Source: a bacterium (GTDB lineage: Bacteria > UBA8248 > JACPRG01 > G963555815). From it: a stretch of 64,000 nt of DNA. Below are positions 1 through 64,000 of this stretch, in pieces. The DNA lies in assembly GCA_965218795.1 (NCBI GenBank), contig OZ244653.1, positions 4,864,001 to 4,928,000 of the forward strand, read 5' to 3'. A model generated the notes under the pieces. That model was not told the DNA's origin. It saw only the letters and a program-made list of their open reading frames with translations, and did not search any database. Positions within the stretch are counted from its first letter, which is position 1, and each line of letters starts with the position of its first letter. A program made the translations under genes and the position numbers.

Positions 1-1487
1 GGGACGCCGAGTTCTTCCGCCGCGATCTGGGAGAGCACGGTCTCGCATCCCTGGCCGATGTCCACGGCGCCGGCTACGAGCCCCATCGTTCCATCCTCAT
101 TGACCTTGACGAAGGCCCCCGCTGACAAAAGTCCGCTGATGTGATGGAGTGCGGCAATGCCCATCCCGCGCATCGTCCCTGGTTTCGCGGAACCGGATGT
201 TCTCCAGCCCGCCCGAGAAGCGGCTTCATCGAAGCAGCGTTTCAGTCCCACGCTGGTGAATTTCGTTCCCCCGAGGGCCGCATCTCCGACCCCTACGGCG
301 TTCTTGAGACGAATGTCCAGGGGATCGATCCCCAGCCGATCGGCAATCATGTCGAGTTGGGATTCGGATGCGAACGTGGCCTGGGGGTTGCCGAACCCGC
401 GGAAAGCCCCGGACTTCGGCAGGTTCGTGTACACGCAATAGCCGTCGACCTGGACGTTGGGAATCCTGTAAGGCCCGCGGGCCATCATTGCTCCGAAGCC
501 CGTGATTCCCGGCCCGTCGTCGGCATAGGCGCCGGTGTTGTAATAAAGCCTCACCTGCTTCGCCGTGATGCACCCGTCCTTTTTCACCCCCGTCTTGATC
601 TCGATCCGGCAGCTGTGGCGGGGTTTCGAGAAGATAAACTCTTCCTGGCGGTTCAGGTAAAGCTTCACCTTGGCGCCGCACTTCAGAGCCAGCGCGCCGG
701 CCATCGGTTGGACGGTGGGCTCCATGCGTCCTCCGAACCCGCCACCGACACGCGTGTTGATCACGTGGATTCTCGACTGGGGGATGACCAGCGATTCCGA
801 TATCCGGATCTGCGTCAAATGAACGGACTGCGTGTTGCTCCAGATGATCAACCTGCCGGAGGCGTCCACGTCTGCGACAGCCCCGCTGCGCTCCATGTAG
901 GTCTGGTGAACGCGCGGAGTCGTGAACGTATCCTCAAAGATTTCGTCGGCTTCGGAAAACCCTTTTTCCAGGTCTCCCTCGAGGAACGTCGTATGGGAAC
1001 ACACGTTTCCATCCTGCACCGCCGGGTAGATGGTGATGTAATCTTTGAGGTCCGGATGCAGGACAGGCGCGTCCGGGGCCATGGCCTGATCGACGGTGAA
1101 TACCGCGGGAAGCTCTTCGTATTGGACTTCAATGAGCTGGATCGCTTCGGCCGCCGCCTCGTCGGTTCTGGCCGCCACGACCGCCACCGGCTCTCCGACG
1201 TACAGGGCGATGCCTCTTGCGATGGCCGGCTCGTCCTTGATAAACGGCCCCATTCGGCCCTCGGGCAGGTCTTCCCCGGTCAGGACCGCCTTCACGCCCG
1301 GAACGCGCAGCGCCTTCTCGGCGTTCACGGCGGCGATTCGGGCGTGCGGATACGGACTCCACACGACACGAGCGACGAGGGCCTCGTCATGCCGCTCGTC
1401 GTCGAAATACCGTGAGCGTCCGGTCACCTTCTCTGCGGCGTCGACCTTTACGACCCGGGTACCGACCAGCGCATGGGTTGTCGTCAT
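1..1487 (-). CDS. Xanthine dehydrogenase/CO dehydrogenase family molybdopterin-binding large subunit (3' end runs off the window)
   Basis: Not in the ORF track. Manual translation from ATG at 1487 gives MTTTHALVGTRVVKVDAAEKVTG..., VINTRVGGGFGGR and GAFRGFG. It lies directly after the FAD and 2Fe-2S subunit genes. Confidence 0.92.
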   Translation of the reverse strand, partial: MTTTHALVGTRVVKVDAAEKVTGRSRYFDDERHDEALVARVVWSPYPHARIAAVNAEKALRVPGVKAVLTGEDLPEGRMGPFIKDEPAIARGIALYVGEPVAVVAARTDEAAAEAIQLIEVQYEELPAVFTVDQAMAPDAPVLHPDLKDYITIYPAVQDGNVCSHTTFLEGDLEKGFSEADEIFEDTFTTPRVHQTYMERSGAVADVDASGRLIIWSNTQSVHLTQIRISESLVIPQSRIHVINTRVGGGFGGRMEPTVQPMAGALALKCGAKVKLYLNRQEEFIFSKPRHSCRIEIKTGVKKDGCITAKQVRLYYNTGAYADDGPGITGFGAMMARGPYRIPNVQVDGYCVYTNLPKSGAFRGFGNPQATFASESQLDMIADRLGIDPLDIRLKNAVGVGDAALGGTKFTSVGLKRCFDEAASRAGWRTSGSAKPGTMRGMGIAALHHISGLLSAGAFVKVNEDGTMGLVAGAVDIGQGCETVLSQIAAEELGV

Positions 1488-1527
1488 TCCCGACCTCTCT
1501 TGTTCTACGATTCCAGAATGCCGAGCG

Positions 1528-2004
1528 TCAGCGGCCGCCGGCGGACGTTTGGGCGGCGACCTCAATCGCTTCAAGAATCTTGACGTAACCCGTGCAGCGG
1601 CACAGGTTTCCCGCGATATGAGTCTTGATTTCCTCCCTGGATGGCTGCGGGTTCGCATTCAACAGCGCTTTCGCGGCGAGGATCATCCCGGGTATGCAGA
1701 ACCCGCACTGAACCGCGCCGGTCTGCATAAACGCCTCCTGAAGCGGGTCCAGTTTGCCGTCTCTCGCCAGCCCTTCAATCGTCGTCACCTCTTTCCCCAC
1801 GGCATCGAACGCGAACATGAGACAGGAACGGACCGCCGTGCCGTTCAGGAGTACGGTGCACGATCCGCACTCACCGACTTCGCATGCCTCCTTCGTTCCC
1901 GTCAGATGCAGCCGGTCCCGCAGCACCTCGATGAGGAGCTCGTTGGCCTTTGCGTCGACCACCTCACGCTCGCCGTTGATCTCCAGGTTCAGCTGAATCT
2001 GCAT
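1528..2004 (-). CDS. 2Fe-2S small subunit of Mo-hydroxylase (CoxS/XdhC-like)
   Basis: CEVGECGSC...C, QCGFC and NLCRCTGY motifs. Confidence 0.95.
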   Translation of the reverse strand: MQIQLNLEINGEREVVDAKANELLIEVLRDRLHLTGTKEACEVGECGSCTVLLNGTAVRSCLMFAFDAVGKEVTTIEGLARDGKLDPLQEAFMQTGAVQCGFCIPGMILAAKALLNANPQPSREEIKTHIAGNLCRCTGYVKILEAIEVAAQTSAGGR

Positions 2005-2012
2005 CGGGTGAC

Positions 2013-2900
2013 CTAAGCCTCCAGCTTCACACCGTTGGATTCCAGGGCGTTCAGCAACCCCCGCCGGACGAGGACCCGGACCATCTTGCGCCGATATTCG
2101 GCCGAGCCCCGGAGATCCGAGAGCGGAGCGGCTTCTTCAGCCGCCGCGGTCGCCGTCTCATTGATGAGTCCAGCGACCGGCCGCTGACCCCGCAGCGCCT
2201 CTTCCGCCCGGGGGCAGCGAATCGGTCTCGGGGCCGCCGCCGCCAGTCCGATTCGAACGTCTTCCACCGCTGCTCCATCTTCGCAGGCGATCGTGACCGA
2301 CGCGGAGACGACCGGTATATCCGTAGCGTTCTTTCGCAGCTTCTCATGGGCGCCGCTGCGTTCGGCAAGCTCCGGGGCGACGGTGATCCGGGTCAGGATT
2401 TCATCTTCGGCCAGCTGCGTTTCAAAGGTGTCGACGAAGAAGTCCTCCACGGCCATGACCCGCTCGCCGTCCGCGCTTTGCAGGTGGACCTGAGCGCCCG
2501 CGGCGATGAGTGCCGAGGCCATGTCGGTTGCCGGGTCGGCATGGGCGATGCTGCCGCCCACGGTCCCCATGTTGCGAATGGGCAGGGAGGCCACATATCC
2601 CGCCGCTATGGAAAGCACGGGGTAATGCTCGGCCACGACCTCGGAGTCTGCGATCCATTGATGCCGGACGAGTGCTCCCACGTCCAGGCCCTGTTCAGGT
2701 TGGAAATCAATTTGATCAATGCCCGGAATGGTTTTGATATTGATGAGAAATCGCGGCTGGATGAGATCGTACTTCATCAGGATGGCGAGGGCGATCCCGC
2801 CCGCGATAAGCTTGGCTTCTCCGGCGTGCTCCCGGAGGAGCGCGCAGGCTTCCTCGGTCGAGCCGGCTTCGATGTACTCGAACTCACGAATCCTGGCCAT
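2013..2900 (-). CDS. FAD-binding medium subunit of Mo-hydroxylase (CoxM-like)
   Basis: KLIAGG, IRNMGTVGGSIAHADPATD and SDLRGSAEYRR motifs. Start placed at MARIREFEY. Confidence 0.94.
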   Translation of the reverse strand: MARIREFEYIEAGSTEEACALLREHAGEAKLIAGGIALAILMKYDLIQPRFLINIKTIPGIDQIDFQPEQGLDVGALVRHQWIADSEVVAEHYPVLSIAAGYVASLPIRNMGTVGGSIAHADPATDMASALIAAGAQVHLQSADGERVMAVEDFFVDTFETQLAEDEILTRITVAPELAERSGAHEKLRKNATDIPVVSASVTIACEDGAAVEDVRIGLAAAAPRPIRCPRAEEALRGQRPVAGLINETATAAAEEAAPLSDLRGSAEYRRKMVRVLVRRGLLNALESNGVKLEA

Positions 2901-3013
2901 CACGATCTCTCGGGTCAGGGTCCCTGCCGGGCCCGGTTGCCGGCGCTCCACACTCCATCCGGCCGCATTCGCTTCGATAGCGGTTTTCGCGCTCGCCCGT
3001 ATTTCCCGATGGT

Positions 3014-4510
3014 CTAAGCCGACCCGGCGCTTCCCCTGCTTCCCGATGGCAGATGCGTGATCTCCTCGTCCGTAATCTTGTCGTCGGGCGGCAGTTCAAT
3101 CAGCGGCTTGTCGTACGTATCCACGAACCCATCGATGTAGTCGCCCAGATTGATGGTGTGCGTTGGGAAGTAGCAGGGCTGGTTCATCATCGGGGAGACG
3201 GTCTTGTCGATTCCAATCGGGCGCGTGCAGTCGAAGCCCATCTTCGTTACCACCGAATCGACCGTCGTGGGATCGAGCGGGATGCCGAGGCTGTCCTGGA
3301 TGAAGACGACGTCGTCCCTTCCTCGGCAGCGGGTCGCGAAGGCCCATTCGACCTGAACGTGGTTGCGGGCATCGATGTCCTCGTCCACGACCCATACGTT
3401 CTTCACGCCCTGATAGGAAAGCACGTTCGAGATGACCTGCTTTCCATGGCCCGGGTAAACCTTCTTGATGCGGACCACACAATCGAAGTACGTGCAGCCG
3501 CCCGGCGTGAGATAGACGTCGCGGATACATTCCTCGGGAAATACCCGGGCCAGCGCTTGATAGACTTCCACTTGGTTCGTGATGAGCATCGGCTGGTTCT
3601 CGTCGGGCGGCGGGCCGGTGACGATGTCGTTGTAGATGGGTTCGTTGCGGTGCGTGATGGCGGTCACGTTGAAGACCGGCGCCAGCCGTTCGTCACCGTA
3701 GTAGCCCGTAAACTCCACGAATGGGGCCTCGGGCTTGCGCTCGCGAGGCGGGATGAGTCCTTCGAGGATGATCTCGGCGTTCGCCGGCGCCTCGACGTCG
3801 ATGGTCTCACAGCGCACCATCTCGACGGCCTTGCCCCGCTGCGCCCCGGCGAAGGCGAACTCATCATCGTCGAGCGGCATGCTGGTCGAGGCCGCGATCA
3901 TGGAGGCTGGATCGGCGCCTATGGCGACGGCCATGGGGCACGGCTCGTCGCGCTCCCAGTACATCATGATGATCTGCCAAAGATTGAACGGGCTCATCCA
4001 CAACCCGGTCTGGTTTTTCTCGTGGATATAGAGGCGATGAACAGAGGCATTGTGGACCCGGGTAACGGGGTGCTGGACGATGCAGCACGCGGCGTCGATG
4101 TACCAGCCTCTGTCTTTCTTCGCGTGCCAGGTGATGGGGAACATGTTCAAGTCGATATCGTCCCCCTGAATGATGTTTTCTTTGCAGGGCCCCTCCTTCA
4201 CCACCTTTGGCTGGAATTCGCCCATCCGTTTGGAACGCTCGAAGTAATCATGCGTGAAGTTTTCCGGCGTCGTGTCGAGGCCCATGCAGACGCGCTTCTG
4301 TGTGCCGTATACGGCCACGGTCAGAGGAATACGGTTGTCTTTTCCTTTGACCTTCTCGAACCAGAGAGCCGGTCCCTGAAAATCGATGGATTTCTTGGCC
4401 ACCAGCGTGGATTCGAGGTATGGGTCCACTTCTCTTGATACGCGTTTGAGCTCGCCTTCGGATTCAAGACATTCAAGATAGGTACGAAAATCGTCGAACG
4501 ACATACTCAC
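3014..4510 (-). CDS. UbiD family prFMN-dependent (de)carboxylase
   Basis: DFRTYLECLESEGEL N-terminus, NASVHR (catalytic Arg), EAPFVEFTGYY, VVDEDID, VEWAFATR and KMGFDCT. Confidence 0.93.
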   Translation of the reverse strand: MSMSFDDFRTYLECLESEGELKRVSREVDPYLESTLVAKKSIDFQGPALWFEKVKGKDNRIPLTVAVYGTQKRVCMGLDTTPENFTHDYFERSKRMGEFQPKVVKEGPCKENIIQGDDIDLNMFPITWHAKKDRGWYIDAACCIVQHPVTRVHNASVHRLYIHEKNQTGLWMSPFNLWQIIMMYWERDEPCPMAVAIGADPASMIAASTSMPLDDDEFAFAGAQRGKAVEMVRCETIDVEAPANAEIILEGLIPPRERKPEAPFVEFTGYYGDERLAPVFNVTAITHRNEPIYNDIVTGPPPDENQPMLITNQVEVYQALARVFPEECIRDVYLTPGGCTYFDCVVRIKKVYPGHGKQVISNVLSYQGVKNVWVVDEDIDARNHVQVEWAFATRCRGRDDVVFIQDSLGIPLDPTTVDSVVTKMGFDCTRPIGIDKTVSPMMNQPCYFPTHTINLGDYIDGFVDTYDKPLIELPPDDKITDEEITHLPSGSRGSAGSA

Positions 4511-4699
4511 CCCTCCCGCGTAATCGCCTGGATTCAGAATCTCCCCCTCGACCGGCGTTCAAGCCTCGGGCGGGTCTTGAAATCCTCCCCCTGCGCCGGC
4601 AGGCAACATGAAAATAAGGATATCTTGTCTAATGGTTCGAGTGTGCATCCTAAGATGGGCTTCAATTCGATGTCAACGGAGGGCCCGGCCCGTTCGGTT

Positions 4700-5122
4700 T
4701 CAGCCGCCTGAATCACAACAGCCATTGCCGTACCGCCCGCGGCGCAACCGGCGAACAGGCCGGCTCCTCCACCGCGCATCGCGGGTTCTCCAATCATCTC
4801 GATGATCATACACATACCGGTCAGGCCCTGCGGGTGATCCCAAATCAATGAGCAATCATCGTTGTTCATGCGATCGAGATCGATGCCGGTTTCCTTTGAG
4901 ACCGGTGGGCCAGGGAAGTCCGTCAAAGGAATGCCGCTGGGGGACGGTCATCCCGAGAACTCCAAAGTCGAATGCGTTCGGGAGGATACTGCGCCGTCAG
5001 CTCTTGTTTCGCTGCATGGGCCGCAAATTCGATGCTGTGCAGTCTGGCGAAGCCGCCCTGCCGCTTGGTGAAGGGCGAACAACCCAATAGGCGCCATAAG
5101 GAATTTCGCCTTGAAAGGGCAA
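4700..5122 (-). pseudogene. Thiolase remnant with frameshifts and a large internal deletion
   Basis: Across frames it reads FQGEIPYGAYW / SPFTKRQGGFARLHSIEFAAHAAKQEL / AFDFGVLGMTVPQRHSF, joined to the C-terminal IDLDRMNNDDCSLIWDHPQGLTG...GLFAGCAAGGTAMAVV. Confidence 0.75.
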
Positions 5123-5182
5123 CGTGACGTCTCCCTTCCGATGAACTGAGCCGGTCCCCCTGTCTCCTCCATCTCGTGCGGC

Positions 5183-6718
5183 TTACGATTCTCTCAGTGC
5201 CTTTTTGTCGATCTTGCCGACCGTTGTCTTGGGGATGTCCTCCTGGACATTGATGACAACGGGTACTTTGTATTTGGCGAGGTGCTCCCGGCAGTGTGTC
5301 ATGAGATCATCCGCCGTGGTTTCGGCGTCCGTCCGAAGTACAACGTACGCCTTGATGACTTCGCCCCGGTAGTCGTCGGGCACGCCGACGGCAGCGGCTT
5401 CCTGAACGGCGGAATGCATGTAGAGAACCTCGTCGATCTCGCGGGGATAAACGTTGAAGCCCCCGACGATGGCCATGTCCTTCTTGCGGTCCCGGATAAA
5501 GAGGTCGCCCTCCTCGTCGAACTCGCCGATGTCCCCGGTGTACAACCAACCATCGCGCAGGGTTTCAGCGGTCTCCTCCGGCCGGTTCCGGTACCCCGAC
5601 ATGATCTGAGGTCCGCGAGCGCGAATCTCGCCCCGGAGTCCTGTCTCCAGGACGTTGGTCCCTGTCTCCACGTCGACAATCTGCACTTCGGTCCGGGGCA
5701 GCGGCCGGCCCACTGAGCCCGGCTTCATCGTCCGTCCCTCTGCGATATAGGTGAGCACCGGACCGGCTTCGGACTGGCCGTAGCCTTCCAGGACGGGACA
5801 ACCCGTCAGCTCCTGCCAGCGCTTGAGGGTTTCCTCGGGCAGCGGGGCGGACCCGGAATAGGCGGTGCGCAATGTGGACAAGTCGGCTTCCTGACACCCT
5901 TCGCAGGCCAGCAGTCCGTTGAAAACGGTCGGCCCCGCTGGCAGGCGGGTGATCCTTTCCCTTTCGACGGCCTCCAGCACCCGGTCGGGCCGGTAGCGCG
6001 GGAGGATCACGAGACGACCCCGGCAGTACACCGACAGGTGAAGGCACATGGCGGAGGCGAACACATGGAACAAGGGCATCATGCACAGGATGGATTCTTC
6101 ATCCTTCAGCGTCGGCAAGGCCGCTTCGCGCTGGCTGATGTTGACCGACAATTGGCCGTGGGTGATGTTGACGCCCTTGGGCAGGCCGGTCGTCCCTCCT
6201 GTGTATTGAAGCGTGGCGAGGTCTTCCGCCCGGGGTTGGGGCAGGCCGGCGGATGGGTCTTCCCTCCAGACGTCCAGCAGCCTCCCATTGGGGTGACCGA
6301 CCTTGATCCCATGCGGGATCTGGAGCTCCGCCAGGAGGGGTTCCACGGTAGAGGCGGTTTCCTGGTCGTAGACGACGGCGGTCGGTTCAGCGTCGCTCAG
6401 GATGTGCGTCAGTTCGCGAGCCGTATAGACGGGATTGATGGGCACGGCCTGTGCAGTCGCCGCATGCACGGCAAACATGGCGACAGCGATTTCGATCGAG
6501 TTGCCGCAAATCAAAGCCACCCGGCCGCCGCGTGCGCCCAGATCGACGAGCTCAGCCGCGAAACCTCCGACACATCGGACCCATTCCGTGTAGGTCAGCC
6601 GGCGGTCCTCAAAGAGCAGTGCGGTGGCGTCCCCGGCCTGCTCCTCCGCATCCGCAAGCATATGGACGACCGTCTCGAATACCCTGGGCAAATGTCCTTT
6701 CGCCGTCTCCTGAACCAT
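5183..6718 (-). CDS. AMP-binding acyl-CoA ligase (long-chain fatty acid CoA ligase family)
   Basis: YTGGTTGLPKG, GYGQSE, GWLYTGD, NVYPREID and KTTVGKIDK motifs. Confidence 0.95.
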   Translation of the reverse strand: MVQETAKGHLPRVFETVVHMLADAEEQAGDATALLFEDRRLTYTEWVRCVGGFAAELVDLGARGGRVALICGNSIEIAVAMFAVHAATAQAVPINPVYTARELTHILSDAEPTAVVYDQETASTVEPLLAELQIPHGIKVGHPNGRLLDVWREDPSAGLPQPRAEDLATLQYTGGTTGLPKGVNITHGQLSVNISQREAALPTLKDEESILCMMPLFHVFASAMCLHLSVYCRGRLVILPRYRPDRVLEAVERERITRLPAGPTVFNGLLACEGCQEADLSTLRTAYSGSAPLPEETLKRWQELTGCPVLEGYGQSEAGPVLTYIAEGRTMKPGSVGRPLPRTEVQIVDVETGTNVLETGLRGEIRARGPQIMSGYRNRPEETAETLRDGWLYTGDIGEFDEEGDLFIRDRKKDMAIVGGFNVYPREIDEVLYMHSAVQEAAAVGVPDDYRGEVIKAYVVLRTDAETTADDLMTHCREHLAKYKVPVVINVQEDIPKTTVGKIDKKALRES

Positions 6719-6798
6719 CCTTGGCCCCTATCCCGTGGTCGCGACGGAGAATCGATGTGCAGGCTGTGGAGAACCCTCCATCTGGGCAGGCAACGAGC

Positions 6799-8748
6799 CT
6801 ACCAACCCGGCGGGCGTGAAACGGTGATGTGCGGCTGGACCTCCTCCTCGGTCGGAATCCATTTGGGCGTGATGAGTTTTCCCTGCGGATGCAGCTCGTG
6901 CGCGCCGGTTCCTTCTGTGAACCCCTTCTGTTTCAGATGCTCCCGCAGGGCACGGGATTCATCCTCGTTGATACGATAGTCGCAGGCCTCCGCGTCGATC
7001 TCTTCGATGACGACGCCGTAGTAATTTCGCGCCGCCTCGATACTGAGCCATTCGTCCATCACATCGGTCAAAACCAGCTGGGGGTCCCGTTCCATCGGAT
7101 TGCCGAACCCGCCCCCTCCGCTGGACGAGTAGTAAATGACGTCGCTCTTCTTCAGCTCCACGCCGGTGGCGTACATCCCCGCATTGAACTCCCGGTCCGT
7201 GTCTTTGTTGACGACGAGCATGCTGCCCCCGGCATTGAGCCCTCCGTAGATGCCCCAGGGCGGAAATTTTTCCCGGTCGCCGTGGATGGTCATGGTGACG
7301 TCTGTCTGGATCTCGAGCTCCCGCACGAGAGCGAAGCCGCCCCGATACATGCCGTGACCGCAGCTGTCCGTGCGGGCCTCGTACTTCGTGTAGATGACCG
7401 GGAACCATCGCTCCTCCAGTTCCTGCGGAATCGTCCTGGCGTTGCAAAAGCGCATGAAGATGAGGGATTTCCCGTCCTTGAACGACCTGGCGTTCTCACC
7501 GCCCACCGCATAGGTGTATTGGACGAACTGCTTCTTCGTCCGCGGATTGTAGCCGCCCATGCAAAGGTTGGTCAGGCTCACCGCCGCGGGGTAGACTCGC
7601 CATGGCTGGACTTGGCTCATGGGACCGGCCAGGCAGCCGATAGTGACCGCCTCGACCTTGTCAAAGGCGCCGGAGCAGTAACCCGTCGTCGGCGTCGGCT
7701 CCAGGACGTGCACGCATGACCCGGGCTTCGAGATGATCTCCAGGTTTCGGATGATCCCGTGGTTCAGCGGAAACAGCGCGGGGAAGCAAATCATGAAGCC
7801 CAGATAGTTCGCCCCGATCAGTGTAGGGCGCGCGGCGCCCCAGGAGGCCCGGGGCTGCGGGTCGGATTGGGTCCAATCAAAGGAGAGCTTCGTTCCTGTT
7901 TTCGTCAACTTGCAGTGGACGTAGATGGGAGGCTTGCCTTCGGCCATGACGTCCTGGTCGCCGTAGTCGCTGAACTCCCATTCCCCGTCCGGCAACTCTT
8001 CGAGTCCGGCAAGCATCAAGCGCTCGGTGTAATTGAACTGCTCTTCATACGCCAGGAAAAGGGTTTCTTTGCCGTAGCGCCCGGCCAGCTCGACCACCCG
8101 ACGGTCGATCAGCCGGGCAGCCTCGACCTGGGCCTGAAGGTCCGCCCGCCGCTCGACGGCGCCCCGGATATTGATCTCGATCAGGCTGAAGAGTTCTTCG
8201 TCCAATTCGTCGTTCTTGAACAGGCGGATGGGCGGGATGCGGAGCCCTTCGGCGAAGCAGGTGGTGGCCTCGGGGTTGAAGGTTCCGGGCATCGGTCCGC
8301 CGATGTCGGCCCAATGGATGACCGTGCAGGCAAAGGCGACAATCTCGTCTTCATAGAAGATGGGCCGGATGAGGCGGACGTCGTTGACGTGCGAACCCGT
8401 CCGGTACGGATCGCTGAAGATGAAGGTGTCGCCGGGCTTCATCGTTTCCCTGGAGAACACCTTGAGCAACTCCGCCACGGAGGGCTCAAAGGATGCGTAA
8501 TGGGCGGCCGCATCGGTGTGACCGTGGGCGACCAGACGGGCGTCGGGGGTCAGAATGGCGTTTGAGCGATCACGCCCCATGCCCACCACCGGGTGGTAGG
8601 CGATTCGCTCAATTGTCGAGGATGCTTCGTAGCAGGCCGCCACGAAGGCGTTCCGCATGACCTCAAACGTGATGAGGTCCATCTTCAAATCCTGAATCTC
8701 CGTAAGGGTTTCTTTGACGCTCAGATTGTCTTGACGCTGTTCGTCCAT
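6799..8748 (-). CDS. Hydantoinase B/oxoprolinase family subunit
   Basis: DPYRTGSHVND, HWADIGGPMPG, EGLRIPP, DSCGHGMYRGG and GGGGFGNP motifs. Confidence 0.94.
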   Translation of the reverse strand: MDEQRQDNLSVKETLTEIQDLKMDLITFEVMRNAFVAACYEASSTIERIAYHPVVGMGRDRSNAILTPDARLVAHGHTDAAAHYASFEPSVAELLKVFSRETMKPGDTFIFSDPYRTGSHVNDVRLIRPIFYEDEIVAFACTVIHWADIGGPMPGTFNPEATTCFAEGLRIPPIRLFKNDELDEELFSLIEINIRGAVERRADLQAQVEAARLIDRRVVELAGRYGKETLFLAYEEQFNYTERLMLAGLEELPDGEWEFSDYGDQDVMAEGKPPIYVHCKLTKTGTKLSFDWTQSDPQPRASWGAARPTLIGANYLGFMICFPALFPLNHGIIRNLEIISKPGSCVHVLEPTPTTGYCSGAFDKVEAVTIGCLAGPMSQVQPWRVYPAAVSLTNLCMGGYNPRTKKQFVQYTYAVGGENARSFKDGKSLIFMRFCNARTIPQELEERWFPVIYTKYEARTDSCGHGMYRGGFALVRELEIQTDVTMTIHGDREKFPPWGIYGGLNAGGSMLVVNKDTDREFNAGMYATGVELKKSDVIYYSSSGGGGFGNPMERDPQLVLTDVMDEWLSIEAARNYYGVVIEEIDAEACDYRINEDESRALREHLKQKGFTEGTGAHELHPQGKLITPKWIPTEEEVQPHITVSRPPGW

Positions 8749-8757
8749 GGCGGTCTC

Positions 8758-10815
8758 CTACCGATCCACCTGAATCGCAAGGTTCCCGTAATCATCCACA
8801 GTGCAACGGGTACCGGGCGGCATGACGGTCGTCGTGTCGGGTTGTTCGATGATGGCGGGTCCGTCTACCGCGGCGCCGACGCCAAGCCTCTGCCGTTCGT
8901 AGATACCAGCATCCACGAATCCAGCGTCCCGGAACCACACCTTCCGGGAGGGTTTCCGCGCTTCATCGAGTGAACCCTTCCGGTCGATCCTGGGGAGGTC
9001 GGGTTTTTGAATCAGCCCCAGCGCGACGATGCGCAGGTTGACGATTTCCACAGGCGCGTAACCGGTCGGCAGCGTATAGCCGTACGCTTCTTTCATCGTG
9101 GCCTGAAAATCCTGGGTGATCCGATCGAGGCCCTCGACTCGTCCGGGAGGGATCTCGACAGTGAAAAAGCTGCTCTGGCTGAAGAATTTCACGTCGAAGT
9201 AGCGCTGGATGACCACCACCTCCTTCCCGATCCCCTCTCCCGTCAACATATCAAAGGCCCGCTGAGCGAGGCCGTCCAGTTCACCGTTCAATTCTTCGAA
9301 GTCGATCTCCTCTTCCATCTTATGGACCGCCGCGGTGAACTCATGCTTCACATCGACGCGAATGGCTCCCCAGGCGGATGCGTAACCCGGCAGGGGGGGG
9401 ATGATCACGGAAGTCGAGCCGATCTCTTTGGCAAGGTCGCAGGCGTACATCGCCCCGCCGCCTCCGTAAGGCACGATGGCGAAGTCCCGCGGATCCCAAC
9501 CGCGCGAGACGGTTTGAATCCGCATGGCCATCATCAGGTTGGTCATCGCCACCATATACATGTTGGCGGCGGCCTCCTCGGCGCTCCATCCGTAGTGTTT
9601 TCCGACCTTTTCCTTCAGTGCGTTGTAGGAGAGGCGTCCGTCCACCTTCATCTCGCCCCCCAGGAAGTAGTCGGGATCGATCCGGCCCAGGACAATTTGG
9701 CAGTCGGTGTTCGTGGCTTCCTCACCGCCCATGTTATAGCAGGCCGGACCGGGCACCGCCCCCATGCTTTGCGGCCCGACGTTCAGGATCTGCCCCTTGT
9801 CCACCCAGCCGATGCTCCCGCCCCCGGCGCCGATGTACACAGTGTCCACCGAAGGCAGGCAGCAGGGCACATTCCAAAGAATCTTCCATTCATGGGTGAT
9901 CGCGGGAGATCCCTTGTAGATCATCGACACATTATTGGTCGTGCCGCCGGTCTCGAACGCAATCACGTTTTCGAATCCCGCGAGGGATCCGATGTATCCC
10001 GCCATTCCGACGGCTCCGGACACGGGGGAGGAATGGAATGTCCGAGCCGGGAGCTTGAGGGCCTCCGCAACGCTGGTCACCCCTCCACCGCTGGTCGTGA
10101 CCAGGATGGGTCCTTCATAGGCCCAATCCTCCTTCAAACGCACGGCGAGACCGCGAAGGTAGTTTTTCAGAATGGGAGAGACGTAGGCGTTGAGAACGGT
10201 GGTGCACGTCCGCTCGAACTCGAGCATTTGAGGCAGCACTTCGAAGGAGATCGTAAGGTCCACGTCCGGAAGCTCTTCTTGAAGGATCTCACGCGTTCGC
10301 TGTTCGTGGCTGGGGTTCATGAATGAGTCGATATAGACGATCGCCACCGATTCGATGCCGCGCTTCTTGCACTTTCTCGCCGCCACGCGGACATCCTCTT
10401 CGTTCAGTGGGACGACCACTTCGCCGTACGGGCTGACCCGTTCCCGGACCGTGAGCACGTTACGCCGGGGGACGATCAGCTCAGGCGGGTCCCAGTCCAG
10501 CTCGAATGCAGAAATCCTCTCCGCCCTTCCTCCGCCCAGCACGTCCCGAAACCCGTCCGTGGTGATGAGGGCGGTCTTCACGCCCTTTCGCTCCAGGATG
10601 GCATTCGTTGAAACGGTTGCGCCATGCCGAAAGGAAATCGTCTCTTCACCCGACAGATTGGCCTTTCTGAGCCCATTGATGACGCCATCGAAGAATGTCG
10701 GCGGGGTCGACGGGACCTTCCCGAGTCGCTGCTCTCCGGTTTCGGTGTTGACTCCGATGACATCGGTAAAAGTCCCCCCGATATCGGTGCCGACGATCCA
10801 TTTTCCATTGACCAC
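8758..10815 (-). CDS. Hydantoinase A/oxoprolinase family ATP-binding subunit
   Basis: GTDIGGTFTD, HGATVSTNA, IGAGGGS, GPQSMGAVPGPACY and EQPDTTT motifs. Confidence 0.95.
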   Translation of the reverse strand: MVNGKWIVGTDIGGTFTDVIGVNTETGEQRLGKVPSTPPTFFDGVINGLRKANLSGEETISFRHGATVSTNAILERKGVKTALITTDGFRDVLGGGRAERISAFELDWDPPELIVPRRNVLTVRERVSPYGEVVVPLNEEDVRVAARKCKKRGIESVAIVYIDSFMNPSHEQRTREILQEELPDVDLTISFEVLPQMLEFERTCTTVLNAYVSPILKNYLRGLAVRLKEDWAYEGPILVTTSGGGVTSVAEALKLPARTFHSSPVSGAVGMAGYIGSLAGFENVIAFETGGTTNNVSMIYKGSPAITHEWKILWNVPCCLPSVDTVYIGAGGGSIGWVDKGQILNVGPQSMGAVPGPACYNMGGEEATNTDCQIVLGRIDPDYFLGGEMKVDGRLSYNALKEKVGKHYGWSAEEAAANMYMVAMTNLMMAMRIQTVSRGWDPRDFAIVPYGGGGAMYACDLAKEIGSTSVIIPPLPGYASAWGAIRVDVKHEFTAAVHKMEEEIDFEELNGELDGLAQRAFDMLTGEGIGKEVVVIQRYFDVKFFSQSSFFTVEIPPGRVEGLDRITQDFQATMKEAYGYTLPTGYAPVEIVNLRIVALGLIQKPDLPRIDRKGSLDEARKPSRKVWFRDAGFVDAGIYERQRLGVGAAVDGPAIIEQPDTTTVMPPGTRCTVDDYGNLAIQVDR

Positions 10816-11054
10816 TGGACTGGCTTCCTTTTCCCTTTCAGCCCCCGACCGAATCTCGAGTTCAAACGATGGAGGAGCGATTCATCCACGCATGGGGCGC
10901 GCTTCGTACCCCAGCCGGCAACTCAACCCCGGAGCGCAATCCCCGGGTCTTCCCGCTCGCAAAGGGCTTCATGAACGCCTCCGATCACAGCCATCGAAAA
11001 AGGATTGAATCAGGCCGGAACGGATGGAGCGATCCTCTCCGCCGCCTCCCGGCC

Positions 11055-11336
11055 TCAGCCCTCGGCGCTGCTTTTTTCCTTTTGGGCGGCATGTATTTCA
11101 TGGCGCGTGGCTCTCTCGGCCATGATGTGCTTGATGTAAACCTTCTGCTTGGGCCGTTTCCCCTTCAAGTAACGGTTCATGACGTCGCCCCCGAGACGGC
11201 CCCAGGCGGCCGGGTTCAAAACGACGGTCAGGTCGATATCTCCCTTCGCCGTCGCAACCAGCGCGAGAGGGGCACCGTTCATCCCGGTGATGATGCTTTC
11301 CCGGTTTTTTGCCGTCGCGGCGACCGCCTGGGTCAC
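11055..11336 (-). pseudogene. C-terminal fragment of a sugar-type (RbsB-like) ABC substrate-binding protein
   Basis: IITGMNGAPLALVATAKGDIDLTVVLNPAAWG resembles the PBP1 C-terminus. There is no signal peptide or N-terminal lobe. Confidence 0.55.
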
Positions 11337-11383
11337 TTCCCGGATTCAGCGATTGGCTCTTGTGTTCTTCTTCCTCATCGCAT

Positions 11384-11406
11384 AAAAAAGAATACTATTC
11401 TTTTTT
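11384..11406. promoter_or_regulatory. Perfect palindrome, likely TetR operator
   Basis: AAAAAAGAATA-C-TATTCTTTTTT (11-bp arms) in the divergent intergenic region upstream of the TetR gene. Confidence 0.6.
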
Positions 11407-11459
11407 TGATCGGTAGGTCAACATGTAAATCCCGGCTTGTTTGACGAAAATATAACGAA

Positions 11460-12056
11460 ATGCCACAGGTCAAAAAGGCTGCGGTACGAGACGCGATCAT
11501 GAACAGCGCTTGTGAATTGTTCATGGAGCGGGGCTATGCGAACACAACCCTCGCCGACATCGGAGACGCGGCAGGGGTGACCATTTCCAACATCTACAAT
11601 TACTTCGAATCAAAGCTCGATATTCTGTTCGCCGTCTACGCCCCCTGGCTGGACGAACGCCTGGACCGCCTTGTCGCCGAAGTAGAAGCCATCCATGAAC
11701 CTCGCGACAGGCTGCGCAAGGTATTCCTGACCCTGTTGCGTGATATCCCCGCGGAGAACGGGGGGTTCACCAACAACCTCCTGCAAGCGCTCTCCACCCG
11801 CAAGGAGGATGAGGTCTATTCGAGAGACCTGTTGCTCCGGTCCGAAGCCAAGGTCTCCTCCATCTTTCTCGAGATCCTTCCTCAACCCACTCGCCGGTTT
11901 GCCGATGGCAACCTGCTCTCCCATTTGCTCTTCATGGCCTTTGACGGGTTCGCCATCAACTATAAGCTGAATGGTGGATCCCAACAGGCGGAAGCCATAT
12001 CCGATATGCTGTCGGATCTCATCCTCAGCTCTCCCCCAGACGTAGACACTCGCTGA
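11460..12056 (+). CDS. TetR/AcrR family transcriptional regulator
   Basis: N-terminal HTH: LFMERGYANTTLADIGDAAGVTISNIYNYFESK. Confidence 0.95.
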   Translation: MPQVKKAAVRDAIMNSACELFMERGYANTTLADIGDAAGVTISNIYNYFESKLDILFAVYAPWLDERLDRLVAEVEAIHEPRDRLRKVFLTLLRDIPAENGGFTNNLLQALSTRKEDEVYSRDLLLRSEAKVSSIFLEILPQPTRRFADGNLLSHLLFMAFDGFAINYKLNGGSQQAEAISDMLSDLILSSPPDVDTR

Positions 12057-12089
12057 ATTTCCCTGAATCACCCGGTTTCGGGGACGGTT

Positions 12090-12290
12090 CGGCCCGCCAC
12101 CCGCCTCGTTCAACAAAGTCGCGATGTTTTGGAAGACTTGACGGGCTTGGCCTGCAAAATTTTCGGATTCGAACTCCTCTTTTTCGTTCCAGCCCACCAT
12201 GCCGGCGAGGAAGATCATTTTGCCTTTTGCCGTCATTCCGTTGCTGTACCCTCTGGGGCGAGGCCAATCCGGGGGCTGAAGTATCTCCAC
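12090..12290 (-). pseudogene. Truncated RidA/YjgF family protein
   Basis: VEILQPPDWPRPRGYSNG...IFLAGMVGW...FAGQARQVFQNIATLLNEAGGGP. Homology then stops, so the C-terminal half is missing. Confidence 0.8.
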
Positions 12291-12387
12291 GATTAACTCT
12301 TTGTGCTTGATTTGTTGAGGTCGCGTTTCATTTCGATACTGCGCCACATGATGGGTCGTGCTCTGCGCAAAACTTCCTGTCGCCCGA

Positions 12388-12450
12388 AAATTATATTTCA
12401 TAAATAAATATTATAAAAATAAAAATTTTAAGATTATAATAAATTTGGGA
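12388..12450. promoter_or_regulatory. AT-rich divergent promoter/operator region between the RidA remnant and the SDR-MarR operon
   Basis: About 60 nt almost pure A/T, including TATAAT, in a GC-rich background. Confidence 0.5.
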
Positions 12451-12475
12451 TATTCGACGAGGGAAGCGAAGCCAA

Positions 12476-13285
12476 ATGTCCAAATCGGAATCCAACGCTG
12501 AAGGATCAAAGCCTCTGGATGATTGCCATGCTCTGATCACTGGAGGGTCCCGGGGGATCGGTGCGGCTTGTGCCGAGGCGATTGCCGGGGCAGGCGGATC
12601 GGTCACTCTCGTAGGGCGGACGGAGAAGACCTTGCAGATCCGATGCAATGAGCTGAGGGCGGGCTACGGGGTCAAGACCTCATCCGTTGTCTGTGATGTC
12701 ACCGATATGGAAAAGATTCCAGATGCCGTTGAGCGCGCCCGGGCAGACCTTGGACCGATCAGCATCCTCGTGAACAACGCGGGTGGAGTTCAAAGCGCTC
12801 CGTTTTCCCGGACCACGAGCGAGAATTGGGAAGAAACCCTCGCCCTGAATTTGACGAGCACGTTCGCTTTCACCCGGTCCGTGCTGCCCGACATGCTTGC
12901 GCAGGATTTCGGGCGGGTCGTGAACATTGCGTCGACGGCCGGCCTCAGGGGGTATGCCTACGTCACCGCTTATTGCGCGGCCAAGCACGGGGTGATCGGC
13001 ATGACGCGGGCCCTCGCAAGGGAGCTGGCCCGGACAAGGGTTACGGTCAACGCGGTCTGCCCCGGTTTTACCGACACCGATTTGATCGGGCAGACCGTGG
13101 ACACAATCACGTCAGCGACCGGCCGGAGCCGGGAGGAGGCCCTCGGGGCATTGAAAGCCATGAATCCTCAGGGGCGCCTCATCCGGCCAGGGGAAGTGGG
13201 AGATGTCGTCGCCTGGTTGTGCCATCCGAACTCCGGGTCCATGACGGGCTTGTCCGTTCCCGTGGATGGAGGCGAATTATCGTAA
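12476..13285 (+). CDS. SDR family NAD(P)-dependent oxidoreductase (abm-cluster 3-hydroxyacyl-CoA dehydrogenase-like)
   Basis: TGGSRGIG, NNAG, YCAAKHG and NAVCPG motifs. Confidence 0.95.
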   Translation: MSKSESNAEGSKPLDDCHALITGGSRGIGAACAEAIAGAGGSVTLVGRTEKTLQIRCNELRAGYGVKTSSVVCDVTDMEKIPDAVERARADLGPISILVNNAGGVQSAPFSRTTSENWEETLALNLTSTFAFTRSVLPDMLAQDFGRVVNIASTAGLRGYAYVTAYCAAKHGVIGMTRALARELARTRVTVNAVCPGFTDTDLIGQTVDTITSATGRSREEALGALKAMNPQGRLIRPGEVGDVVAWLCHPNSGSMTGLSVPVDGGELS

Positions 13286-13812
13286 TGGCCGAAATGGCGG
13301 ACAGTCTGACCGACACCCTGGATCTTGAATCCTCCGTAACGAAGGACGACCATCTGCAGTTGCGCGTCTGGCTTCGTCTCTTGACCTGCGCGACTCTGAT
13401 CGAACGGGAAATACGCAAAGGGTTGCGGGAGGATTTCACCACAACGCTTCCCCGGTACGATGCCCTCGCCCAACTGGAGCGCAGCCCCAACGGACTGACG
13501 ATGGGGCAGTTGTCCCGGCGGATGATGGTCAGCAACGGAAATGTGACCGGGGTGGTTGACGGACTCGTGAGCGAGGGCCTCGCCGAACGGCTGGCTGTGC
13601 CGGGCGATCGTCGGGCCAGCTACGTCCGGATGACGCGCAAGGGGAACCAGGAATTCAACCGGATCACGCCCATCCACCATTCCTGGATTCGCGATATGCT
13701 GGAGGAGATGGGCCGGTCGGAGCTGACTCTTCTGTTCAACGCGCTCGGCGATCTCAAGTCATCCATATTGACCCATCTGGAGCAGGAGAAAGGGAATCCG
13801 GAGGCGACGTAG
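13285..13812 (+). CDS. MarR family transcriptional regulator
   Basis: LRVWLRLLTC...TTLPRYDALAQL...LSRRMMVSNGNVTGVVD...DRRA. The ATG overlaps the SDR stop (TAATG). Confidence 0.92.
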   Translation: MAEMADSLTDTLDLESSVTKDDHLQLRVWLRLLTCATLIEREIRKGLREDFTTTLPRYDALAQLERSPNGLTMGQLSRRMMVSNGNVTGVVDGLVSEGLAERLAVPGDRRASYVRMTRKGNQEFNRITPIHHSWIRDMLEEMGRSELTLLFNALGDLKSSILTHLEQEKGNPEAT

Positions 13813-14199
13813 ATGAAAAAGCTGAAAGGCGCTGAGTTCAAGCCCGGGTACTTCCGGTGGGAGGTCCGAGACCGTGTTGCCACGATCAGGACGGGTGGAA
13901 CATCACGGGAGACGTATGCACCCGGGCCCGGAGTCGAAAGCGCCTTGCTCGAGCATCACAAGGTCAAGGAATGCGCGGTCGTCGCCGCCCCGGATCCCGT
14001 TCGCGGACACATCGTCAAGGCCTTTGTCGTGTTGGAAAATCCGGGAGAGAGGACGCCCGAAACCGTCGAAGAGCTCCAAACCTTCGTCAAGAGCCGAATC
14101 GCGCCTTACGAATATCCACGGGGGGTTGAATTCCTCGATAGTCTCCCAAAAACGCAGAGCGGCAAGTTGCAGCGATTCAAGCTGCGGGAGCCCTCATGA
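13813..14199 (+). pseudogene. Chimeric remnant: enoyl-CoA hydratase N-terminus fused to an aromatic acid-CoA ligase C-terminus
   Basis: MKKLKGAEFKPGYFRWEVRDRVATI (crotonase-like start) is joined to GPGVESALLEH...ECAVV...IAPYEYPR...LPKTQSGKLQRFKLRE (AMP-binding C domain). Confidence 0.75.
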
Positions 14200-14226
14200 G
14201 TCGGAGGGGGGGAGTGGTCGCAGGCG

Positions 14227-14395
14227 ATGAAGATTGCGTGTATCGCCGCCGGCCGCGCCGACACCTGCGTGATTGCCCGGATGCATCTTGTTCGATCCCT
14301 ATTGGACACGCCACGCGGCCAACGGGTTCGGCTACCCCCTCCCCATGCCCAACCAGTACAAAGCCGTCGAGGTCTGCACGCCGAGATGGATGTAA
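14227..14395 (+). pseudogene. Collapsed 2-aminobenzoyl-CoA monooxygenase/reductase (AbmA/salicylyl-CoA 5-hydroxylase-like) remnant
   Basis: MKIACI (N-terminus) is fused to IAAGRADTCVIARMHL, then a frameshift gives FDPYWTRHAANGFGYPLPMPNQY...PRWM* (C-terminus). Not in the ORF track. Confidence 0.7.
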
Positions 14396-14439
14396 TCTGA
14401 CCCGGTTCCCTGGACCAGGAACACAGCCCGAGAGAGAAC

Positions 14440-15981
14440 CTACTTGGGCAGGTCCCAGCTTTCCTCCATCGGGTATGTCAGCCGGTCGAGTTTTCGGGGA
14501 AGATAACGGCCGTGGCCGTGCTCGCCGGAGACCTGGTCCCCTTCGAATATGACCTTTCCCCTGCAGATCGTCATCGAGGGCCACCCCTTGATCTGTCGCC
14601 CTTCGTAAATCGTAAAGTCGGCATAGGACCGCATCCTATCCGCCGTAAAGGTCATTTCCTTATCCATGTCCAGGATCACCAGATCGGCGTCCGCGCCCGC
14701 CCGCAAGGATCCCTTTTTCGGGAACAGGCCGAATGTCTTGGCTGGGTTCTCGCAGCAAATCTCCACAACGCGCTCCAGGGAGAGCCGGCCTTTGTGGACG
14801 CCTTCACTCAGCATGAGAGGAAGCAGGGTCTGCATCCCCACGAAGCCCGAGCCGGTCGACCATACGTCATCCCGCGGATCCGTGGTCCGGTCCCCGGTAT
14901 CCCCGCGGACAAATTTTTCATGGATGCTCGTGACCACGTGGTCCGTCCCCATGCAGGCGACCCGTCCGTCCTGGACCCCTTCCCAGAGCGCCGCATTGTG
15001 GGATTCGTCGCGAATGGGGGGGTTGACCTTGAGCGCCCGGGCGTTGGGCTGGCCGCCGATCTTCGGTTCATCGTTCTTGGTCATGATGAGATACTGAGGA
15101 CAGGTCTCCACGATGATTTGACAGCCCTTTTTTCTCATCTCGTCACAGGCCTCAAGGCCGTCCGCAGTGGACAGGTGGAGGATATAAAAACGGCACCCCG
15201 CCTTCATGGAGAAGAGACCGTAACGGTAGATATGCTCGGCCTCGCACCATGGCGGACAGCGGTCCGTCCACGCGGGACCGTCCGTCCGGCCCTCCTTCCG
15301 CAGCCGGTTCATCACGGCGGTCGCGACTTCGGTGTTCTCATTGTGAATCAGGGCCAGCCCGGCCGGTCCGAGCTTTCCGATGTGCTCGAACCCGGTCCAG
15401 AACAATCCGTCGTCGTAATCCCCCGGCATCCCCATCCGATATTTCCATTTGGGCGCAACGTTCGCCGTCTTCGGCTCCCGCAGATTCGCGTAGAATTTCC
15501 ACGAAGGAATCCCGTACTGATGCGCCGCATTCGGGATATCGTCGCATTGCTCATCGGTGCTGATGTATGGAGTGTAGAAGAAGTCGATGATGGAGGACTC
15601 CTCCCCGATGTCCCTGGCCACGGGAAGGCGTTCCGTCCACGGACGGGCGTCCTCTTCGGTGACGAATTCCTTGTATTCCCGGTCCGCCCTTCCCGCGCCG
15701 TGCATGACTCCCATGGTCGTCACGCCGCCGACGGCGGCCCCGGGAGTCTCGGTGGTGAAATCCTGCTCCAGAAGATATTTTCCGCCGATATGGGTGTGAG
15801 GGTCGACGACGCCCGGGATGACGTAGCTTCCCTCGGCGTCGATGACCCGCTCGGCGGGAGGAAGATCCGAACCCGTGGTGATGCTCGAGATGCGATCGCC
15901 CTCGATGACGATACTCGCCATTTGGCTGCCGGCGGGTGAGACAATCCGCGCGTTGCGCACGATCAGATCAGCTCCTGCCAT
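14440..15981 (-). CDS. Cyclic amidohydrolase (dihydropyrimidinase/allantoinase/dihydroorotase family)
   Basis: DPHTH, WKFY (carbamylated Lys), IHNEN, ILHLST, ETCPQYL, KVNPPIR, GTDH and ENPAKTFGLFPKKG motifs. Confidence 0.92.
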   Translation of the reverse strand: MAGADLIVRNARIVSPAGSQMASIVIEGDRISSITTGSDLPPAERVIDAEGSYVIPGVVDPHTHIGGKYLLEQDFTTETPGAAVGGVTTMGVMHGAGRADREYKEFVTEEDARPWTERLPVARDIGEESSIIDFFYTPYISTDEQCDDIPNAAHQYGIPSWKFYANLREPKTANVAPKWKYRMGMPGDYDDGLFWTGFEHIGKLGPAGLALIHNENTEVATAVMNRLRKEGRTDGPAWTDRCPPWCEAEHIYRYGLFSMKAGCRFYILHLSTADGLEACDEMRKKGCQIIVETCPQYLIMTKNDEPKIGGQPNARALKVNPPIRDESHNAALWEGVQDGRVACMGTDHVVTSIHEKFVRGDTGDRTTDPRDDVWSTGSGFVGMQTLLPLMLSEGVHKGRLSLERVVEICCENPAKTFGLFPKKGSLRAGADADLVILDMDKEMTFTADRMRSYADFTIYEGRQIKGWPSMTICRGKVIFEGDQVSGEHGHGRYLPRKLDRLTYPMEESWDLPK

Positions 15982-16076
15982 TGTTCTTTCTCCCAGGAAT
16001 CTCGGGGTTCAGGTGAGTCCAGCGAATGTTTGCACTGCGTGCAATCCACGCTGACGGCCTGCTGATGGGTAATAAT

Positions 16077-17438
16077 TCATTTTTCCGTGAATGTCGAAAG
16101 GTCCGGAACGTTCTCCACTCCGGGAACATAGGTTACATCCGCAAACGACTGACCGAAAGGCCGCGTCGCATCCATTCCCATCACGGCCGAGTAACCCGGC
16201 AAAGGGGTCGAAGGATCCTCCGGGGCTGCCCCCACGGCGGGAACGATGATGACGTCCCGGTCCGGCTGAACCCGGGTCGTGATGGCCCAGTTCATCTGAA
16301 ATTCATCGTAGATATCGATGTCTTCGTCTACGGCCACCGCCATCTTGGGACGCTTCGCGCTTCCCAGCGATGCCAGAATCACGTTTCTCGGTTGCCCCTT
16401 GTACCGTGGGGTCAAAGAAACGTAACAAGTGTACTCGCAGCAGCCGGAGGCCGGAAAGTGAACCGCCTGGACCTCGGGAAACTTCTGCTTCAACTCACCG
16501 TACACGGTCACCTCGTTCGGGAGCTGCTTCAGGAAGTGATTGTCCGACATCGGCATGCCGCTCAGTCCGGCATGGAAGACGGGATTTTCTCGATGCGTAA
16601 TGGCCGTGACCTCGATGACAGGCTTCGGCGCTTTCCCGCAGTAGTACCCGCAGAACTCGGCGAAGGGCCCCTCGTCCTCGCGCACGTGGGGTGAAAGACG
16701 GCCCTCGATGACAATCTCGCTCGTGGCCGGGACTTCCAAATCCACGGTTCGGCAACGAACAACTTCCACGGGCCTGCCCCGCAGCCCGCCGGCCAAAGAA
16801 AGCTCATTCACCCCGTAGGGCGCCTTGATCTGCGTCGCCATGAGAATGGCCGGATCGACCCCGAGGGCTACGGCGATTTCCAGAGGCTCCCCCTTCGCTT
16901 CCGCCTTACGATACATCAGCGAGGCGTCTTGAAAGACCGCCGCCGCGAAGCCCAGACGATGGTTTCCCATGAGCTGGTTGATGTAGATGGCGGCGTTTTT
17001 GCCGCCGGTCTCGGCGTCCTTCGTTATGTGCACCCCCAGGGTAATGTAAGGTCCGCCGTCTTTTTCGTAATACGTCGGGATGGGCAGGCGGCGAAGGTCC
17101 GCGGCCTCACCCTCCAGGACGACTTCCTGACACGGTCCCTGATCGAACAGAACGGGATCGAGGGGGGAGCGAATCCCATCGTAGAATCGGTCGAGCGCCT
17201 CATCATGGGAAAATTCGAGTCCGCGAAGGGTCCGCCGCCTCGTCGCAAAGACGGCTCCGACGACCGGCATGTCATAGCCTTTGACGTTTTCGAACCACAG
17301 GGCCGGTCCCTGTTCGTTCGAAGTCTTTCGCAGATAAGCGGCGATTTCGTGAGAGACGTCAACCGGCTCCGTCACCCGGACGATTTCCCCCTCCTGCTCT
17401 AAAGATTCCAGAAAATCCCTGGGATCATCAAAGGGCAT
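16077..17438 (-). CDS. UbiD family protein (divergent active site)
   Basis: DPRDFLESLE, DGGPYIT, EGPFAEFCGYY, VDEDID, WAITTR and MGMDATRP motifs. Confidence 0.93.
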   Translation of the reverse strand: MPFDDPRDFLESLEQEGEIVRVTEPVDVSHEIAAYLRKTSNEQGPALWFENVKGYDMPVVGAVFATRRRTLRGLEFSHDEALDRFYDGIRSPLDPVLFDQGPCQEVVLEGEAADLRRLPIPTYYEKDGGPYITLGVHITKDAETGGKNAAIYINQLMGNHRLGFAAAVFQDASLMYRKAEAKGEPLEIAVALGVDPAILMATQIKAPYGVNELSLAGGLRGRPVEVVRCRTVDLEVPATSEIVIEGRLSPHVREDEGPFAEFCGYYCGKAPKPVIEVTAITHRENPVFHAGLSGMPMSDNHFLKQLPNEVTVYGELKQKFPEVQAVHFPASGCCEYTCYVSLTPRYKGQPRNVILASLGSAKRPKMAVAVDEDIDIYDEFQMNWAITTRVQPDRDVIIVPAVGAAPEDPSTPLPGYSAVMGMDATRPFGQSFADVTYVPGVENVPDLSTFTEK

Positions 17439-17561
17439 CGTTGGTATGCCTTGCTCGATAGAGTCCGGGGTCCCCCTGGCGGGTGACGGTGAGTATCAGC
17501 ATTTCGAGAGAATCAGGGGAGGACGCCGTTCGCGGCGAGGATCTGCATTCGCCGCACCCCG

Positions 17562-18326
17562 CTACTGGCCCTGGGTCTGCAGGCGCTCCAGCGACTCCCC
17601 ATAAGTCGGCTTCTTACCCGCGGTGACATCCAGCCGGCGCAGCCGGTGAAAGGCGGCCAGTACCTCGTTGCTCTCGGCGAATCGTGCGATCTCGACGCAG
17701 TACCGTTCAATCTTGTCGCCCGGCAGAGCCCACAGCCCGACGTCATCGGACAGCGTGTCCAGGTAGGCGCGGGCTCCGCAGCACCCCAGACTCAGGGCGG
17801 CCCGATTCGCGTTGATGGCTTGGGGGACAACCGCGCAGGCTGGGCGGCCCATGGCGGGGGGAACCCCGTCGTCCACCCGCTGCACGGCCTCGGCGATGAC
17901 GAGTCCCTGCTGGGAATGGGCGAACAACATCACCACGTCGGGCGGAAGCGGCGTCTCTGCGAGGGGCGCGTAGATGACGTGTTTGACGGCGCGTTGAATC
18001 ACCGGCAGTGCTGCGACTTCGCTCTCGCGCACGTAATCCAGCTCTCCCATCACTTGGAGCGCGGTCTTCAGTTCTGTCTCGAGAGTTTCCGAGGGCGCGG
18101 CCAGATGGTGTGTGTGGACCCCAATCGCGCACAACTCGTGATCGGAAGTGGAAGTGGCCAGGGCGCCCCGGGCCCCCTCCTGCCAGAAAACGCAACCGGC
18201 GGGAACGGCTTCCTGAGGTTCACCCACCCCCTCGGGAACGGTTTCCGATATGCAAATGGCAATCGGCGGATGGGCGAGATGCAGCGAATCTTGCAGTGTC
18301 TGTGCGTGCGTGGCGTAGTCGGTCAT
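17562..18326 (-). CDS. DUF169 domain protein
   Basis: LHLAHPPIAI, GCVFW, CAIG, PDVVMLF, GRPACA and SLGCCGAR pattern. Confidence 0.8.
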   Translation of the reverse strand: MTDYATHAQTLQDSLHLAHPPIAICISETVPEGVGEPQEAVPAGCVFWQEGARGALATSTSDHELCAIGVHTHHLAAPSETLETELKTALQVMGELDYVRESEVAALPVIQRAVKHVIYAPLAETPLPPDVVMLFAHSQQGLVIAEAVQRVDDGVPPAMGRPACAVVPQAINANRAALSLGCCGARAYLDTLSDDVGLWALPGDKIERYCVEIARFAESNEVLAAFHRLRRLDVTAGKKPTYGESLERLQTQGQ

Positions 18327-18493
18327 GAGGGTCCTTTCTTTATGAGTTGTGACAGAGCTTCTGCAACATACCATACTCGCGGCCTGAATCGCTCGGTTTG
18401 CCGCCCTGCTTTCTCACCCGGGGCAAAAACGATATGATTGCTTTTCGTGTGAATCCATCTTGCATTGCATTGACCGTTTCGGAGTCGAATCGA

Positions 18494-20275
18494 ATGTCCC
18501 AACCTGATTCCCGGATCCGTGTGGACCCGATGGACGTCGCCGTCCTTCGGCACAAGATCCTCTATGTATCCGACATGATGGGAAACATCCTCAAGCACTC
18601 AGGGCAATGCTTCATCCTGATGGAGTGCAACGATTTCTCCCCAGGCGTTTTCGATGCCCGGGGCCGGCTTCTGTCCGTCAAGACCTGGATGCCCCTGCAC
18701 GTGGCCGTGGCCAAGGAACAGGTCAGGCCCATCGTCGAGCGATTCAAGGGGAACATTCATCCCGGCGATGTCTTCCTGGCCAACGACCCGTACCTGGCCA
18801 GCGGTTCTCACCTGCCCGACTGGTCCCTCATCCGGCCGGTTTTCTACGAAGACGAGCTGATGTTTTTCACCCTGCTCAAGGGACACATGCAGGACACGGG
18901 GGGCGCATTTCCGGGCGGATACTATCCCGGCGCATACGACATCCACAGCGAAGGGATCCGGATCGATTATGTGAAGATCTACGAACGGGGCGAGCGGCAG
19001 CCCGTCTATGACTTCATCCTGAACAACGTGCGCTGGCCTGACGTGGTCGCCATGGACAATCTGTCCATGATGGGGGCGACCCAGCGCGGAGCGGACGAAT
19101 TGGTCGAGGTCTGCAGGAAGCTGGGGACGGAGAACGCGCGGACGTGCATCGAGGCCCTGCTGGATTCCTCAGAGCAGTCGATGCGCGCCGAAATCGCCGA
19201 AATCCCGGACGGCGCCTATTACGGCGAGCACGCCTGTGATTGGGACGGGACGACCGACAAACCGGTCTGGGTGAGACTCAACCTCACCATCCGGGGGGAC
19301 GAGATGGTCGTCGACTGGTCGGAGAGCGACAGGCAGGTTGACTTCATCAATACGCCCACTGCCGTGGCCCACGCCTGCACCTACATCCCCATCCTCATGT
19401 CGGTCAACCCGGACATCAATTTCAATGCGGGCAGTTGCCGGCCCATCGAGATCATCACGCCCAAGGGGACCGTGGTGAATCCGAGCTACCCGGTCAACAT
19501 CGGAGCTTGCAACAACCATTTGGGAAACGAGCTCATCTTCGCGGTCTTCATGGCTCTGGGAAAGGCGATGCCCCGAAAGGTGAGCGCCATGTGGGCCAAT
19601 CACGTTTCGTTCGTGACGTTTGGGGACGATACGCGAGAGGTGGACCCGGATACCGGAATGTACAAAAGGTTTTTCTTCACCGTTTTCGGTCCGGGCGGGG
19701 GAAGCGGGGCCATCTGGGGCCACGACGGCTGGCCGCATGTGGCCCCCCCGATCATGGCCGGGGGGCTGATGAAGAATACGGTGGAAATTACAGAAATCAT
19801 GACGCCGTGGCGAATCGACCAGTACGGCTTTCTTCAGGACTCCGCAGGGGCGGGCCGATGGCGCGGCGGCCTCGGCACGCACTATGAAATGGTCGACGAT
19901 CACGGCGGCAGGGTCTTCGTCAACACCGGCACCTGCTCGGGACAGAAATTCCGCCCCTTCGGACAGGACGGCGGAAAGGAGGGGATCTATCACGATCTGT
20001 ACTTCGTCAGAGAGGGGGAGCGGATCCCCTTCCGCACCATGTCCCAGGTCCGCTACGAAAACGGCGATATCCTCGTCGGAAAGACAAGCGGGGGCGGAGG
20101 TGTCGGCGATCCCCATGAGAGGCCGGCGGAGCTTGTGCGGGACGATGTTTTGAACGATCTGGTCTCGATCCAGGCGGCTCGGGAGGATTACGGCGTGGTC
20201 ATGGATCCCGACACCCTGGAAGTAGACGGTGAAACCACACAGGAGCTCCGGGCCAGGGGAGGGGACTCGGACTAG
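18494..20275 (+). CDS. Hydantoinase B/oxoprolinase family subunit (no adjacent A subunit)
   Basis: NDPYLASGSHLPD, HMQDTGG, DSAGAGRWRGG and GGGGVGDP motifs. Start placed at MSQPDS. Confidence 0.92.
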   Translation: MSQPDSRIRVDPMDVAVLRHKILYVSDMMGNILKHSGQCFILMECNDFSPGVFDARGRLLSVKTWMPLHVAVAKEQVRPIVERFKGNIHPGDVFLANDPYLASGSHLPDWSLIRPVFYEDELMFFTLLKGHMQDTGGAFPGGYYPGAYDIHSEGIRIDYVKIYERGERQPVYDFILNNVRWPDVVAMDNLSMMGATQRGADELVEVCRKLGTENARTCIEALLDSSEQSMRAEIAEIPDGAYYGEHACDWDGTTDKPVWVRLNLTIRGDEMVVDWSESDRQVDFINTPTAVAHACTYIPILMSVNPDINFNAGSCRPIEIITPKGTVVNPSYPVNIGACNNHLGNELIFAVFMALGKAMPRKVSAMWANHVSFVTFGDDTREVDPDTGMYKRFFFTVFGPGGGSGAIWGHDGWPHVAPPIMAGGLMKNTVEITEIMTPWRIDQYGFLQDSAGAGRWRGGLGTHYEMVDDHGGRVFVNTGTCSGQKFRPFGQDGGKEGIYHDLYFVREGERIPFRTMSQVRYENGDILVGKTSGGGGVGDPHERPAELVRDDVLNDLVSIQAAREDYGVVMDPDTLEVDGETTQELRARGGDSD

Positions 20276-20354
20276 GCCTCTCCCTCCGCTCCGTTCGAAG
20301 TCCCGTGGATCCGGGCTTCCATAGGAAATGATACGCTTGACGAGCCAGGCCTTT

Positions 20355-20545
20355 TGGGGGATTCCCGCCCTCTGACGAAAGCCTTCGGGGATAAGTCCCG
20401 CAGGAATGACAGGCTGTTGTGCGGGGACCTCGTTTGCCATTCCCGCCCCCGATTAAAGCCTTCGAGGGCAGGCTGCAGCGGGAATCCACTCCCTAACTGA
20501 AACACTCGGGGACAAGCCCCCGACTAAAGCCTTCGGGGACAGGCG
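20355..20545. repeat. Cluster of REP/dRS3-like palindromic repeats
   Basis: Three copies of AAAGCCTTCG(G/A)GG(A/G) units, nested in ATTCCCGC...GGAAT arms. Confidence 0.6.
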
Positions 20546-20828
20546 AGATCCGGTCGCCCCTGCGTGCCTCTGGGCAGGGGTCCACATCCCCCTCCCTCTG
20601 CATCCACCGGGGGGCAGGCCAGCGGGAATCCATCTCGACGGAGAAACCGACTTACGCGGCGCCTGACGGTCTCGAGGCGGGGTACGGGTCCACGGCAATC
20701 TCCGGAGAACGATATTCCTGGCCGGTCAAGCGTATCATTCCCATTTTCTTCTTGATCCGATGATCGGCATGTTTGACGCTTTGTATCGGCTTTTTTGTTC
20801 ACGCGTATGGAAAAGAGGAAACATTTGA

Positions 20829-21821
20829 TTGAAGGAGGACGAATCCTACACGTTCCGGGCGGGTGACAAGGATCAGGGGCAAAGGCTGGACATCTTCCTG
20901 GCCATGCACCCGGAGGCCCCGGATTGGTCACGGGCCGGCGTTCAGCGGCTCATTCGGACGCGACAGGTGCGCGTGGAAAGTCCGGGAGTCAAAGGGGCGC
21001 CGGTTGCTGGGTTCGAGGAATCCAGTCGAAAGCAGAAGGCCCCCAGGCCGGGAATGCTCCTCCATGCGGGAGATTGCGTCTTTGTAACGCTTCCCCCTCC
21101 CGAGCCGATGGAGGCCGTGCCGGAGGAAATCCCCCTTGAGGTGCTGTATGAGGACGATCATCTGGTTGTTGTGAACAAGCCCCCCGGCCTGGTCGTTCAT
21201 CCGGCGGCGGGTCATGCGCGGGGGACACTGGTGAATGCCTTGTTGGCTCGAATCCCCGATTTGGCGGGAATCGGAGGAAAGGTTCGTCCCGGCCTCGTCC
21301 ATAGGCTGGATAAGGACACCTCCGGGCTGATGGTGGCCGCAAAAAACGAGCGGACGCTGAAATCCCTGCAATCGGCGTTACAACAAAGACGAATCGGACG
21401 TCTTTACCGGGCGCTCGCCTGGGGGAGGTTTCCTGAGGAGGGGCGGGTCGAAGGAGATATTGGCCGGCATCCGCTCCACCGAAAGAAAATGGCCGTGGTG
21501 GAGGGGGGGAAACCCTCTGTGACGCACTTTCGTGTGCTGGAGCGGTTCGGTCAGCGGGTCCTGCTGGAGGTCCGTCTGGAAACCGGACGTACGCATCAGA
21601 TTCGCGTTCATCTGGCGCACCGGGGAACGCCTGTGATCGGAGACAAGGTGTACGGCGTTTCCCACCGGGGGGACCCGCCCATGGACCGGCAGGCCCTTCA
21701 CGCCTATCGGTTGACGTTCGATCATCCCGCAACCGGACAGCCTTTGGGATTCGAGGCGCCTCCGCCCGGGGATTTTCAACAGGCCCTTGATTTTCTTCGG
21801 TCGAAGGGTCCGGCCGACTGA
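20829..21821 (+). CDS. rluD: RluA/RluD family 23S rRNA pseudouridine synthase
   Basis: S4-like N-terminus, VNKPPGLVVHP, VHRLDKDTSG, ETGRTHQIRVH and QALHA motifs. Confidence 0.9.
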   Translation: MKEDESYTFRAGDKDQGQRLDIFLAMHPEAPDWSRAGVQRLIRTRQVRVESPGVKGAPVAGFEESSRKQKAPRPGMLLHAGDCVFVTLPPPEPMEAVPEEIPLEVLYEDDHLVVVNKPPGLVVHPAAGHARGTLVNALLARIPDLAGIGGKVRPGLVHRLDKDTSGLMVAAKNERTLKSLQSALQQRRIGRLYRALAWGRFPEEGRVEGDIGRHPLHRKKMAVVEGGKPSVTHFRVLERFGQRVLLEVRLETGRTHQIRVHLAHRGTPVIGDKVYGVSHRGDPPMDRQALHAYRLTFDHPATGQPLGFEAPPPGDFQQALDFLRSKGPAD

Positions 21822-21889
21822 CGCTTCGGCGGGATGACGGGGATCAGCCCAATTGAATATCGGGACATCCGAGAGGAACAGAGCGGTTT

Positions 21890-22328
21890 CCAACCCTGAT
21901 AAGGACCCGGGGGCATTTTCCCCGCCCGTTCTCCTGCATTGCAGGAACCCGGAGTCCGCCGATGCGGTCCACCGAGTGGAAGTGTTCGGTCCGGTGGCGA
22001 CCGTAATGGGATTTGCGGACGCGGAATCGGCCATCCGGCTCGCCCGGATGGGGGGAGTCCGGCGGCTTCCGTTTTCAGCGAGGACGAAGAATTCGTTCAC
22101 ACCCTCACGTTCGGCATGGCCCCTTACCACGGCCGGCTGATGGTCACGAACGAGGCGGGGTCCAGGGAATCCACGCGGCACGGTACAGCGATGCCCCAGT
22201 TGGTCCACGGCGGACCGGGCCGCGCGGGCGGCGAGGAGCTCGGCGGGCTCCGCTGCGTTCACCGGTTCACGTTGCGCGCGGCCCTGCAAGGGAGCCCGGA
22301 GAGGCTTGAGGCGCTTTGCTCGGGATGA
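21890..22328 (+). pseudogene. C-terminal fragment of a BoxD/PaaZ-type aldehyde dehydrogenase, frameshifted
   Basis: VHRVEVFGPVAT...ARMGG, a frameshift in the G6 run near 22050, then GSPAASVFS...HGRL...HGTAMPQLVHGGPGRAGGEELGG...QGSP. Confidence 0.8.
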
Positions 22329-22499
22329 GAATGGATGAGGGCGGACACGGCCTGCTTCGGTCTCGCCGGGCATAGGATTCGGATGATCCCCGATGCTTTC
22401 GTCCGGCCCGGCTGAGGCGCGTCGCCTCAGCCGCGAAATCGCAGGGGCGCATTGCCCCCAAAGAGCGCCCCCGGAAGATGAGGCATTTCTCTATCGAAA

Positions 22500-22688
22500 T
22501 CATTTTTTCGGTTCAATCACTTCAATGTATCGTTTCTCCAGTGCCTCCGCTTCATCGACCAGCACCTGAAGCCGTTCACGATCCTCCGGCGTCTTGGAGA
22601 AATCCTCCTTGTACAGTTGAAGCTGTGCGATGAGGCTCTTCAGTTGTGACTGAATCGCGGTTCGGGCGGTGTCCCTGCGCTTGCTCAT
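22500..22688 (-). CDS. Small helical hypothetical protein (62 aa)
   Basis: GGAG RBS before the ATG and a coiled-coil-like composition. Confidence 0.55.
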   Translation of the reverse strand: MSKRRDTARTAIQSQLKSLIAQLQLYKEDFSKTPEDRERLQVLVDEAEALEKRYIEVIEPKK

Positions 22689-22825
22689 GGCGTTCTCCGG
22701 CTCCTGGAGATCTTGTCCGGATCATCGTTTCCGTTGGTCCGTTCATTCATCATAAGCCTCCGGGCGGCCCGTGTCTTGGCCCTCGGGGATGCCGGTCCAT
22801 TGCCGTTGGGGGATGACGCGGGCTG

Positions 22826-23692
22826 TTGGCGGTGAAACCGGCCTCCTGCGACGCCCCGTCACCTGAAGGAACACGGGTATTGCTGATTCCGGATTTCGAA
22901 ACCGGTCTGTATCTGGATGAGTTTCCATATCTCCGGATAGGCCGGGGGGCCGGGAAACTTGTCGTTCTCCCGGGACTCGGCGACGGCCTTCAGGACGTTC
23001 GGAAGGGACCGCGGAGGACCGCCTGGTTTTACCGAAGGTATACCCGCGATTTCACAGTCTTCCTCGTCAGCCGGCGGCGCGGGCTGCATGACGGAATGAC
23101 CATTGGCCTCATGGCGGATGATTACGCCCGCGTGATGACGGAATGCATCGGCCCGGCCAGCGTCATGGGCATCTCGATGGGAGGGCTCATCGCCGAGGAC
23201 TTGGCGGCGGAATGCCCCCATCTCGTTCGCCGCCTGGTTCTGGCGGCCACGGCCCACCGCGCGGGTCCCAACGGTGAAGAGCTTGGAGGGCGTTGGATCG
23301 CCTGGGCCAGGGAGGGGAGATGGCCGGACGTCTGCCGGGAACTCGCCGAGGTCACCTTCAACGGCTGCCGGAAGGGGCTCTACACGCGGCGGCTGCCGCT
23401 GCTCGTTCGATGCAAGGGCCAAAAACCGGCAAATCCGGCCGACTTCGCCACATCCGTCCGGGCCTGCCTGACGCACGATGCCGCGGAACGGCTCTCCTCC
23501 ATTCAGGCCCCCACGCTGGTCATCGCCGGAACGCGGGACGGGTTTTTCCCCGAAGTCCTGATCCGGGAGATGGCGAAGCATATTCCCGATGTTCAGGTTT
23601 TCTTGATGGAAGGTACGGGTCACGGCCTGTTTGTGGAACGGAAACGCAGATTCGACCGCATCGTTGCAGCGTTTCTGAGCGACCGCGCTTGA
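22826..23692 (+). CDS. Alpha/beta fold hydrolase
   Basis: GISMGG nucleophile elbow, GTRD acid and GHG His. The exact start is uncertain. Confidence 0.88.
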   Translation: MAVKPASCDAPSPEGTRVLLIPDFETGLYLDEFPYLRIGRGAGKLVVLPGLGDGLQDVRKGPRRTAWFYRRYTRDFTVFLVSRRRGLHDGMTIGLMADDYARVMTECIGPASVMGISMGGLIAEDLAAECPHLVRRLVLAATAHRAGPNGEELGGRWIAWAREGRWPDVCRELAEVTFNGCRKGLYTRRLPLLVRCKGQKPANPADFATSVRACLTHDAAERLSSIQAPTLVIAGTRDGFFPEVLIREMAKHIPDVQVFLMEGTGHGLFVERKRRFDRIVAAFLSDRA

Positions 23693-23867
23693 TGCAGGCA
23701 TGGTCCGATTTTCGTGTCCATATACGGACCCGCCAAGCCTGGGTCCGTGCAGATCCGGGCCATTTTCACCTTGACCACCAGCTTTTCCATTCTCTAGACT
23801 AATTGATTATGGGATACTCTTGACAACGTGAAACCCCCGTGGTTCGGACCGACCAGGAGGAATCTCG

Positions 23868-24911
23868 ATGCAGGAAGGCGCGCTTTGGCCGGTGCTTCGA
23901 GAGTACTGGCACCCGGTCGCCTTTGCCGACGACCTGAATGACGGGCCGATTTCCGTCCATCTCCTGGATGAGCGGGTGGCCGTTTGCCGGCTGGGGGACG
24001 ACGTCAAGGCCTTCTATGACCTGTGCATCCACCGGGGAACCCCGCTCTCGCTGGGCTGGGTCGACGGGGACCAGCTCGTCTGCGCCTACCACGGCTGGAG
24101 CTATACGGGAGACGGCAGATGCACGCGGATTCCGTCCGTTCCTGATGAGCATCCGATTCCCAAGAAGGCGTGCCTGACCCCTTATCACGCCGCCGAGCGC
24201 TACGGCCTCGTCTGGGTCTGCATGGCGGATGAGCCAAGGGCCCCCATCCCTGATTTCCCGGAATACGGCGACCCCGATTGCACCATCTTCTTTCGGCAAA
24301 GGAAGCACTGGGGCTGCACCGCGGCCCGGTCCATCGAGAATTTCGTCGACTTCGGGCACTTCCCCTGGGTGCATGAGGGGATCCTGGGCGATCGCGCAGA
24401 ATCGCTTGTCGATCTAGTGGAGATCCGGCGCGAGGAGGAATCTCTTCTATTCGGAATCCAGAACATCCCCGACGCCCTCCATGCCGTTTCCCATTCGCGA
24501 AACTACCGGCTGACCCGGCCGTTTACGATTTACCAATGGAAGATTGAAGAGAGCGGACAGAGGGAAGTCTACTTCTATTGCAATACGCCCCATACGAAAC
24601 AGAGTTGCACGCGATATCTGATCGTGGGCCGGAACTACGACCTGGACGCCCCGGAGATCACCCGGGGGCCGTTCAAGATCGAGGGAGATCGACTCCAATC
24701 GGAGCGGAACGGCGGGGGCGCGCCGATTCCGCACTACGTGCAAAGGCTGGATATCATCGCGGACCAGGATCAGCCGATTGTCGAGAACCAGCGGCCTTGG
24801 GAGCTGCCGCTGGATCTCGCGGAGGAGCTTCATCTCAAAGGTCCGGATGCCGTCGCCGTTGCGTACCGGCGTTTCATGCGGGAGTTGGGCGTTGATGTGG
24901 ATGAGGCCTAG
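23868..24911 (+). CDS. Rieske non-heme iron oxygenase alpha subunit (VanA/NdmA-like demethylase group)
   Basis: YWHPVA, Rieske CIHRG...CAYHGW and mononuclear Fe ENFVDFGHFPWVH...DQD motifs. Confidence 0.92.
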   Translation: MQEGALWPVLREYWHPVAFADDLNDGPISVHLLDERVAVCRLGDDVKAFYDLCIHRGTPLSLGWVDGDQLVCAYHGWSYTGDGRCTRIPSVPDEHPIPKKACLTPYHAAERYGLVWVCMADEPRAPIPDFPEYGDPDCTIFFRQRKHWGCTAARSIENFVDFGHFPWVHEGILGDRAESLVDLVEIRREEESLLFGIQNIPDALHAVSHSRNYRLTRPFTIYQWKIEESGQREVYFYCNTPHTKQSCTRYLIVGRNYDLDAPEITRGPFKIEGDRLQSERNGGGAPIPHYVQRLDIIADQDQPIVENQRPWELPLDLAEELHLKGPDAVAVAYRRFMRELGVDVDEA

Positions 24912-24972
24912 TCAGGGGACGGACGCCCGGCTTCGGCTTCCGGCAGGTCGAGTATTTCATGGAGGGTGGAAA

Positions 24973-26034
24973 ATGAGAGGACGATTAACGTTTCGGGTGG
25001 CTTTTCTGTTTCTGGCCTTGTCCGCGTTCGTGTTTTCGCGGGCGGGCACTGCGTCAGCCGAGAAGGTGACGCTTGCCTTCGACTGGCTGACGTACGGGAA
25101 GATGGCGCCTTTCTACACCGGAAACACCCAGGGGTTCTATAAGAAGGAAAACCTGGAAGTCAAAATGGTCCGGGGGTTCGGGTCCATTGACACGGCCAAG
25201 CGCGTCGGGGCCAAGCAGCTGGAGTTCGGGATGAGCACCCTGACCGACACCATCGAGATCCGCACGCGCGGCAGTAAAGTCAAGACGATTTGGATCTTTT
25301 TCCACGACACCCCGGGCGTTGTGCTCTTCCTCAAGGGGAAGGGGATCAACAAACCCAAGGACCTCGAAGGACGGACCATCGGCGGACCCCTGGCGACGGA
25401 TTCATGGGTGCTGTTTCCGCTCTTTGCCAAGGCGCAGGGAATCGACCTGGCCAAGGTGAAACACATCAACATGCGGCCCTCGGACGTCTATCCGGCGCTG
25501 GCGGGCGGCAGGGTCGATTCCGTCCACAGTTGGGTCACGGTCATCCCGGCGGTGTCGCGGATCATCAAGCAGAAAGGGATGAGCGAGAAAGACCTTGGCA
25601 TGTTCCGGTATGTGGAAGGCGGCGTGAGTCTCTACTCTCAGGATGTTGTGGCCCATGAAGACACGATCAATAACAATCCGGACTTGGTCAGGCGCATGGT
25701 TCGCGCGCTCACGCGGTCGAAGGTCTGGTCCATCGAGAATCCCGAGGGGGCGCTGGAGGCCTTTTGGAAGACGAAACCGGCGCTGAAGGCCACCTCCGCA
25801 GCGGCCAACCGGGCGGAGCTCAAAGTGAGCATGGCCCTCTTCAAGGACAAGTACGTAGAGAAGTTTGGGCAGGGGTTCCCGGTCCGGGAGAAGGTGGTCT
25901 TCACCCAAAATGCTTTCACTGATGCCAAGGGCCTGCCGAAGGAGCCCGTGGACAACATCTATACCGACAAATTTGTCAAGGGTCTGTCCAAGGCGGACAA
26001 GTTCCCGAAGAAATGGGGGGTGTTCAAGAACTAA
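24973..26034 (+). CDS. NMT1/THI5-like ABC substrate-binding protein
   Basis: Signal peptide, DWLTYGKMAPFY...GFYKKENLEV..RGFGS and KPKDLEGRTIG. Confidence 0.88.
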   Translation: MRGRLTFRVAFLFLALSAFVFSRAGTASAEKVTLAFDWLTYGKMAPFYTGNTQGFYKKENLEVKMVRGFGSIDTAKRVGAKQLEFGMSTLTDTIEIRTRGSKVKTIWIFFHDTPGVVLFLKGKGINKPKDLEGRTIGGPLATDSWVLFPLFAKAQGIDLAKVKHINMRPSDVYPALAGGRVDSVHSWVTVIPAVSRIIKQKGMSEKDLGMFRYVEGGVSLYSQDVVAHEDTINNNPDLVRRMVRALTRSKVWSIENPEGALEAFWKTKPALKATSAAANRAELKVSMALFKDKYVEKFGQGFPVREKVVFTQNAFTDAKGLPKEPVDNIYTDKFVKGLSKADKFPKKWGVFKN

Positions 26035-26145
26035 TTCAGAGAAGAGCTTAGGGATGTTGAAATGGAGGGCTTTCCGGCCGCCCGGTGAATCGGCGCGGGC
26101 GGCCGGGAAACTCCTCCTTTGCCCTTTCGGGAGAGTGGCGCGCTG

Positions 26146-26928
26146 ATGTCCAATCGAAAGTTCATCCTGCCGATCGTCTTCTTCGTAGTCAGTGTTCTTT
26201 TGTGGGAAGGTGTCGTCCGGTTTTTTGGCGTGCCGGAATTCATATTTCCTACGCCGAGCAAGGTCGTCAAGTTTTACTACGAGCTCGGGTATACCCTGAT
26301 GTGGGACACGGTGGCGACGGTCTCAGAAACCTTGCTAGGGTTTGCGCTCGCCGCGGTGCTCGGTGTTCTGCTGGCGATTGCGCTGGTCTATTCCTCTTTT
26401 CTGTATGATTTGATGTATCCGCCCCTGGTGGTGCTTCAGGTTACGCCCAAGATTGCCATCGCGCCCCTGCTCCTCCTGTGGTTCGGGTATGGCTACCTGC
26501 CGAAGATCATGATCGGCTTCTTCATCTCTTTCTTTCCCGTTGTCGTCACGACCGTCCACGGGTTGACCTCGGTCGAGCCCGAGATGCTGGATCTGCTCCA
26601 CTCGCTGCGGGCGAGCAAGTGGAAGATCTTCCGGAAGGCCCGAATTCCCCACGCCCTGCCGTACATGTTCAGCGGGTTCCAGATCGCGATCACCCTGTCG
26701 CTCATCGGGGCGATCGTGGCGGAGTTCGTCGGCGCCGAGCTCGGGCTGGGCTTCAAGATCGTGTACTCCCAGTATTCGGCCAACACGCCGATGCTCTTCT
26801 CGGCCCTGGGCCTGCTCGCGGTCGCTGGGTTGATTCTCTTCTATCTGGTTCAGTTGATAGAGCGCCTGGCGACTCCCTGGCGGACGCTGAAAAAGGAAAA
26901 AGAGTTCGGGGCGACGGGCTTCCTGTAG
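26146..26928 (+). CDS. ABC transporter permease (SsuC/TauC type)
   Basis: FPTPS, PKIAIAPLLLLWFG, EAA-like loop and AEFVGAELGLG motifs. Confidence 0.92.
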   Translation: MSNRKFILPIVFFVVSVLLWEGVVRFFGVPEFIFPTPSKVVKFYYELGYTLMWDTVATVSETLLGFALAAVLGVLLAIALVYSSFLYDLMYPPLVVLQVTPKIAIAPLLLLWFGYGYLPKIMIGFFISFFPVVVTTVHGLTSVEPEMLDLLHSLRASKWKIFRKARIPHALPYMFSGFQIAITLSLIGAIVAEFVGAELGLGFKIVYSQYSANTPMLFSALGLLAVAGLILFYLVQLIERLATPWRTLKKEKEFGATGFL

Positions 26929-26968
26929 GTCCTTACATCCGGATGGATGGGTTCTCTGTTGCAATGAG

Positions 26969-27778
26969 GTGAGAATCGTCGTGGCGGGACGAGCCGTCAT
27001 CGAGCTTGAAAAGGTCAAGATGCTCTACGAATCCAAGGTGGCGCGCCGGGAGGCCGTCTTGGCCCTGGAGGATGCGTCGTTCGACGTCCGGGAAGGGGAA
27101 TTCGTGGCGCTCGTGGGTCCCAGCGGCTGCGGCAAGAGCACGATCCTCAAGCTCGTCTCCGGGCTGATGCCTCCCACCGCGGGAGCCGTCCGGGTGAACG
27201 GACATGAGGTGCGGGGCCCCCAGCCGGACCTCGGGATCGTTTTTCAGATGCCGGTCCTGATGGAATGGAGGCGCGTCATCGATAACATCCTCCTGCCCAT
27301 CGAGGTCCTGGAATACAACGATACCGATTACAAGAACCGGGCCCAGGACCTGGTGGACCTGGTCGGCCTCCGGGGGTTCGAGGACCGTTACCCCTTCGAG
27401 CTCTCCGGCGGGATGCAGCAGCGGGTCTCGATCTGCCGCTCTCTTATTCACGACCCGCCCGGGCTCATCATGGACGAGCCCTTCAGCGCGCTCGACGAGA
27501 TGACCCGGGATCATATGAACGTCGAGCTTCAGCGTATCTGGCTCGAGCGAAGGAAAACCGTCCTGTACATCACGCACAGCATCAGCGAGTCGGTCTTCCT
27601 GGCCGACAGGGTGGCCGTGATGTCGCCGCGTCCGGGGCGCATCCTGAAGGTTGTCGATATCCGGTTCCCTCGTCCCAGGAGCCTTCGGGTGCGAGCTACG
27701 CAGGAGTTCGTGGAGAAGGTGGAGAATATCCGCGAGATGCTGGGGTTGAACGAGGAGCCGGGGGGAGCGGAAGGATAA
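26969..27778 (+). CDS. ABC transporter ATP-binding protein (SsuB/TauB type)
   Basis: GPSGCGKST, LSGGMQQR, MDEPFSALD and ITHS motifs. Confidence 0.95.
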   Translation: MRIVVAGRAVIELEKVKMLYESKVARREAVLALEDASFDVREGEFVALVGPSGCGKSTILKLVSGLMPPTAGAVRVNGHEVRGPQPDLGIVFQMPVLMEWRRVIDNILLPIEVLEYNDTDYKNRAQDLVDLVGLRGFEDRYPFELSGGMQQRVSICRSLIHDPPGLIMDEPFSALDEMTRDHMNVELQRIWLERRKTVLYITHSISESVFLADRVAVMSPRPGRILKVVDIRFPRPRSLRVRATQEFVEKVENIREMLGLNEEPGGAEG

Positions 27779-27832
27779 CCCCCTCTCCGAATCCCGGAAA
27801 AATCGAGATACACAGCGGCGGCCGCCGCGGCC

Positions 27833-28020
27833 TGCGAAAACTGGAACACCAAGGCTTTTTCAAGGCCGCCACGCTTGAGGTCGTAGCGAATTGCCTCAAG
27901 GTCGGGGCGAGACCAAACGCGCGGAACAAACACGGCCGCACCCCTCTGCACTTGTCGGCCACGCTCAACCAAAACCCCGCTATCATCACCGTGCTGGTCA
28001 AGGCCGGAGCCGCCCCCGAC
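27833..28020 (+). pseudogene. Ankyrin-repeat protein fragment
   Basis: CENWNTKA, a frameshift, then FKAATLEVVANCLKVGARPNARNKHGRTPLHLSATLNQNPAIITVLVKAGA. Not in the ORF track. Confidence 0.75.
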
Positions 28021-28075
28021 AGCGGCGGAACGGAACGCTCTTGTGGCACAGAAAACCCTCCGCCGAGAGTAATCC

Positions 28076-28720
28076 TTAGTCGCAATCGATGCAGACGAAC
28101 CCCCGTTTAAGGTCCCGAGCGGATGGGAATGGTCACGCATCGGAGATGCGGTGCTTTTCACCCAGTACGGCACATCAACAAAGGCCTCCCCTTCGGAGCA
28201 AGGCGTTCCCGTGCTTACCATGGGCAATATCCAGGACGGCTTGGTCGTTTGGTGGAATGAAAAGAGGATTCCGGACACGGCGGAAGAACTTCCCGCATTG
28301 TACCTGAAGCAGTTTGACTTGCTATATAACCGGACCAACAGTGCGGAACCTGTGGGGAAGACAGGCATCTACCTCGGCGAAGATGATTGTCGGACGTTTG
28401 CCTCTTCTCTGATTCGCATACGGGTTTCCTGTGAGCACTTCTCCCCCCATTTCCTTAATTTGACAATGAACACGTCTGGGTTTCGTGAAACCCAGATCGT
28501 GCCGCTGATTAAGAAGCAAACGGGACAAGCGAATGTTAACGGGACTGCATTGAAGCACATGTTGGTTCCCGTTTCACCCCTTGCCGAGCAGTACCGCATC
28601 GTCGCCAAGGTCGATGAACTGATGGCCGTCTGCGACCGGCTGGAAGCAAGCCTCGCCACCGGGGAGGAGGCCTGCAGCCTCCTGATCGACGCCCTTTTGC
28701 ACGAGGCGCTTGCCGCCTAA
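28076..28720 (+). pseudogene. hsdS: C-terminal half of a type I restriction-modification specificity subunit (HsdS)
   Basis: PFKVPSGWEWSRIGD, RTNSAEPVGK, QANVNG and PLAEQYRIVAKVDELMAVCDRLE. Only one TRD is present and there is no hsdM/R. Confidence 0.85.
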
Positions 28721-28835
28721 CGCCCCTCCCGACTTCCACATCCGCGCACGCCTGAAAACCATATCGCGGGGCGAGTTCCCGCTTGACCTCTTCCGTAGTG
28801 GACCTCCGCTTAATGCCGCGGGGGTGACAAGATGC

Positions 28836-28865
28836 TTGTCCAGATTTTATGACTGGTCGTATAAT
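28836..28865 (+). promoter_or_regulatory. sigma70-like promoter of the TA operon
   Basis: TTGTCC-18 nt-TATAAT upstream of GGAG RBS and the antitoxin ATG. Confidence 0.55.
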
Positions 28866-28891
28866 ATGGCTATTCAAGACGGAGGAGCGAT

Positions 28892-29116
28892 ATGAAAACG
28901 ATTGGAGCCGCAAAGTTCAAGGAGCAGTGCCTGGCGTTGTTGGACCGGCTTGACGCGGAAGGCTTGATCGTCACCAAGCACGGCAAGCCGGTCGCGCGCG
29001 TCGTTCCCTATGAGCAGCAGTGCGCCGACCTGATCGGCAGCCTGCAACACAAGATCGAACTCCGTGGCGATATCTTTACGACCGGCCTCCGCTGGGATGC
29101 AGATGCTCAATCTTGA
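28892..29116 (+). CDS. Phd/YefM family antitoxin
   Basis: MKTIGAAKFKEQCLALLD...IVTKHGKPVARVVP. Confidence 0.9.
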   Translation: MKTIGAAKFKEQCLALLDRLDAEGLIVTKHGKPVARVVPYEQQCADLIGSLQHKIELRGDIFTTGLRWDADAQS

Positions 29117-29465
29117 CACGCACATTCTCGTCCTCGCGGTCGGTGGTGAGCTCCGGCCGTCCGAGCGGACCCTTTTGGCGCGGAGCAGGTGGTCCGTTTC
29201 CGCCATCGTGTTGTGGGAACTGGCCAAGCTCGTTCAACTCGGCCGGATGGATATCGACCTCGACGACCGTGAGGTCGTCCGCGTATTGAACCGCGTGCAC
29301 GTTTGGCCGATTGACCTCGCCATTGCGTGCGCATCGACCCGCCTCGACTTCGAGGGCGACCCGGCGGACGAGATCATTGCCGCTACCAGCGTCGTGCATA
29401 ACGTGCCGCTGCTCACACGCGACCGAGTCATCCGGGGGTCGAAGATTGTTCCGCTGGCCGCGTAG
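29103..29465 (+). CDS. vapC: VapC family PIN-domain toxin
   Basis: LDTHIL, SAIVLWE, DPADEIIAAT and LLTRD acidic motifs. It overlaps the antitoxin gene. Confidence 0.9.
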   Translation: MLNLDTHILVLAVGGELRPSERTLLARSRWSVSAIVLWELAKLVQLGRMDIDLDDREVVRVLNRVHVWPIDLAIACASTRLDFEGDPADEIIAATSVVHNVPLLTRDRVIRGSKIVPLAA

Positions 29466-29555
29466 ACCCAAACGCGGATCCGTAGGATGAAGAAGCACCT
29501 GAGCGCACCGAAGTAAAAGGTCAATAAAACGGGAGCAGCACACTTCACCGTAACC

Positions 29556-29655
29556 GTTGGCGGAAAGATCGCATTCGGCGACACCGACGCTGAACCGTTG
29601 CTCGGGGTGACCGCCTTGGAGTCGGTGCGGTAGAGAGGTGGACCCGCGCAATCAG
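29556..29655 (+). pseudogene. C-terminal fragment of a clan AA aspartyl protease-like protein
   Basis: GGKIAFGDTDAEPLLGVTALESV...EVDPRNQ. Confidence 0.55.
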
Positions 29656-29739
29656 ATCATATGTACGACCAGGCATCTTCCCGAACAAATGATATCTTGC
29701 AAAGGGGAAACGAGCTCCCCCGGAGGCCTGCCCTTGGCG

Positions 29740-29766
29740 GTCATTCCTGCGCAAGCAGGAATCCAG
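29740..29766. repeat. REP/dRS3-like palindrome
   Basis: GTCATTCCTGCGCAAGCAGGAATCCAG. Confidence 0.65.
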
Positions 29767-29849
29767 AGCATTTGAGTAGGGGGGTCGGGAGGGATGGACG
29801 AAGCAGAAGGGGAGCGGCGGTGTTCTGAGCGACTGCGATGCCCGGACTT

Positions 29850-30150
29850 CCTCGGACAAGGCGCCCGAGCGCGCTGCGGCGGTGGTTCACAACGATGTTG
29901 CCGCCCCAGTACGAGGCCCGGGCAATCTCCGTGAATGACGGTCCTGACCGACAACGGCCGGGAGTCCCACGGGAAGGACGGGTTGAGGGGGCGCGTGGTT
30001 TGGGGACGCCTCGTCAAGCGGTCCTTTTCCTGGATTCCTGCGGAAGCAGGAATCCAGGGGGTAGGCAAGCAGGCGGCAGACAGTCTCTGAAGTTCTACAA
30101 CAACGAGCGCCCTCATCAGGGCTGCCCCAACATGGGCAGCCGGCCCATCG
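29850..30150 (+). mobile_element. Degenerate IS481-family transposase remnant
   Basis: Fragments AAVVHNDV, VLTDNGRE and LKFYNNERPHQGCPNMGSRP in different frames. Confidence 0.65.
30029..30058. repeat. REP/dRS3-like perfect hairpin
   Basis: CCTGGATTCCTGC-GGAA-GCAGGAATCCAGG, the same family as the copy at 29740. Confidence 0.7.
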
Positions 30151-30169
30151 TCACGGTAGGGAAGAAACC

Positions 30170-30643
30170 CTATTCTTTTCCATCCGCGACGGCCTGGACG
30201 GCCTCGATGATTTTGGCGTATCCGGTGCAGCGACAGAGGTTGCCCGCCAGGTAGTGCTTGATCTCATCCTCGCTGGGGTGGGGGTTCTCCTCCAGCAACT
30301 GAATCGAGGCCATGATCATCCCCGGCGTGCAGTACCCGCACTGGATCGCCCAGCGCTTGATGAAGCTCTCCTGCATCGGGTGCAGTCCCCCGTCCGGTCC
30401 CTTCACCCCCTCGATCGTCTCCACCGGCTTGTCCTTCACCCGAACCGCCAGCGTCAAGCAACCGCTCACCAACTCACCGTCCACCTTCACCGTGCACGTC
30501 CCGCACACACCCATGTCGCAGCCCTTCTTCGCACCCGTCAGATGAAGGTCCTCGCGAAGGGTGTCCAGCAGGCTCTTCTTCGGCTCGATGGCCGCCTCGC
30601 GCTCCTCGCCGTTCACATGCAACGTCACCAACCGCTTCGCCAT
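30170..30643 (-). CDS. 2Fe-2S small subunit of Mo-hydroxylase (CoxS-like)
   Basis: GCDMGVCGTC, QCGYCTPG and NLCRCTGY motifs. Confidence 0.95.
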   Translation of the reverse strand: MAKRLVTLHVNGEEREAAIEPKKSLLDTLREDLHLTGAKKGCDMGVCGTCTVKVDGELVSGCLTLAVRVKDKPVETIEGVKGPDGGLHPMQESFIKRWAIQCGYCTPGMIMASIQLLEENPHPSEDEIKHYLAGNLCRCTGYAKIIEAVQAVADGKE

Positions 30644-30664
30644 CGCCTCGTCCCTTTTCCCCGC

Positions 30665-31537
30665 TCAGTGAGAACCGTTCCCCGAAAGCGCCGCCTGCAA
30701 CGTGCGACGCAAGAACACCCCCACCATCGCTCGCTTGTACTCCGCCGAACCACGAATGTCGCTGATCGGCTCCACCGAACCCTTCGCCAGCTCACCCGCC
30801 TCGGAAAGCACCGATTCACTCAACTCCTTGCCCCGCAAATACGACTCCGCCTCGCTCAGCCGCTGCGGCGTCGCCACCGCCGCGCCCACCGACAGACGGA
30901 CATCCTTGCACGTCCGACCGTCCGACTCCGTCAACACCGCAGCGCCCACCGACAGCGCCGGCTTGTCCTCCTTCGAGCGCGTCGTGAACTTGGTGTAGGA
31001 CGTCCGCCAGCCCGGCCCCAGACGCGGCACACGTATCTCCGTCAACAACTCGTCCGCCTCCACGCACGTCTCGTAGTAGTCGGTGAAAAAATCGTTGATC
31101 GATACCCGACGCTCACCGCCCTTCTTCTTCAACACCAACTCCGCCTCCATCGCCATCAGCGCCGCAGGAGGGTCCGCCGCAGGCTCGGCAAAACACAGGT
31201 TCCCGCCAATCGTCCCCTGGTTGCGAATCCGTATCGTCCCCACCCGGTGAAACGCCTCCGACAACAACGGGTAGCCCGACGCCACCGCCGCGTCGTTCTC
31301 GATCACTCGGTGAGGCGTCAAGGCCCCGATCGACAGCGCCTCCCCCTCCTCACGAACGTAACGCAACCCGGACAACTCACCAATGTCGATCAGGTAGGCA
31401 GGAGAAAAGAGCCGCTGCTTCAGCACGATCAACAACGCCACCCCGCCGGCAATCAGCTTGCCGTCATCGGCGTGCTCGCTCAGCGCGTCCAGCGCCTCCG
31501 ACTCGCTCGTGCAACTCAATAACTCAAAATTCCGCAT
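30665..31537 (-). CDS. FAD-binding medium subunit of Mo-hydroxylase (CoxM-like)
   Basis: KLIAGG, IRNQGTIGGN and SDIRGSAEYKR motifs. Start placed at MRNFELL. Confidence 0.94.
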   Translation of the reverse strand: MRNFELLSCTSESEALDALSEHADDGKLIAGGVALLIVLKQRLFSPAYLIDIGELSGLRYVREEGEALSIGALTPHRVIENDAAVASGYPLLSEAFHRVGTIRIRNQGTIGGNLCFAEPAADPPAALMAMEAELVLKKKGGERRVSINDFFTDYYETCVEADELLTEIRVPRLGPGWRTSYTKFTTRSKEDKPALSVGAAVLTESDGRTCKDVRLSVGAAVATPQRLSEAESYLRGKELSESVLSEAGELAKGSVEPISDIRGSAEYKRAMVGVFLRRTLQAALSGNGSH

Positions 31538-31827
31538 GATGTCGCCTCTTGACGCCGATTGAGCAACCGGCCGTTCGGGTATTGAGACAGGGTAATACGC
31601 ATGTGGGGATTCCTCACAACAGCGTATGACCTGATTCGAAGGCAATTTCGAGACAAGTTGAAGGTTAGCGAATTCAGCGGAAATCTGTCAACCCCGTCAA
31701 GGGAGGCGCTCCGGCCGGGTATCTTGGAAGCGCCTCTCAGGTCGAACGGGTCCGCTCTCTCCGGTTGGCCGAAAATTATGATAGAGTATCGTCTCTTCAA
31801 ATTCGGGCGGGCGGAGAATTCCAGGGC

Positions 31828-33912
31828 ATGAGCGACTTGGACCAGTATCGCGTGGGGGTGGACACCGGTGGAACCTTCACCGACGTGGTGATCATTCACG
31901 AAGGGACGGGAGAGTTCTTCAGCACGAAAGTGTCCAGTACCCCCGAGGACCCCTCCCTGGCTTTGGTTCAAGGAATCCGGAAGGCCATGACCCAGATGGG
32001 GGTCGAGCCTCGGGCCATCTCTTCCCTGTTCCATGGAACGACGGTGACGACAAATGCCCTGCTTCAGCGCAAGTTCGAAGGGCTGGGGCTCGTCGTCACC
32101 AACGGCTTTCGGTTTCTCCTGGAAATCGCGAGACAAAGTGTTCCGGACAATTACGGCAATTCCTATTTTTGGGTGAAGCCTGAACGGATCGTTCCCCTAC
32201 ATTTTGTCCAGGAAGTGGACGAGCGGCTCGACCCGAATGGAAAGGTCCTGAAACCCCTGAGCGAGAAAAGCGCGGCGCGTGTGGCGAGGTGGTTCAAGAA
32301 AAGAGGGGTGCAAAGCGTGGCTGTCTGCCTCCTCCACTCCTACGCGGACCCCCGGCATGAGCAGGCGGTCAGGAAGATCTTCAGGAAGGAATTTCCGGCC
32401 GCCTTTATTTCTCTGTCGAGTGATGTCCTGCCGGAATACCGTGAATATGAGCGGGCCATGACGACTTGCATGGACGCGGCCCTGAAACCTCACATCAAGC
32501 AATATGTTGACCAGGGCGAAAACCGGGTCCGTGACTTTCTTGGGAACACCCCCTTTCTGGTCATGAAATCCAACGGGGGCGTTATCAGCGCGAGGGACTC
32601 CGCCGAGAATCCGATTTCCACGATTTTGTCCGGACCCGCCGCGGGTGCGCTTGCCTGCGCTTTCCTGGCGGAGCGATGCGGGTTCGACCGCGTCATCACT
32701 TTCGACGCCGGCGGGACATCCACGGACGTAGCCGTGGTCGAAGGAGGCGAGGTCGCGCGGACCACCCAGACCGTCATCGAAGATTTTACAATCAAAGTTC
32801 CCATGCTCGACATCGTGACGGTGGGAACAGGGGGCGGCTCCATCGCATGGGTGAGCACCGAGGGCCGCCTGAAAGTGGGACCCCAAAGCGCGGGTGCTTC
32901 CCCGGGGCCTATGTGCTATGGCCGCGGGGGAGGGGAGCCAACGGTGACCGACGCGGCGATGTTCCTGGGCCAGCTCCCTCGAACGTTTCTGGGCGGAGAG
33001 GTTTCACTCCACCTCAATCAGGCCCAAGAGGGTATGCGGAAGCTCGCGAAAACGCTCGGATTGCAACCCCGCGAAGCGGCGACGGGCGTGCTGGAAATCG
33101 CCGCCTGGAATCAGGCGCATGGGATTCGGCGAATGACCATCCAGCGGGGGCGGGATCCGCGCGAATACTCCCTGGTGGCCTTTGGAGGGGCGGGCCCTAT
33201 GATGGCCGGGCGCATTGCCGACGTTTTGGGGATGAAGTCCGTTATTGTCCCGCCATCGCCGGGTGTCGGATCGGCGTTCGGGCTGCAGGTGGTTGATCTG
33301 AAGAATGATTACGTTCGGACCGTGACTCAGCGCGAGGACCAAATCGATCTCAAAGCCATTGATCATGCCTTTCGGGAGATGCAGCGGGAGGCGGCGAAGG
33401 ATCTGAAGCGAGAAGGCCTGACCCTCAAGGGGACCACGTATGCCCGGAGCATGGATCTGCGATATTTTGGCGAGGCGCAGGAGATGGAAGTCCCTTTGAC
33501 CGGATCCAGGATCACGGAAAAATCTCTTCGGGACGCCATAGAGGATTTTCACCAGCGGTACCTCGCTCTGTTCCGGCATGGGTATCGGAACGAGACGCCC
33601 GTGGAGATTGTCAACCTGCGGCTATCGGGCATCGGGTCTCTGGGCAGGCCCAACCTGAAAAAGGTCGCCCAGAGCGGTCCCAGTCCCATGGACGCTTACA
33701 AGTCCGCCCGACTGATCTATTTTAAAGAGACCGGGTTGCTGGAATGCCGCACCTATCACCGGGACAAGCTCCTGGCCGGGAACTTCATTGACGGGCCTTC
33801 CGTCGTGGAGGATTACGGCTCCACGACGGTGATCCTGCCGGAACAGAGCGCGCGGGTGGACCCCTTCGGAAATCTCGTCATCACACCGAAGCCATCAGGA
33901 AAAAGGGTATGA
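31828..33912 (+). CDS. Hydantoinase A/oxoprolinase family subunit
   Basis: GVDTGGTFTD, HGTTVTTNA, SGPAAG, DAGGTSTD and GPQSAGASPGP motifs. Confidence 0.95.
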   Translation: MSDLDQYRVGVDTGGTFTDVVIIHEGTGEFFSTKVSSTPEDPSLALVQGIRKAMTQMGVEPRAISSLFHGTTVTTNALLQRKFEGLGLVVTNGFRFLLEIARQSVPDNYGNSYFWVKPERIVPLHFVQEVDERLDPNGKVLKPLSEKSAARVARWFKKRGVQSVAVCLLHSYADPRHEQAVRKIFRKEFPAAFISLSSDVLPEYREYERAMTTCMDAALKPHIKQYVDQGENRVRDFLGNTPFLVMKSNGGVISARDSAENPISTILSGPAAGALACAFLAERCGFDRVITFDAGGTSTDVAVVEGGEVARTTQTVIEDFTIKVPMLDIVTVGTGGGSIAWVSTEGRLKVGPQSAGASPGPMCYGRGGGEPTVTDAAMFLGQLPRTFLGGEVSLHLNQAQEGMRKLAKTLGLQPREAATGVLEIAAWNQAHGIRRMTIQRGRDPREYSLVAFGGAGPMMAGRIADVLGMKSVIVPPSPGVGSAFGLQVVDLKNDYVRTVTQREDQIDLKAIDHAFREMQREAAKDLKREGLTLKGTTYARSMDLRYFGEAQEMEVPLTGSRITEKSLRDAIEDFHQRYLALFRHGYRNETPVEIVNLRLSGIGSLGRPNLKKVAQSGPSPMDAYKSARLIYFKETGLLECRTYHRDKLLAGNFIDGPSVVEDYGSTTVILPEQSARVDPFGNLVITPKPSGKRV

Positions 33913-35762
33913 GCCGAACCATTGATCCCGTCATCCAGGAGATTGTCGAGGGGAGCATCCTGGCCGCCGAACGGGAGATGGAGGACCTGGTGGAACGGAC
34001 CGCCCGGTCTCCCATGATTCGCGACCAGCACGACTACCGGGTGGGATTGTTTGACCGGCATGGCAATAAATTGACCGGCCGGTCCTATTCAGCGGTGGTC
34101 GATCCGATCCTGAACAACTTCCCGATCGAGACGATGCGGGAAGGCGACGTCTTCCTGTACAACGATTGTTATCTCTCCGAGGGGGGGATCGGCCACCTCC
34201 CGGATCTTTGCAGCACCGTTCCGATTTTCTACGCAGCTCAGGTTGTGGCCTTCGCCGTGGTTTTTGGCCACCACGACGACATTGGCGGGATGGTGCCGGG
34301 GAGCATGCCCACGTACGCGACCGAGGCCTTCCAGGAGGGAATCATGATCCCCCCGATCCGCCTCTATGACGCCGGAACCCTCAACAAAGCCGCTTACGAT
34401 ATCCTTTTTCGGAATTCCCGCCTGGGGGAACATCTTCGGGCGGATATCGACGCGGAGATCGGCGCCTGCCGGGCAGGGGCTGAACGGGTCGTCGAGCTCT
34501 TCGGCCGTTACGGAAAGGAGACGGTCTTCGCCTGCTTCGACGCACTGCTCGATCGCTGTGAAGAGGTCGTCTCCAGAGAGCTTCTATCGAAAATCCCAGA
34601 CGGCTCCTATGCCTGGGAAGACTACATCGAAAACGACGGTGTCGTGCCGGATCAAGTCCACAAGATTCGTCTGACCATGACCAAGAAGAAGGGCAAGCTC
34701 GTGCTGGACTTCTCCGGCACCGATCCCCAGGCTCAGGGACCGGTGAACTGGCCCGGGAACTACGCCGGTGGAAAGTTTCTCAAGAAGTGGATCGGGCCCA
34801 TTCTTCGGAACCTTGCCGATACGCCGGAGCGCGCCAATGAGATCGACATCAACGAAGGCGTGTGCCGGCTGATGGAAGTCAAATTCCCCCCCGAAGGGAC
34901 ACTGATCACACCGAAATTTCCCGCCCCCACGAATATGAGGATGTTTACCATTCTGCGTCTTCTCGGCATTTTTTCCGCCTGCATTGCCAAATCGGTCAAA
35001 GGAAAGATGCCGGCCGACCAGGAGACGATTCGCATCTGGGGGTTGCACGGATGGGGGGCTGAAGGGGAATTCTTCATCTTTCGCGAGGTCCTGGGGGGCG
35101 GCTCTGGGGGCCGGTACTACGCGGACGGAGAGGATGCCATCCATGTTGTCCCGAATTCACGGAATTTGCCCGCCGAGTTTTCCGAGACCCGCTATGCCGT
35201 ACGGGTCGACAAGCTTGCCCTTTGCCCAGACTCCGGAGGTCCCGGAAAGCGGCGGGGGGGCCTGGGGTACTTGAAGGAATTCACCGTCTTGTGTGATGCG
35301 GGAGTCTTTTCTTTGGCGGATCGATCCAGGTTGGCGTGTTGGGGCGTGAGCGGTGGAAAGGCCGGCGGCAATTACCGGATCATTCTCAATCCGGGGACGA
35401 AAAAAGAGCGCGAGCTACCCGCCTTGTGCGACAACGTCCGTGTCAAGAAAGGGGACCGCGTCCGGGTCATGACGACCGGTGGGGGCGGGTGGGGCAACCC
35501 TCTGGACCGGGAACTCGAGCGCGTCCGGATGGATGTGATGCAAGGGAAGGTGACCCGGGAAGGGGCCAGGCTGGATTATGGTGTGGTCATGGGGCCGGGC
35601 GAGGAATGCCCGGTGGATGGAGAGGCGACGGGAGCCCTCCGCAAAAAGCTTCGAAAAATCAGGAAATACCAGTTTATCGACCGAGGGGAGTACTACGAAA
35701 AAGTCGTTCGGAAGGGAACAAGAAGAAGTCCACCGAAGAAAAAAGTCGCGGCCGGACGTTAG
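33909..35762 (+). CDS. Hydantoinase B/oxoprolinase family subunit
   Basis: GHLPD, HHDDIGG, DSGGPGKRRGG and GGGGWGNP motifs. ATGA overlap with the A subunit. Confidence 0.95.
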   Translation: MSRTIDPVIQEIVEGSILAAEREMEDLVERTARSPMIRDQHDYRVGLFDRHGNKLTGRSYSAVVDPILNNFPIETMREGDVFLYNDCYLSEGGIGHLPDLCSTVPIFYAAQVVAFAVVFGHHDDIGGMVPGSMPTYATEAFQEGIMIPPIRLYDAGTLNKAAYDILFRNSRLGEHLRADIDAEIGACRAGAERVVELFGRYGKETVFACFDALLDRCEEVVSRELLSKIPDGSYAWEDYIENDGVVPDQVHKIRLTMTKKKGKLVLDFSGTDPQAQGPVNWPGNYAGGKFLKKWIGPILRNLADTPERANEIDINEGVCRLMEVKFPPEGTLITPKFPAPTNMRMFTILRLLGIFSACIAKSVKGKMPADQETIRIWGLHGWGAEGEFFIFREVLGGGSGGRYYADGEDAIHVVPNSRNLPAEFSETRYAVRVDKLALCPDSGGPGKRRGGLGYLKEFTVLCDAGVFSLADRSRLACWGVSGGKAGGNYRIILNPGTKKERELPALCDNVRVKKGDRVRVMTTGGGGWGNPLDRELERVRMDVMQGKVTREGARLDYGVVMGPGEECPVDGEATGALRKKLRKIRKYQFIDRGEYYEKVVRKGTRRSPPKKKVAAGR

Positions 35763-35939
35763 GGGTCTGGGGTCGCCGCCCGAATGCTCGATGGCTGGAA
35801 GGTTCACCCCATCAGCCCTCGATCGTTGCCTCGCGATGAACTCCTTCCGGACTCCCAGCGCCGGTCTGAAACATCCCGGCTCGTGTTCGGCGGAGTGGGT
35901 TATCTCGCCTCATGGTCTCTCCCGGCGACTTGAAAATGA

Positions 35940-37295
35940 ATGAAAAATGCAGTGGGGCGAACTGAAATGGATTCGGAAGCGCACTTTTCTCTGATCTCGG
36001 CGGAGGCGGAAAAGCGGCGGGAGGAGACCGTCCGAATTCGGCGGGATTTTCATCGTCATGCCGAACGCGGCTGGCTGGAGTTTCGTACGACTGCGGTCCT
36101 GGCTTCCCGATTGAAATCTCTCGGATATCAAGTTCAGATCGGACCGCAGGTGATCGATTCCCGTTCTCGAATGGGCGTACCTTCCGAGGAGGAAATCGAT
36201 GAAGCCTGTCATTGGGCTTTGAAGCAGGGGGCGGAAAAAGCCTGGGTTTCTGAAATGCAGGGGGGGTTCACCGGGGTCGTCGGGGTCTTGGAAGGCGATG
36301 GGGACGGCCCTACGGTTGCGATGAGGTTCGACATCGATGCCAACTCAGGGGAGGAGGCCCAGGATGACGGGCACCGACCCTTCCGCGATGAATTTTCTTC
36401 CATCAACCCGGGGGTGATGCACAACTGCGGTCATGATGGACACGCCACAATCGGGATCACGGTTGCTTCCCTGCTTGCGAACAACCGAAACCTTTGGAGG
36501 GGCCGACTGAAGATTGTTTTCCAGCCCGCTGAGGAGGGCGGGCGGGGTGCGTTGCCCATGGTCGAAGCGGGCGTGGTTGATGATGTGGATTATTTTTTGG
36601 CCCCCCATTTGGGCGTCCGCGCCAACCGGACGGGCAAAGTGGTGTGCGGGGTCAAAGGATTTCAGGCGACGACCAAGCTGGACGCAACATTCACGGGCCG
36701 GAGCGCTCACGCTGGACTTGAGCCCGAGGCGGGACGAAATGCCTTAACGGCGGCCGCGACGGTCCTCCTCCAGCTCCAGGCCATACCCCGCAACAGTCAG
36801 GGCCACACGCGAATCAATGTGGGGATGATGGAGGGAGGGTCCGGCCGAAACATCATCCCCGACCGAGCCGTGGTGAGGCTCGAGACTCGGGGCGAGACCG
36901 AGGCCCTGGATTCCTACATGCAGGAGCGCGCTCACGAGATTCTCGAGGCCGGCGCCAAGATGCACGGCGTAAAAGTACAGATCGAAAAAATGGGCCGGAC
37001 CATCTCGGGAAGAAGCGATCCTGAAATGCAGAATCTCGTATCCGAAGTGGCGTCCAACCTCCCGGATTTCGACGAGATCGTTTTGGAAGAAGAATTCGGC
37101 GCCGGGGATGATGCAGCCATCATGATGGACCGTGTCCAGCAGGCAGGGGGGAAGGCCGCATATCTTGTCCTCGGCACAGAACTGCCCGGCGGTCACCATA
37201 CCCCTTTCTTCGATTTCAACGAGGATGTCCTAGTCTCCGGTACGAAACTCTTTTCCGCCGTCGTGAGTCGGCTGACTCACGGTCCCGGCGGCTAA
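35940..37295 (+). CDS. M20 family amidohydrolase (AbgA-like)
   Basis: RRDFHRHAERGWLEFRT, RFDIDA, HNCGHDGH, FQPAEEG and GHHT motifs. Confidence 0.88.
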   Translation: MKNAVGRTEMDSEAHFSLISAEAEKRREETVRIRRDFHRHAERGWLEFRTTAVLASRLKSLGYQVQIGPQVIDSRSRMGVPSEEEIDEACHWALKQGAEKAWVSEMQGGFTGVVGVLEGDGDGPTVAMRFDIDANSGEEAQDDGHRPFRDEFSSINPGVMHNCGHDGHATIGITVASLLANNRNLWRGRLKIVFQPAEEGGRGALPMVEAGVVDDVDYFLAPHLGVRANRTGKVVCGVKGFQATTKLDATFTGRSAHAGLEPEAGRNALTAAATVLLQLQAIPRNSQGHTRINVGMMEGGSGRNIIPDRAVVRLETRGETEALDSYMQERAHEILEAGAKMHGVKVQIEKMGRTISGRSDPEMQNLVSEVASNLPDFDEIVLEEEFGAGDDAAIMMDRVQQAGGKAAYLVLGTELPGGHHTPFFDFNEDVLVSGTKLFSAVVSRLTHGPGG

Positions 37296-37697
37296 GGACG
37301 GGCTTCTCCCCCACCGTATGCCGGCGGATGTATCCCGACATCAGTGAGCCCTGCAATCACGCGGAAGCGATGGCCGAGACCGAGACCGATGTGTCGGATG
37401 AGGCGGTGGCATCAACTCCAAGGATGTGGTTTCAAGGTCAGAATTGCTCGATTCTTCCTTTGAGGTGATCCTGCTTTTGAACTGCCCCGCAATCTTGTGG
37501 AAGATATGACCGAACAAAGGGAATTTCCGGATTTCGAAGAGAAGCGGTTGTATCATCGGGAGGGATGGAGAAGGCAGGTCGTTGGGGCGTGGAGCGAGAA
37601 GACCTTCCAGATGTCCAGATCAAACGGCTCCGTCACCCGGCCCATGCCTGTCTATCCCTTGTATTTGATTGAACAGCGATTTGCCGGTCTTACAGTT

Positions 37698-38549
37698 TCA
37701 TAGCTTGAGCAGCCTTCTCGCGTTTTCAATAAAGATGTTCCCTCTCAGTTCTTCTTTAAAACCAGCATCCTCATAGTCCTTCATCCACCGTTCCGGTGAG
37801 AGGACAGGATAATCCGAGCCAAAGAGAACACGGTCTCCCAGAGCGAAGTTTGTGTAGTGGACGAGAGATGGGGGGAAATACTTCGGGGACCAGCCGGAGA
37901 GGTCGATATAGACGTTCGATTTATGCATTGCGACCGCCAGCATCTCATCCTGCCAGGGCCAAGCGGGATGGGCGCCGATAATGGTCAATCCCGGGAAATC
38001 AGCCGCCACGTCGTCAACATACGGGATGGGGCGAACAAACTTCAGTTTCATCCCCAACCCGCCCGGCGCCCCTGCGCCGATCCCGCACATCCCGATGTGA
38101 AACAGGCAGGGGAGTTCGTGCTCCTCGCATTTGGCCCAAAGGGGATAAAAACGTTGATCGTTGGGGTAGAAGGCTTGCTCGGCGGCGTGAAACTTCATGC
38201 CTCGGAGACCTAAATCCTTAATGCGGTCGACGATTTCCAAGGCACGTTTTCCTTTCCAGGGATCGACGCTGCCAAAACCCATGAATACGTCGGGATGCTT
38301 CTTGACGGCGGCGGCCACATGCTCATTGGATACGGGCGGGGTACCAAAATTGCTCTCGCAGTCGAGCGCCAACAGAACGGCTTTCATGTTGAGTGAGCGG
38401 TAGTAATCCGCCGTGACGTCCAGGCTTTCAACGGTCATTTTCCGACGAAAGTACTTTTCCGCATGATCAAAAAATCTTCCCAAAAAATTCACATGGGCTT
38501 CATCGGCTGGGTGAACATGAATGTCAATGGCCTTGAGGTCGTCGCTCAT
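37698..38549 (-). CDS. Amidohydrolase_2 family protein
   Basis: IDIHVH, GMKFH, AHPAWPW, DLSGWSPKYF and FGSDYP motifs. Confidence 0.9.
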   Translation of the reverse strand: MSDDLKAIDIHVHPADEAHVNFLGRFFDHAEKYFRRKMTVESLDVTADYYRSLNMKAVLLALDCESNFGTPPVSNEHVAAAVKKHPDVFMGFGSVDPWKGKRALEIVDRIKDLGLRGMKFHAAEQAFYPNDQRFYPLWAKCEEHELPCLFHIGMCGIGAGAPGGLGMKLKFVRPIPYVDDVAADFPGLTIIGAHPAWPWQDEMLAVAMHKSNVYIDLSGWSPKYFPPSLVHYTNFALGDRVLFGSDYPVLSPERWMKDYEDAGFKEELRGNIFIENARRLLKL

Positions 38550-39338
38550 GACTCAGTTCCTTCCCGGCGGAAATCCCTCCCGCTCTTGATCAGCTGCCGC
38601 GGCATTTTCCGGCCTCATTGGGGTCGTATCTCTTCTGTTTCCGTGGCTTTCGGTGAGCGGCTAACCGCCTGTCCAACTCAATCCATGTTCGGAGGCATTT
38701 CCCTCTGAGTGCGTGCGACCATGCTCTGCAACAGATGGGCCTCGCCTCGCGGCGGCTCGCTCGATCCAATACGATAATTGACAGCGGTTTGCGGTGTCCA
38801 GGACTCGGGTACAGAAGTGGACCCTCGCAAGGGGAACTCCCCCGTGAACCACCGTCGTGTGGTCATTGCGTATCCCTCCCTCAGTCGGTGGAATACACCT
38901 TAGCAAACTGTCCAAGATAGTGGGACCACCTCATCATTCTCTTCTCCAGGCTTACTGTCGAGCGTTTCTCAGACTGGAAGCCCCGACTGCTCCTTCCGAA
39001 AGATGCTTTGGCGCGATAGTCTTGAGGTTCGTCGGAAGCGAGAGATTTTTGACGGGGCTGATTGGCCAAGCGATTAAGTTCTACCTGCGCATCATCTCGA
39101 CCAGTTTCAAGTGCGCCATCTTAAGGATGGGGCGTGCGTGACGAGAATTGCCGCCTCCCCCGACGATGAGGCGGATCGTACGAGTCCTGTCGGATCGTAT
39201 CACGGGTACGGGTCATGCCGAGATTGCGGATCAGGGCGACGCGAAGACTTTGCTCTGTCTGAAACCGATGGGGACCATCGCGCATCAGCAGCTGACGCGG
39301 GGAACGTCGAATTCCCGAATCACGACGGACGTGCGGAG

Positions 39339-40208
39339 TCAGTGACCGAACAGGTATTTCAGGGTGATCATCAGGGACCAATGGTTCATACCTCTGATTT
39401 TGGTGAGGTTGGTCAGGCCGTCAACGGGATGCTCTACATAGCTGCTTGTGTCCTCGATGTCCCCCACGTGAGTATAGGCCAGCTTCAAGCCGAGCAGGGT
39501 CTTGTTGCTCAGGCTGTAGTCGGCGCCGGCGTACAGGTGTTTGGCGAGGGCGGTACCGGACAGGTCGACGTCCTGCCGGCTGTTGAACGATTGCAGTGGA
39601 GGGTCCGAAGGACGCTGCGTACCCTTGTAATCGCTTTGAAAACGCAGGTTGGACACCTTGACGAACGAGAGGCCCAGTCCGGCGCCGAGGTAAGGAATCA
39701 CTCGGTTGGCCACGGTCGGGAAATCGTAGTAAAGGTTGAGCGACAGCGTGCGCGTCGTCAGATCGCCGATTGAGGTCATGGAGTTGGATCGAATGTCGTT
39801 TCCGGCATCCCTGATGGATGTTCCATCCAGATAGCTGATTCCAGAGAATTTCTGCTCAATATCATTTTTTCGCTGGCTGGCTGACAATTCCAGGCGCGCG
39901 CCATCGAACATGTAGCCGATTGCACCTTCGAACGCAACGCCGGTATCCGCTTCCAGGTCGTAGCGCCAGCGATAGCCGTCGGGCATTCCGCCGGGGCGAT
40001 GACTGCAATCGTCATTCGGATAACAGATCGTGTCCCGGTTGCGGCCCGCCTGCTCCATGCCGGAAGACCAATTCGCCCCGACGCCCGCGCCCACGTACCA
40101 CCCGGACCGCTGCGGCTCTCCGGCCGCGTTCCCGCCCGACGCGCCGAGCACAATGCAGACCCCCAGTATGCCCAGTATGGCGCGCAACATCGCCGATGAC
40201 AGCTGCAT
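39339..40208 (-). CDS. Outer-membrane beta-barrel protein (opacity/Msp2-like)
   Basis: Signal peptide, SGWYVGAGVG, LNLYYDF, PYLGAGLG and a terminal LKYLF beta-signal. Confidence 0.8.
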   Translation of the reverse strand: MQLSSAMLRAILGILGVCIVLGASGGNAAGEPQRSGWYVGAGVGANWSSGMEQAGRNRDTICYPNDDCSHRPGGMPDGYRWRYDLEADTGVAFEGAIGYMFDGARLELSASQRKNDIEQKFSGISYLDGTSIRDAGNDIRSNSMTSIGDLTTRTLSLNLYYDFPTVANRVIPYLGAGLGLSFVKVSNLRFQSDYKGTQRPSDPPLQSFNSRQDVDLSGTALAKHLYAGADYSLSNKTLLGLKLAYTHVGDIEDTSSYVEHPVDGLTNLTKIRGMNHWSLMITLKYLFGH

Positions 40209-40359
40209 GACAACACCTCCCGTCTGATTCGATGATTCGGACAAATGCGAGCGGTATGCTCGAAGTCGGCTGTGTATCATACCTGAACCGGCGGCAACCG
40301 CTGCTCTGCCCGAGTCCAGGCGAGGTTGACATTCGGCATCCATAGCCTCGCGTATGAGG

Positions 40360-40578
40360 TCAGTCGAGTCCGCCACGCAGCCACCGGGCCAGCGCCTTGT
40401 TCGGAGAAGGGATCTCCCTCACAGACGTATCGTAGTCGTCTTCCCACCCTCATTCAGAGAGACCAGTGAGGAGCATGAGGTTCAGGGGATAATCTTCGAA
40501 GTCTATGCATCTTCTGACATCGTCGCGGAAGAGAAAAGTCTTTTTCCCGAGGCGGATCGCGACGCCGAACTCTACCAT
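40360..40578 (-). pseudogene. C-terminal fragment of a nucleoside 2-deoxyribosyltransferase-like protein with an internal stop
   Basis: MVEFGVAIRLGKKTFLFRDDVRRCIDFEDYPLNLMLLTGLSE*GWEDDY...KALARWL. Confidence 0.6.
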
Positions 40579-40910
40579 CCAGGAGCGGCGGTGAATCGTG
40601 TCAAGTCCAAAAGCGTACTATTCCGACACCAAAAAGACCCGACGGGACCGGCCTTCGGTTCAGGCAATGGACCGGGGGACGGGCGTTTCTCTCATGTCCC
40701 CGGCCCCAGTGATTTTCGTTTATATTTCGTATAATATGGGACATCTTCACAACCTGTCAAGGGGTTTTTCGTCTTTATTTTGTTTTTCCGGGGGTTTCAG
40801 GCAGTCAAAAAAATTTTCCAGGGTGTACCAAAACCAGCGGTTGGAACGAACGCCGCAACGACCTTGGGGCGTTGTCCCCGCGATCAAGCCGGTGGATGAG
40901 ACAACGGAAA

Positions 40911-40945
40911 AGGGAACCCGTGTCCTGCGGTTCTGGAACAATGAG
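40911..40945 (+). pseudogene. Tiny DUF559/Vsr-like endonuclease C-terminal scrap
   Basis: GTRVLRFWNNE motif only. Confidence 0.4.
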
Positions 40946-41223
40946 ACGGTGACCCATGCAGAGGGTAAGGGCCATCATGGACCCACTTGATTCCGCCGCC
41001 GGCTATGAAGCATGGACCGATGTGCTCAAGCTGCGCGGCGGCGAGACGTTCTGACGAGATATTGGTGATGCGATCAAGGAAAACGGGTTTCCACGTCTTT
41101 GCGGCGGCGAGTACACGAGCATGCCATGCGCTCCCCGTCAAGTCGTGACCCGCTGAGGTGTTTTTTCCCGGCCGAAGGCACTCGTCCAAAACCATGGCGT
41201 AGGAGAGGGGATGTAGAAAAGGA

Positions 41224-41252
41224 TTGTAAACTGAGAGGTGATAGGTTACATT
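41224..41252 (+). promoter_or_regulatory. higBA promoter with overlapping inverted repeat
   Basis: TTGTAA-17 nt-TACATT, with TGTAA...TTACA symmetry. Confidence 0.5.
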
Positions 41253-41259
41253 CATGTAA

Positions 41260-41538
41260 ATGATCGTCCGCTTCCGGCATAAGGGACTCCAGCTTCTCTA
41301 CGAGAAGGGGGACCGGTGGCGGGTGCCGCCAGCATACGTCGCTAAAATCGAGCGTATTCTGGCACGTCTCGATGAGGCGACGGGGCCCACGAACATGGAT
41401 CTGCCGGGCTTCCGGCTGCATCCGTTGAAGGGCGACCTTGCCGGCTACTGGTCGGCCAGCGTGTCCGGCAACTGGCGCATCGTGTTTCGCTTCGAGGGCG
41501 TGCGTGCCAGCGACGTGGACCTGGTCGATTACCACTGA
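41260..41538 (+). CDS. higB: HigB/RelE family toxin
   Basis: [32 protein letters not shown] and DYH end. Confidence 0.93.
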
Positions 41539-41552
41539 AGGAGGACCATGAT

Positions 41553-41840
41553 ATGCCGATGAAGAATCCACCCCATCCGGGCCTGTCCGTCCGTCACGAC
41601 TGCCTGGAGCCGTTGGGGCTCAGCGTGACGGAAGCTGCAAAGAAGCTGGGGGTCAGTCGCAAGCAGTTGTCCGATGTGGTCAATGGCCATTCGGGGATCT
41701 CGCCGGAGATGGCGATTCGCCTTGACAAGGCGTTCGGCGGGGACGCGAACACGTGGTACCGTCTGCAGGCGGCCTACGACCTGGCCCAAGCGATGAAACA
41801 AGCCGACCGGATCAAGGTCGAGCGGTTGTCTTTGATATAG
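41553..41840 (+). CDS. higA: HigA family antitoxin
   Basis: [20 protein letters not shown] and [10 protein letters not shown] motifs. Confidence 0.93.
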
Positions 41841-42009
41841 AACAGGGCATGGGCGTAACATTCGATGGGGCTGGTCCTGCGTCCTGCGTTCATCGATTTG
41901 CAGTGAAATGGCATGGGATAAGGGTAAGACACCATCTTTTTCAATATATCCCAGGAATCGGAAACAATGTGTGTGGCGGCGTAAATACTTGAAAAATAGT
42001 CAGATACGA

Positions 42010-42043
42010 CAAGACCCCGATGGGGTCGCCCCTCGGGGTCTTG
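42010..42043. terminator. Hairpin between converging higBA and tRNA transcripts
   Basis: CAAGACCCCGA...TCGGGGTCTTG inverted repeat, with no strong U tract. Confidence 0.5.
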
Positions 42044-42082
42044 CGTTAACGAAGGAGCCGCCAAAGTTGGCGGTTGGATATT

Positions 42083-42158
42083 TGGCTCCCCGGGCCGGAC
42101 TCGAACCAGCGACATGGTGGTTAACAGCCACCCGCTCTGCCAACTGAGCTACCGGGGA
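42083..42158 (-). tRNA. tRNA-Asn (GTT)
   Basis: TCCCCGGTAGCTCAGTTGGCAGAGCGGGTGGCTGTTAACCACCATGTCGCTGGTTCGAGTCCGGCCCGGGGAGCCA: 76-nt cloverleaf with encoded CCA. Confidence 0.97.
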
Positions 42159-42224
42159 ACTGAGGTTTCCACAAATTCACTTCGATTGGCGGCAATACAC
42201 GCGCCGCCTCCCGAACGCTGCAAA

Positions 42225-42253
42225 AATATGACGCCTCGCCCAGCCAAAGTCAA
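42225..42253 (-). promoter_or_regulatory. tRNA promoter
   Basis: TTGACT-17 nt-CATATT on the minus strand upstream of the tRNA. Confidence 0.55.
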
Positions 42254-42529
42254 GGCAGAGGCCTGCTGAGGCCTCCTCTCTCGGCCTGCGGACGCCGCCC
42301 AACCGTTCAGATACACGGTCTGGAAAAAATCGGGACGCCCGATGTCGGTGATGAGGCGGCCTCCGGCCTCACTGTCGGCGTGGGAGGGAACGTGACACGT
42401 CTTTCCTTCGAAGGCGGACCGAACCGACAACAGGGCCAAGCCGCTCTCACAGGTCGCGCGATTCTTGCCATAACGTACGCGGCTCGGATGTCGAACATGG
42501 ATTGCGGCGCGATGACATGCGACAGTTCC

Positions 42530-42700
42530 CGGCGCACCAGACCGTCAAATCCGCAGGCGCTCAACGAACGCGATTCCGTATGTCGCCGGCACGGGTTGCA
42601 AATGGCGCGGCCTCTCCGTCGGCTTGGCAACTGGCATACCATCTACATGCGGCGGGCGCTGGGCGGGCAGACGCCGACTGGCGGTGATGGCGCCGGCGAG
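42530..42700 (+). mobile_element. IS5-family transposase N-terminal remnant
   Basis: Frameshifted SNPQALN / YVAGTGCKWRGL / GNWHTIYMR. It ends at the IS3 inverted repeat. Confidence 0.6.
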
Positions 42701-42705
42701 TGGAT

Positions 42706-43746
42706 TTACCCCGTTTCAGTGGACAGTTTATGGCTGTCACCTCCAGCCCTGAGTTGGGCGACAGCCGGTGGACGTAAAGTCTTCCCCAAGATCGGTGGAT
42801 AGGATATCGCTGGAGGGGATATCTTTCCCTTTGGCTCTCCGCTCCAGCAAGCACCGGGCACCCCTCGGGCCGGACGATGAACGTTGCGCACTGCACCCGG
42901 CGTTGCCTTCGCCGCGTCGCGTTCGTAGTCGTTGGGGCTGAGGTAACCCAGGGCGGAGTGCCGGCGGCGTGGGTTGTACCAGCCTTCGATGAATTGGAAG
43001 ATCGCCATGCGCGCCTCGGCCTGGGTACGGAACGAACGCCGGTCGATGAGCTCGCACTCCAGCGTGGCGAAAAAGCTCTCGGCCATGGCGTTGTCATAGC
43101 AGTCGCCGGCCGACCCGGTCGAGGGAAGCACCCCCATCTCCCGGCACCGCTTGCCGAAGGCGAGCGAAGTGTACTGCGTTCCCCGGTCCGAATGATGCAC
43201 GACCCCATAGGGCCGGCGCTGTCCCAGCGCCATGTTGAGCGCCCCGAGCACCAGCTCGGTGCGAAGATGATGGGCCATGCACCACCCTACGATCCGGCGG
43301 CTGAACACGTCGAGCACGATGGCCAGGTACACGAACCCCGCCCAGGTCGGCACGTAGGTGATGTCGGCCACCCAGATTCGGTCCGGCCCATCGGCCTGGA
43401 ACTGGCGTTCGACCCGGTCCGGGACCGCACGATGACTCGGGTCCAGACGCGTGGTGCGCGTGCCCCGGCGCCGGCTCACCCCGGCCAAGCCCGCCTCGCG
43501 CATCAGACGAGCTACCCGTTTGCGGCTCACCCGACGCCCGTTGGCCGTCAACTCGGCATGCATCCGAGGCGCCCCGTAGGTGCCGCCAGATGCCTCGTGG
43601 ATGGCCCGGATCGTGCCCCCCAACGCCTCGTCGTGCTTCGCACGATTGGAACGCCCACGGCTTCGCCACGTGTAGTACCCGCTGGAGGAGACACCCAGCA
43701 CCCGGCACATCGTGGCCACCCGATGACAGGCCTGGTTCGCCTTCAC
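42706..43746 (-). CDS. IS3 family transposase OrfB (integrase core)
   Basis: YGAPRM, WVADITY, HHSDRGTQY, DNAMAESFF and YNPRRRHSALG motifs. Confidence 0.92.
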   Translation of the reverse strand: MKANQACHRVATMCRVLGVSSSGYYTWRSRGRSNRAKHDEALGGTIRAIHEASGGTYGAPRMHAELTANGRRVSRKRVARLMREAGLAGVSRRRGTRTTRLDPSHRAVPDRVERQFQADGPDRIWVADITYVPTWAGFVYLAIVLDVFSRRIVGWCMAHHLRTELVLGALNMALGQRRPYGVVHHSDRGTQYTSLAFGKRCREMGVLPSTGSAGDCYDNAMAESFFATLECELIDRRSFRTQAEARMAIFQFIEGWYNPRRRHSALGYLSPNDYERDAAKATPGAVRNVHRPARGVPGACWSGEPKGKISPPAISYPPILGKTLRPPAVAQLRAGGDSHKLSTETG

Positions 43747-43806
43747 GAGCCCGAAGACCTCCCCGGCACCGAGCCGGTCTCCCGTGCGAACCAGACCGCG
43801 GCTTTC

Positions 43807-45172
43807 CTAAGAAACTGCCTCCGCACCCTCCTGCAGAACATACCCCAGAGAAGCGGCCCGTCGGCGAAGATTCTTCACCACACGCTGACGATAACGCTCT
43901 TCATAGTATGAAGCGCCGGGATCCACATACTTCTGCCCATATCGCAGCGTGTTGTATAGCAGGACCGCAATCTTTCGGGCGGTGGCAGTCACCGCCTTGG
44001 CCTTGCCGATCCGCGCCGACAATCGACGATAGAACGCTCCGAGCGCGGTCTCGGTCCTGCCCACCGCCACCGCCGCCAGACGCAGCACCGCAGCGGCCCG
44101 ATTCGACGTACGGCGCGTTCTCGAGGCCAGAACGCGTCCACCGGAGATCTTGTTCGCCGGCGCCAATGCAAGCCACGACGTGAAGTGCTTCGCGCTCGGC
44201 CATCGAGACATATCCGTCCCACATTCGGCGATGATCTTCAGCGCAAGGTAGGGGCCGACTCCGTGAATCTGGGTCAGGTCTACGCCGAGCAACGCATACA
44301 GGGCGCCTCGTACGTCGAAGTTCAATCCGTTGGGCTGACGCGCCTTGTGCCGAGGCGCGGGCAGCGCCGCCGACGGCTCATCGACGCCATCACTGAGGCG
44401 ACCCAGGACCGCCTCGATTTCCTGGTCGCAGCGAGCCACTTGTGCTTGATACACATCGTACAGCTCCAGGGCCTGTCTCAGCGCAAAGACGTGCTCGCGT
44501 TGGTAATGCCCGACAAGCGCTTCACGGATCGTCTCGCGTGAGGATTTACAACGGCTGTCGCGCCATGCCGCGAGTAAGTCGGGGTCGACGACCCCCGACG
44601 CGATCGCCCGAATCATCCGCAGCCCCGTCACCCCCGTGATGTCGGACACAACATGGTGAAGCTGAACATTCATCTGGGTCAGCGCCTTTTGCATGTGTTG
44701 AATGTGCGCCGCTGCATAGTCGCAGGAGGCGCTCGCGCTGTCTCAGGTAAGACCGCAACTCTGCGATCCCGCGAGTGGGGCGAAAACTGGCTCGCAACAA
44801 ACCGTACTGGTGCAGCTGCTGCAGCCACTGCGCATCGTTCACGTCACTCTTGCGTCCCGGAACCGTCTTCACCTCCCGAGCGTTCACCACGATCACTTCC
44901 AATCCATGCTCTTGAAGGATCTCGAACAACGGGATCCAGTAAACGCCCGTGGACTCCATCGCGACCGTCTCGACCCCAGCCTCTTCGAACCAGTCGGCAA
45001 GACGCTGCAGGTCGTTGGTAAAGGTCTTGAAGGTGCGTACGGGCTCGTCAGTACCCTTCGATCCCACCGCGGCCACATGGATTCGCGACCCAATGTCCAC
45101 CCCCGCCGCATTGGGATGGACCACCGTCATGCCTCGGGAAGAACGTTTCGTCCTGCGCTTTGTACTCGCCAT
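43807..45172 (-). pseudogene. IS110 DEDD recombinase with a +1 frameshift near 44722
   Basis: GVDIG, AMESTGVYW and KSDVNDAQWL in the first ORF; IHGVG and SGG (catalytic Ser) in the second. One extra C breaks LL-DYAAAHIQHMQKAL. Confidence 0.9.
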
Positions 45173-45199
45173 GGGTCCCTCTCCTTAATCATGTTGGGA

Positions 45200-45352
45200 G
45201 ATGTCCGAGAGGCGGGACGGCGGTTCCCATCATTTTCCTAATCGGGCTCGTCGATCGACGGCGCCACAGTCAAGTCCGCAGCAGTCCCTGAACCACGTTT
45301 TTTGCGGGGTCATGATCCTCCAAAAAGCTGACGGTTGCTCCCCCCGGACATC
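45200..45352 (-). ncRNA. Predicted IS110 bridge RNA
   Basis: Closing stem GATGTCCGGGGGG/CCTCTCGGACATC. Internal segments TTAGGAA and GTCCCG match the two element ends and CAAAAAA matches the target A-run. TAGAAT (-10-like) lies just upstream. Confidence 0.7.
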
Positions 45353-45411
45353 GCACATTCTACGCTGCCCACCAAGTTTCCATTCGTCCAGGAAGACGCC
45401 GTCTTGTCCCG

Positions 45412-45665
45412 TTTTTTAGGATCTCCCGCTCTTCGCGAAGCTGACGGACCTCTCGACGAAGCCGCCGCAGCTCCTCGAGCTCCGTACTTGTCAGACCGTC
45501 CTCACGACGGCCCTCGTCGCGGTCGGCCTGGCGCACCCAGTTGCGAATCACCGAAGCAGAACACTCGAACTCCCGGGCCAGCTCCCCGGGCGTACGGCCC
45601 GAGCGAACCAACTCGACCATCTGGCGCCGCTACTCCGGCGCGTAGGGCGAATGAGTCTTTCGCAT
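45412..45665 (-). pseudogene. IS3 OrfA 5' part (premature TAG, split by IS110)
   Basis: MRKTHSPYAPE*RRQMVELVRSGRTPGELAREFECS...LREEREILK. Confidence 0.85.
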
Positions 45666-45748
45666 CTGAACACCTCCTGCGCACACTCTGAAGGTGTCCA
45701 CGAAAACGGGTCAACTCCAGCGTGCCGCGCACGGCGAAGCCGTCGGTG

Positions 45749-47367
45749 TCAGCCGTTGAGAAGATCGTTCGCAACCTGCCGCGCTTCGTCCAGAGTTTCG
45801 ACGATGTGCTCCTCCGGTACGTGCTGCAGGATACCGAGGGTGTGAAGGGTGTTCGCAACGGAGCCCGAGGCGCCCATTACGATGAACCCGATCTGCTCTC
45901 TCGTGGCGACGTCCATGAGCTGCTCTATCACCATGGCAGCGCTGTCGTCGAGATATGTGGCGCCGGAGAAATCAAAGATGACGACCTCGTGGTCCTTGAT
46001 GTCCGCGCTGATCACGCCCACCAGCTTGTAGGAGGATGCGACGGTGAAGCTCCCCTTGAGCGCCACCATGCCGACCCGCGCCGCGTACGGGTCCGCCGTG
46101 GCCATGTCCTCCCGTTCGGAGAAGAACGTCCGGTCCAGCAGTGGCACGGAAACCACGCTGTCGAGTTCCAAACCTTCCAGTTGCCGCGCATGGGCCATTC
46201 CTCCGGCGATCAGCCCGATCGCTACCGCGGTTACCAGATCGACGAACACCGTAAGGCCCAGCGTCATCAGCATGACGAAAAGGTGTTCGCGCCGGATGCG
46301 GTGGACACGGGCGAGAAGACGCCAGTCGATGATGTCCCAGCTGACTTTCATCAGGACGCCGGCGAGAGCGGCAAGAGGGATCGGCTCGACAGACTGGCCG
46401 AGGCCCAGCACCAGCGCCAGCGTAAGGATCGCCCCCAATGCGCCCGATACCCGGGTGAGTCCGCCGGCGCGTATGTTGGTCACGGTACCCACGGTGGCCC
46501 CGGCGCCGGGCAGCCCCCCGAAGAGTCCCGCAACCATGTTTCCGATACCCTGACCGACCAGCTCCCGATCCGGGTTGTGGCGCGTACCGGTCAGCGAATC
46601 GGCTATCAGGGAGGTGAGGAGGCTGTCCACGGAACCGAGCAGGGCGAGAATGAGCGCCGGCTGCACTGCGTGCAACAGGAAGCCGACGGACGGCAGCCCC
46701 AACTGCACGCCCGGCAGGCTGGTCGGCACCTGCCCGATGATCGGCGCATCGTTCAGCCACAGCACGCCCAGCAGCGTGCCGGCCATCAGCGCCGCAAGAG
46801 GAGCCGGCAGGAGTCTCGCCAGCCGACGGGGCCAGAGCACGCCAACCGCGAGAGTAACGGCGGCGATGGCGAAGGCGCTGAAGTTGATGTTGGCCACCGC
46901 CTCGGGCAACGCCCCGGCCGCGCGCCCATGGGTCCGCCCGGCGCGGTGGGCGCTCCGAGGAAGGGCATGGCCTGAATCAGCATGATGATGATGCCGACCC
47001 CGGACATGAATCCGGAGATCACCACGTACGGCGTGTAGACCACGAAGCGGCCGACCCTCGATATGCCCAGGAGCGCCTGCAGCAGACCGGCCAGAACGAC
47101 GATGGTCAGGGCTTCGGTCAGATCGGCCGCGTGCTTGGTGACGATGACCGCCAGAGCGACGGTTATTGGGCCTGTGGGGCCGGATATCTGGGACCGCGTG
47201 CCGCCGAACACCGATGCGAAAAAGCCGACCGCGATCGCACCGTACAGGCCGGCCGCCGGCCCCAGGCCCGACGCCACACCGAAGGCCAGCGAGATCGGCA
47301 GCGCCACCACCATGGAGGTGACGCCGCCGAAGATATCCCCGCGAAGCGTATTGAAGTCGTAGCCCAT
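45749..47367 (-). pseudogene. SulP/SLC26 anion transporter with STAS domain, frameshifted near 46920
   Basis: GDIFGGVT..VVALP, QISGPTGP, RELVGQGIGN and STAS DFSGATYLDDS. The frame break lies in a GCGCGCG run. Confidence 0.85.
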
Positions 47368-47395
47368 GTGACTATGTCCCGCGCCGGGCGTACAG

Positions 47396-47545
47396 GTGAT
47401 CACTGACGGCTGGATCGGCTATGCCGGTCTGCCGGACCACGACCACGGATATCCGAAGCTCATCGGCGCGATGGCCGCCCACGTGGCGCTGAAATGGACC
47501 CACCGCGCGTTCTCCAATCTCAAGCGCTGGGCCGCTCGGCACCGC
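47396..47545 (+). mobile_element. IS1595-family transposase fragment
   Basis: ITDGWIGY...AAHVALKWTHRAFSNLKRW. Confidence 0.7.
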
Positions 47546-47745
47546 GGTACGCCTTCTCCTGTCCACACCGACCGACCCACGCTGTCAGCGGACCTTGCCT
47601 GCGTCCTGAAACCCACTGCCAAGCCCAACTGATCGACCCGATCGTCGGCCCAGACGAGCAATATCCTGGAGCACGGGGGGGGCAAAGGGATACGCCTTGA
47701 ATATCCTTATATCGATTGATTTGTGACAGCAGGATACCAGCTCCG

Positions 47746-49083
47746 TTACACCGGCGAATCGCGCCGAGGCGGCGCAATGCCATACTGGCGCAGCGTACTT
47801 TCCAACGTCGGCTTGCCGAGGCGAATGCGTTCGTCATTCAGCAGGTAAGAGAATACATATCCAAGGCCGAGGATCAGCACACCGATTAAGAAACAATAGA
47901 TGACGGCCCGGTCAGGATAACCATCCTTCAAATATCCCATATAGAGCGGGCCAAAGATCCCCGCCGCCGCCCAAGCCGTCAGAATCGCTCCGTATATCAC
48001 CGACATTCTCTTCGCACCGAAGACGTCAAGGACGAAGGACGGCATCGTCGCAAAGCCGCCGCCGAAGCACAGCATGATGTAACAGACAAGCGCCGAGAAA
48101 ATCCAAGGATCACTTTCCGTCATCAGGATACCAAAGACAACCAACTGGCTGGCGAGCAGTATTCTGAATACCCGTACGCGCCCGATGTGGTCCGAGAGCA
48201 ATCCCCAGAACAGCCGCCCCACACCGTTGCACAAAGAACTCACAGCGATCAGCGTCGCCCCGTACTCCACAAGCGTCTCCGGCTCCACCGAGGGGTCGGC
48301 AAGTCCCCAAACATCCTGCAGCAGCGACGACTGAAAGCTGATGATGGAGATCCCCGCGGCGATGTTGAAAAAGAACACGAGCCACATGATCGTGAATTCG
48401 GTCGACCGGAGACAGTGGGAAACGGAGCCGGACTCGTCGCCTTCCACCGAATCCTCGCCACTCCGGGAGCTTGCGAGGGTTCGGTCGAAAGCGGGCGGCG
48501 GATCCCTCAACGCCAAGCTCGACGGAATCAATACACAGGCAAACACGATACCGAGCCACATGAAGACAGAATGCAGCTCCCCCTCCGTACGAAACACAAG
48601 AAAGGGCGCCAACACCTTGCTCAGCAGAAACGCGCCCACGCCGAAGCCCATAACGACAATACCGGTCGCCAGTCCCTTGCGGTCCGGAAACCATTTGGCC
48701 ACCGTCGCGACGGGCGTCACGTAGCCAAGCCCGATCCCCGCACCGCCGATGACGCCGTAACCGAGATAGAAGAGCATGAGAATGTCCAAGTGAAGGGCCA
48801 GGCTGGCGATAAGATAGCCGCCCGAGAACATGACGCTGCCCGTCACCGCCAGTCTTCGCGGTCCGACCCGGGGCAGCTGTGCGCCCGCCCACGCCGCCGA
48901 TAGGCCCAGTGAGAATATCGTGATGCTGAACGCCACGGCCGTGTCCGTGAACGACCACCCATGATGCTTGACCAGAAGTGTTTGAAAGAAGCTCCACGCA
49001 TACACCGTCCCGAAACAAACCTGCAGCACGGTGCAAAGCAGCACTGTCATCGCACGCGGAATCACGACATGCGGACCCGTCAT
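47746..49083 (-). CDS. MFS transporter (OFA/L-lactate family)
   Basis: GTVYAWS, KWFPDRKGLATG, NGVGRLFWG..SD.IGR and FGGGFATMP motifs. Confidence 0.9.
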   Translation of the reverse strand: MTGPHVVIPRAMTVLLCTVLQVCFGTVYAWSFFQTLLVKHHGWSFTDTAVAFSITIFSLGLSAAWAGAQLPRVGPRRLAVTGSVMFSGGYLIASLALHLDILMLFYLGYGVIGGAGIGLGYVTPVATVAKWFPDRKGLATGIVVMGFGVGAFLLSKVLAPFLVFRTEGELHSVFMWLGIVFACVLIPSSLALRDPPPAFDRTLASSRSGEDSVEGDESGSVSHCLRSTEFTIMWLVFFFNIAAGISIISFQSSLLQDVWGLADPSVEPETLVEYGATLIAVSSLCNGVGRLFWGLLSDHIGRVRVFRILLASQLVVFGILMTESDPWIFSALVCYIMLCFGGGFATMPSFVLDVFGAKRMSVIYGAILTAWAAAGIFGPLYMGYLKDGYPDRAVIYCFLIGVLILGLGYVFSYLLNDERIRLGKPTLESTLRQYGIAPPRRDSPV

Positions 49084-49194
49084 CCTCGGTACGTCCCGAC
49101 CGTCTCGCCTGTCGGCTTTGAACGCCAGTCACCCGTCGCCGCGCGCGGCCCGTCAACCCGGCTTACCTGCGAATACGCTTCCCCATAAAAGAAA

Positions 49195-49938
49195 TCAGAC
49201 ATCTCCGATCGGCTGAGCGCCGCGTGCTTTCTCGACATCCATGACCTCCGCAAAATAGAGGAAAAAGCGGGCGAGTTGCCCCGCCTCGTCGTCTCGCGCT
49301 AGAAGGCTCTCCTCCGTCGCCATGTTATCGCTCCTATTCGATGCAAGCTCCACCGCATAGGCGAGGAGCCTCCCGATAGGTTTGGCGGCGAGGTTGACAA
49401 ACCAGATGGCGGCGAAGACACCGACGACGAATATGATGGAAATGAGGTAGATCTGCTGACCGATGGCCCTTTGAACCTTCAGCGAAATCAACCCCGTATC
49501 CATTCCGATGTGAACGGTCCCGGCAATGCCCACCAGGATCGGACTGCCGACTTCGATGAAATCTCCTACCCCGGGCAGGCTTCGTTCCACGGTCGCCGTG
49601 CTGTGCGGGTCTCCCGTTCGGATCTCTTCGGGAATCCCGGGCACAAAGGTGTGGGCGAGGAATTCTCCTGATTCAGTCGTAATATAGATGTAGCTGATGC
49701 CTTGAATCTCGACGAACTGATCAATCAGCGCTTGCAGGGCCGACAAGTCGCGATTCAGTATGATGTCCACGCTCGCGTCGGCGATGGTCTTCGCGATTCC
49801 CTTACTGTTGCTCTCGTATTCCCGGGACAAGTGCGTATCGACCGTATAGATGCAAAGAACGGAGGTTGATACCCCTATCAGACCGAACAGGCAGAAAACA
49901 CCGAACAGCGTCTTCCGGAAGAGTTTCTGGATCTTCAT
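49195..49938 (-). CDS. Membrane sensor-like protein (TM, extracytoplasmic domain, TM, HAMP-like), no output domain
   Basis: Two hydrophobic segments and a C-terminal KPIGRL...RDDEAGQLAR HAMP pattern. Confidence 0.7.
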   Translation of the reverse strand: MKIQKLFRKTLFGVFCLFGLIGVSTSVLCIYTVDTHLSREYESNSKGIAKTIADASVDIILNRDLSALQALIDQFVEIQGISYIYITTESGEFLAHTFVPGIPEEIRTGDPHSTATVERSLPGVGDFIEVGSPILVGIAGTVHIGMDTGLISLKVQRAIGQQIYLISIIFVVGVFAAIWFVNLAAKPIGRLLAYAVELASNRSDNMATEESLLARDDEAGQLARFFLYFAEVMDVEKARGAQPIGDV

Positions 49939-49939
49939 G

Positions 49940-51262
49940 TCACGAAAACCTCTCCTCCCAGTTATCCAGAGTGATAAAGCGGCCCTTGTCGACGATGGTG
50001 TAGTAGACGCGCTGCAAGCCCTGCCGGCGACCAGGACCGAAAGAGACCCGTTCGCCGATGCCTAGATCGAAATCCCGTATGCTGAAGACGGCGTTTTCGA
50101 GGCTGCGTCGTTCCGGGTTGTCGCCCAGGCGATATAGAATCTCGGCCATCAGCTTGGCGTCGAGAAATCCCTCCAGACTGACGAAGCTGTAGGGGAAGGG
50201 TGTGTAGGGCTCTCTCAACAATTCTTGCGGCGCCCTGGGATTGTGACGCTGCATCAACTCACGGTACTCTTTGACGCTCGGAACAGAGACGTCTTCGTAA
50301 CTGGGGACCACCTGAGAATTGACCAACAGATCTGTATATCGCTGACTGTCGCTGCGCCCTTCCGTGATGAGCTTCAGGAGATTTTCGCTTCCCACAAAGG
50401 AGAGGTTGGCAATCGGAACCTGCAGCCCGAAGTTCACAGCATCGCGCAGAAATGCCGCGCATGCGGCATAGGCGCCGATACATATCACGGCTTCGGGGCT
50501 TGACGCCTTCAGTATCTCGACCTGTCGACGCATGCTGCCGGTGAACCTCTCACCGCGCCGATAGGTCGCTTCGCCCACAATCCGCTCCCCGTGTCTTCTG
50601 AGAGCCCGCCTCACGCCCGCCCATCCGCTGCGGCCGTAGGCATCGGCTTGATAGAATACGGCAATGCGCCTTCTGTTGATGCGAACGAAATTGTCAACGA
50701 GACCCGCGGTTTCCTGACGATAAGAAGCACGCAGGTTGAAGGCGAAGTCCCCGTAGGGCTGCTCCCGTTGCGGTTGGGCGCCCGTGAACGGAAAAAACAG
50801 GTAGACTTCCTTCGCCTGGAACTTCTTCAGTATGGGCAGCGCGCGAGTCACGGTCGGCGTGCCTACGTAACCGAACAGGGCAAACACCTGATCTTGCAGC
50901 ATCAGCGCCACAGTGTTCTCAACACAAGGATCCGGTTGGTAACCGTCGTCATACGTCTTGAGCGTGATCTTGCGGCCCCTGACGCCGCCACGCTGATTGA
51001 CGTACGCGAAGTACGAGCTGGCGCCTCGATAAAGCTCAATCCCCAGACCGCGTGAGGGACCAGAGAACGCCGCCGACATGCCTAGAAAAATCTCGCTGTC
51101 GGTCAATCCGGCGGGCTGTGGCTGGCTCGATGAACTTCCCCATGACAGAGACCGGAAAGGTTTCAAACCAAGCGCGAGAAAGCATCCGGCAAGACCGGAA
51201 CGGAGCGCGACTCTCCTTGTTATCGTCCGCATATCGTGTACGTCACTTTCCTCTTCGGCCAT
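49940..51262 (-). CDS. Tat-exported PBP1/branched-chain-type substrate-binding protein
   Basis: TRRVALR Tat-like signal, GMSAAFSGP, YDDGYQP, GYVGTPT and FNLRASY motifs. Confidence 0.88.
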   Translation of the reverse strand: MAEEESDVHDMRTITRRVALRSGLAGCFLALGLKPFRSLSWGSSSSQPQPAGLTDSEIFLGMSAAFSGPSRGLGIELYRGASSYFAYVNQRGGVRGRKITLKTYDDGYQPDPCVENTVALMLQDQVFALFGYVGTPTVTRALPILKKFQAKEVYLFFPFTGAQPQREQPYGDFAFNLRASYRQETAGLVDNFVRINRRRIAVFYQADAYGRSGWAGVRRALRRHGERIVGEATYRRGERFTGSMRRQVEILKASSPEAVICIGAYAACAAFLRDAVNFGLQVPIANLSFVGSENLLKLITEGRSDSQRYTDLLVNSQVVPSYEDVSVPSVKEYRELMQRHNPRAPQELLREPYTPFPYSFVSLEGFLDAKLMAEILYRLGDNPERRSLENAVFSIRDFDLGIGERVSFGPGRRQGLQRVYYTIVDKGRFITLDNWEERFS

Positions 51263-51400
51263 GTCACGCTGGCCATGTCGACCAGTCGGTCACGGCCCTG
51301 TCCGGTCATGACCGCCTGCGGGCGTCTCCCGGCGGTGCGCGTAGGCGAGTACGTTGGTATCTACGACAACCAAGCGACTGGGTTAAAACCGGAGCGTATG

Positions 51401-51781
51401 TCAGCGTATGTTTATCGTTAAGTCAAGCCCGAAACCGACAGGGACCGGCTCCAGGCCGTATTTCCTTCCTGCACCATTGACGAGGTACGCCAATTCTGGC
51501 GCACGGGCAATGGCGGCCATCAGGCGTTGCCAACTCAGGCGGCGCACAAGCCCCGGCACGCGACACGCGGCGATTGCTAACCCCCATTGTTTTTCGGCCT
51601 TGCCATCGTCCCGGAACGCGGGGTTGCGAGCATCGTAAACGACAAGTGCGTGCCCTCCGGCCGGGTCAAGCGCGCCGTCCGGCGTCAGGGCGGCGGCAAG
51701 CGCGTTTCGCGCCAGTTGGTAAACGTCTCCGAACGGGCACGGCTCATGATCGCGGTCGGCCGGCCAGTCGAACAGCCACAC
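51401..51781 (-). pseudogene. C-terminal fragment resembling a PD-(D/E)XK restriction endonuclease-like protein, truncated by IS
   Basis: YQLARNALAA...LVVYDARNP...LSWQ pattern. It begins at the IS3 remnant edge. Confidence 0.45.
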
Positions 51782-52140
51782 ACGGCTTGGCGCCGTGCCG
51801 TGGGCCTCACCAGTTTTTTGACAACAGCTCCTTCAGCGCCGCGTTGTCCAGATGTGCCTCCGCCAGAAGTCGCTTCCCATTCTCCGCCTCCAGCTCGCGC
51901 AGACGACGGGTGCCGGATATCTCCATCCCCCCGTCCTTCGACTTCCAGCGGTACAACGTCTGCTCCGATATGCCATGGCGCCGGCAGTTCTCGCGTGCCG
52001 TGGCGCCGGCCTCATGCTCGCGCAGCACCCCGACAATCTGCTCTTCGGTAAACCGTTTGCGTTTCATATCGAGTTCTCCTGTACTCAGCCTCTCCAGGAA
52101 AACTCCACATGCAATGGCCTGAATTACGGGGGGAAGGTCA
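51780..52140 (-). mobile_element. Truncated IS3-family (IS407 group) element: left IR and OrfA
   Basis: IR TGACCTTCCCCCGTAATTCAGGCCA; OrfA 51807-52067 MKRKRFTEEQIVGVLRE...LLSKNW; OrfB is cut after about 10 codons. Confidence 0.85.
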
Positions 52141-52423
52141 AATCGACCGCAGGTCTTTCATCCCGCCGGACTACACGATCATAGAAACTCCGTTGCCGCA
52201 GGGTGCCCTGAATCCCGAATTTCCAGGCCGCCCGCGGGGTGGCGAAATCGGGGCGGCACGTTGCCGTCGGGCCGGAACCTGGTTGGCTTGCCCTCAAACA
52301 GGATAAGATTCTCAAGGCATTCTTCAACCCGGCGTTTCGTGAAGCCTCTGCAGATGCCGCGTTTGGATTGAACAATATCGGTTTGTCGGATCGGACCGAC
52401 CTGAACAGAGGGAACCCCCGACC

Positions 52424-53158
52424 ATGTCGAAATCAATGCCGGAAGAGGCGGGAGGGCCAGTCCTCCGACGCGACTTGGAGTCCTATGAATCATTGATGAA
52501 CGTGATCCGGAGCCGAAGGAGCATCCGGAAGTTCGACCCCAGGCCAGTGCCGGAGGAAGACTTGGTGCGGATCCTCGAGGCCGGCCGATGGGCACCTTCG
52601 GGGGCGAACATCCAGCCGTGGGCATTCATCGTTGTAGAGGAATCGGACCGGCGACGGGCCATCGCGGAATTACTGATAGAAGAGGAACGCTATCTGCGGC
52701 GAAAAGATCCGCGCTTTCCGGCGTACGACCGGCGATTTCATTTGGACGTTCCCCTGTTCCTGATATTTGTTTGTGACCATCGCGCAAAACACGTTTTTCC
52801 ACAGACAGAACCCTTTCCCGTGGACATCACGCTTTACATGAGCATCTCGGCCGCCATCATGAATATTCATTTGGCCGCGGCTGCGCTGGGCTTGGGAACG
52901 ATTTGGTACACCGTCGAGGAACCATCGGAAATAGAGCTGAAGAAATTGCTGAGGATTCCAGATGACTTCTTTATTCCGAGCCTCACACCCCTCGGCTATC
53001 CCCTGCAAAGCCGAACCAGCGCGCGCCGGCCGCTTGAACGGGTGATGCACCGGGAGCGAATGGATCTCGGGAAAGTGAGGGATGGCAAAGTGATGGAGGA
53101 GTTGTCCAGCCGAAAAATGACCGCCTTGGTGATGGGCGGAAAACCCATCGACCATTGA
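52424..53158 (+). CDS. Nitroreductase family protein
   Basis: RRSIRKF, WAPSGANIQPW and LAAAALGLG motifs. Confidence 0.9.
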   Translation: MSKSMPEEAGGPVLRRDLESYESLMNVIRSRRSIRKFDPRPVPEEDLVRILEAGRWAPSGANIQPWAFIVVEESDRRRAIAELLIEEERYLRRKDPRFPAYDRRFHLDVPLFLIFVCDHRAKHVFPQTEPFPVDITLYMSISAAIMNIHLAAAALGLGTIWYTVEEPSEIELKKLLRIPDDFFIPSLTPLGYPLQSRTSARRPLERVMHRERMDLGKVRDGKVMEELSSRKMTALVMGGKPIDH

Positions 53159-53186
53159 GCCGGATGGCTGTCCTCTCCCCTCGCGG

Positions 53187-53888
53187 TCAGGAATGGGTGG
53201 ACCGGAAGAAATCCCAGACGAAGGGGAAGCGATTCGGTTTGAGTCCGACGTACGGATCGGAAAAGTCATCCGGCAATCTTTTTAACGGCTTGCCGAAGCT
53301 TTGCGCTACCCATTGGGTCCAGGCTGATTGCTCGAGGAAAATTGCGAGGATCACCGACTCCTCGATGTCCGTCCCTACCGTCACCGCTCCGTGGCCCTGG
53401 AGGAGGAGGGCGTTTTGCCCGCCGAGCGCACGAGCCGTTTCCTCTCCCAGTTCACGGGTGGTGATCAGGTCGGGTTTCTCATAAAGCGGAATCCCCCGGG
53501 CGAAATAGGCGGAGCGGTGATACAAAGGCTCGATGTCCACCTCCGCTACGGTCATTGCCGTGGCGACCAAGGGGTGGGTGTGGGCGATGGCCTGAACGTC
53601 CTTTCGGGCGCGGAATATCTCTGTGTGAAGGGGCCATTCGGATGGAGGATTGAGGTTCTTTCGAGACGGATCGCCGGCCCCCCAGTCCAGGACGTTGCCC
53701 TCCAGATCCATGACGAGGAAATCCTCAGGCCGCAGGCCGCCCAGACGGAGCCACTGGGGTTTAATCATCATCCGGTCCCCCGGATCCAGGCGGCAGGTGA
53801 CATGGCCAATCCAGTCTCCGAGTTTTTCCTTTTCGATGATTCGGTGCGCCTCGTTCAGTTTCTCGCGAATGTCGGTTTCACTGTCCAT
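53187..53888 (-). CDS. Class II aldolase/adducin family protein
   Basis: GHVTCR, PSEWPLHTEI, AHTHP and LLQGHG motifs. Confidence 0.9.
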   Translation of the reverse strand: MDSETDIREKLNEAHRIIEKEKLGDWIGHVTCRLDPGDRMMIKPQWLRLGGLRPEDFLVMDLEGNVLDWGAGDPSRKNLNPPSEWPLHTEIFRARKDVQAIAHTHPLVATAMTVAEVDIEPLYHRSAYFARGIPLYEKPDLITTRELGEETARALGGQNALLLQGHGAVTVGTDIEESVILAIFLEQSAWTQWVAQSFGKPLKRLPDDFSDPYVGLKPNRFPFVWDFFRSTHS

Positions 53889-54114
53889 GGCAATTTTTCG
53901 TCCTCTTCAAGCCGTGAAAGCGGTTCCATTTTCTGACCCGACGAAGGCGGCGTGCGCTCAGGATATGGGAGGAGCGGTCATTTTGCCAGAGCCCCGCATG
54001 GAAAAGCAGATGATGAGGGAGACGGTCCGGGCGCGCACGATGGACGCCGGTATCGCTCGCTTCCCTCCGCTGATCAGCGCGGATGGGAATCCTGGTGACC
54101 CCCGGGGCCGTTCT

Positions 54115-54822
54115 TCAGCGGATATCGGGATAAAGCCGCTTGAGACGCGCGGGTGAAACTCCGCACCAATAACCCAAAGCGATCGTCCACATCAGAAAGA
54201 TCGTTCGCCAGCATCCCAGACGTTCCCATCGTCTAGCCGAGGTGACAACGGAAGCCTTCAGCAGTCTCACCCGTCCGGTTTTTCGCATCCGCCACGTCAG
54301 ATCTCCATCCTCGAGAATTTCCTGTTCGCGAAATCCTCCCAGAGTCTCAAAGACAGACCTTCGAATGAAGGGGGCTTGATCTCCATATATGATCCCCGGC
54401 CACCGGGCCCTTAGGTTGGACATCCAGGAGATCAGGCGAAAAAGGATTCCCCGACGGTCGAGACTGTGCCGAAAGGCGCCTCCACAACAGTCCGGGTCCG
54501 CAAGCGATTGCTGGATCAGCAGAAATGCATTCGGTGGCAGACGCGTATCCGCGTGGAGGAAAAGAAGGGTCTCCCCGGAGGCGGAGAGGGCGCCGGCGTT
54601 CATCTGTCGGGCGCGTCCTGGGGACGAGGAGAGGACCCTCGCCAAGGGCCCTGCCCGCTCAACGGTTCGATCCCGGCTTCCGCCATCGACGACGATGACT
54701 TCCACACCTCCCGCACTCGGTCGAGGGAGGGTCTCCAAGGTCTGGCGGATCGCGGATTCCTCGTTGAGCGTTGGGATGATGACTGAAATCCGGGGAGACT
54801 TTGTCGCGGAAGACTCGTTCAT
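54115..54822 (-). CDS. GT2 glycosyltransferase (TIGR04283-like)
   Basis: SVIIPTLNEE, DGGSRD, GRARQMNAGA, FLHADT, YGDQ and TSARRW motifs. Confidence 0.88.
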   Translation of the reverse strand: MNESSATKSPRISVIIPTLNEESAIRQTLETLPRPSAGGVEVIVVDGGSRDRTVERAGPLARVLSSSPGRARQMNAGALSASGETLLFLHADTRLPPNAFLLIQQSLADPDCCGGAFRHSLDRRGILFRLISWMSNLRARWPGIIYGDQAPFIRRSVFETLGGFREQEILEDGDLTWRMRKTGRVRLLKASVVTSARRWERLGCWRTIFLMWTIALGYWCGVSPARLKRLYPDIR

Positions 54823-54985
54823 TCGCGGGTCAGCGGCTTTCTCGCGGAGCCAAGCAAGAAATATCTCATCATCTTCGGTTGGACTTTACATCAAACCAGT
54901 ACCGTCTAACGATACTCTTCGCAGGGGTCAAGGCATACTCAATGGTGTACGCCGGGAAAGGGACGTTGCCTGACGTGGAATCGGT

Positions 54986-55876
54986 CTAGGGAATCTCTCG
55001 CAGAAATTCCTGAAACCGTTTGCAGACAGGTGTCCGGTAGCGCGATTTGTGACGGACGATAAAGAGTTCGCGCTCCAGATTGACGCCCTCCACGGAGCTC
55101 TGCGCCAGCAACCCGGCGTCCAGATCACTTTGCACGGCAAGTTTTGACAGGATGCTGATTCCGATGCCCGCCTTGACGGCCTCACGGATGCCCTCGTTGC
55201 TTCCAAGTTCCACAACCGTGTTCAATTCGCCCGGGTCAAAATCCATCAAGGTCAACCGGCGTTCCAATGTCTTGCGGGTTCCCGAACCTTCTTCCCGGTG
55301 AAGAAACGGCTGCGTTTTGAGATCGGCGACCGATAACGACTCTTGATGGGCCCATGCGTGACCGGGAGGCAGGACGAGAATGAGTTCGTCAGTCCCGAAT
55401 ACCTCATGCACAAGATGGCTCTCATCCATCTTGGCGCCCACGATTCCCAGTTCAACCGCACCCTCCAGGACCATCCGCGAAATGACCTCGGAGTCTTCTA
55501 TCTTCAGGGATATGCGGGTCTCCGGATACGCCTTCTTGAATTCCCCCAGGACGCGCGGGAGGAGATAATCCCCGGGGATTGAACTCGCACCGAGCCGAAG
55601 GGTTCCGCGGCCCGCTCCGGCGAATTCCTGCATCGCGTCCTGGGCTTCCTGGCGCAGGGCGATGATCCCGAGGGCAAAATCGTAAAGAATCTTCCCGGCC
55701 TCGGTCAGGACGACCTCCCGGCCGAGCCGATCGAAGAGACGGACGCCAAACTCCTCTTCCAGATTTTTGATGTGTCCACTTGCGGTGGGTTGGGTCAGCG
55801 AGACCGATTCAGCAGCGCGGGAGAAGCTCTTGAGGTCGGCGATCTTACAGAACAACTCCAATTGGTGGATGTCCAC
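54986..55876 (-). CDS. LysR family regulator (CysL-like)
   Basis: SFSRAAESVSLTQPT HTH, GASSIPG and REEGSGTR motifs. GTG start at 55876. Confidence 0.92.
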   Translation of the reverse strand: MDIHQLELFCKIADLKSFSRAAESVSLTQPTASGHIKNLEEEFGVRLFDRLGREVVLTEAGKILYDFALGIIALRQEAQDAMQEFAGAGRGTLRLGASSIPGDYLLPRVLGEFKKAYPETRISLKIEDSEVISRMVLEGAVELGIVGAKMDESHLVHEVFGTDELILVLPPGHAWAHQESLSVADLKTQPFLHREEGSGTRKTLERRLTLMDFDPGELNTVVELGSNEGIREAVKAGIGISILSKLAVQSDLDAGLLAQSSVEGVNLERELFIVRHKSRYRTPVCKRFQEFLREIP

Positions 55877-55917
55877 CGGATTCTTCCTTGGATTGCCTAT
55901 GTGTTCATTGTTTCCAA

Positions 55918-55932
55918 ATCGGAAGTTCCGAT
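55918..55932. promoter_or_regulatory. Palindromic LysR-type binding site (T-N11-A)
   Basis: ATCGGAA-G-TTCCGAT between the divergent LysR and cyclase genes. Confidence 0.6.
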
Positions 55933-56057
55933 GGTCATTATATACCAGCCTAGTGAATGGAAGGTGATCTGGTTTCCATTTCAAGCCTTGTGATAAGGTT
56001 CCGAAAAATTCAATCTGTTCGTCATATATCCAGAAATATATCTATCGGAGAAAGCCA

Positions 56058-56678
56058 ATGTCGTTGATAGATTTGACGCATCCGCTCAGCAACCGGTTGC
56101 CCGTCTACTGGCCTTGGCATCCAAAGACTGAACTGACTCCTCATTCCTCCTATGAGGAGAACAAATGCCTGGTTCACAAATTAACCGTGGGCACGCATTC
56201 GGGTACCCATATCGACGCTCCTTCCCACTTCTTCGCGGGTGCACAAAACATTGACGAAATGTCACTTGATTTTTGGGTCTCTCAAGCGCAGGTGGTCGAC
56301 TTTACGGGCAAGGGGGAACGGGAGGAAATCAACCGGGCGGAAATGGAAGCGAAGGATATCGAGCGCGGTCTCGGAGTCATCGTCAGGACCGGCTGGAGCC
56401 GGTTTCACGGGCGCGAGGACTTCTATCAGACCTATCCGCCGATGCTCAAAGAGGCCGGGAAGTACTTAATGGAATGCCAAATTCCGTTTCTGGCCGCGGA
56501 TACTCCCTTCAATTGGGACATCCACGAGATGTTCCTTTCGGCGGGCAAACCCCTCATGACCAACCTGAACAACCTCGATCTAATCTCCCGGCCCCGTGTT
56601 CGGCTCTACGCATTCCCGCTTCTTTTGGAAAATGGGGACGGCGCCCCGGCGCGCATAATCGCAGAGCAGGCGGATTAG
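56058..56678 (+). CDS. Cyclase/kynurenine formamidase family metal hydrolase
   Basis: IDLTHPL, HSGTHIDAPSH and GDGAPAR motifs. Confidence 0.9.
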   Translation: MSLIDLTHPLSNRLPVYWPWHPKTELTPHSSYEENKCLVHKLTVGTHSGTHIDAPSHFFAGAQNIDEMSLDFWVSQAQVVDFTGKGEREEINRAEMEAKDIERGLGVIVRTGWSRFHGREDFYQTYPPMLKEAGKYLMECQIPFLAADTPFNWDIHEMFLSAGKPLMTNLNNLDLISRPRVRLYAFPLLLENGDGAPARIIAEQAD

Positions 56679-56736
56679 CCTGTCGGGAGGGGAGGCCGTT
56701 TCGCGGAGAATCCCGGCCAAAACGGATGAATCGAGC

Positions 56737-57153
56737 TCAGCCCGTAACCTGCACGATGACGCTTCTATTTCTGGGCCGGTTGTCGAAATCCATCAGGATG
56801 ATTTGTTGCCACGTTCCGAGGAGGAGGCGGCCGCCGGCAAACGGCACCGAGACAGAGGGGCCCAGGACTGCCGCGCGCACATGAGAAAAACCGTTGCCGT
56901 CACCCCATCGGGCATCATGGGCATAAAGAAGGTCGGAAGGCGCGATTCGTTCCATCGCGGCCTGCAGGTCCGAAACGGCGCCCGGTTCGAATTCGATGGT
57001 GGTCACACCGGCCGTCGAGCCCGGCACAAAGACTGTCACCGTTCCGGAATCCTGCCCTGATTCTCGAACGAAATCGGCGACCGCTTCCGTAATGTCGTGC
57101 GAATCCCCGCAGCCTTGGGTTCGCAGCGACATTTCATACGCGCTTGTGCTCAT
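56737..57153 (-). CDS. yjbQ: YjbQ/UPF0047 family protein
   Basis: DITEAV, GSTAG, NGFSHVRA, LGTWQQI and DFDNRPR motifs. Confidence 0.9.
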   Translation of the reverse strand: MSTSAYEMSLRTQGCGDSHDITEAVADFVRESGQDSGTVTVFVPGSTAGVTTIEFEPGAVSDLQAAMERIAPSDLLYAHDARWGDGNGFSHVRAAVLGPSVSVPFAGGRLLLGTWQQIILMDFDNRPRNRSVIVQVTG

Positions 57154-58634
57154 GTCTCACTCAACCCGCTCAGTCTGTTCGCCTGGGCGCCCCGGACGTC
57201 GATCTCGGGGGTCAAGGGCTTGCAGCCGATGCCCTGGGCCTGATAGACATCGGCCATGGCCTCCGCTATCGCCCGGGGGTCCGCTTGTTCCGTGATGGAG
57301 AAGGCAATGACCGTCGGGCCCGCCCCGCTCAATGTGACACCGGCGGCTCCGGACTTTCTCGCCGCGTTGAAGGCGTCCTGGATCGGCCCCATCAAGTGGG
57401 TTCGCTGCGGCTGGTGGAGGCGGTCCTGGGTTGCCGTCGGAAGCAATGATTCGTCGCCTTCCGCTAATGCCGCCATCAACAAAGCCGTCCGCTGGACATT
57501 GAATACGGCGTGCTCGTGCGGCACCGCCTTGGGCAGGGCCTTGCGCGCTTCCGGCGTGGAGACTTCGAATTCCGGAATCGCCAGGGAAATCTGGATCTTT
57601 TCGGAGATGGGTGCGCGGGCGAAACGGAGCGATTCCTCCCTTCCGGCAACGATTGTGAGCCCTCCGAGCAGGGAAGGGGCGGCATTGTCTGCGTGGCCCT
57701 CCAGCGCTTCGGCCTGCCTGAGCACCTCGTCCGGGTCATCGGCGAGGCCGCACCAGGTGCGGGCTGCGATAAGCCCGCCGACGCGCGCGGCCGCGCTGCT
57801 CCCGAGTCCCCTCGCCAGGGGAATGGTGTTGTCAAGGGTCAACCGCAGGGGCGGACGTTCCTTTTTCGATTGCCTGAAAGCCGTCTCCACCGCCTGGAAG
57901 ACGATGTTGGTCGTGTCGCGCGGGAGCGACGCCTGCCCTTCTCCGAAGACCCGGATCTCATCCCGGCCGGCAGGTTCCAGGGTGATCCGGTTATACAGTT
58001 GCAAAGCGATACCGAGCGTATCGTAGCCGGGGCCCAGATTGGCTGCGGACGCGGGAACAAGGACCCGTACACGTTCCCGGCGCTCCGGAGAAGCCTGACC
58101 CTCGGATGAGGCCGTATCAGCCACTTCATCGGGGCCCGTAGAAGGCGCGTCGACGGCGGCGGAACCTTTTCGCGGGAAGGTCTTGTCATAGAAGGCCTGA
58201 ACCGCCTGCGCAATCTGGGCGTAGCTGTTTCGATAATGAAATGCCGATCCCCCCAATGGATCGGGGATGGTATCGTCATCATTCCCGATCAGGTAACGGG
58301 CGAGAAACTCGATCTTGTCTTCCGTCTCGGGGAAGGTGGAGCGGATGAATTCGGCATGCTCAGGGGCCATGACGACGATGCGATCCGCTTCGTCCGCCAT
58401 GTCGGCATCCAGATGCCTCGCCCGGTGGGAATCCAGGCGATACCCGATATGCGAAGCGGTCTCAACCCCTTCTTCAGGGGTCACGTTGCCGTCGATGGCG
58501 TGCACTCCGGCGGAATGCGCTCTTACGTCCATGGGCCCGCCCTGACTCAACAACCGCTTCAGGTAAGCCTCGGCCATCGGACTGCGACAAATGTTTCCCG
58601 TACAGACGAAGACGACATTTTTTGGATAGGTCAT
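57150..58634 (-). CDS. thrB: Fusion: low-molecular-weight protein phosphatase plus homoserine kinase
   Basis: N-domain FVCTGNICRSPMAE...IPDP; acidic Ser/Ala linker; C-domain VPASAANLGPGYD, PLARGLGSSAAA, EGHADN, SGAGP. Confidence 0.9.
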   Translation of the reverse strand: MTYPKNVVFVCTGNICRSPMAEAYLKRLLSQGGPMDVRAHSAGVHAIDGNVTPEEGVETASHIGYRLDSHRARHLDADMADEADRIVVMAPEHAEFIRSTFPETEDKIEFLARYLIGNDDDTIPDPLGGSAFHYRNSYAQIAQAVQAFYDKTFPRKGSAAVDAPSTGPDEVADTASSEGQASPERRERVRVLVPASAANLGPGYDTLGIALQLYNRITLEPAGRDEIRVFGEGQASLPRDTTNIVFQAVETAFRQSKKERPPLRLTLDNTIPLARGLGSSAAARVGGLIAARTWCGLADDPDEVLRQAEALEGHADNAAPSLLGGLTIVAGREESLRFARAPISEKIQISLAIPEFEVSTPEARKALPKAVPHEHAVFNVQRTALLMAALAEGDESLLPTATQDRLHQPQRTHLMGPIQDAFNAARKSGAAGVTLSGAGPTVIAFSITEQADPRAIAEAMADVYQAQGIGCKPLTPEIDVRGAQANRLSGLSET

Positions 58635-58682
58635 GGTCTCAACGGCGGACGACCGATGAGTCTCCGGCCGGCCGGTTTTGTC

Positions 58683-59525
58683 TTATTGGCTGGAAAGGGT
58701 GAGCTGAATCTGCTTGTTTCTGCGATTGACAGAGAGTTGAATCGAGCGGTTCCGCGAGTCCGCGGAAGCCAGGAAGCTGAGAAAGTTCTGAAGGCCCCGA
58801 ACCGCAAGCTGATTGACCAGCAGGACGACGTCCCCCCGTTGAAGCCCGCTGCGATTGCCCGGACCTCCCTCCCTGACGTCCGTGACCAGGATGGAGCCGG
58901 GCCTGGCGCCGCGGAAATGGGGTAGAAGCTCTTGGGTGATCTCCTGTACCGATAAGCCGTAAGCCTTGAGCATGGAAGTGAGGGCCGGACCCTGCGGACT
59001 GGAACGTCCGGCCCGGGCCATGATCCGTGACGACGCGAAAATAGGGGCATCCGCCCGCAGTGCCAGGGCCACCGCATCACTAGGGCGGCTGTCAATCTGG
59101 ACCAGATCATCGCCTGAGCGGATGGTGATCGTTGCAATGAAGGTGTTCGCCCGCAAGTCGTTGATCGTAATTCGGACCACGTGGGCATCGAGATTTCGGA
59201 TGAGGTTCCGCAACAGGTCGTGGGTCATCGGCCGGGGCGCTTTCACTTCACGGAGCGCCATCAAAATGGCGTTAGCCTCGGCCAAGCCAACCCACAGGGG
59301 AAGAACTCGACTCCCGGTCTTGAAATCCTCCAGCAGGAGAACAGGGGTGCGGCTTCTGGGGTCGGGAATCACCCCCCGGACCTTCATCCGCTCATCGGCC
59401 GCACCGGCGAAACGGGACAGGACCAGGAGAGTGGCCAGAGCGCCCGACAACATCCATGCTACGGCCCGGATTCTTCTCGGGCGGCCGCCACCCGCGCATG
59501 AGTGGGTCCGAATCGAGGTGTTCAC
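58683..59525 (-). CDS. DUF151 (bifunctional nuclease-like) domain protein with N-terminal hydrophobic segment and C-terminal PDZ domain
   Basis: LPLWVGLAEANAI, RPMTHDL and DSRPSDAVALALR; C-terminal YGLSVQEIT...VTDVREGGPGNRSGLQRGDVV. Confidence 0.85.
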   Translation of the reverse strand: MNTSIRTHSCAGGGRPRRIRAVAWMLSGALATLLVLSRFAGAADERMKVRGVIPDPRSRTPVLLLEDFKTGSRVLPLWVGLAEANAILMALREVKAPRPMTHDLLRNLIRNLDAHVVRITINDLRANTFIATITIRSGDDLVQIDSRPSDAVALALRADAPIFASSRIMARAGRSSPQGPALTSMLKAYGLSVQEITQELLPHFRGARPGSILVTDVREGGPGNRSGLQRGDVVLLVNQLAVRGLQNFLSFLASADSRNRSIQLSVNRRNKQIQLTLSSQ

Positions 59526-59531
59526 GCTACC

Positions 59532-61475
59532 TTAGCCTTCCGGCGGAGGTCCTGGGTCTTCATCGAGGTACTCCCCCGTGAGATGCACTTGATAGCCGCC
59601 CAGGGAAAGAACCTTCTCACGGAACGTAGAATCCCGAAGGATGCCGAACAAAGGAGCCAGCAGGTTGGAACTCAGCAAATCTCCGCGCAAGGCAAAATCA
59701 TACCTTTCCCAGCCAATGGGCAGGAATTCCAGGTTCAGAGCCAGGGCGGCCGACATCACGCCCAGCCCGACATCGGCCGTCCCGCTGGCCACGGCCGCAG
59801 AGACGGCCATGTGGGTTGCTACGACACGGTCGTACCCCTGAATGGCATCCGGGTCGATGCCCAGTGTTTCCAGTTGATGATCCAGCAGGATCCGCGTCCC
59901 GGCTCCCCGCTGCCGGTTCACGAATCGGATCTCCGGTCGGGTGAGATCCGTCAGGCCGGCGATCCCGAGGGGATTTCCGCGAACCACGAGAAGACCCTGC
60001 TGTCGATAAAGAAAATTGACGAGAGCCATGTTCTCCTCGGGAAAATGTTTCTGGACCATCGGAAAATTATATTCGCCGGAATCCGGATCCAGCAGGTGAC
60101 ATCCGGCCAGATGCGCCTCACCCCCCTTGAGGGCCAGCAGGCCGTCCAGACTGCCCATAGGCGCCTTGGACAGCGTGATCCCCGAGACCCTCTCCGACAT
60201 GCAGACGGCAAGGAGGTCAAGCGCCGGGTCATGACTGCCGGCCAGAAGGAGGTTGCGTTCGATCTCCGATACGGGTCGGAACAGTTCCACCTCCGTTCGC
60301 CGTCCTTTCTCCAAACCCTCGGCGTTCCGGGGAATTCGCACCACCCCATCTGCTTCGGCCATGGAGGTGGTCAGTGACGAGGCCCGAGGAAGCGGGAGCG
60401 CCACGGTTCGACCGCCGACTTGGCCGACCTTGACACGAACGTGCTCAAGGACCCCCAGGCGGGAAGGAAGCTTACGGCCCACCTCGGCCTCGATTCGAGG
60501 CCCTGAAGGAGGCGCAATCCCGAGAAGACGCCCAATCAGGGGCCGAACGAATTCATTGAAGATGACGACACCCGAGACGGGAAACCCGGGGCAACCCAAA
60601 AGCGCCTTCCCGCCCGCGTGCGCGAAAATGGCCGGTTGACCGGGCGCCAGGGCGACTCCGTGCTGGAGGACTTCGCCGACCTCCTCGAATACATTGACGG
60701 TGAAATCCTCTTCCCCCGCCGAGGAGCCCGCGTTGACCACCACGAAATCGTTCTCGTCCAGCGCATTGCGAACCGCATCCAGCAACGCCTCGCGATCGTC
60801 CGGGACAATCGGATGGGGTGTCCATTCGCCTCCCCATTCCTGAATGAAAGCGCCCAGCAACCTGGAATTGAACTCGATGATGTCCCCCGGCTTGAGCGGT
60901 GTGCCCGGCTGGACGAGTTCCGTGCCGGTGGGAATGATGACGACGCGCGGCTTGCGCCGGACGGCGATCTCCGTGAGTCCCCCCGCCAGCAGCGCGCCCA
61001 TGTCGTAAGGACGAATTCGGTGGCCCGGCGGGAGGATCAGCTGAGAGGCCACCAAATCCTCTCCCATGGTCCGGACATGCTGCCAGGGACGGACCGCCGA
61101 CAGGATCTCGATGCGGCCCCCATTCAGGGGCTGAACGTTCTCAATGATGACGACCGCATTCGTTCCTTCCGGTAGAGGGTCTCCCGTATCCACGTACGTC
61201 ACGGTCGGTCCGAGAGCCAGCGTCAGCGGCGTGCTTTCACCGGCACCCGCCGTGGAGCCCGCTTCCACGGCCACTCCATCCATTGCGGCGGCATGATAGT
61301 GGGGGGAGGAGACTTCGGCGTAAACGGCCTGCCCCGTGATGCGTCCCAACGCGTCGGAAATGGGGATGGACTCCATAGGGATGGGGTCCGGCGCGCGGAC
61401 CGAGTCCAGGAAGGCCGGAAGAACTTCTTCCATGGGCTTTCGGTCCAGATACATTCTCCGCTTCGTCTTGGTCAA
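59532..61475 (-). CDS. Molybdopterin molybdotransferase MoeA fused to a PBP-type oxyanion-binding domain
   Basis: AMDG, TGTEL, SSAGEED and PGFPVS; C-terminal GSHD, GSLDGL, NRQRGAGTR and ERYDF. Confidence 0.92.
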   Translation of the reverse strand: MTKTKRRMYLDRKPMEEVLPAFLDSVRAPDPIPMESIPISDALGRITGQAVYAEVSSPHYHAAAMDGVAVEAGSTAGAGESTPLTLALGPTVTYVDTGDPLPEGTNAVVIIENVQPLNGGRIEILSAVRPWQHVRTMGEDLVASQLILPPGHRIRPYDMGALLAGGLTEIAVRRKPRVVIIPTGTELVQPGTPLKPGDIIEFNSRLLGAFIQEWGGEWTPHPIVPDDREALLDAVRNALDENDFVVVNAGSSAGEEDFTVNVFEEVGEVLQHGVALAPGQPAIFAHAGGKALLGCPGFPVSGVVIFNEFVRPLIGRLLGIAPPSGPRIEAEVGRKLPSRLGVLEHVRVKVGQVGGRTVALPLPRASSLTTSMAEADGVVRIPRNAEGLEKGRRTEVELFRPVSEIERNLLLAGSHDPALDLLAVCMSERVSGITLSKAPMGSLDGLLALKGGEAHLAGCHLLDPDSGEYNFPMVQKHFPEENMALVNFLYRQQGLLVVRGNPLGIAGLTDLTRPEIRFVNRQRGAGTRILLDHQLETLGIDPDAIQGYDRVVATHMAVSAAVASGTADVGLGVMSAALALNLEFLPIGWERYDFALRGDLLSSNLLAPLFGILRDSTFREKVLSLGGYQVHLTGEYLDEDPGPPPEG

Positions 61476-61590
61476 CGATGTCTCTCCAAGATATCAGCCA
61501 GTCCAGAGAGCGCCCGCCCCCTCTGCGCGCGTTGGTTTTCGCCACCGGAGGTCATAGGCGAGCAGCGTGGCGGGTGGTTTCGCATCCCCC

Positions 61591-62832
61591 TTAGAAGGAG
61601 TATACCCGGACGCGTTCGCCCTGGGCGAGTCCTTCCGTATTGACATCGACGATGATGAACCCGTCGGCCCTGACCATCGTCGAGATCATGCTGGAGCCGC
61701 CGAGGACGGGATGCGCGATAAGACCCCCCCCGTCCCGTTCCAGCCGGACACGGATGTAGTCCTCGCGGCCGGAGGCCGATGGGAGATTTCGGGCCAGGGT
61801 TGCTTCGGTGAAGAAGTTCTCATTTTCGTCCTTTCGTCCGGCCAGACGGTGCACCAGAGGTTTCAGGAACACCTGGAAGACCATCATGTTGGAGACAGGG
61901 TGGCCCGGCACGCCGATCACGGCCTTCTTGCCGATCCGGCCGACAATCAGCGGCTTTCCGGGCTTGACGGAAACACCGTGTATCAGCACTCCCGGTTCGC
62001 CCAGGGAATCGATGATCTCGACGCTGTGGTCCCTCTGACCCATGGAGCTGCCGCCCGACATGAGAATGACGTCGTTCTCCTCGAAAGCCCCACGTACGGC
62101 CGCATCGAGGGCTTTGGGATCATCTCCGACGATTCCCAAAGGAACGGGGATGCCGCCGGCCTCGGTGGCGAGGGCGCTCAGAGTGAATCGGTTGATGTCG
62201 CGGATCTGACCCATCCGCGGGGTTTCGGAAGGGTCCACGACCTCGTCGCCGGTGGCCAGGATGGCCACGCGGGGCTTTCTCCAGACCGGAATGGACGTGA
62301 TGCCGAGACCGCATAAGGCACCGAGGTCCTGGGCGCGCAAGACTGCCCCGGCCTGCAGCACGGTATCGCCGGATTGAATGTCCTGCCCGACCCGGACGAC
62401 GTTCTCATGAGGAGCGGCCCCCCGGGCGATCTGCGCGGTCTCGGGGTCGGCAAAGGACGTGTATTCGTCCATCACCACGGCATCGGCGCCCTTGGGGAGC
62501 ATGCCGCCCGTCGGGATCTTCGCGGTCTGACCGCGTCCAATCTCAAAATCAGGTACCTCGCCCATACGAACGTTTCCCACGAATTCAAGCTGGATCGCGG
62601 AGGATTCGCTGGCGCCCGTGGTCTCCGATGCGCGCACGGCAAATCCGTCCATGGTGGCCCGGTCGAAATCGGGAAGGTTGACCGGAGAGCGTATGTCTTC
62701 GGCAAGGACGCGGCCCAAGGCTTCGGCCGTGGGGACATTTTCGGCGGAGAGGGGTTCGAACTCCTGAATGATGGCCAGCACTTCAGCCGGCGTTGCGACG
62801 TTGAAAAAGTCCTTCATGCGGACCTCCACCAC
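61591..62832 (-). CDS. moeA: Molybdopterin molybdotransferase MoeA
   Basis: TMDGFAV, TGDE, SGGSSMG, KPGKP and PGHPVS motifs. Confidence 0.94.
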   Translation of the reverse strand: MVEVRMKDFFNVATPAEVLAIIQEFEPLSAENVPTAEALGRVLAEDIRSPVNLPDFDRATMDGFAVRASETTGASESSAIQLEFVGNVRMGEVPDFEIGRGQTAKIPTGGMLPKGADAVVMDEYTSFADPETAQIARGAAPHENVVRVGQDIQSGDTVLQAGAVLRAQDLGALCGLGITSIPVWRKPRVAILATGDEVVDPSETPRMGQIRDINRFTLSALATEAGGIPVPLGIVGDDPKALDAAVRGAFEENDVILMSGGSSMGQRDHSVEIIDSLGEPGVLIHGVSVKPGKPLIVGRIGKKAVIGVPGHPVSNMMVFQVFLKPLVHRLAGRKDENENFFTEATLARNLPSASGREDYIRVRLERDGGGLIAHPVLGGSSMISTMVRADGFIIVDVNTEGLAQGERVRVYSF

Positions 62833-62900
62833 ATCATTTGCCAGTCGGAGGCCGAGCGTGAGCCTGTCGCCGGGAGCGTGCTGCCAAGGCTTCGAGCGGA

Positions 62901-63122
62901 CTATGCCTGCTTGCTCTCTCCGCTCTCCCCGGCGGACGTCTCCCGGATTCGCTCGGGATCATCCTTGGCGTCTTGACTGTCCTCCCGACCCGAGACTCCG
63001 GCCTTGAAGCTCTTGATGCCCTTGCCCAGGCCGGTTCCGATCTCCGGCAGCTTCCGTGCTCCGAAGACCACCAGGACGATGATCAGGACGATCAGTATTT
63101 CGGTCATGCCAATACCAAACAT
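62901..63122 (-). CDS. tatA: Twin-arginine translocase TatA
   Basis: [38 protein letters not shown]. Confidence 0.95.
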
Positions 63123-63168
63123 GGTCTCTCACCTTCAGAGATGGGGATGCCGGTCAAAGGCGCCCCTC

Positions 63169-64000
63169 TTAGTTCATATACACTTCCTGGGCCGCCGTCA
63201 GCCCCGCCCCCGGAGCGGATGGAGGATGCCCCGCCTCGGCCAGAAGGGTCTCCATAGCGGAAAGAAGGTAGAGCACATTCCGCCGATCGGAGGCGTAGCC
63301 CATCATGCCTATCCGCCAGATCTTCCCTTTCAGACCTCCCAAACCCCCGCCGACCTCGATGTTAAATTCGTTCAGGAGCCTGCCGCGCAGCGCGGCATCA
63401 TCCGCGCCGTCGGGAATTCGTACCGTGGTCAGAGAGGGCAGGCGATGCTCCGGCTCAACGTGCAGGACGAGGCCCAGGCTTTCAAATCCGGCGTACAAGG
63501 CGGCCGCGTTCAGGCGATGGCGCGCCCACCGCTCCTCAAGCCCCTCCTCCTTCACGATCCGCAGGGCTTCCCGCATGGCGTAAATCATCGACATCGGGCC
63601 GGTATGGTGATAGACGTGGTTCTCGCCCCAGTACTCCTTGATGAGAGAGAGATCCAGATAGAATGAAGGGGGTTTCGTCTTACGCTCGGCCATGACTCCG
63701 ACGGCCCGGTCGTTGATAGTCATTGGCGACAGTCCCGGAGGCGCGCCCAGACATTTTTGAGATCCGCTATAGCAGATGTCGATGCCCCAGTCGTCCACTG
63801 CGAGCTCGACACCTGCGATGGATGTGACAGCATCCACCAAGAACAAAACACCGTACTCCCGACAGAGCTTTCCGATTCCATCCAAAGGCTGAAGAACGCC
63901 GGTGGAGGTTTCCGCATGGACGATGGCCAGGAGCTTGGCATCCTGATTGGCCTTGAGGGCTTCCTCGATAGTCTCCGTCCGGAAGGCCTTACCCCACTCC
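63169..64000 (-). CDS. Class V aminotransferase (alanine-glyoxylate aminotransferase family), 5' end outside the window
   Basis: VHAETSTG, VDAVTS, SGSQKCL (PLP Lys), YHHTGP and WRIGMMG motifs. Confidence 0.93.
   Translation of the reverse strand, partial: EWGKAFRTETIEEALKANQDAKLLAIVHAETSTGVLQPLDGIGKLCREYGVLFLVDAVTSIAGVELAVDDWGIDICYSGSQKCLGAPPGLSPMTINDRAVGVMAERKTKPPSFYLDLSLIKEYWGENHVYHHTGPMSMIYAMREALRIVKEEGLEERWARHRLNAAALYAGFESLGLVLHVEPEHRLPSLTTVRIPDGADDAALRGRLLNEFNIEVGGGLGGLKGKIWRIGMMGYASDRRNVLYLLSAMETLLAEAGHPPSAPGAGLTAAQEVYMN

Follow-up and report, generated by a model that had tools for sequence, protein, structure and literature searches.

An operon of a sponge-associated bacterium with UbiD, molybdenum hydroxylase and hydantoinase-type genes, and its possible role in N-heteroaromatic carboxylate catabolism

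At the left end of the window, the 64,000-nucleotide stretch of bacterial DNA analysed here, the minus strand carries eight co-oriented genes in the order HyuA, HyuB, acyl-CoA ligase, dead thiolase, UbiD and the three subunits (FAD, 2Fe-2S, Mo) of an XDH-family enzyme. A preliminary description had listed these eight genes, and all of them were found, separated by gaps of 8–113 bp except in the thiolase pseudogene stretch. The features are as follows:

8758..10815, minus strand: HyuA, hydantoinase A / oxoprolinase-type ATPase subunit, 685 aa; Pfam Hydant_A_N, Hydantoinase_A and Hydant_A_C
6799..8748, minus strand: HyuB, hydantoinase B / oxoprolinase-type subunit, 649 aa; Pfam Hydantoinase_B, 421 bits
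5183..6718, minus strand: AMP-forming acyl-CoA ligase, 511 aa; Pfam AMP-binding and AMP-binding_C
~4702..5122, minus strand: thiolase pseudogene, recognized by comparison with the intact thiolase L098:7507-8712
3014..4504, minus strand: UbiD-family prFMN (de)carboxylase, 496 aa; TIGR00148
2013..2900, minus strand: FAD-binding medium subunit, XDH-family, 295 aa from ATG 2900; Pfam FAD_binding_5 and CO_deh_flav_C
1528..2004, minus strand: 2Fe-2S small subunit, XDH-family, 158 aa; Pfam Fer2 and Fer2_2
1..1487, minus strand: molybdopterin-binding large (Mo) subunit, XDH-family, 769 aa; Pfam Ald_Xan_dh_C, MoCoBD_1 and MoCoBD_2
10869..11444, plus strand: ORF of 191 aa, divergent from hyuA, gene status uncertain
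11460..12056, plus strand: TetR-family regulator, 198 aa; Pfam TetR_N, 53.8 bits

The Mo subunit gene overruns the left window edge by 822 bases (full gene, L009:17178-19487), and its start (ATG 1487) was set by comparison with L098, a metagenome contig that carries the same operon.

The thiolase, previously called a remnant, proves to be a genuine pseudogene. Of the 401 aa of its intact L098 counterpart it preserves just residues 1-77 (~4892-5122) and 333-399 (~4702-4902), in different frames and with an internal deletion of ~790 bp between them. In a ~95% identical strain from a sponge metagenome, 59 letters stand in place of positions 4735-5189, and in L098 the thiolase is intact while the ligase has an in-frame TAG. 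Taken together, the dead thiolase, the further deletion and the ligase stop suggest that the CoA branch may be decaying; alternatively, it may have had no coupling to the other genes from the start.

The TetR protein is a candidate regulator of the operon. It is encoded on the plus strand, as the earlier picture of a divergent arrangement had it, but the 191-aa ORF lies between it and hyuA. This ORF has no family match in Pfam or NCBIfam and is weakly conserved in G003, a genome of the same family (41% identity across 71 aa). In L098 the TetR gene is missing, and the region upstream of hyuA encodes an RbsB-like binding protein. The abm-like operon remnant that had been placed next door dissolves into a truncated RidA-like fragment, an SDR, a MarR and an acyl-CoA ligase end (the last ~115 aa, at 13813-14199), none of which is abm-diagnostic.

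The seven intact genes encode members of known families with intact catalytic motifs. UbiD scores 356.5 bits on the generic model TIGR00148 (cut-off 244.85), matches E. coli UbiD (250 bits) and HmfF (6h6v, 247 bits) in the PDB, and retains the conserved residues N154, R159, E261 and E266. Its Asn305, invariant across six orthologs, appears to lie at or near the specificity position filled by His in HmfF and Asn in HudA, as given in PMC7976604: two of three alignments equate it with HmfF His297 and HudA Asn318 and the third is off by two residues, the equivalence being alignment-dependent because the loop carries indels. According to the same source, substrates are not predictable from UbiD similarity (PMC7976604). 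The best NCBIfam match of the ligase is PRK06187 (428.3 bits, under the cut-off of 476), and its best PDB matches are malonyl-CoA and feruloyl-CoA synthetases at ~245–248 bits. For the 2Fe-2S subunit, every NCBIfam equivalog stays under its cut-off, and no subunit attains a purine or pyrimidine equivalog cut-off, a grouping that the preliminary description had set against its own reading. As no enzyme of the operon attains a functional equivalog cut-off in NCBIfam, no substrate is assigned.

In architecture, the operon comes closest to the furoate/FDCA (hmf) cluster, in which HmfFG is the UbiD/UbiX decarboxylase, HmfD the ligase, HmfABC the furoyl-CoA dehydrogenase and HmfE a hydrolase (PMC8091172). 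Like the reference cluster L112, the operon unites UbiD, an AMP-ligase and a three-subunit XDH-family enzyme in a single cluster, and it resembles hmf in its logic of decarboxylation, CoA ester formation, hydroxylation beside the heteroatom and ring opening, as outlined in PMC8091172. It differs in that its proteins are 29–40% identical to those of L112 (Mo 31%, ligase 33%, UbiD 35%, FAD 29%, FeS 40%), its Mo subunit has 769 aa compared with 1010–1015 aa in HmfA, and its UbiD has Asn where HmfF has His; moreover, an HmfE-type hydratase and UbiX are missing, whereas HyuAB and the thiolase are extra. Elsewhere, the same genome also contains a locus much more like hmf (L111), whose proteins are 37–55% identical to those of the canonical hmfFG-ABCDE-H plasmid cluster L112 (HmfA 43.5%, HmfD 47%, HmfB 37%, HmfC 55%), which indicates that UbiD, ligase and Mo enzyme work as one pathway in this lineage. 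Membership of the operon in the iaa, hmf or 4-hydroxybenzoyl-CoA reductase systems was rejected, even though its logic is theirs.

We propose, giving the proposal about an even chance of being correct, that this operon of a sponge-associated bacterium serves the catabolism of an N-heteroaromatic carboxylate via a lactam whose ring is opened with ATP. UbiD would take off the ring carboxyl or, in reverse, put it on; the Mo hydroxylase would introduce a water-derived oxygen at the ring carbon adjoining the heteroatom, giving a lactam tautomer; and HyuA/HyuB, as an ATP-dependent lactamase of the oxoprolinase, N-methylhydantoinase or caprolactamase type, would phosphorylate the lactim and hydrolyse the ring. 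The acyl-CoA ligase would activate a carboxylate, and the thiolase of the ancestral operon would have split a 3-oxoacyl-CoA. The heteroaromatic acid degraded is most likely an N-heterocycle; the indole/quinoline-type carboxylate named in the preliminary description is at most a putative substrate. We infer the order of the steps, the form (free acid or CoA ester) on which the Mo enzyme would act, and the substrate. One purely conjectural scheme that employs all genes would start from a kynurenate-type 4-oxo/hydroxy-2-carboxy N-heterocycle; decarboxylation by UbiD and hydroxylation at C2 would yield a 4-hydroxy-2-quinolone or 2-pyridone lactam, which HyuAB would open to a β-keto acid, and CoA ligation and thiolysis of the latter would release an aminoaroyl-CoA and acetyl-CoA. 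The succession of lactam formation by the Mo hydroxylase, ATP-driven opening by Hyu, CoA activation and thiolysis, already put forward in the preliminary description, is still the scheme that fits best.

Instead of a single pathway, the locus might hold two or three independent modules side by side, with a HyuAB-ligase-thiolase block next to a UbiD-XDH block, an arrangement that we consider unlikely. The 5.2-Mb genome encodes 40 UbiD, ~70 XDH Mo-subunit and 24 HyuB genes along with one single UbiX, so that some adjacency is expected by chance; a genome this packed with paralogs of all families speaks for separate modules. The operon is therefore one among many similar modules and less singular than first supposed, and the appearance of UbiD, once singled out as a special feature, is not special because 40 paralogs exist. 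Against separate modules, 6 of the 40 UbiD loci have both an XDH and a HyuB gene within 10 kb, compared with 1.4 expected under random placement, a crude null because catabolic genes cluster anyway. Orthology is the better argument against chance adjacency, since UbiD orthologs elsewhere are 60–91% identical and have like partners, while the nearest UbiD paralog in the genome reaches 38%.

Recurrence of the gene set in other genomes had been named beforehand as a test, and its outcome does not count against the earlier reading. L098 displays the identical eight-gene order at 75–91% amino-acid identity by tblastn and 76–91% in codon alignments, with dN/dS values of 0.05–0.15 for all seven intact genes, which are thus under purifying selection, and G003 has HyuA-HyuB-ligase at 80–91% identity as far as its contig end. 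Among nine distinct ortholog loci of at least 10 kb (the near-duplicates L101/L102 taken as one), the complete set is present in one. XDH subunit genes occur within 9 kb of the UbiD ortholog in six loci (L010, L011, L013, L098, L101/L102 and L103) and are lacking within this distance in L012, L014 and L105; Hyu genes lie within 9 kb in four (L010, L012, L013 and L098). The triad of this UbiD orthogroup, XDH and this Hyu clade recurs in varied arrangements in several lineages, which, together with the conserved order in L098 and the tight spacing on one strand, argues against independent modules. Several observations favour the modular alternative or speak against the proposed pathway: L010, L011, L013 and L101 combine UbiD and XDH without this ligase or thiolase; ligases at other ortholog loci belong to different subfamilies (29% identity in L010, PaaK-like in L012); and the Hyu proteins of L010 and L012 form a sister subfamily, sharing 58–64% identity with a paralog located at 2.156 Mb in this genome and 44–48% with HyuAB of the window. 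The lesions in the thiolase and in the L098 ligase point the same way, as does a promoter-like match upstream of UbiD (4676-4647), although such sites are not in excess over chance in the region (4 seen, 2.7 ± 1.3 expected).

Acetophenone is degraded via benzoylacetate to benzoyl-CoA, with a benzoylacetate-CoA ligase and a thiolase acting after the carboxylase, and the row of Hyu, ligase and thiolase genes mirrors this logic. It is conceivable, albeit rather improbable, that HyuAB is an ATP-dependent ketone carboxylase resembling acetophenone or acetone carboxylase and generates a β-keto acid, which the ligase would activate and the thiolase would cleave to aroyl-CoA and acetyl-CoA, UbiD and the Mo enzyme acting up- or downstream. 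These carboxylases are related to the Hyu enzymes, and an Asp-His-Asp-His metal site is found in both the hydrolase and the carboxylase class (PMC8453981). HyuB (649 aa) is also ~70 aa longer than CapB (581 aa). The similarity scores, by contrast, place HyuA/HyuB nearer to ATP-dependent lactamases and hydantoinases. In the PDB, HyuA matches N-methylhydantoinase with 454 and caprolactamase 6yra_A with 335 bits, compared with 317 for acetophenone and 238 for acetone carboxylase; the corresponding values for HyuB are 206, 198 (CapB, 6yra_B), 136 and 56 bits. In agreement, the Hyu subunits score higher on the caprolactamase models of NCBIfam than on its Apc models, and the operon has neither a gamma or epsilon small-subunit gene nor a second alpha'-type subunit. 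CapAB, 5-oxoprolinase and N-methylhydantoinase thus are the best-scoring characterized relatives and share the two-subunit HyuA/HyuB organization, but the operon's pair scores 481 (HyuA on caprolactamase alpha, NF050156) and 243 bits, far under the equivalog cut-off of 1000.

In the anaerobic phenol pathway, phenylphosphate carboxylase works on an activated ring. By analogy, HyuA might phosphorylate a phenol-like or pyridone hydroxyl with ATP, UbiD might carboxylate the activated ring, the ligase might form the CoA ester and an HcrA-like Mo enzyme might strip the hydroxyl reductively, a route that we regard as very unlikely. It is in line with the phosphorylation of enol or lactim tautomers by Hyu enzymes, described along with the CapAB mechanism in PMC8453981, and with the fact that HyuAB and UbiD are neighbours at 8 of the genome's 40 UbiD loci and in L012. 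Furthermore, among solved structures the Mo subunit best matches the alpha subunit of 4-hydroxybenzoyl-CoA reductase (1rm6_A, 439 bits; others at most 279). This HcrA-likeness, however, is shared by at least 51 Mo-subunit paralogs of the genome and is therefore uninformative on this enzyme, whose score on TIGR03194 (612.9 bits) is far under the cut-off of 994.55. The FAD subunit is a CoxM-type protein without the 4Fe-4S insert, the defining feature of 4-hydroxybenzoyl-CoA reductase; it aligns collinearly with 4zoh_B and 7dqx_B (278–296 aa) and reaches just 36 bits with HcrB (1rm6_B). UbiD scores 186.6 and 154.5 bits on phenylphosphate carboxylase models, below its value on the generic model, and the route leaves the thiolase without a role.

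The indoleacetate (iaa) system includes an XDH-type enzyme, too. In Aromatoleum aromaticum, its proposed Mo hydroxylase, the ATP-dependent ring opening by IaaCE and CoA chemistry leading to 2-aminobenzoyl-CoA (PMC8453981; PMC8360864) follow the logic that the preliminary description had recognized here; the logic stands, but the gene composition sets the operon apart, and hmf is closer in architecture. It is highly improbable that the operon itself belongs to the iaa system: a Hyu-type hydrolase (IaaCE; PMC8453981), a CoA ligase (IaaB; PMC8360864) and the XDH-type enzyme are common to both, but an IaaL-type CoA-transferase, the IaaGH B12 mutase (its absence noted before) and the decarboxylating acyl-CoA dehydrogenase IaaF are lacking in and beside the operon, here and in L098, and the operon has a thiolase as well as UbiD, which is not among the iaa parts as described in the available portion of PMC8360864.

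Two further observations bear on the proposed lactam pathway. An OYE/enoate-reductase-type gene lies immediately upstream of UbiD in the clade of 71–72% identical orthologs, at all four distinct loci in which that flank is present (L013, L099, L100 and L101), a hint compatible with ring reduction preceding lactam hydrolysis. In a sponge metatranscriptome run, four assembled contigs match stretches of UbiD, the ligase (two pieces) and HyuA at 100% identity, which weakly hints at RNA from the operon in situ.

The eight genes under study form a co-directional row on the minus strand over positions 1-10815 of the window (G000:C1:4864001-4928000). The preliminary description listed them correctly, from hyuA to the Mo subunit: all eight are present. 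Its interpretation, a variant route for an indole- or quinoline-type carboxylate, stands only in part.

Genes of the operon, in window coordinates (XDH, xanthine dehydrogenase)
8758-10815, minus strand, hyuA
6799-8748, minus strand, hyuB
5183-6718, minus strand, AMP-forming acyl-CoA ligase
about 4702-5122, minus strand, thiolase remnant
3014-4504, minus strand, UbiD-family decarboxylase
2013-2900, minus strand, XDH-family FAD subunit
1528-2004, minus strand, XDH-family 2Fe-2S subunit
ATG at 1487, leftwards, ending 822 bases past the window, minus strand, XDH-family Mo subunit (769 aa, all three Mo-subunit domains)

The operon ends after the Mo gene, because a convergent Liv-type ABC transporter comes next; to the right of hyuA lie a 191-aa ORF matching no family and then a TetR gene. 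Across the operon region, neither promoter matches (4, with 2.7 ± 1.3 expected) nor terminator matches (8, with 10.3 ± 3.6 expected) exceeded chance. Beside the operon, positions 11610-14199 contain gene debris, in which an SDR and a MarR gene surround fragments. One is RidA-like and matches no more than positions 10-63 of the 121-position profile; another, at 13813-14199, is the C-terminal ~115 aa of an acyl-CoA ligase, with MbcS and the benzoate-CoA ligase family as best NCBIfam matches.

Most likely, the operon serves a heteroaromatic carboxylate by a combination of UbiD, Mo-dependent hydroxylation and ATP-driven lactam opening. A heteroaromatic, probably N-heterocyclic, carboxylate would be decarboxylated by UbiD, the Mo enzyme would hydroxylate the ring next to the heteroatom to yield a lactam, HyuAB would open this lactam with ATP, and the ligase, ancestrally together with the thiolase, would process the open-chain acid. 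We infer this order of steps and this type of substrate, the observed part being the enzyme families, their layout, conservation and selection. On chemical grounds alone, a kynurenate-type scheme would employ every gene; among the papers listed by the literature search, none was relevant, judged by title or abstract, to degradation of kynurenic acid, dihydroxyquinoline or 2-aminobenzoylacetate with molybdenum. We know of no characterised pathway that combines an ATP-dependent lactamase with both an XDH-type hydroxylase and a UbiD decarboxylase. No paper treating UbiD together with a hydantoinase was found in the literature searched, outside which most subscription journals fall. If the model is right, it describes an oxygen-independent opening of N-heteroaromatic rings, and its enzymes would interest biocatalysis for reversible carboxylation of heteroaromatics, for regioselective hydroxylation and for the hydrolysis of lactams.

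That these modules lie side by side by chance, which would leave an ordinary catabolic island, is unlikely in our estimation. The order HyuA-HyuB-ligase-thiolase-UbiD-FAD-FeS-Mo recurs in a sister operon on the metagenome contig L098, and between the two operons all seven intact genes show dN/dS values of 0.05-0.15. In G003, a genome of the same family, HyuA-HyuB-ligase is retained at 80-91% amino-acid identity up to the contig end. This block was the sole long match in a DNA search of 30 relatives, and the operon was not detected in G001 (same genus, 93% complete) or in the remaining genomes of that search, a result that does not demonstrate absence. UbiD matches of 60-91% identity occur at five loci of the genome collection and 11 metagenome loci and are regarded as orthologs, because the closest paralog within the genome reaches only 38%. 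Counting loci of at least 10 kb, with the near-duplicates L101 and L102 taken as one and six shorter loci (L099, L100, L104, L106-L108) omitted, leaves nine distinct loci. XDH-subunit genes lie within 9 kb of UbiD in six of these (L010, L011, L013, L098, L101/L102 and L103) and were not found within that distance in L012, L014 and L105. Hyu genes lie equally near in four (L010, L012, L013 and L098), those of L010 and L012 being members of the sister subfamily of the window HyuAB. In the 71-72% UbiD clade, a gene of the OYE/enoate-reductase type stands directly upstream of UbiD at all four distinct loci that hold this flank.

The thiolase is the one damaged member of the set. L098 encodes an intact 401-aa thiolase between ligase and UbiD; aligned with it, the window copy retains residues 1-77 and 333-399 in different frames, with ~790 bp deleted between them, and on this alignment it is a pseudogene. 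Identity to the L098 thiolase is 64-65% for the remnant, whereas the adjoining genes reach 75-91% with theirs, or 76-91% in codon alignments. The genome has no close substitute, its best thiolase paralog showing 28% identity. In a ~95% identical strain from the sponge-metagenome run X16, one contig has 59 different letters in place of everything between positions 4734 and 5190, a further deletion of the remnant. The ligase of the otherwise intact L098 operon carries an in-frame TAG (L098:7146-7148) where the window has Lys; genuine decay and a mistake in the assembly are both possible.

The UbiD protein belongs to its family by a full-length match to TIGR00148 (356.5 bits, cut-off 244.85) and scores equally against Escherichia coli UbiD and HmfF. 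It retains N154, R159, E261 and E266, which correspond to the conserved residues of the family: the Asn for metal and prFMN, the catalytic Arg and a pair of Glu. The sole gene for UbiX, the prFMN synthase, lies outside the operon at C1:1275870-1276376 (NF004685, 234.5 bits, cut-off 188). In two of three alignments Asn305, invariant in six UbiD orthologs, falls on the furan-specifying His (H297) of HmfF; because the third alignment moves the position by two residues, to Pro307, Asn305 is a lead only. PMC7976604 equates this His with Asn318 of HudA, which binds the N-H of pyrrole or imidazole. Over the 40 UbiD paralogs of the genome the column reads H in 15, N in 10, S in five, V in three, D and E in two each, and A, L and R in one each, a variability that looks as expected of a specificity position.

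With three Hydantoinase_A domains in HyuA and HyuB alongside after a 9 bp gap, HyuAB falls into the ATP-dependent lactamase/oxoprolinase/hydantoinase family. A ketone-carboxylase route, in which the pair would act as a carboxylase, is quite improbable, since HyuA and HyuB score nearer to hydrolases and the extra subunits are not encoded. The top scores of both proteins are to ATP-dependent N-methylhydantoinase and caprolactamase, with acetophenone and acetone carboxylases lower, and the operon has no genes for the gamma, alpha' and epsilon subunits of the carboxylases. Both points speak against membership of the acetophenone/acetone carboxylases. The metal-site motifs of HyuB do not discriminate here, since hydrolases and carboxylases share the tetrad. 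Within the hydrolases, scores of 481.4 and 242.6 bits do not reach the caprolactamase equivalog level (cut-offs 1000). To our knowledge, ATP-driven opening of a lactam that a Mo enzyme has formed on an N-heteroaromatic ring is as yet a proposal, made for indoleacetate.

The best solved relative of the Mo subunit is the alpha subunit of 4-hydroxybenzoyl-CoA reductase. On TIGR03194, however, it scores 612.9 bits against a cut-off of 994.55 and ranks 19th among the 51 paralogs listed; at least 51 Mo-subunit paralogs in the genome score 515-780 bits, all below the cut-off. Because the likeness is common to at least 51 paralogs, we regard it as clade-wide. An extra 4Fe-4S loop in the beta (FAD) subunit is the defining mark of 4-hydroxybenzoyl-CoA reductase, whereas the FAD subunit of the operon is of the plain CoxM type without this insert: its alignment is collinear with CoxM-type subunits of 278-296 aa, and it scores 36 bits with 1rm6_B and 99 bits on TIGR03195 (cut-off 404.55). 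Membership of 4-hydroxybenzoyl-CoA reductase was therefore rejected. An operon analogous to the anaerobic phenol pathway is, in our judgement, very unlikely.

The proposed heteroaromatic scheme finds its nearest design in the hmf pathway for furoate and FDCA. For comparison we used L112, a Caballeronia plasmid cluster with the canonical hmfFG-ABCDE-H set that is assigned to hmf by synteny only, with gene roles from PMC8091172. The operon shares the hmf design and is nevertheless not an hmf ortholog, because its proteins are 29-40% identical to these references compared with 37-55% for those of L111, an hmf-like cluster elsewhere in the genome (G000:C1:925001-943000). L111 encodes HyuA, HyuB, a UbiD with the HmfF-type His, Amidohydro_2, a ligase, an enoyl-CoA hydratase, Mo, FAD and FeS subunits and a PaaK-like ligase; it also holds two EamA transporters and one or more Amidohydro_1 genes. 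In the same paper the criterion for HmfA is at least 45% identity; HmfA has about 1015 aa, whereas the Mo subunit of the operon has 769 and is 31% identical to the HmfA that synteny alone assigns in L112. No HmfE-type ECH domain was found in the operon or its flanks, where the thiolase pseudogene takes its place, and HmfF has His297 where the operon UbiD has Asn305 or Pro307. Orthology to hmf was rejected for the operon, although L111 is a closer, hmf-like cluster of the same genome. True membership of the anaerobic indoleacetate (iaa) pathway is highly improbable: the signature enzymes listed in PMC8360864 are the CoA-transferase IaaL, the B12 mutase IaaGH and the decarboxylating acyl-CoA dehydrogenase IaaF, and none of these three families, which iaa clusters carry and the operon lacks, was found from -18000 to +16000 of the window or in L098.

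The operon is one of a family of similar modules in its genome, and the presence of UbiD, which the preliminary description had emphasised, is therefore unremarkable by itself. G000 holds 40 UbiD, 24 HyuB and about 70 XDH Mo-subunit genes with one UbiX, and tblastn also counts 18 dihydropyrimidinase-like genes and 55 binding proteins of the NMT1 type; examples of the expanded families lie at C1:978054-981958, 2117344-2163410 and 2518154-2533146. HyuAB adjoin UbiD at eight of the 40 UbiD loci. Against a crude random-placement null, 12 of the 40 lie within 5 kb of XDH genes (4.9 expected) and six within 10 kb of both XDH and Hyu (1.4 expected). The UbiD expansion is specific to the lineage and confined to three genera of the family, which have 31-58 matches; a fourth genus (2.1-Mb genomes) has 2, and the remaining families of the class have 1-6. 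This wider paralog expansion, of which no description was found in the literature searched, may be more notable than the operon itself. Forty UbiD and about 70 XDH-family enzymes with a single UbiX in a sponge-associated lineage suggest an unrecognised niche in heteroaromatic-acid scavenging.

A broader reading, speculative and on balance rather unlikely, is that the lineage multiplied the design of UbiD plus Mo hydroxylase, often with Hyu, into dozens of heteroaromatic-acid modules, the operon being the N-heterocycle counterpart of hmf. The modules would then target heteroaromatic acids derived from the host or from seawater; in an oxygen-independent route, the Mo enzyme would convert a carboxylate of the pyrrole, pyridine or quinoline type to a lactam, which a caprolactamase-like enzyme would open with ATP. 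In a bolder variant, UbiD would carboxylate a lactim or enol that HyuA had phosphorylated and supplied; if true, UbiD carboxylation would have a new, ATP-driven form.

Further genes of these families occur in the window. In a second module, a dihydropyrimidinase-like gene (14440-15981) is followed, in window order, by another UbiD (16077-17438) and a DUF169 gene (17562-18374); then comes an orphan HyuB (18398-20275) that has no HyuA alongside. L010 presents the converse case, an orphan HyuA adjoining a second UbiD. The region 29076-38549 comprises two ORFs matching no family (29076-30116), XDH-type FeS and FAD genes with no Mo-subunit gene nearby (30170-31645), HyuA/HyuB (31765-35762) and genes for an M20 amidohydrolase at 35940-37295 and for an Amidohydro_2 protein at 37698-38549. 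At 42706-47403, an IS110-family transposase spread over two ORFs and a gene for an rve-type integrase neighbour a SulP sulfate-permease gene, which is itself broken into two ORFs that overlap (45749-46909 and 46786-47403). Two MoeA-type genes for molybdenum-cofactor biosynthesis, one fused to a PBP-like domain, are found at 59532-62832 and fit with the heavy Mo-enzyme load of the genome.

Close relatives of positions 1-11500, at ~95% identity over nearly the whole stretch, occur in X14 and X16, runs that come from separate studies and both bear the label sponge metagenome. Run X4 contains nearly identical DNA and may be where the window comes from. A sponge metatranscriptome run contains four contigs that match the operon at 100% identity, one within UbiD (3130-3343), two within the ligase (5738-5892, 6326-6511) and one within HyuA (8888-9102). 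Contigs of the RNA run X20 leave the greater part of the operon uncovered, which is no evidence either way. The four contigs are a weak hint of operon transcription, DNA carry-over being possible. About 6.5-9 kb left of the window (L009:8864-11476, the DNA on that side) lies the gene for an 870-aa protein with 13 Sel1 repeats and a trypsin-like peptidase domain; repeat proteins of the Sel1-like kind are common in sponge symbionts.

Follow-up and report, generated by a model that had tools for sequence, protein, structure and literature searches.

The 64,000-nt stretch of contig OZ244653.1 analysed here (the window) contains an IS3-family element that is interrupted by an element of the IS110 family, both lying on the minus strand. 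The IS110-family element occupies positions 43806..45411 (1606 bp) and lacks terminal inverted repeats; its limits follow from its junctions, the four copies in this genome and contig joins. The left arm of the host IS3 (45414..45719, minus strand) comprises an inverted repeat starting with TGGAG and an orfA with an in-frame TAG, matching Pfam HTH_Tnp_1. The right arm (42701..43803, minus strand) holds the remainder of the slippery run, orfB with matches to Pfam rve, HTH_21, rve_3 and rve_2, and the right inverted repeat.

At the left junction the sequence is CTAAAAAA/CGGG and at the right junction TTAGG/AAAGCC, the slash marking the boundary of the element. The corresponding empty site, GAGATCCTAAAAAAAGCCGCGGTCTGG, is found in two uninterrupted IS3 copies of the same genome (E8 and E9) and is exactly what remains of the interrupted site once the element and one AA are taken out. 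The left junction contains six A's and the right junction three, as compared to seven in the empty site, so that 2 nt are present twice. Three public-run contigs (X1, X5 and X14) join position 43803 directly to 45412 and thereby skip 1608 nt, i.e., the element plus one AA, with a 2-nt ambiguity. The A counts and this contig joint define an AA crossover core with a left copy at 45412..45413 and a right copy at 43804..43805 (both minus strand). The preliminary description had placed an IS110 in the A7G slippery run of an IS3 and proposed that excision of the element plus one AA restores CTA AAA AAA GCC; the junctions, the Pfam domains and the empty IS3 copies bear out the first claim, and E8 and E9 read exactly as the second requires. 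The limits given there, 43795-45425, enclose the element with about 11-14 nt of slack relative to the exact 45411..43806.

The two ends, CGGGAC... and ...CTTAGG, do not form inverted repeats, and only the AA of the target is duplicated, a trait of the IS110 family. The sole conserved inverted pair consists of AGAAAC, about 30-45 nt inside the left end, and GTTTCT at the right end. The right end, GTTTCTTAGG (43806..43815, minus strand), carries a TAG stop codon 1 nt from the tip. Across 87 copies, the element ends in CTTAGG in 76 and is directly followed by AA in 82, while at least five A's close the left flank in 67 (the left end is cut by the contig in 4 copies).

The recombinase (transposase) gene spans 43807..45172 on the minus strand, with one extra C at 44722 breaking the frame. 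This leaves two minus-strand ORFs, 44546..45172 and 43807..44694, and both Pfam domains of IS110 recombinases are matched: DEDD_Tnp_IS110 (PF01548, E=8.1e-21) over residues 23-154 of the first ORF, and Transposase_20 (PF02371, E=5.9e-14). Genome copies C and D differ from this copy by one base at query position 709 and contain a single open stretch of 458 codons, encoding an intact recombinase of 454 aa. The sole relative in the PDB is the IS621 transposase (E=1.9e-5), which aligns over the C-terminal part. In this alignment an SG pair stands opposite an SG of the IS621 chain, and its serine may be the catalytic serine of the Transposase_20 domain.

A AAA AAG is the usual -1 frameshift motif of the IS3 family. 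Removal of the element in silico places orfB in the -1 frame of orfA; orfA extends 58 nt beyond the site, and the open frame of orfB begins 90 nt ahead of it. A search for a frameshift-stimulating hairpin just past the site gave a 51-nt fold no better than shuffled sequences (z = 0.05). The insertion parts orfA from orfB and destroys the slippery heptamer, which would leave the host IS unable to make the OrfAB transposase.

The genome contains four copies of the element with 99.94-100% identity, and all four share one host context. Their flanks are identical over 203 nt on the left and 73-226 nt on the right and then become about 10% divergent, which points to one insertion event rather than four hits. 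Copies A and C represent a single IS3::IS110 composite present at two loci, alike through both IS3 ends (TGGAG... and ...TCCA); copy C is flanked there by CAT on both sides, a 3-bp direct repeat, and copy A by CGC versus CTC. In copies B and D, the insertion and 200-320 nt of identical flank lie inside otherwise divergent IS3 copies. Judged from their sequences, the four copies are one event multiplied by recombination or composite transposition. The odds of finding four of four copies in IS3 among A7GC sites were dropped for this reason, and a within-genome P value is withheld because the four occupied sites are not independent.

Whether the site was chosen repeatedly can be judged from the relatives of the element. 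These comprise 83 copies from several phyla with 62-92% protein identity and fall into 74 flank clusters, 66 of which were classifiable, the flanks of the other 8 being too short. Transposase genes of other ISs harbour the element in 57 of the 66 classifiable clusters. IS3 is the most frequent host: OrfA and/or OrfB directly adjoin the element on the same strand in 39/66 clusters (38 IS3, 1 mixed IS1380 and IS3). Genes of the IS630 type follow with 13/66 clusters, in which the element splits the HTH part from the DDE_3 part at an A-run, while an IS1380-type gene is the host in 4/66 and IS21 in 1/66. Insertions into IS genes are nearly always located at an A-run between the DNA-binding and the catalytic parts. 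The remaining 9/66 clusters lie outside recognised IS genes, including sites beside genes for homoserine dehydrogenase, DUF599 and a Na/Pi-cotransporter. The enrichment for IS3 orfA/orfB junctions anticipated in the preliminary description is thus present in the flanks of the homologues, and the opposite outcome, a scatter of copies over unrelated A-rich sites without enrichment for IS3, did not appear among the 66 clusters.

The clade extends over several phyla, among them Proteobacteria and Acidobacteriota, and has members on E. coli chromosomes and on plasmids of Citrobacter, Klebsiella and Enterobacter. IS3 parts adjoin the element in 9 of 11 complete plasmids picked for taxonomic spread; these contexts were called by our own tblastn searches instead of feature tables, because the PLSDB annotation hides pseudogenes. 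In both E. coli chromosomes inspected, the element is preceded by a truncated transposase and followed by a truncated IS3 transposase. Many relatives stem from short MAG contigs that are possibly chimeric (e.g., L006, L009 and L045). Tandem copies in which a right end abuts a left end are present in L015, L019 and L065. For the element in the window, a circle joint was not found among the public-run matches listed, which are contigs only and as such cannot show absence.

Among the 23 IS3 cases in which both flanks are available, subtraction of one core copy leaves an A-run of A6G in 9 and of A7G in 8. Once the element is removed, the downstream ORF shows the -1 frame in 17/25 IS3 and 5/10 IS630 cases and no -1 relation in the other 8/25 and 5/10. 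The proposal that this IS110 is aimed at a constrained site of other ISs is supported, mainly by the relatives rather than by this genome.

This distribution also bears on a purely genealogical explanation, namely that an IS110 entered an IS3 once and that the composite has since been spread by IS3 transposition, recombination and horizontal transfer, with no repeated targeting. Descent of this kind holds true within this genome, where A and C are the same composite, copy C carries the CAT repeat at its IS3 ends, and B and D combine identical proximal flanks with divergent distal arms. Among the relatives, however, the host OrfB is only 25-72% identical to OrfB of the window and the hosts belong to different families, and many host ORFs are still open across 900-1100 nt. 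Moreover, the relatives form 54 IS110 clusters across the clade, and lineages with at least 97% nucleotide identity occupy several unrelated host ISs: one such lineage is found in four contexts (one IS630 and three IS3), one in six, which is the maximum, and four in two each. Descent is therefore considered a highly improbable explanation for the clade as a whole.

The non-coding left end (239 nt, 45173..45411, minus strand) is predicted to encode a guide RNA of the bridge or seek type. Its single-sequence fold is no more stable than that of shuffled sequences (z = 0.30), so the structure is evident only from an alignment of the left ends of 31 relatives (L006 was left out owing to its N's). 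In the consensus fold, 97.2% of the paired cells can pair, as compared to 33-49% when the partners are slid; compensatory changes occur at 11 pairs, with 69 double-change cells versus at most 11 when slid. G-U pairs arise only when the left end is read on the minus strand. The covariation supports a left end encoding a two-domain RNA, whose domains are proposed to bear guides. A putative -10-like box, TAGAAT (45357..45362, minus strand), precedes the structured RNA; boxes resembling TAnnnT can be seen in many of the 31 left ends of the alignment, at positions that do not line up in columns. An Rfam scan of positions 42600-45800 detected no bridge-RNA family and a single sRNA match at chance level (E = 0.28).

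The first domain contains an internal loop with two arms, which correspond to the two sides of the target. The 5' arm, UCAGCUUUUU (45322..45331, minus strand), forms the complement of the A-run plus GC on the top strand and is the candidate guide for the right target. The 3' arm, CAAAAAA (45298..45304, minus strand), corresponds in sense to the left target together with the AA core and is the candidate guide for the left target, its first base C mismatching a T in the target. A target guide consisting of an A6 run had been predicted, and this arm, at 45304..45298 on the 3' side of the loop, contains that run. The second domain carries UUAGGAA (45235..45241, minus strand), which has the same sense as the right end of the element plus the core and is assigned as the donor guide.

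The arms match the site and change with it across lineages, consistent with the guide-target fit proposed earlier. The 5' arm corresponds to the A-run plus GC in residents of IS3 and to the A-run plus CTT in residents of IS630, where the arm reads ...AAGUUUUU. The 3' arm covaries with the left flank in lineages without an A-run target: it reads CAGGGAAA in L007, UUCUCAAA in L032, UGGCAAA in the L063 group and CCAAGAAA in L051, and matches the left flank plus core at 8/8, 7/8, 6-7/7 and 7/8 positions, respectively. The donor guide likewise changes with the right end, to UCAGG in L032, L039, L062 and L066 and to AUAGG in L051.

A guide for the left end of the element (right-donor guide) was not found on the 5' side of the second domain in the alignment and fold of the 31 left ends; the 5' stretch considered for this role forms a small hairpin and does not track the left-end sequence of the element. 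On the target side, GCUUUUUGGAGGAUC is complementary in this copy to 13/15 bases of the target top strand. Its AGGAUC part was rejected as a guide, as it forms an inner stem plus loop and a similar sequence (GGUGGAUC) persists in relatives with other targets.

These data make it hard to assign recognition to the protein alone, with the recombinase reading the A-run and its flanks and the left-end structure serving expression control. The analysis is computational throughout and the guide for the element's left end was not found, which leaves such a view some room. On the other hand, the stems remain constant across independent lineages in which the arms change together with both flanks and with the right end, and RNA guidance has been shown for IS621 and ISEc21 (PMC11208160 and PMC11187229). 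Recognition by protein alone thus appears scarcely credible, and the IS110-family element nested in this IS3 is probably an RNA-guided IS.

A mechanism can be outlined by analogy with IS621 and ISEc21. The CAAAAAA arm would represent the sense of the target A-run up to the AA core, and the GCUUUUU arm the complement of the A-run and the following GC, so that both arms together would specify approximately A7GC, i.e., the -1 frameshift heptamer and the first bases after it in IS3-type transposase genes. UUAGGAA in the second domain matches the element's own right end, and the DEDD/serine recombinase would join a circular copy to the target at the AA core, probably yielding a scarless insertion with a single orientation. 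On this reading, the clade usually lands in the A-run slippery sites of IS3 and IS630 transposase genes, and some sub-lineages appear to be retuned to genes of other ISs. The sequences themselves show the anatomy, the site, the covarying RNA structure, the matches of the guides to target and donor and the enrichment in IS genes; from these we infer guidance by RNA, the formation of circles and any advantage gained by the element.

The same arms could serve a less specific purpose. The element might insert into any run of six to eight A's followed by G or C, with no tuning to IS3, and copies in ISs would persist because they are costless. The arms are indeed mostly A/U and 9/66 clusters of relatives are found at A-rich sites outside IS genes. 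This genome contains 339 exact A7 runs, 37 A7GC sites and three CTA7GCC sites; two of the last are the empty IS3 copies, and 35 other A7GC sites are unoccupied, the insertion rates not being measurable here. As the arms define about 10-11 nt, seven of which are A, and the 35 sites are empty, targeting is inseparable in this genome from the loss of harmful insertions. Yet IS3 accounts for only two of the 339 A7 runs, and the proportion of clusters in IS genes (57/66) is far above the share of such sites in any genome. In addition, the non-A part of the 5' arm is host-specific (GC for IS3, CUU for IS630), and in L007, the L063 group and L051 arms without an A-run go with IS-gene sites that likewise lack the run and match the arms. 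Generic A-run targeting combined with survivorship is thus rated as unlikely.

Tentatively, and with slightly less than even confidence, we regard this cross-phylum RNA-guided lineage of the IS110 type as a dedicated parasite of ISs, whose arms would be tuned and retuned to its hosts and whose nested form would spread in two ways. The arms would be tuned to the A-rich -1 heptamer, which is presumably hard to change for IS3 and IS630 transposase genes. On a switch to IS630, the right arm would have changed from GC to CUU, and the left arm from the A-run to GGCAAA for an IS3 variant without a long A-run and for the IS1380-type gene. The nested element would spread both by its own recombinase and as a passenger of the disabled host IS, when the composite transposes or IS copies recombine. 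The terms 'safe harbour' and 'hyperparasite' are readings of this pattern.

Insertion at such sites is a second and much broader way for IS110-type elements to use other ISs as landing pads. Its target is constrained by translation, as a programmed frameshift signal, and not by protein function or end recognition. Since a slippery target travels with IS3 and IS630 everywhere, it may explain the presence of one lineage across phyla. The lineage would also exemplify natural guide retuning in a bridge-RNA architecture with an arm order unlike that of IS621. Insertions of this kind account for many pairs of 'incomplete IS3 transposase' pseudogenes in annotations, and they make it testable whether mobile elements of bacteria parasitise one another.

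Some elements of the IS110/IS1111 family are reported to have specific targets in other mobile elements, namely terminal inverted repeats. The site described here is instead internal to a transposase gene and constrained by translation. IS621 (Durrant et al. 2024, PMC11208160; PDB 8wt6) resembles the present element in its recombinase, which combines the DEDD and Transposase_20 domains, and in a left-end RNA that forms one loop for the target and one for the donor. Each IS621 loop has two arms that both extend over a dinucleotide core, and insertion is scarless, as proposed here (PMC11208160). The similarity is very distant, and the protein described here contains 454 aa versus 328 residues in the 8wt6 chain. 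The core is AA instead of the CT of IS621, which targets REP elements, and pairing with the bottom strand is assigned to the 5' side in IS621 (PMC11208160) and to the 3' side here.

IS1111-type seekRNA elements have the same arm order as the present element, with the top-strand match 5' of the bottom-strand match, according to the accessible portion of PMC11187229. In these elements, the non-coding region is located downstream of the gene and subterminal inverted repeats lie near the tips (PMC11187229), whereas the stop codon of the present gene is 1 nt from the right tip and its 239-nt non-coding region lies upstream.

Reports of IS110 elements at frameshift or slippery sites were not found in the literature; the supplementary target data of PMC11208160 and PMC11187229 may bear on this point, and the available portions of PMC7371123, PMC10214660, 10.64898/2026.08.14.744561 and 10.64898/2026.03.19.712850 contained nothing relevant. 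The closest precedent is ISEc21, an IS110-type element whose natural target is a conserved stretch in IS3-family transposase genes, as described in the accessible text of Siddiquee et al. (2024, PMC11187229). Its guide (seek) RNA likewise derives from the upstream non-coding region, and ISEc21 forms circles and is reprogrammable (PMC11187229). The arm complementary to the bottom strand comes first in ISEc21, known here by its description only, and the arm complementary to the top strand comes first in the present element. ISEc21 targets the codons surrounding the second D in the DDE motif of IS3 (PMC11187229), whereas the target in this study is the slippery run at the orfA/orfB junction, upstream of the rve domain. 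Given the precedent of ISEc21 at the IS3 DDE codons, targeting of the slippery site is new in form, not in principle.

The IS110-family element (1606 bp, 45411..43806, minus strand, with junctions read directly) separates two halves of an IS3-family transposase, with HTH_Tnp_1 located upstream and HTH_21, rve and rve_3 downstream, as assigned by Pfam. Two adjoining ORFs on the minus strand, 45172..44546 and 44694..43807, together carry the IS110-family domains PF01548 and PF02371. The left junction reads CTAAAAAA/CGGG and the right junction TTAGG/AAAGCC (slash at the element boundary), while two uninterrupted IS3 copies of the same genome read GAGATCCTAAAAAAAGCCGCGGTCTGG across the insertion point, i.e. 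the window flanks fused minus one AA. Contigs from three public sequencing runs connect 43803 directly to 45412; the join leaves out 1608 nt and is ambiguous by 2 nt. Once IS110 is taken out in silico, orfB lies in the -1 frame; orfA extends 58 nt beyond the A-run, and the orfB frame is open from 90 nt ahead of it. Because the junctions, the empty IS3 copies, the contig joins and the -1 frame agree, the preliminary description was correct in placing IS110 precisely in the IS3 slippery run; the interval it proposed, 43795-45425, encloses the element with about 11-14 nt of slack. The element also carries a 6-bp inverted pair, consisting of GGAAAC in the window (AGAAAC in most relatives), located 30-45 nt inside the left end, and GTTTCT adjoining the right tip (45375-45380 and 43810-43815). 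By eye, this pair is conserved across the clade.

A scan with the intact recombinase, using one genome per species, revealed 80 loci with 62-92% identity to this protein in Alpha-, Beta-, Gamma- and Deltaproteobacteria, Acidobacteriota, Verrucomicrobia, Chlorobiaceae, Aminicenantes and others. Adding the second copies of three tandems and the genome's own four gives a total of 87. Flanks were classified by tblastn against reference pieces, the family of each piece being fixed by Pfam, and merging of copies with flanks at least 90% alike reduced the relatives to 74 clusters. The proposal that homologues would be flanked by IS3 orfA/orfB was borne out: in 38 clusters, IS3 OrfA and/or OrfB is directly adjacent on the same strand, and one further cluster is a mixture of IS1380-type and IS3 sequence. 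IS630-type genes (HTH_32/33 upstream, DDE_3 downstream) are interrupted in 13 clusters, an IS1380-type gene (DDE_Tnp_1_4) in four and IS21 in one. Nine clusters showed none of these IS types, including two second copies of tandems and one with flanks of just 127 nt, and in eight the flank was too short for a call.

Relatives are also present in 247 plasmid records. In nine of 11 plasmids, fetched for taxonomic spread and not randomly, IS3 parts adjoin the element, and a tenth shows solely an IS3-like left-flank motif. Of 5426 complete E. coli genomes, 74 contain the enterobacterial relative at near-full length; in both of the two inspected, the element is flanked on the same strand by a truncated 'transposase' (upstream) and a truncated 'IS3 family transposase' (downstream). 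This relative, with 65% protein identity, is common in plasmid records of Citrobacter (61), Enterobacter (20) and Klebsiella (7); in the Citrobacter plasmid copy L089, its right side adjoins an IS66 element, not IS3 orfB.

The junctions are highly uniform among the 87 copies: 76 end in CTTAGG and 82 are directly followed by AA, while the left flank ends in six A's in 49 copies, seven in 12, five in five and eight in one. In the 23 IS3 cases having both flanks, scored after subtraction of one copy of the AA core, the reconstructed run reads A6G in nine and A7G in eight; the other six are A6C (two), A8G, A4G, A6T and A7T. Among IS3 hosts, 17 of 25 cases place the downstream ORF in the -1 frame. 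In IS630 hosts, the insertion point follows HTH_33 and precedes DDE_3, and these parts are in -1 relation in half of the cases (5/10). Exceptions are decayed or one A off versus sister copies (e.g. L040 versus L056). Three loci (L015, L019, L065) contain head-to-tail IS110 tandems, with three A's, not two, from the right end to the next left end.

A single ancestral IS3::IS110 composite, passed on to all nested relatives, cannot explain these contexts, since host OrfB proteins share only 25% to 72% identity with the window OrfB and several single IS110 clusters are found in unrelated hosts. At a threshold of at least 97% nucleotide identity, the 87 copies form 54 IS110 clusters; one of them occupies four contexts (one IS630 and three different IS3), another six (four IS630-type, one non-IS, one tandem), and four further clusters two each. 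On the chromosome carrying L063-L071, locus L068 has IS3 orfA on its left and IS1380-type sequence on its right, with the opposite arrangement at L070. Such a swap would be expected if two IS110 copies residing in different host ISs had recombined reciprocally.

Aligned left ends (31 sequences) fold into two domains, with 97.2% of cells paired versus 33-49% when partners are slid, compensatory changes in 11 pairs, and 69 doubly changed cells versus at most 11 in the slid control. The frequent G-U pairs show that the transcribed strand is that of the recombinase gene. A covarying stem closes the first domain, which forms an internal loop. The 3' arm of this loop, CAAAAAA (45304..45298, minus strand), reads in the same sense as the left target and core, in line with the A6-run target guide predicted earlier. 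Four lineages lack an A-run in this arm, which there equals their own left flank at 8/8, 7/8, 6-7/7 and 7/8. The 5' arm, UCAGCUUUUU (45331..45322, minus strand), is complementary to the A-run and the GC after it; in IS630 residents, the 5' arm complements the A-run and CTT, the post-run sequence in those genes. In the second domain, the donor arm UUAGGAA (45241..45235, minus strand) equals the right end plus core, and becomes UCAGGAA or AUAGGAA in exactly those elements whose right end is altered. An arm for the element's left end was not found in the aligned left-end RNA. Ordinary bridge/seek-RNA-guided recombination, with arms spelling the slippery run, is the most likely mechanism.

The genome, a single 5.17-Mb contig with 60.5% G+C, contains four IS110 copies that are 99.94-100% identical and occupy the same point of the IS3 element, near 1.74, 2.71, 4.91 and 5.05 Mb (L001-L003 and the window copy). 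An extra C at 44722 splits the minus-strand recombinase gene in the window copy and one other, while the remaining two have a single open 454-codon gene; a broken copy would need recombinase in trans. The IS3 arms of the window copy (A) and copy C do not differ anywhere up to and including both IS3 ends, and CAT is found on either side of these ends in copy C. The left arms of copies B and D show no differences from A over 203 nt, and the right arms none over 226 nt (B) and three over 321 nt (D); farther out, both diverge at about 10%. This mosaic fits one IS110 insertion that was later multiplied, likely via recombination between IS3 copies, as the mosaic suggests, and movement of the whole IS3::IS110 composite, perhaps by transposition. 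Because proximal arms are identical and divergence lies beyond, the genome was counted as one insertion event, with no within-genome probability given. In total, it contains 339 exact A7 runs, 37 A7GC sites and three CTA7GCC sites, two of the latter being the empty IS3 copies. Contigs of two public runs (X5, X8) bridge sequences outside the composite (42701 and 45717); the join skips 3015 nt yet holds 33 other letters between, and is therefore no simple empty site.

The host IS3 copy, disabled by the insertion, appears to be decaying, because its orfA contains an early in-frame TAG (45629-45631, minus strand) and most related contigs of public runs have another letter at 45630. The commonest IS3 subgroup of the genome (seven full-length copies, E1-E7, e.g. 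1637408-1638822 of contig G000:C1) has CTGGCAAAAGCT in place of the long A-run at the orfA/orfB junction, and IS110 is absent from all seven. In another genome, a relative with the left arm UGGCAAA (L068, L070) sits in an E1-E7-like variant. Together, these observations could reflect escape and retuning. As a pattern, the suggested hyperparasitism is supported, because OrfAB synthesis is by construction lost upon insertion and members of the clade reside overwhelmingly in IS genes; the nested IS110 may in addition benefit, be selected for a safe harbour or hitch-hike.

IS110 elements are stated in PMC11208160 to be RNA-guided and site-specific, and titles cited there name ends of other mobile elements as the targets of some of them (IS1383 into IS1384; IS4321/IS5075 into Tn21-family repeats). 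The idea of an IS110-type element whose programmed target is a constrained site in IS3 transposase genes is already published, for ISEc21 (PMC11187229). A literature search, with supplements and ISfinder outside its scope, returned no clade aimed at the frameshift run, no IS630 extension and no cross-phylum spread. As far as the stated descriptions go, the arm order, which starts with the top-strand complement, is opposite to that given for IS621 by Durrant et al. and for ISEc21 by Siddiquee et al., but agrees with the statement of the latter on IS1111 types. Despite this IS1111-type arm order, the RNA region lies upstream of the gene.

What the first reader, a model, noticed from the sequence alone, without database searches (positions are those of the whole stretch)
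45173..45411. IS110 non-coding end encodes a bridge-RNA-like structure with readable donor and target guides
Seen on the minus strand: a ~150-nt region closed by a 13-bp stem (45200-45212 with 45340-45352, two G-U pairs) just after TAGAAT. One loop carries TTAGGAA (45235-45241), identical to the element's far end plus core at 43804-43810, and GTCCCG (45213-45218), complementary to the first bases of the near end (CGGGAC). Together they specify the circle junction TTAGG-AA-CGGGAC. A second loop carries CAAAAAA (45298-45304) and GCT, matching the target CTAAAA-AA-AGC. Known: IS621-type bridge RNAs specify donor and target in this way. Inference: a programmable recombinase orthologue with an AA core (IS621 uses CT).
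Basis: partly seen in the sequence, partly recalled or inferred. Interest (0 to 1): 0.85.

Follow-up and report, generated by a model that had tools for sequence, protein, structure and literature searches.

The report
Bridge RNA gene of an IS110 element
The non-coding end of this jumping gene encodes a folded guide RNA whose loops spell out both the element's own end and its landing site, the frameshift signal of other jumping genes; this is a known kind of RNA-guided system in an unusual layout.

Summary
An IS110-family element lies on the minus strand at 43806-45411, inside the A7G frameshift site of an IS3 element. Its 239-nt left end holds a ~155-nt structured region. In 54 related left ends the structure is supported by covariation: 86.7% of cells paired against 75.5% shuffled, and 19 of 33 pairs changed on both sides.

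- AAAAAA (45303-45298) covaries with the left target flank. It changed in 4 separate lineages.
- GCUUUUU (45328-45322) covaries with the right flank.
- UUAGGAA (45241-45235) matches the right end plus an AA core. It shows 2 compensated changes.

The fourth guide is not supported. GTCCCG is the 3' strand of a covarying stem. It complements the left-end start in 1 of 54 RNAs, and no right-donor guide was found.

The layout differs from IS621. The strand that pairs the top DNA strand lies 5' of the one that pairs the bottom strand, as in IS1111 seekRNAs. Both loops sit under one closing stem.

The window copy is frameshifted. Two of the genome's four copies carry an intact 454-aa gene.

No RNA data exist, so expression is inferred. 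This is a new variant of a known, already widely catalogued kind. Interest is moderate.

The parts
43806..45411 (-). IS110-family element, 1606 bp without the core; left end starts CGGGAC at 45411, right end stops ..TTAGG at 43806
   Evidence: Four identical-length-class copies in the genome and empty sites. A DNA contig joins 43803 to 45412, skipping 1608 bases. Ends are conserved as AA|C ... GTTTCTTAGG|AA in 71 of 80 related loci.
45412..45413 (-). Left copy of the AA core
   Evidence: Seven A in empty sites against 6+3 in occupied sites. Confirmed outside a homopolymer in G001: 170 empty sites with three A against 3+2 in occupied sites.
43804..43805 (-). Right copy of the AA core
   Evidence: As for the left copy.
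45357..45362 (-). -10-like TAGAAT, putative promoter of the RNA (inferred)
   Evidence: A TAnnnT lies at the same relative place in 50 of 54 distinct left ends. The consensus promoter scan found none. No RNA data.
45340..45352 (-). P1 5' strand (closing stem)
   Evidence: Read directly. The inner 8 pairs all changed on both sides; 80.9% paired in A2 and 69% in A1.
45200..45212 (-). P1 3' strand (closing stem); CCUCUC is also complementary to the ribosome-binding site GGAGAGG
45333..45336 (-). P2 5' strand (AACC), outer stem of the target loop; pairs with 45291-45294
   Evidence: 100% paired; 3 of 4 pairs changed on both sides.
45322..45331 (-). 5' strand of the target loop, UCAGCUUUUU: right-target guide, complementary to the top strand (A-run, core, AGC)
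   Evidence: Table of 64 loci. Permutation: 107 against 75.8, 0 of 5000.
45305..45322 (-). P3 hairpin of the target loop (UGG.GG / CCCCG)
   Evidence: The inner three pairs are G-C in 41-54 of 54. The outer two pairs hold in only 3-5 of 54 in this register.
45298..45303 (-). 3' strand of the target loop, AAAAAA: left-target guide, same sense as left target plus core
   Evidence: Variants GCAGGGAAA, UCUCAAA, GGCAAA and CAAGAAA match their own flanks in 4 separate lineages. Permutation: 227 of 329 against 191.6.
45284..45288 (-). P4 5' strand (GGGAC), base of the donor arm
   Evidence: 97.8% paired; 4 of 5 pairs changed on both sides.
45213..45218 (-).
   Evidence: Stem strand. Complement of the left-end start in 1 of 54 RNAs.
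45276..45279 (-). P6 5' strand (GCGG); pairs with CCGC at 45220-45223 and closes the donor loop
   Evidence: 91.2% paired. GCGCA/UGCGC in the L040 group.
45243..45266 (-). P5 hairpin of the donor loop (UGG..CCG plus an inner 4-bp stem)
   Evidence: P5a 100% paired with the U-G pair invariant. P5b 92.3% paired, with 3 pairs changed on both sides.
45235..45241 (-). UUAGGAA: left-donor guide, same sense as right end plus core
   Evidence: AGGAA invariant. UCAGGAA goes with right end CTCAGG in one clade of 4, and UAUAGGAA goes with CATAGG in L055.
45229..45232 (-). Conserved UGAU after the donor guide, role unknown
   Evidence: Invariant or nearly invariant columns T126, G127, A128, T129.
43806..43810 (-). 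Left donor: last five bases of the element, TTAGG, which contain the stop codon of the transposase gene
44546..45172 (-). Transposase gene, N-terminal piece (208 aa, DEDD_Tnp_IS110)
43807..44694 (-). Transposase gene, C-terminal piece (Transposase_20)
44722..44722 (-). Place of the one-base length difference that breaks the reading frame in this copy
   Evidence: Alignment of the four copies. The shorter form is seen in contigs of runs X2-X4.
45376..45381 (-). GGAAAC in the left end, inverted repeat of GTTTCT near the right end
   Evidence: RGAAAC at left-end positions 30-39 in 54 of 54. GTTTC in the right ends.
45414..45620 (-). Interrupted IS3-family orfA (left target side)
   Evidence: HTH_Tnp_1; empty sites.
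42706..43803 (-). Interrupted IS3-family orfB (right target side)
   Evidence: rve, HTH_21.

Best explanation
The 239-nt left end of this IS110-family element encodes a bridge RNA, also called a seekRNA, of about 155 nt (roughly 45352-45200, minus strand).

The RNA folds as a three-way junction. A closing stem P1 carries two arms.

Target arm: P2, an internal loop, and hairpin P3.
- The 5' loop strand GCUUUUU pairs with the top DNA strand across the A-run, the AA core and AGC of the right flank.
- The 3' loop strand AAAAAA has the sense of the left flank plus core, so it pairs with the bottom strand.

Donor arm: P4, P6, an internal loop, and hairpin P5.
- The 3' loop strand UUAGGAA has the sense of the element's last five bases plus the core.

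The 454-aa DEDD/serine recombinase is intact in two of the four genomic copies. It would use this RNA to recombine the excised circle (..TTAGG-AA-CGGGAC..) with an AA inside the A AAA AAA G frameshift signal of IS3-family elements. That splits their orfA from orfB.

Shown here: element limits, the AA core, the structure, and the covariation of three guides with their DNA.

Inferred: transcription, the circle, RNA-protein binding and catalysis.

No RNA segment that reads the left-end start was found.
For: Element and core:
- Four copies sit at the same IS3 site. Empty sites have seven A against 6+3 in occupied sites.
- In G001, 170 empty sites read GGGCAAACCAGC, while occupied copies read GGGCAAA|C.. 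and ..TTAGG|AA|CCAGC.

Protein:
- DEDD_Tnp_IS110 and Transposase_20.
- NF033542 'IS110 family RNA-guided transposase', 259 bits against a cut-off of 140.
- The SG motif aligns with that of IS621.

Structure:
- On a plain MAFFT alignment of 53 RNAs, 83.1% of cells pair against 75.1% shuffled. The covariation score is 0.271 against 0.133 (0 of 500 shuffles). Slid controls reach at most 61.5%.
- On the model-fitted alignment of 54 RNAs, the figures are 86.7% against 75.5%, 19 of 33 pairs changed on both sides, and 0.331 against 0.141.
- G-U pairs fix the strand. The U-G pair of P5a is present in 54 of 54, and one P2 pair is G-U in 17.

Left-target guide:
- 227 of 329 identities at positions -3 to -9, against a permuted mean of 191.6 and maximum of 214 (0 of 5000).
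- Four separate lineages on the protein tree carry changed guides that match their own flanks: L011 AGGGAAA, L036 TCUCAAA, L067 GGCAAA, L055 CAAGAAA.

Right-target guide:
- The summed complementary run is 107 against 75.8, maximum 99 (0 of 5000).
- Examples: AAGUUU with ACTT, AGUGCUU with AGCACT, GCCUUU with GGC, UCGCUU with GCGA.

Left-donor guide:
- AGGAA is invariant.
- Two compensated changes with the right end.

The model R1 finds exactly the four copies in the genome.
Against: - No RNA evidence exists. No listed run is on record as RNA. The promoter is only a conserved TAnnnT (50 of 54), and the consensus promoter scan found none.
- The single-sequence fold is not better than shuffles.
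- No right-donor guide was found. One of the four guides that define the IS621 model is therefore missing.
- 11 of 54 distinct RNA/right-flank pairs have no complementary base beyond the A-run.
- In L010, L057 and L067 the donor guide differs from the right end at position -5 without compensation.
- The outer two pairs of P3 fail in 48-50 of 54 in the register of the window copy.
- The permutations do not correct for shared descent.
- The targets are A-rich, so part of the match is low-complexity.
Confidence: 0.85

Rival explanations
1. This would be an IS621-type bridge RNA in which GUCCCG (45218-45213) is a true right-donor guide pairing with CGGGAC at the left-end start, at least in this lineage.
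For: - The 6-of-6 complementarity is read directly.
- The nearest relative, L010 (92% protein identity), has the same left-end start and GUCCCC at that place, which is 5 of 6.
- An exact match at a named place has a chance of a few percent in an RNA of this size (my estimate, not a tool result).
Against: - The segment is the 3' strand of P4. It is paired in 97.8% of cells and covaries with GGGAC.
- The exact complement at that site occurs in 1 of 54 RNAs.
- No excess over permutation in the region: 6 observed against 6.7 with wobble, and 2 against 1.2 with Watson-Crick only.
- WIN and L010 are one lineage.
- Close relatives change left-end positions 2-7 with no RNA change.
Confidence: 0.1
2. 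The conserved left-end structure is mainly a cis-acting leader of the transposase mRNA that controls translation. The matches to the flanks are by-products of A/T runs.
For: - The 3' strand of P1 (CCUCUC) is also complementary to the ribosome-binding site GGAGAGG. The 239-nt fold pairs them.
- The same relation is seen by eye in several relatives, such as CCCCUC/GGAGGG and GCCCUCC/GGAGGGC.
- The structure lies directly upstream of the start codon.
Against: - A leader would not make loop bases follow the flanking DNA of each lineage.
- A leader would not carry the element's own right end plus core in a loop with compensated changes.
- The anti-SD relation was not counted, and by eye it is absent in the beta/gamma-proteobacterial group.
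- The two roles are not exclusive.
Confidence: 0.04
3. Chance: a GC-rich non-coding end folds anyhow, and short A-rich and T-rich words meet an A-run target by accident.
For: - Fold z-scores are -1.19 and +0.30.
- TTAGGAA is not over-represented in the window.
Against: - Covariation in six of the seven helices.
- Permutation tests.
- Non-A guide variants that match non-A flanks.
Confidence: 0.01

Closest known systems
IS621 bridge RNA (IS110 group; Durrant et al. 2024, PMC11208160; Hiraizumi et al. 2024, PMC11208158)
   Same: - Encoded in the left end, upstream of a DEDD/serine recombinase gene.
- Two pseudo-symmetric internal loops, one for the target and one for the donor.
- Each left guide has the sense of the top strand up to and including a 2-nt core that donor and target share.
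- The right-target guide is complementary to the top strand.
- The guides covary with the DNA.
   Different: - Core AA instead of CT.
- Guide order in each loop is reversed. In IS621 the 5' side pairs the bottom strand (LTG 50-58 lies before RTG 77-80).
[quoted passage not shown]
- No right-donor guide was found.
- The putative promoter lies wholly inside the left end.
- The recombinase has 454 aa against 326, and is only weakly similar (E 1.9e-5).
- The right end is essentially nil, because the stop codon lies in the last five bases.
IS1111-family seekRNAs (ISEc11, ISPa11, ISKpn4; Siddiquee et al. 2024, PMC11187229)
   Same: The segment complementary to the top strand lies 5' of the one complementary to the bottom strand, and the two matches overlap in the target.
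   Different: [quoted passage not shown]
- Here the RNA is upstream and the protein has 454 aa.
- Only a 6-bp GTTTCT/AGAAAC repeat is seen, placed asymmetrically.
ISEc21 seekRNA (IS110 type; Siddiquee et al. 2024)
   Same: Non-coding region upstream. The target lies inside IS3-family elements.
   Different: [quoted passage not shown] This element lands at the frameshift signal.
- In ISEc21 the top-strand match is 3' of the bottom-strand match.
- The ISEc21 transposase has 358 aa.
Catalogue of bridge RNA variants (86 covariance models, 32,190 RNAs; bioRxiv 10.64898/2026.10.21.760802)
   Same: That work states that many models deviate visibly from the IS621 structure yet covary with target and donor. 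This RNA may well fall in one of those clusters.
   Different: I could not see its figures or supplements. Whether this family, its guide order or its target is described there is unknown.

Membership tests
IS110-family RNA-guided transposase (protein) | DEDD RuvC-like domain plus Tnp (PF02371) domain with the SG motif | tested here: met
   PF01548 (E 8e-21) and PF02371 (E 6e-14) on the two pieces. NF033542 at 259 bits against a cut-off of 140 on the intact copy. KISGG aligns with the ESG of IS621.
Bridge RNA / seekRNA of the IS110 family (general) | Structured RNA gene in a non-coding end next to the recombinase gene | tested here: met
   Helices covary. The position is conserved in 54 related loci.
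Bridge RNA / seekRNA of the IS110 family (general) | Loop segments that match both strands of the target and covary with it | tested here: met
Bridge RNA / seekRNA of the IS110 family (general) | The RNA is made and binds the recombinase | not testable with these tools
   No RNA holder listed.
IS621-type bridge RNA | Donor loop with a left-donor guide matching right end plus core | tested here: met
   UUAGGAA matches TTAGG+AA, with two compensated changes. Three lineages are uncompensated at position -5.
IS621-type bridge RNA | Right-donor guide complementary to core plus left-end start | tested here: not met
   No signal over permutation. Exact complement at the proposed site in 1 of 54.
IS621-type bridge RNA | 5' side of each loop pairs the bottom strand, and the 3' side pairs the top strand | tested here: not met
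   Reversed in both loops.
IS621-type bridge RNA | A 2-nt core shared by donor and target | tested here: met
   The core is AA. IS621 has CT.
IS621-type bridge RNA | Promoter rebuilt across the circle junction | tested here: inconclusive
   The conserved -10-like motif lies 50-55 nt inside the left end, so a -35 would also be inside. No circle junction appears in the DNA contigs.
IS1111-family seekRNA | Top-strand match 5' of the bottom-strand match | tested here: met
IS1111-family seekRNA | Non-coding region downstream of the transposase gene | tested here: not met
   The stop codon lies in the last five bases. The 239-nt non-coding region is upstream.
IS1111-family seekRNA | Subterminal inverted repeats of 7-17 bp | tested here: inconclusive
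   Only GTTTCT (4 nt from the right end) and RGAAAC (30-39 nt from the left end), 6 bp, present in 54 of 54.
Rfam families | Match to any curated model | tested here: not met
   Only a chance-level hit inside the coding region.

The most novel reading that the evidence does not exclude
This would be a lineage of left-end-encoded bridge RNAs that is a circular permutation of the IS621 design. The guide order is reversed in both loops, and both loops sit under one closing stem.

It would read the donor on one side only, with no right-donor guide.

It would also have specialised as a parasite of other insertion sequences. It lands in the programmed-frameshift A-run of IS3 elements and, after natural re-aiming of the right-target guide, of IS630 elements. 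Those hosts cannot mutate this signal without losing their own transposase.
Probability: 0.35. Interest if true: 0.65.

Novelty: new variant of a known kind. Interest (0 to 1): 0.5.

Why it matters
The principle, a bispecific guide RNA for an IS110 recombinase, has been known since 2024. It has been predicted for most family members and catalogued at scale. The finding does not open a new kind of system.

It does add a well-delimited natural example from the long-transposase branch, with four features of its own:
- an AA core;
- a very short right end, in which the donor guide reads the gene's own stop-codon region;
- a guide order so far reported, in the passages I read, for IS1111-type RNAs encoded at the other end;
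- no detectable right-donor guide.

If one-sided donor reading is real, it bears on how much RNA-DNA pairing a bridge recombinase needs. That question matters for engineering.

The target choice is also of interest. 60 of 71 reconstructed sites are A-runs of 6-8. 33 of 80 loci lie in IS3-like contexts and 23 of 80 in IS630-like contexts. This is a clear case of one mobile element using the recoding signal of others as a safe, multi-copy landing pad. The right-target guide has changed naturally between the two host families.

Tried and rejected
- Rfam search of 43000-46500 at E up to 1 gave only a chance-level Xoo2 hit in the coding region.
- Single-sequence folds were not better than shuffles.
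- The sigma-70 consensus scan found no promoter.
- A mutual-information matrix between RNA columns and DNA positions was dominated by shared descent and was not used.

The search for a right-donor guide gave nothing over permutation in any of these tests:
- 6-mer scan of all columns. The best place had 10 of 54 RNAs against a permuted maximum of 7. All ten are one alphaproteobacterial clade with a palindromic left-end start.
- Anti-diagonal scan of the two variable segments of the donor loop.
- Exact complement count.
- Region-wise permutation in four regions.

Considered by eye and dropped as inconsistent:
- The DBL 5' strand reads the donor in the same register as the target loop.
- The base after the left-target guide tracks the second left-end base. 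It matched in about half of the types by eye and was not counted by a script.

Sequencing runs:
- No RNA holder was listed.
- Contigs of four DNA runs of one study showed the empty-site joint and the shorter variant at 44722, but no right-end-to-left-end junction. Contigs drop rare forms, so this says nothing about circles.

Names and literature:
- tblastn against plasmids gave only the generic name 'IS110 family transposase'.
- Literature searches for IS110 elements that target the IS3 frameshift site and for a permuted bridge RNA found no paper on either. Figures and supplements were not visible, so this is not proof of absence.

I did not place the protein on a tree with named IS1111, IS110 or IS621 sequences, because I held no such sequences from a tool.
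Full report
**What is at the site.**
On the minus strand the window carries an IS110-family element from 45411 (CGGGAC..) to 43806 (..TTAGG).

Its gene is split by a one-base length difference near 44722 into two pieces:
- 208 aa with a DEDD_Tnp_IS110 domain;
- 295 aa with a Transposase_20 domain.

The element sits inside an IS3-family element, between its HTH orfA and its rve orfB.

The genome is a single 5.17-Mb contig. It holds four copies of the element, all at the same place in IS3 copies.
- Two copies share the extra base.
- The other two read through to a 454-aa protein.
- That protein scores 259 bits against NCBIfam NF033542, 'IS110 family RNA-guided transposase' (cut-off 140).
- It is only distantly like IS621 (E 1.9e-5). 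The SG motif is aligned.

**Limits and core.**
Uninterrupted IS3 copies read GAGATCCTAAAAAAAGCCGCGG, with seven A. Occupied sites read ..CCTAAAAAA|CGGGAC.. and ..TTAGG|AAAGCC.., with six A plus three. The element therefore brings two A.

DNA contigs of four public runs of one study contain the empty form as a joint from 43803 to 45412, skipping 1608 bases. They also contain the one-base-shorter gene variant.

An A-run hides the exact crossover, so I looked for a relative in a site with fewer A. The copies L067-L074 have GGGCAAA|C.. on the left and ..TTAGG|AA|CCAGC on the right. Their genome holds 170 empty sites reading TTCTGGGCAAACCAGCTGCGGG, 97 forward and 73 reverse, with 0 in the reversed-pattern control. 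Three A in the empty site against 3+2 in occupied sites fixes a 2-nt AA core. The left end then starts at C and the right end stops at GG.

- the 13-bp stem with two G-U pairs;
- TAGAAT (45362-45357);
- TTAGGAA in the RNA and at the far end;
- GTCCCG opposite CGGGAC;
- CAAAAAA;
- GCU within CAGCUUUUU.

Taken alone this is not beyond chance. The 163-nt fold has z = -1.19 and the 239-nt fold +0.30. TTAGGAA occurs twice in 64 kb against 2.57 expected, though exactly at the two named places. Rfam has nothing.

**Relatives.**
A scan of one genome per species found 596 candidate stretches. Of these, 499 encode a relative, and the best 80 were kept (62-92% identity, many phyla).
- 77 loci had enough upstream sequence. 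The left boundary reads AA|C in all of them, after a two-base correction in L018.
- The right end GTTTCTTAGG|AA was found in all but six of them.
- That leaves 71 loci with both limits, 64 non-redundant combinations and 54 distinct left ends.
- Dropped for no right-end match to my pattern: L042, L047, L056, L071, L075, L083.
- Dropped for short upstream sequence: L063, L064, L065.
- L010 was left out of the tool alignment because it holds a run of N.

**Structure.**
From the alignment I drew one structure with these parts:
- P1, the closing stem;
- P2, target loop, P3 hairpin;
- P4, P6, donor loop, P5 hairpin.

On a plain MAFFT alignment of 53 RNAs:
- 83.1% of cells pair against 75.1% in shuffles;
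- the covariation score is 0.271 against 0.133 (0 of 500);
- with partners slid by one to three columns, at most 61.5% pair.

After fitting to a covariance model, which leans towards the structure:
- 86.7% pair against 75.5%;
- 19 of 33 pairs changed on both sides;
- the score is 0.331 against 0.141;
- slid controls reach at most 59.4%.

Per helix:

| Helix | Cells paired | Pairs changed on both sides |
|---|---|---|
| P2 | 100% | 3 of 4 |
| P4 | 97.8% | 4 of 5 |
| P6 | 91.2% | 1 of 4 |
| P5a | 100% | 0 (invariant) |
| P5b | 92.3% | 3 |
| P1 | 80.9% | 8 of 8 |
| P3 | 58.2% | 0 |

P3 scores low because its outer two pairs hold in only 3-5 of 54 in the register of the window copy. The window copy has one base fewer there.

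G-U pairs set the strand as that of the gene. The P5a U-G pair is present in 54 of 54, and one P2 pair is G-U in 17.

The model finds four places in the own genome, which are the four copies.

**Target loop.**
The 3' strand, ..CCCCG-C-AAAAAA-C.., has the sense of the left flank plus core.

Most relatives sit after an A-run and carry A6-7 there. Four do not, and their RNA follows:
- L011: flank GCAGGGAAA, RNA GCAGGGAAA;
- L036: TCTCAAA, UCUCAAA;
- L067 group: GGGCAAA, GGCAAA;
- L055: CAAGAAA, CAAGAAA.

On the protein tree these four stand in separate places among A-run types.

Over 47 distinct RNA/flank pairs, identities at -3 to -9 are 227 of 329, against a permuted mean of 191.6 and maximum of 214 (0 of 5000). 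At positions where guide or flank is not A, 28 of 64 match against 12.2.

The 5' strand, ..N5-UUUUU-GG, is complementary to the top strand from the A-run into the right flank:

| Right flank | RNA | Loci |
|---|---|---|
| AGC or GGC | GCUUU | most, window included |
| ACTT | AAGUUU | L014-16, L029, L030 |
| AGCACT | AGUGCUU | L084 |
| GGC | GCCUUU | L041, L076/L087 |
| GCGA | UCGCUU | L080 |
| GTGG | CUACUU | L017 |

The summed run of pairs beyond the A-run over 54 distinct pairs is 107 against 75.8, maximum 99 (0 of 5000). With Watson-Crick pairs only it is 86 against 57.2.

Against this, 11 of 54 pairs have no pair at all and 8 have only one. So the right flank is read loosely.

These permutations ignore shared descent. 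The tree shows several separate changes but I did not count them formally.

**Donor loop.**
The 3' strand carries UUAGGAA, with AGGAA invariant.

The right end varies little because it encodes the last residues and the stop codon. Where it does vary, the RNA follows twice:
- CTCAGG with UCAGGAA, in one well-supported clade of four (L036, L043, L066, L070);
- CATAGG with UAUAGGAA, in L055.

Three lineages (L010, L057, L067) differ at -5 without compensation.

**The fourth guide.**
GUCCCG is the 3' strand of P4.
- Its exact complementarity to the left-end start occurs at that place in 1 of 54 RNAs. One other RNA, L081, has such a match elsewhere.
- L010, the sister of the window copy, has 5 of 6.
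- Relatives that share a donor loop differ at left-end positions 2-7. Examples are L040/L045/L046, L041/L076 and L014/L023.
- Scans for complementarity to core plus left-end start found nothing above permuted pairings, in any column, in the two variable loop segments, or in four regions.
- The one apparent excess is a single clade with a palindromic left-end start.

I conclude that no right-donor guide is detectable. The invariant C after the left-target guide equals the invariant first left-end base. That is an observation without a test.

**Comparison with what is known.**
[quoted passage not shown] The order is stem, LTG 50-58, stem-loop, RTG 77-80, and likewise for the donor (passages of PMC11208158). 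Here the order is the reverse in both loops.

Siddiquee et al. (PMC11187229; abstract and sections 6, 9, 12, 13 read) report three things that bear on this:
- In IS1111-family seekRNAs the top-strand match is 5' of the bottom-strand match. In the IS110-type ISEc21 it is 3'.
- The IS1111 type has its non-coding region downstream.
- Transposases of the branch around IS110 itself are 395-455 aa long.

The present element therefore combines the IS110 layout and protein size with the IS1111 guide order.

Durrant et al. predicted bridge RNAs in 85.7% of IS110 and 93.0% of IS1111 elements of ISfinder, with diverse structures. A 2026 preprint built 86 models for 32,190 RNAs and states that many deviate from IS621 yet covary with their DNA (section 8 read).

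I could not see figures or supplements of any of these. This family may already be among those models.

Searches for the frameshift-site target and for a permuted design found no paper on either.

**Targets.**
- Of 71 reconstructed empty sites, 60 have an A-run of 6-8.
- With the window's own IS3 proteins as the only queries, 33 of 80 loci have an orfA-like flank upstream and/or an orfB-like flank downstream on the same strand.
- With the flanks of L016 as queries, 23 of 80 have IS630-like flanks. The L016 flanks carry HTH_32/33/29 upstream and DDE_3 downstream.
- These are the alphaproteobacterial copies whose right-target guide reads AAGUUU for ACTT.

The family thus lands in the A-run between the two reading frames of IS3 and IS630 elements.

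**Mechanism, and what is shown.**

Shown:
- the limits and the core;
- the covarying structure and its strand;
- the coupling of three loop segments to their DNA;
- intact recombinase genes in two copies.

Inferred from the family's established biology:
- excision to a circle;
- transcription from the conserved TAnnnT (50 of 54);
- binding of the RNA by the recombinase;
- strand exchange at AA.

No run on record as RNA holds the sequence, so expression is untested.

**Verdict.**
This is a real bridge RNA gene. It is a new variant of a known and already broadly catalogued kind.

Noticed in passing
window 45200-45212 and 45177-45184 (minus strand): The 3' strand of the closing stem (CCUCUC) is also complementary to the ribosome-binding site GGAGAGG of the transposase gene, and the 239-nt fold pairs them. 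The same relation is seen by eye in several relatives (CCCCUC/GGAGGG, GCCCUCC/GGAGGGC), but not in the beta/gamma-proteobacterial group. It may couple RNA folding to translation.
   Followed up: no
window 45376-45381 and 43811-43816 (minus strand): RGAAAC lies 30-39 nt inside the left end in 54 of 54 distinct left ends. It is the inverted repeat of GTTTCT, which lies 4 nt from the right end. This may be a short subterminal inverted repeat.
   Followed up: partly
window 45229-45232; P5 and P3 internal loops: UGAU after the donor guide is nearly invariant (AUGAUG in the window). Both hairpins carry a conserved UGA / AU(C) internal loop in most relatives. This recalls box C / kink-turn motifs, which is of interest given the proposed IS110-Nop5 link. 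That resemblance is recalled, not tested.
   Followed up: no
L019, L023, L069: Tandem copies: the right end of one copy is followed by AAA and then the left end of the next. This reads as if a second copy had landed in the A-run beside the first, one base off.
   Followed up: no
L072 and L074 (genome G001): L072 has an IS3-like left flank with the right flank of the 170-copy repeat. L074 has the reverse. These reciprocal chimeras suggest recombination between two copies of the element.
   Followed up: partly
G001, 170 places (for example L090-L097): A 22-nt word TTCTGGGCAAACCAGCTGCGGG occurs 170 times in one Vicinamibacterales genome and serves as a landing site for that genome's element. The nature of the repeat is not known.
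   Followed up: no
G000 2952000-2952100 (minus strand): A third, diverged IS3 copy in the own genome has only six A (CCTAAAAAAGCTACGG) and is unoccupied.
   Followed up: no
window 45393-45405 (minus strand): A small GC-rich palindrome (AAGACGGCGTCTT) lies just inside the left end. Relatives have other GC-rich palindromes at the same place.
   Followed up: no
window 44615-44736: Summed contig depth in the four DNA runs rises 10- to 50-fold over this stretch of the transposase gene, with loose ends at 44660 and 44700. This suggests that a short part is shared with another abundant sequence in those samples.
   Followed up: no
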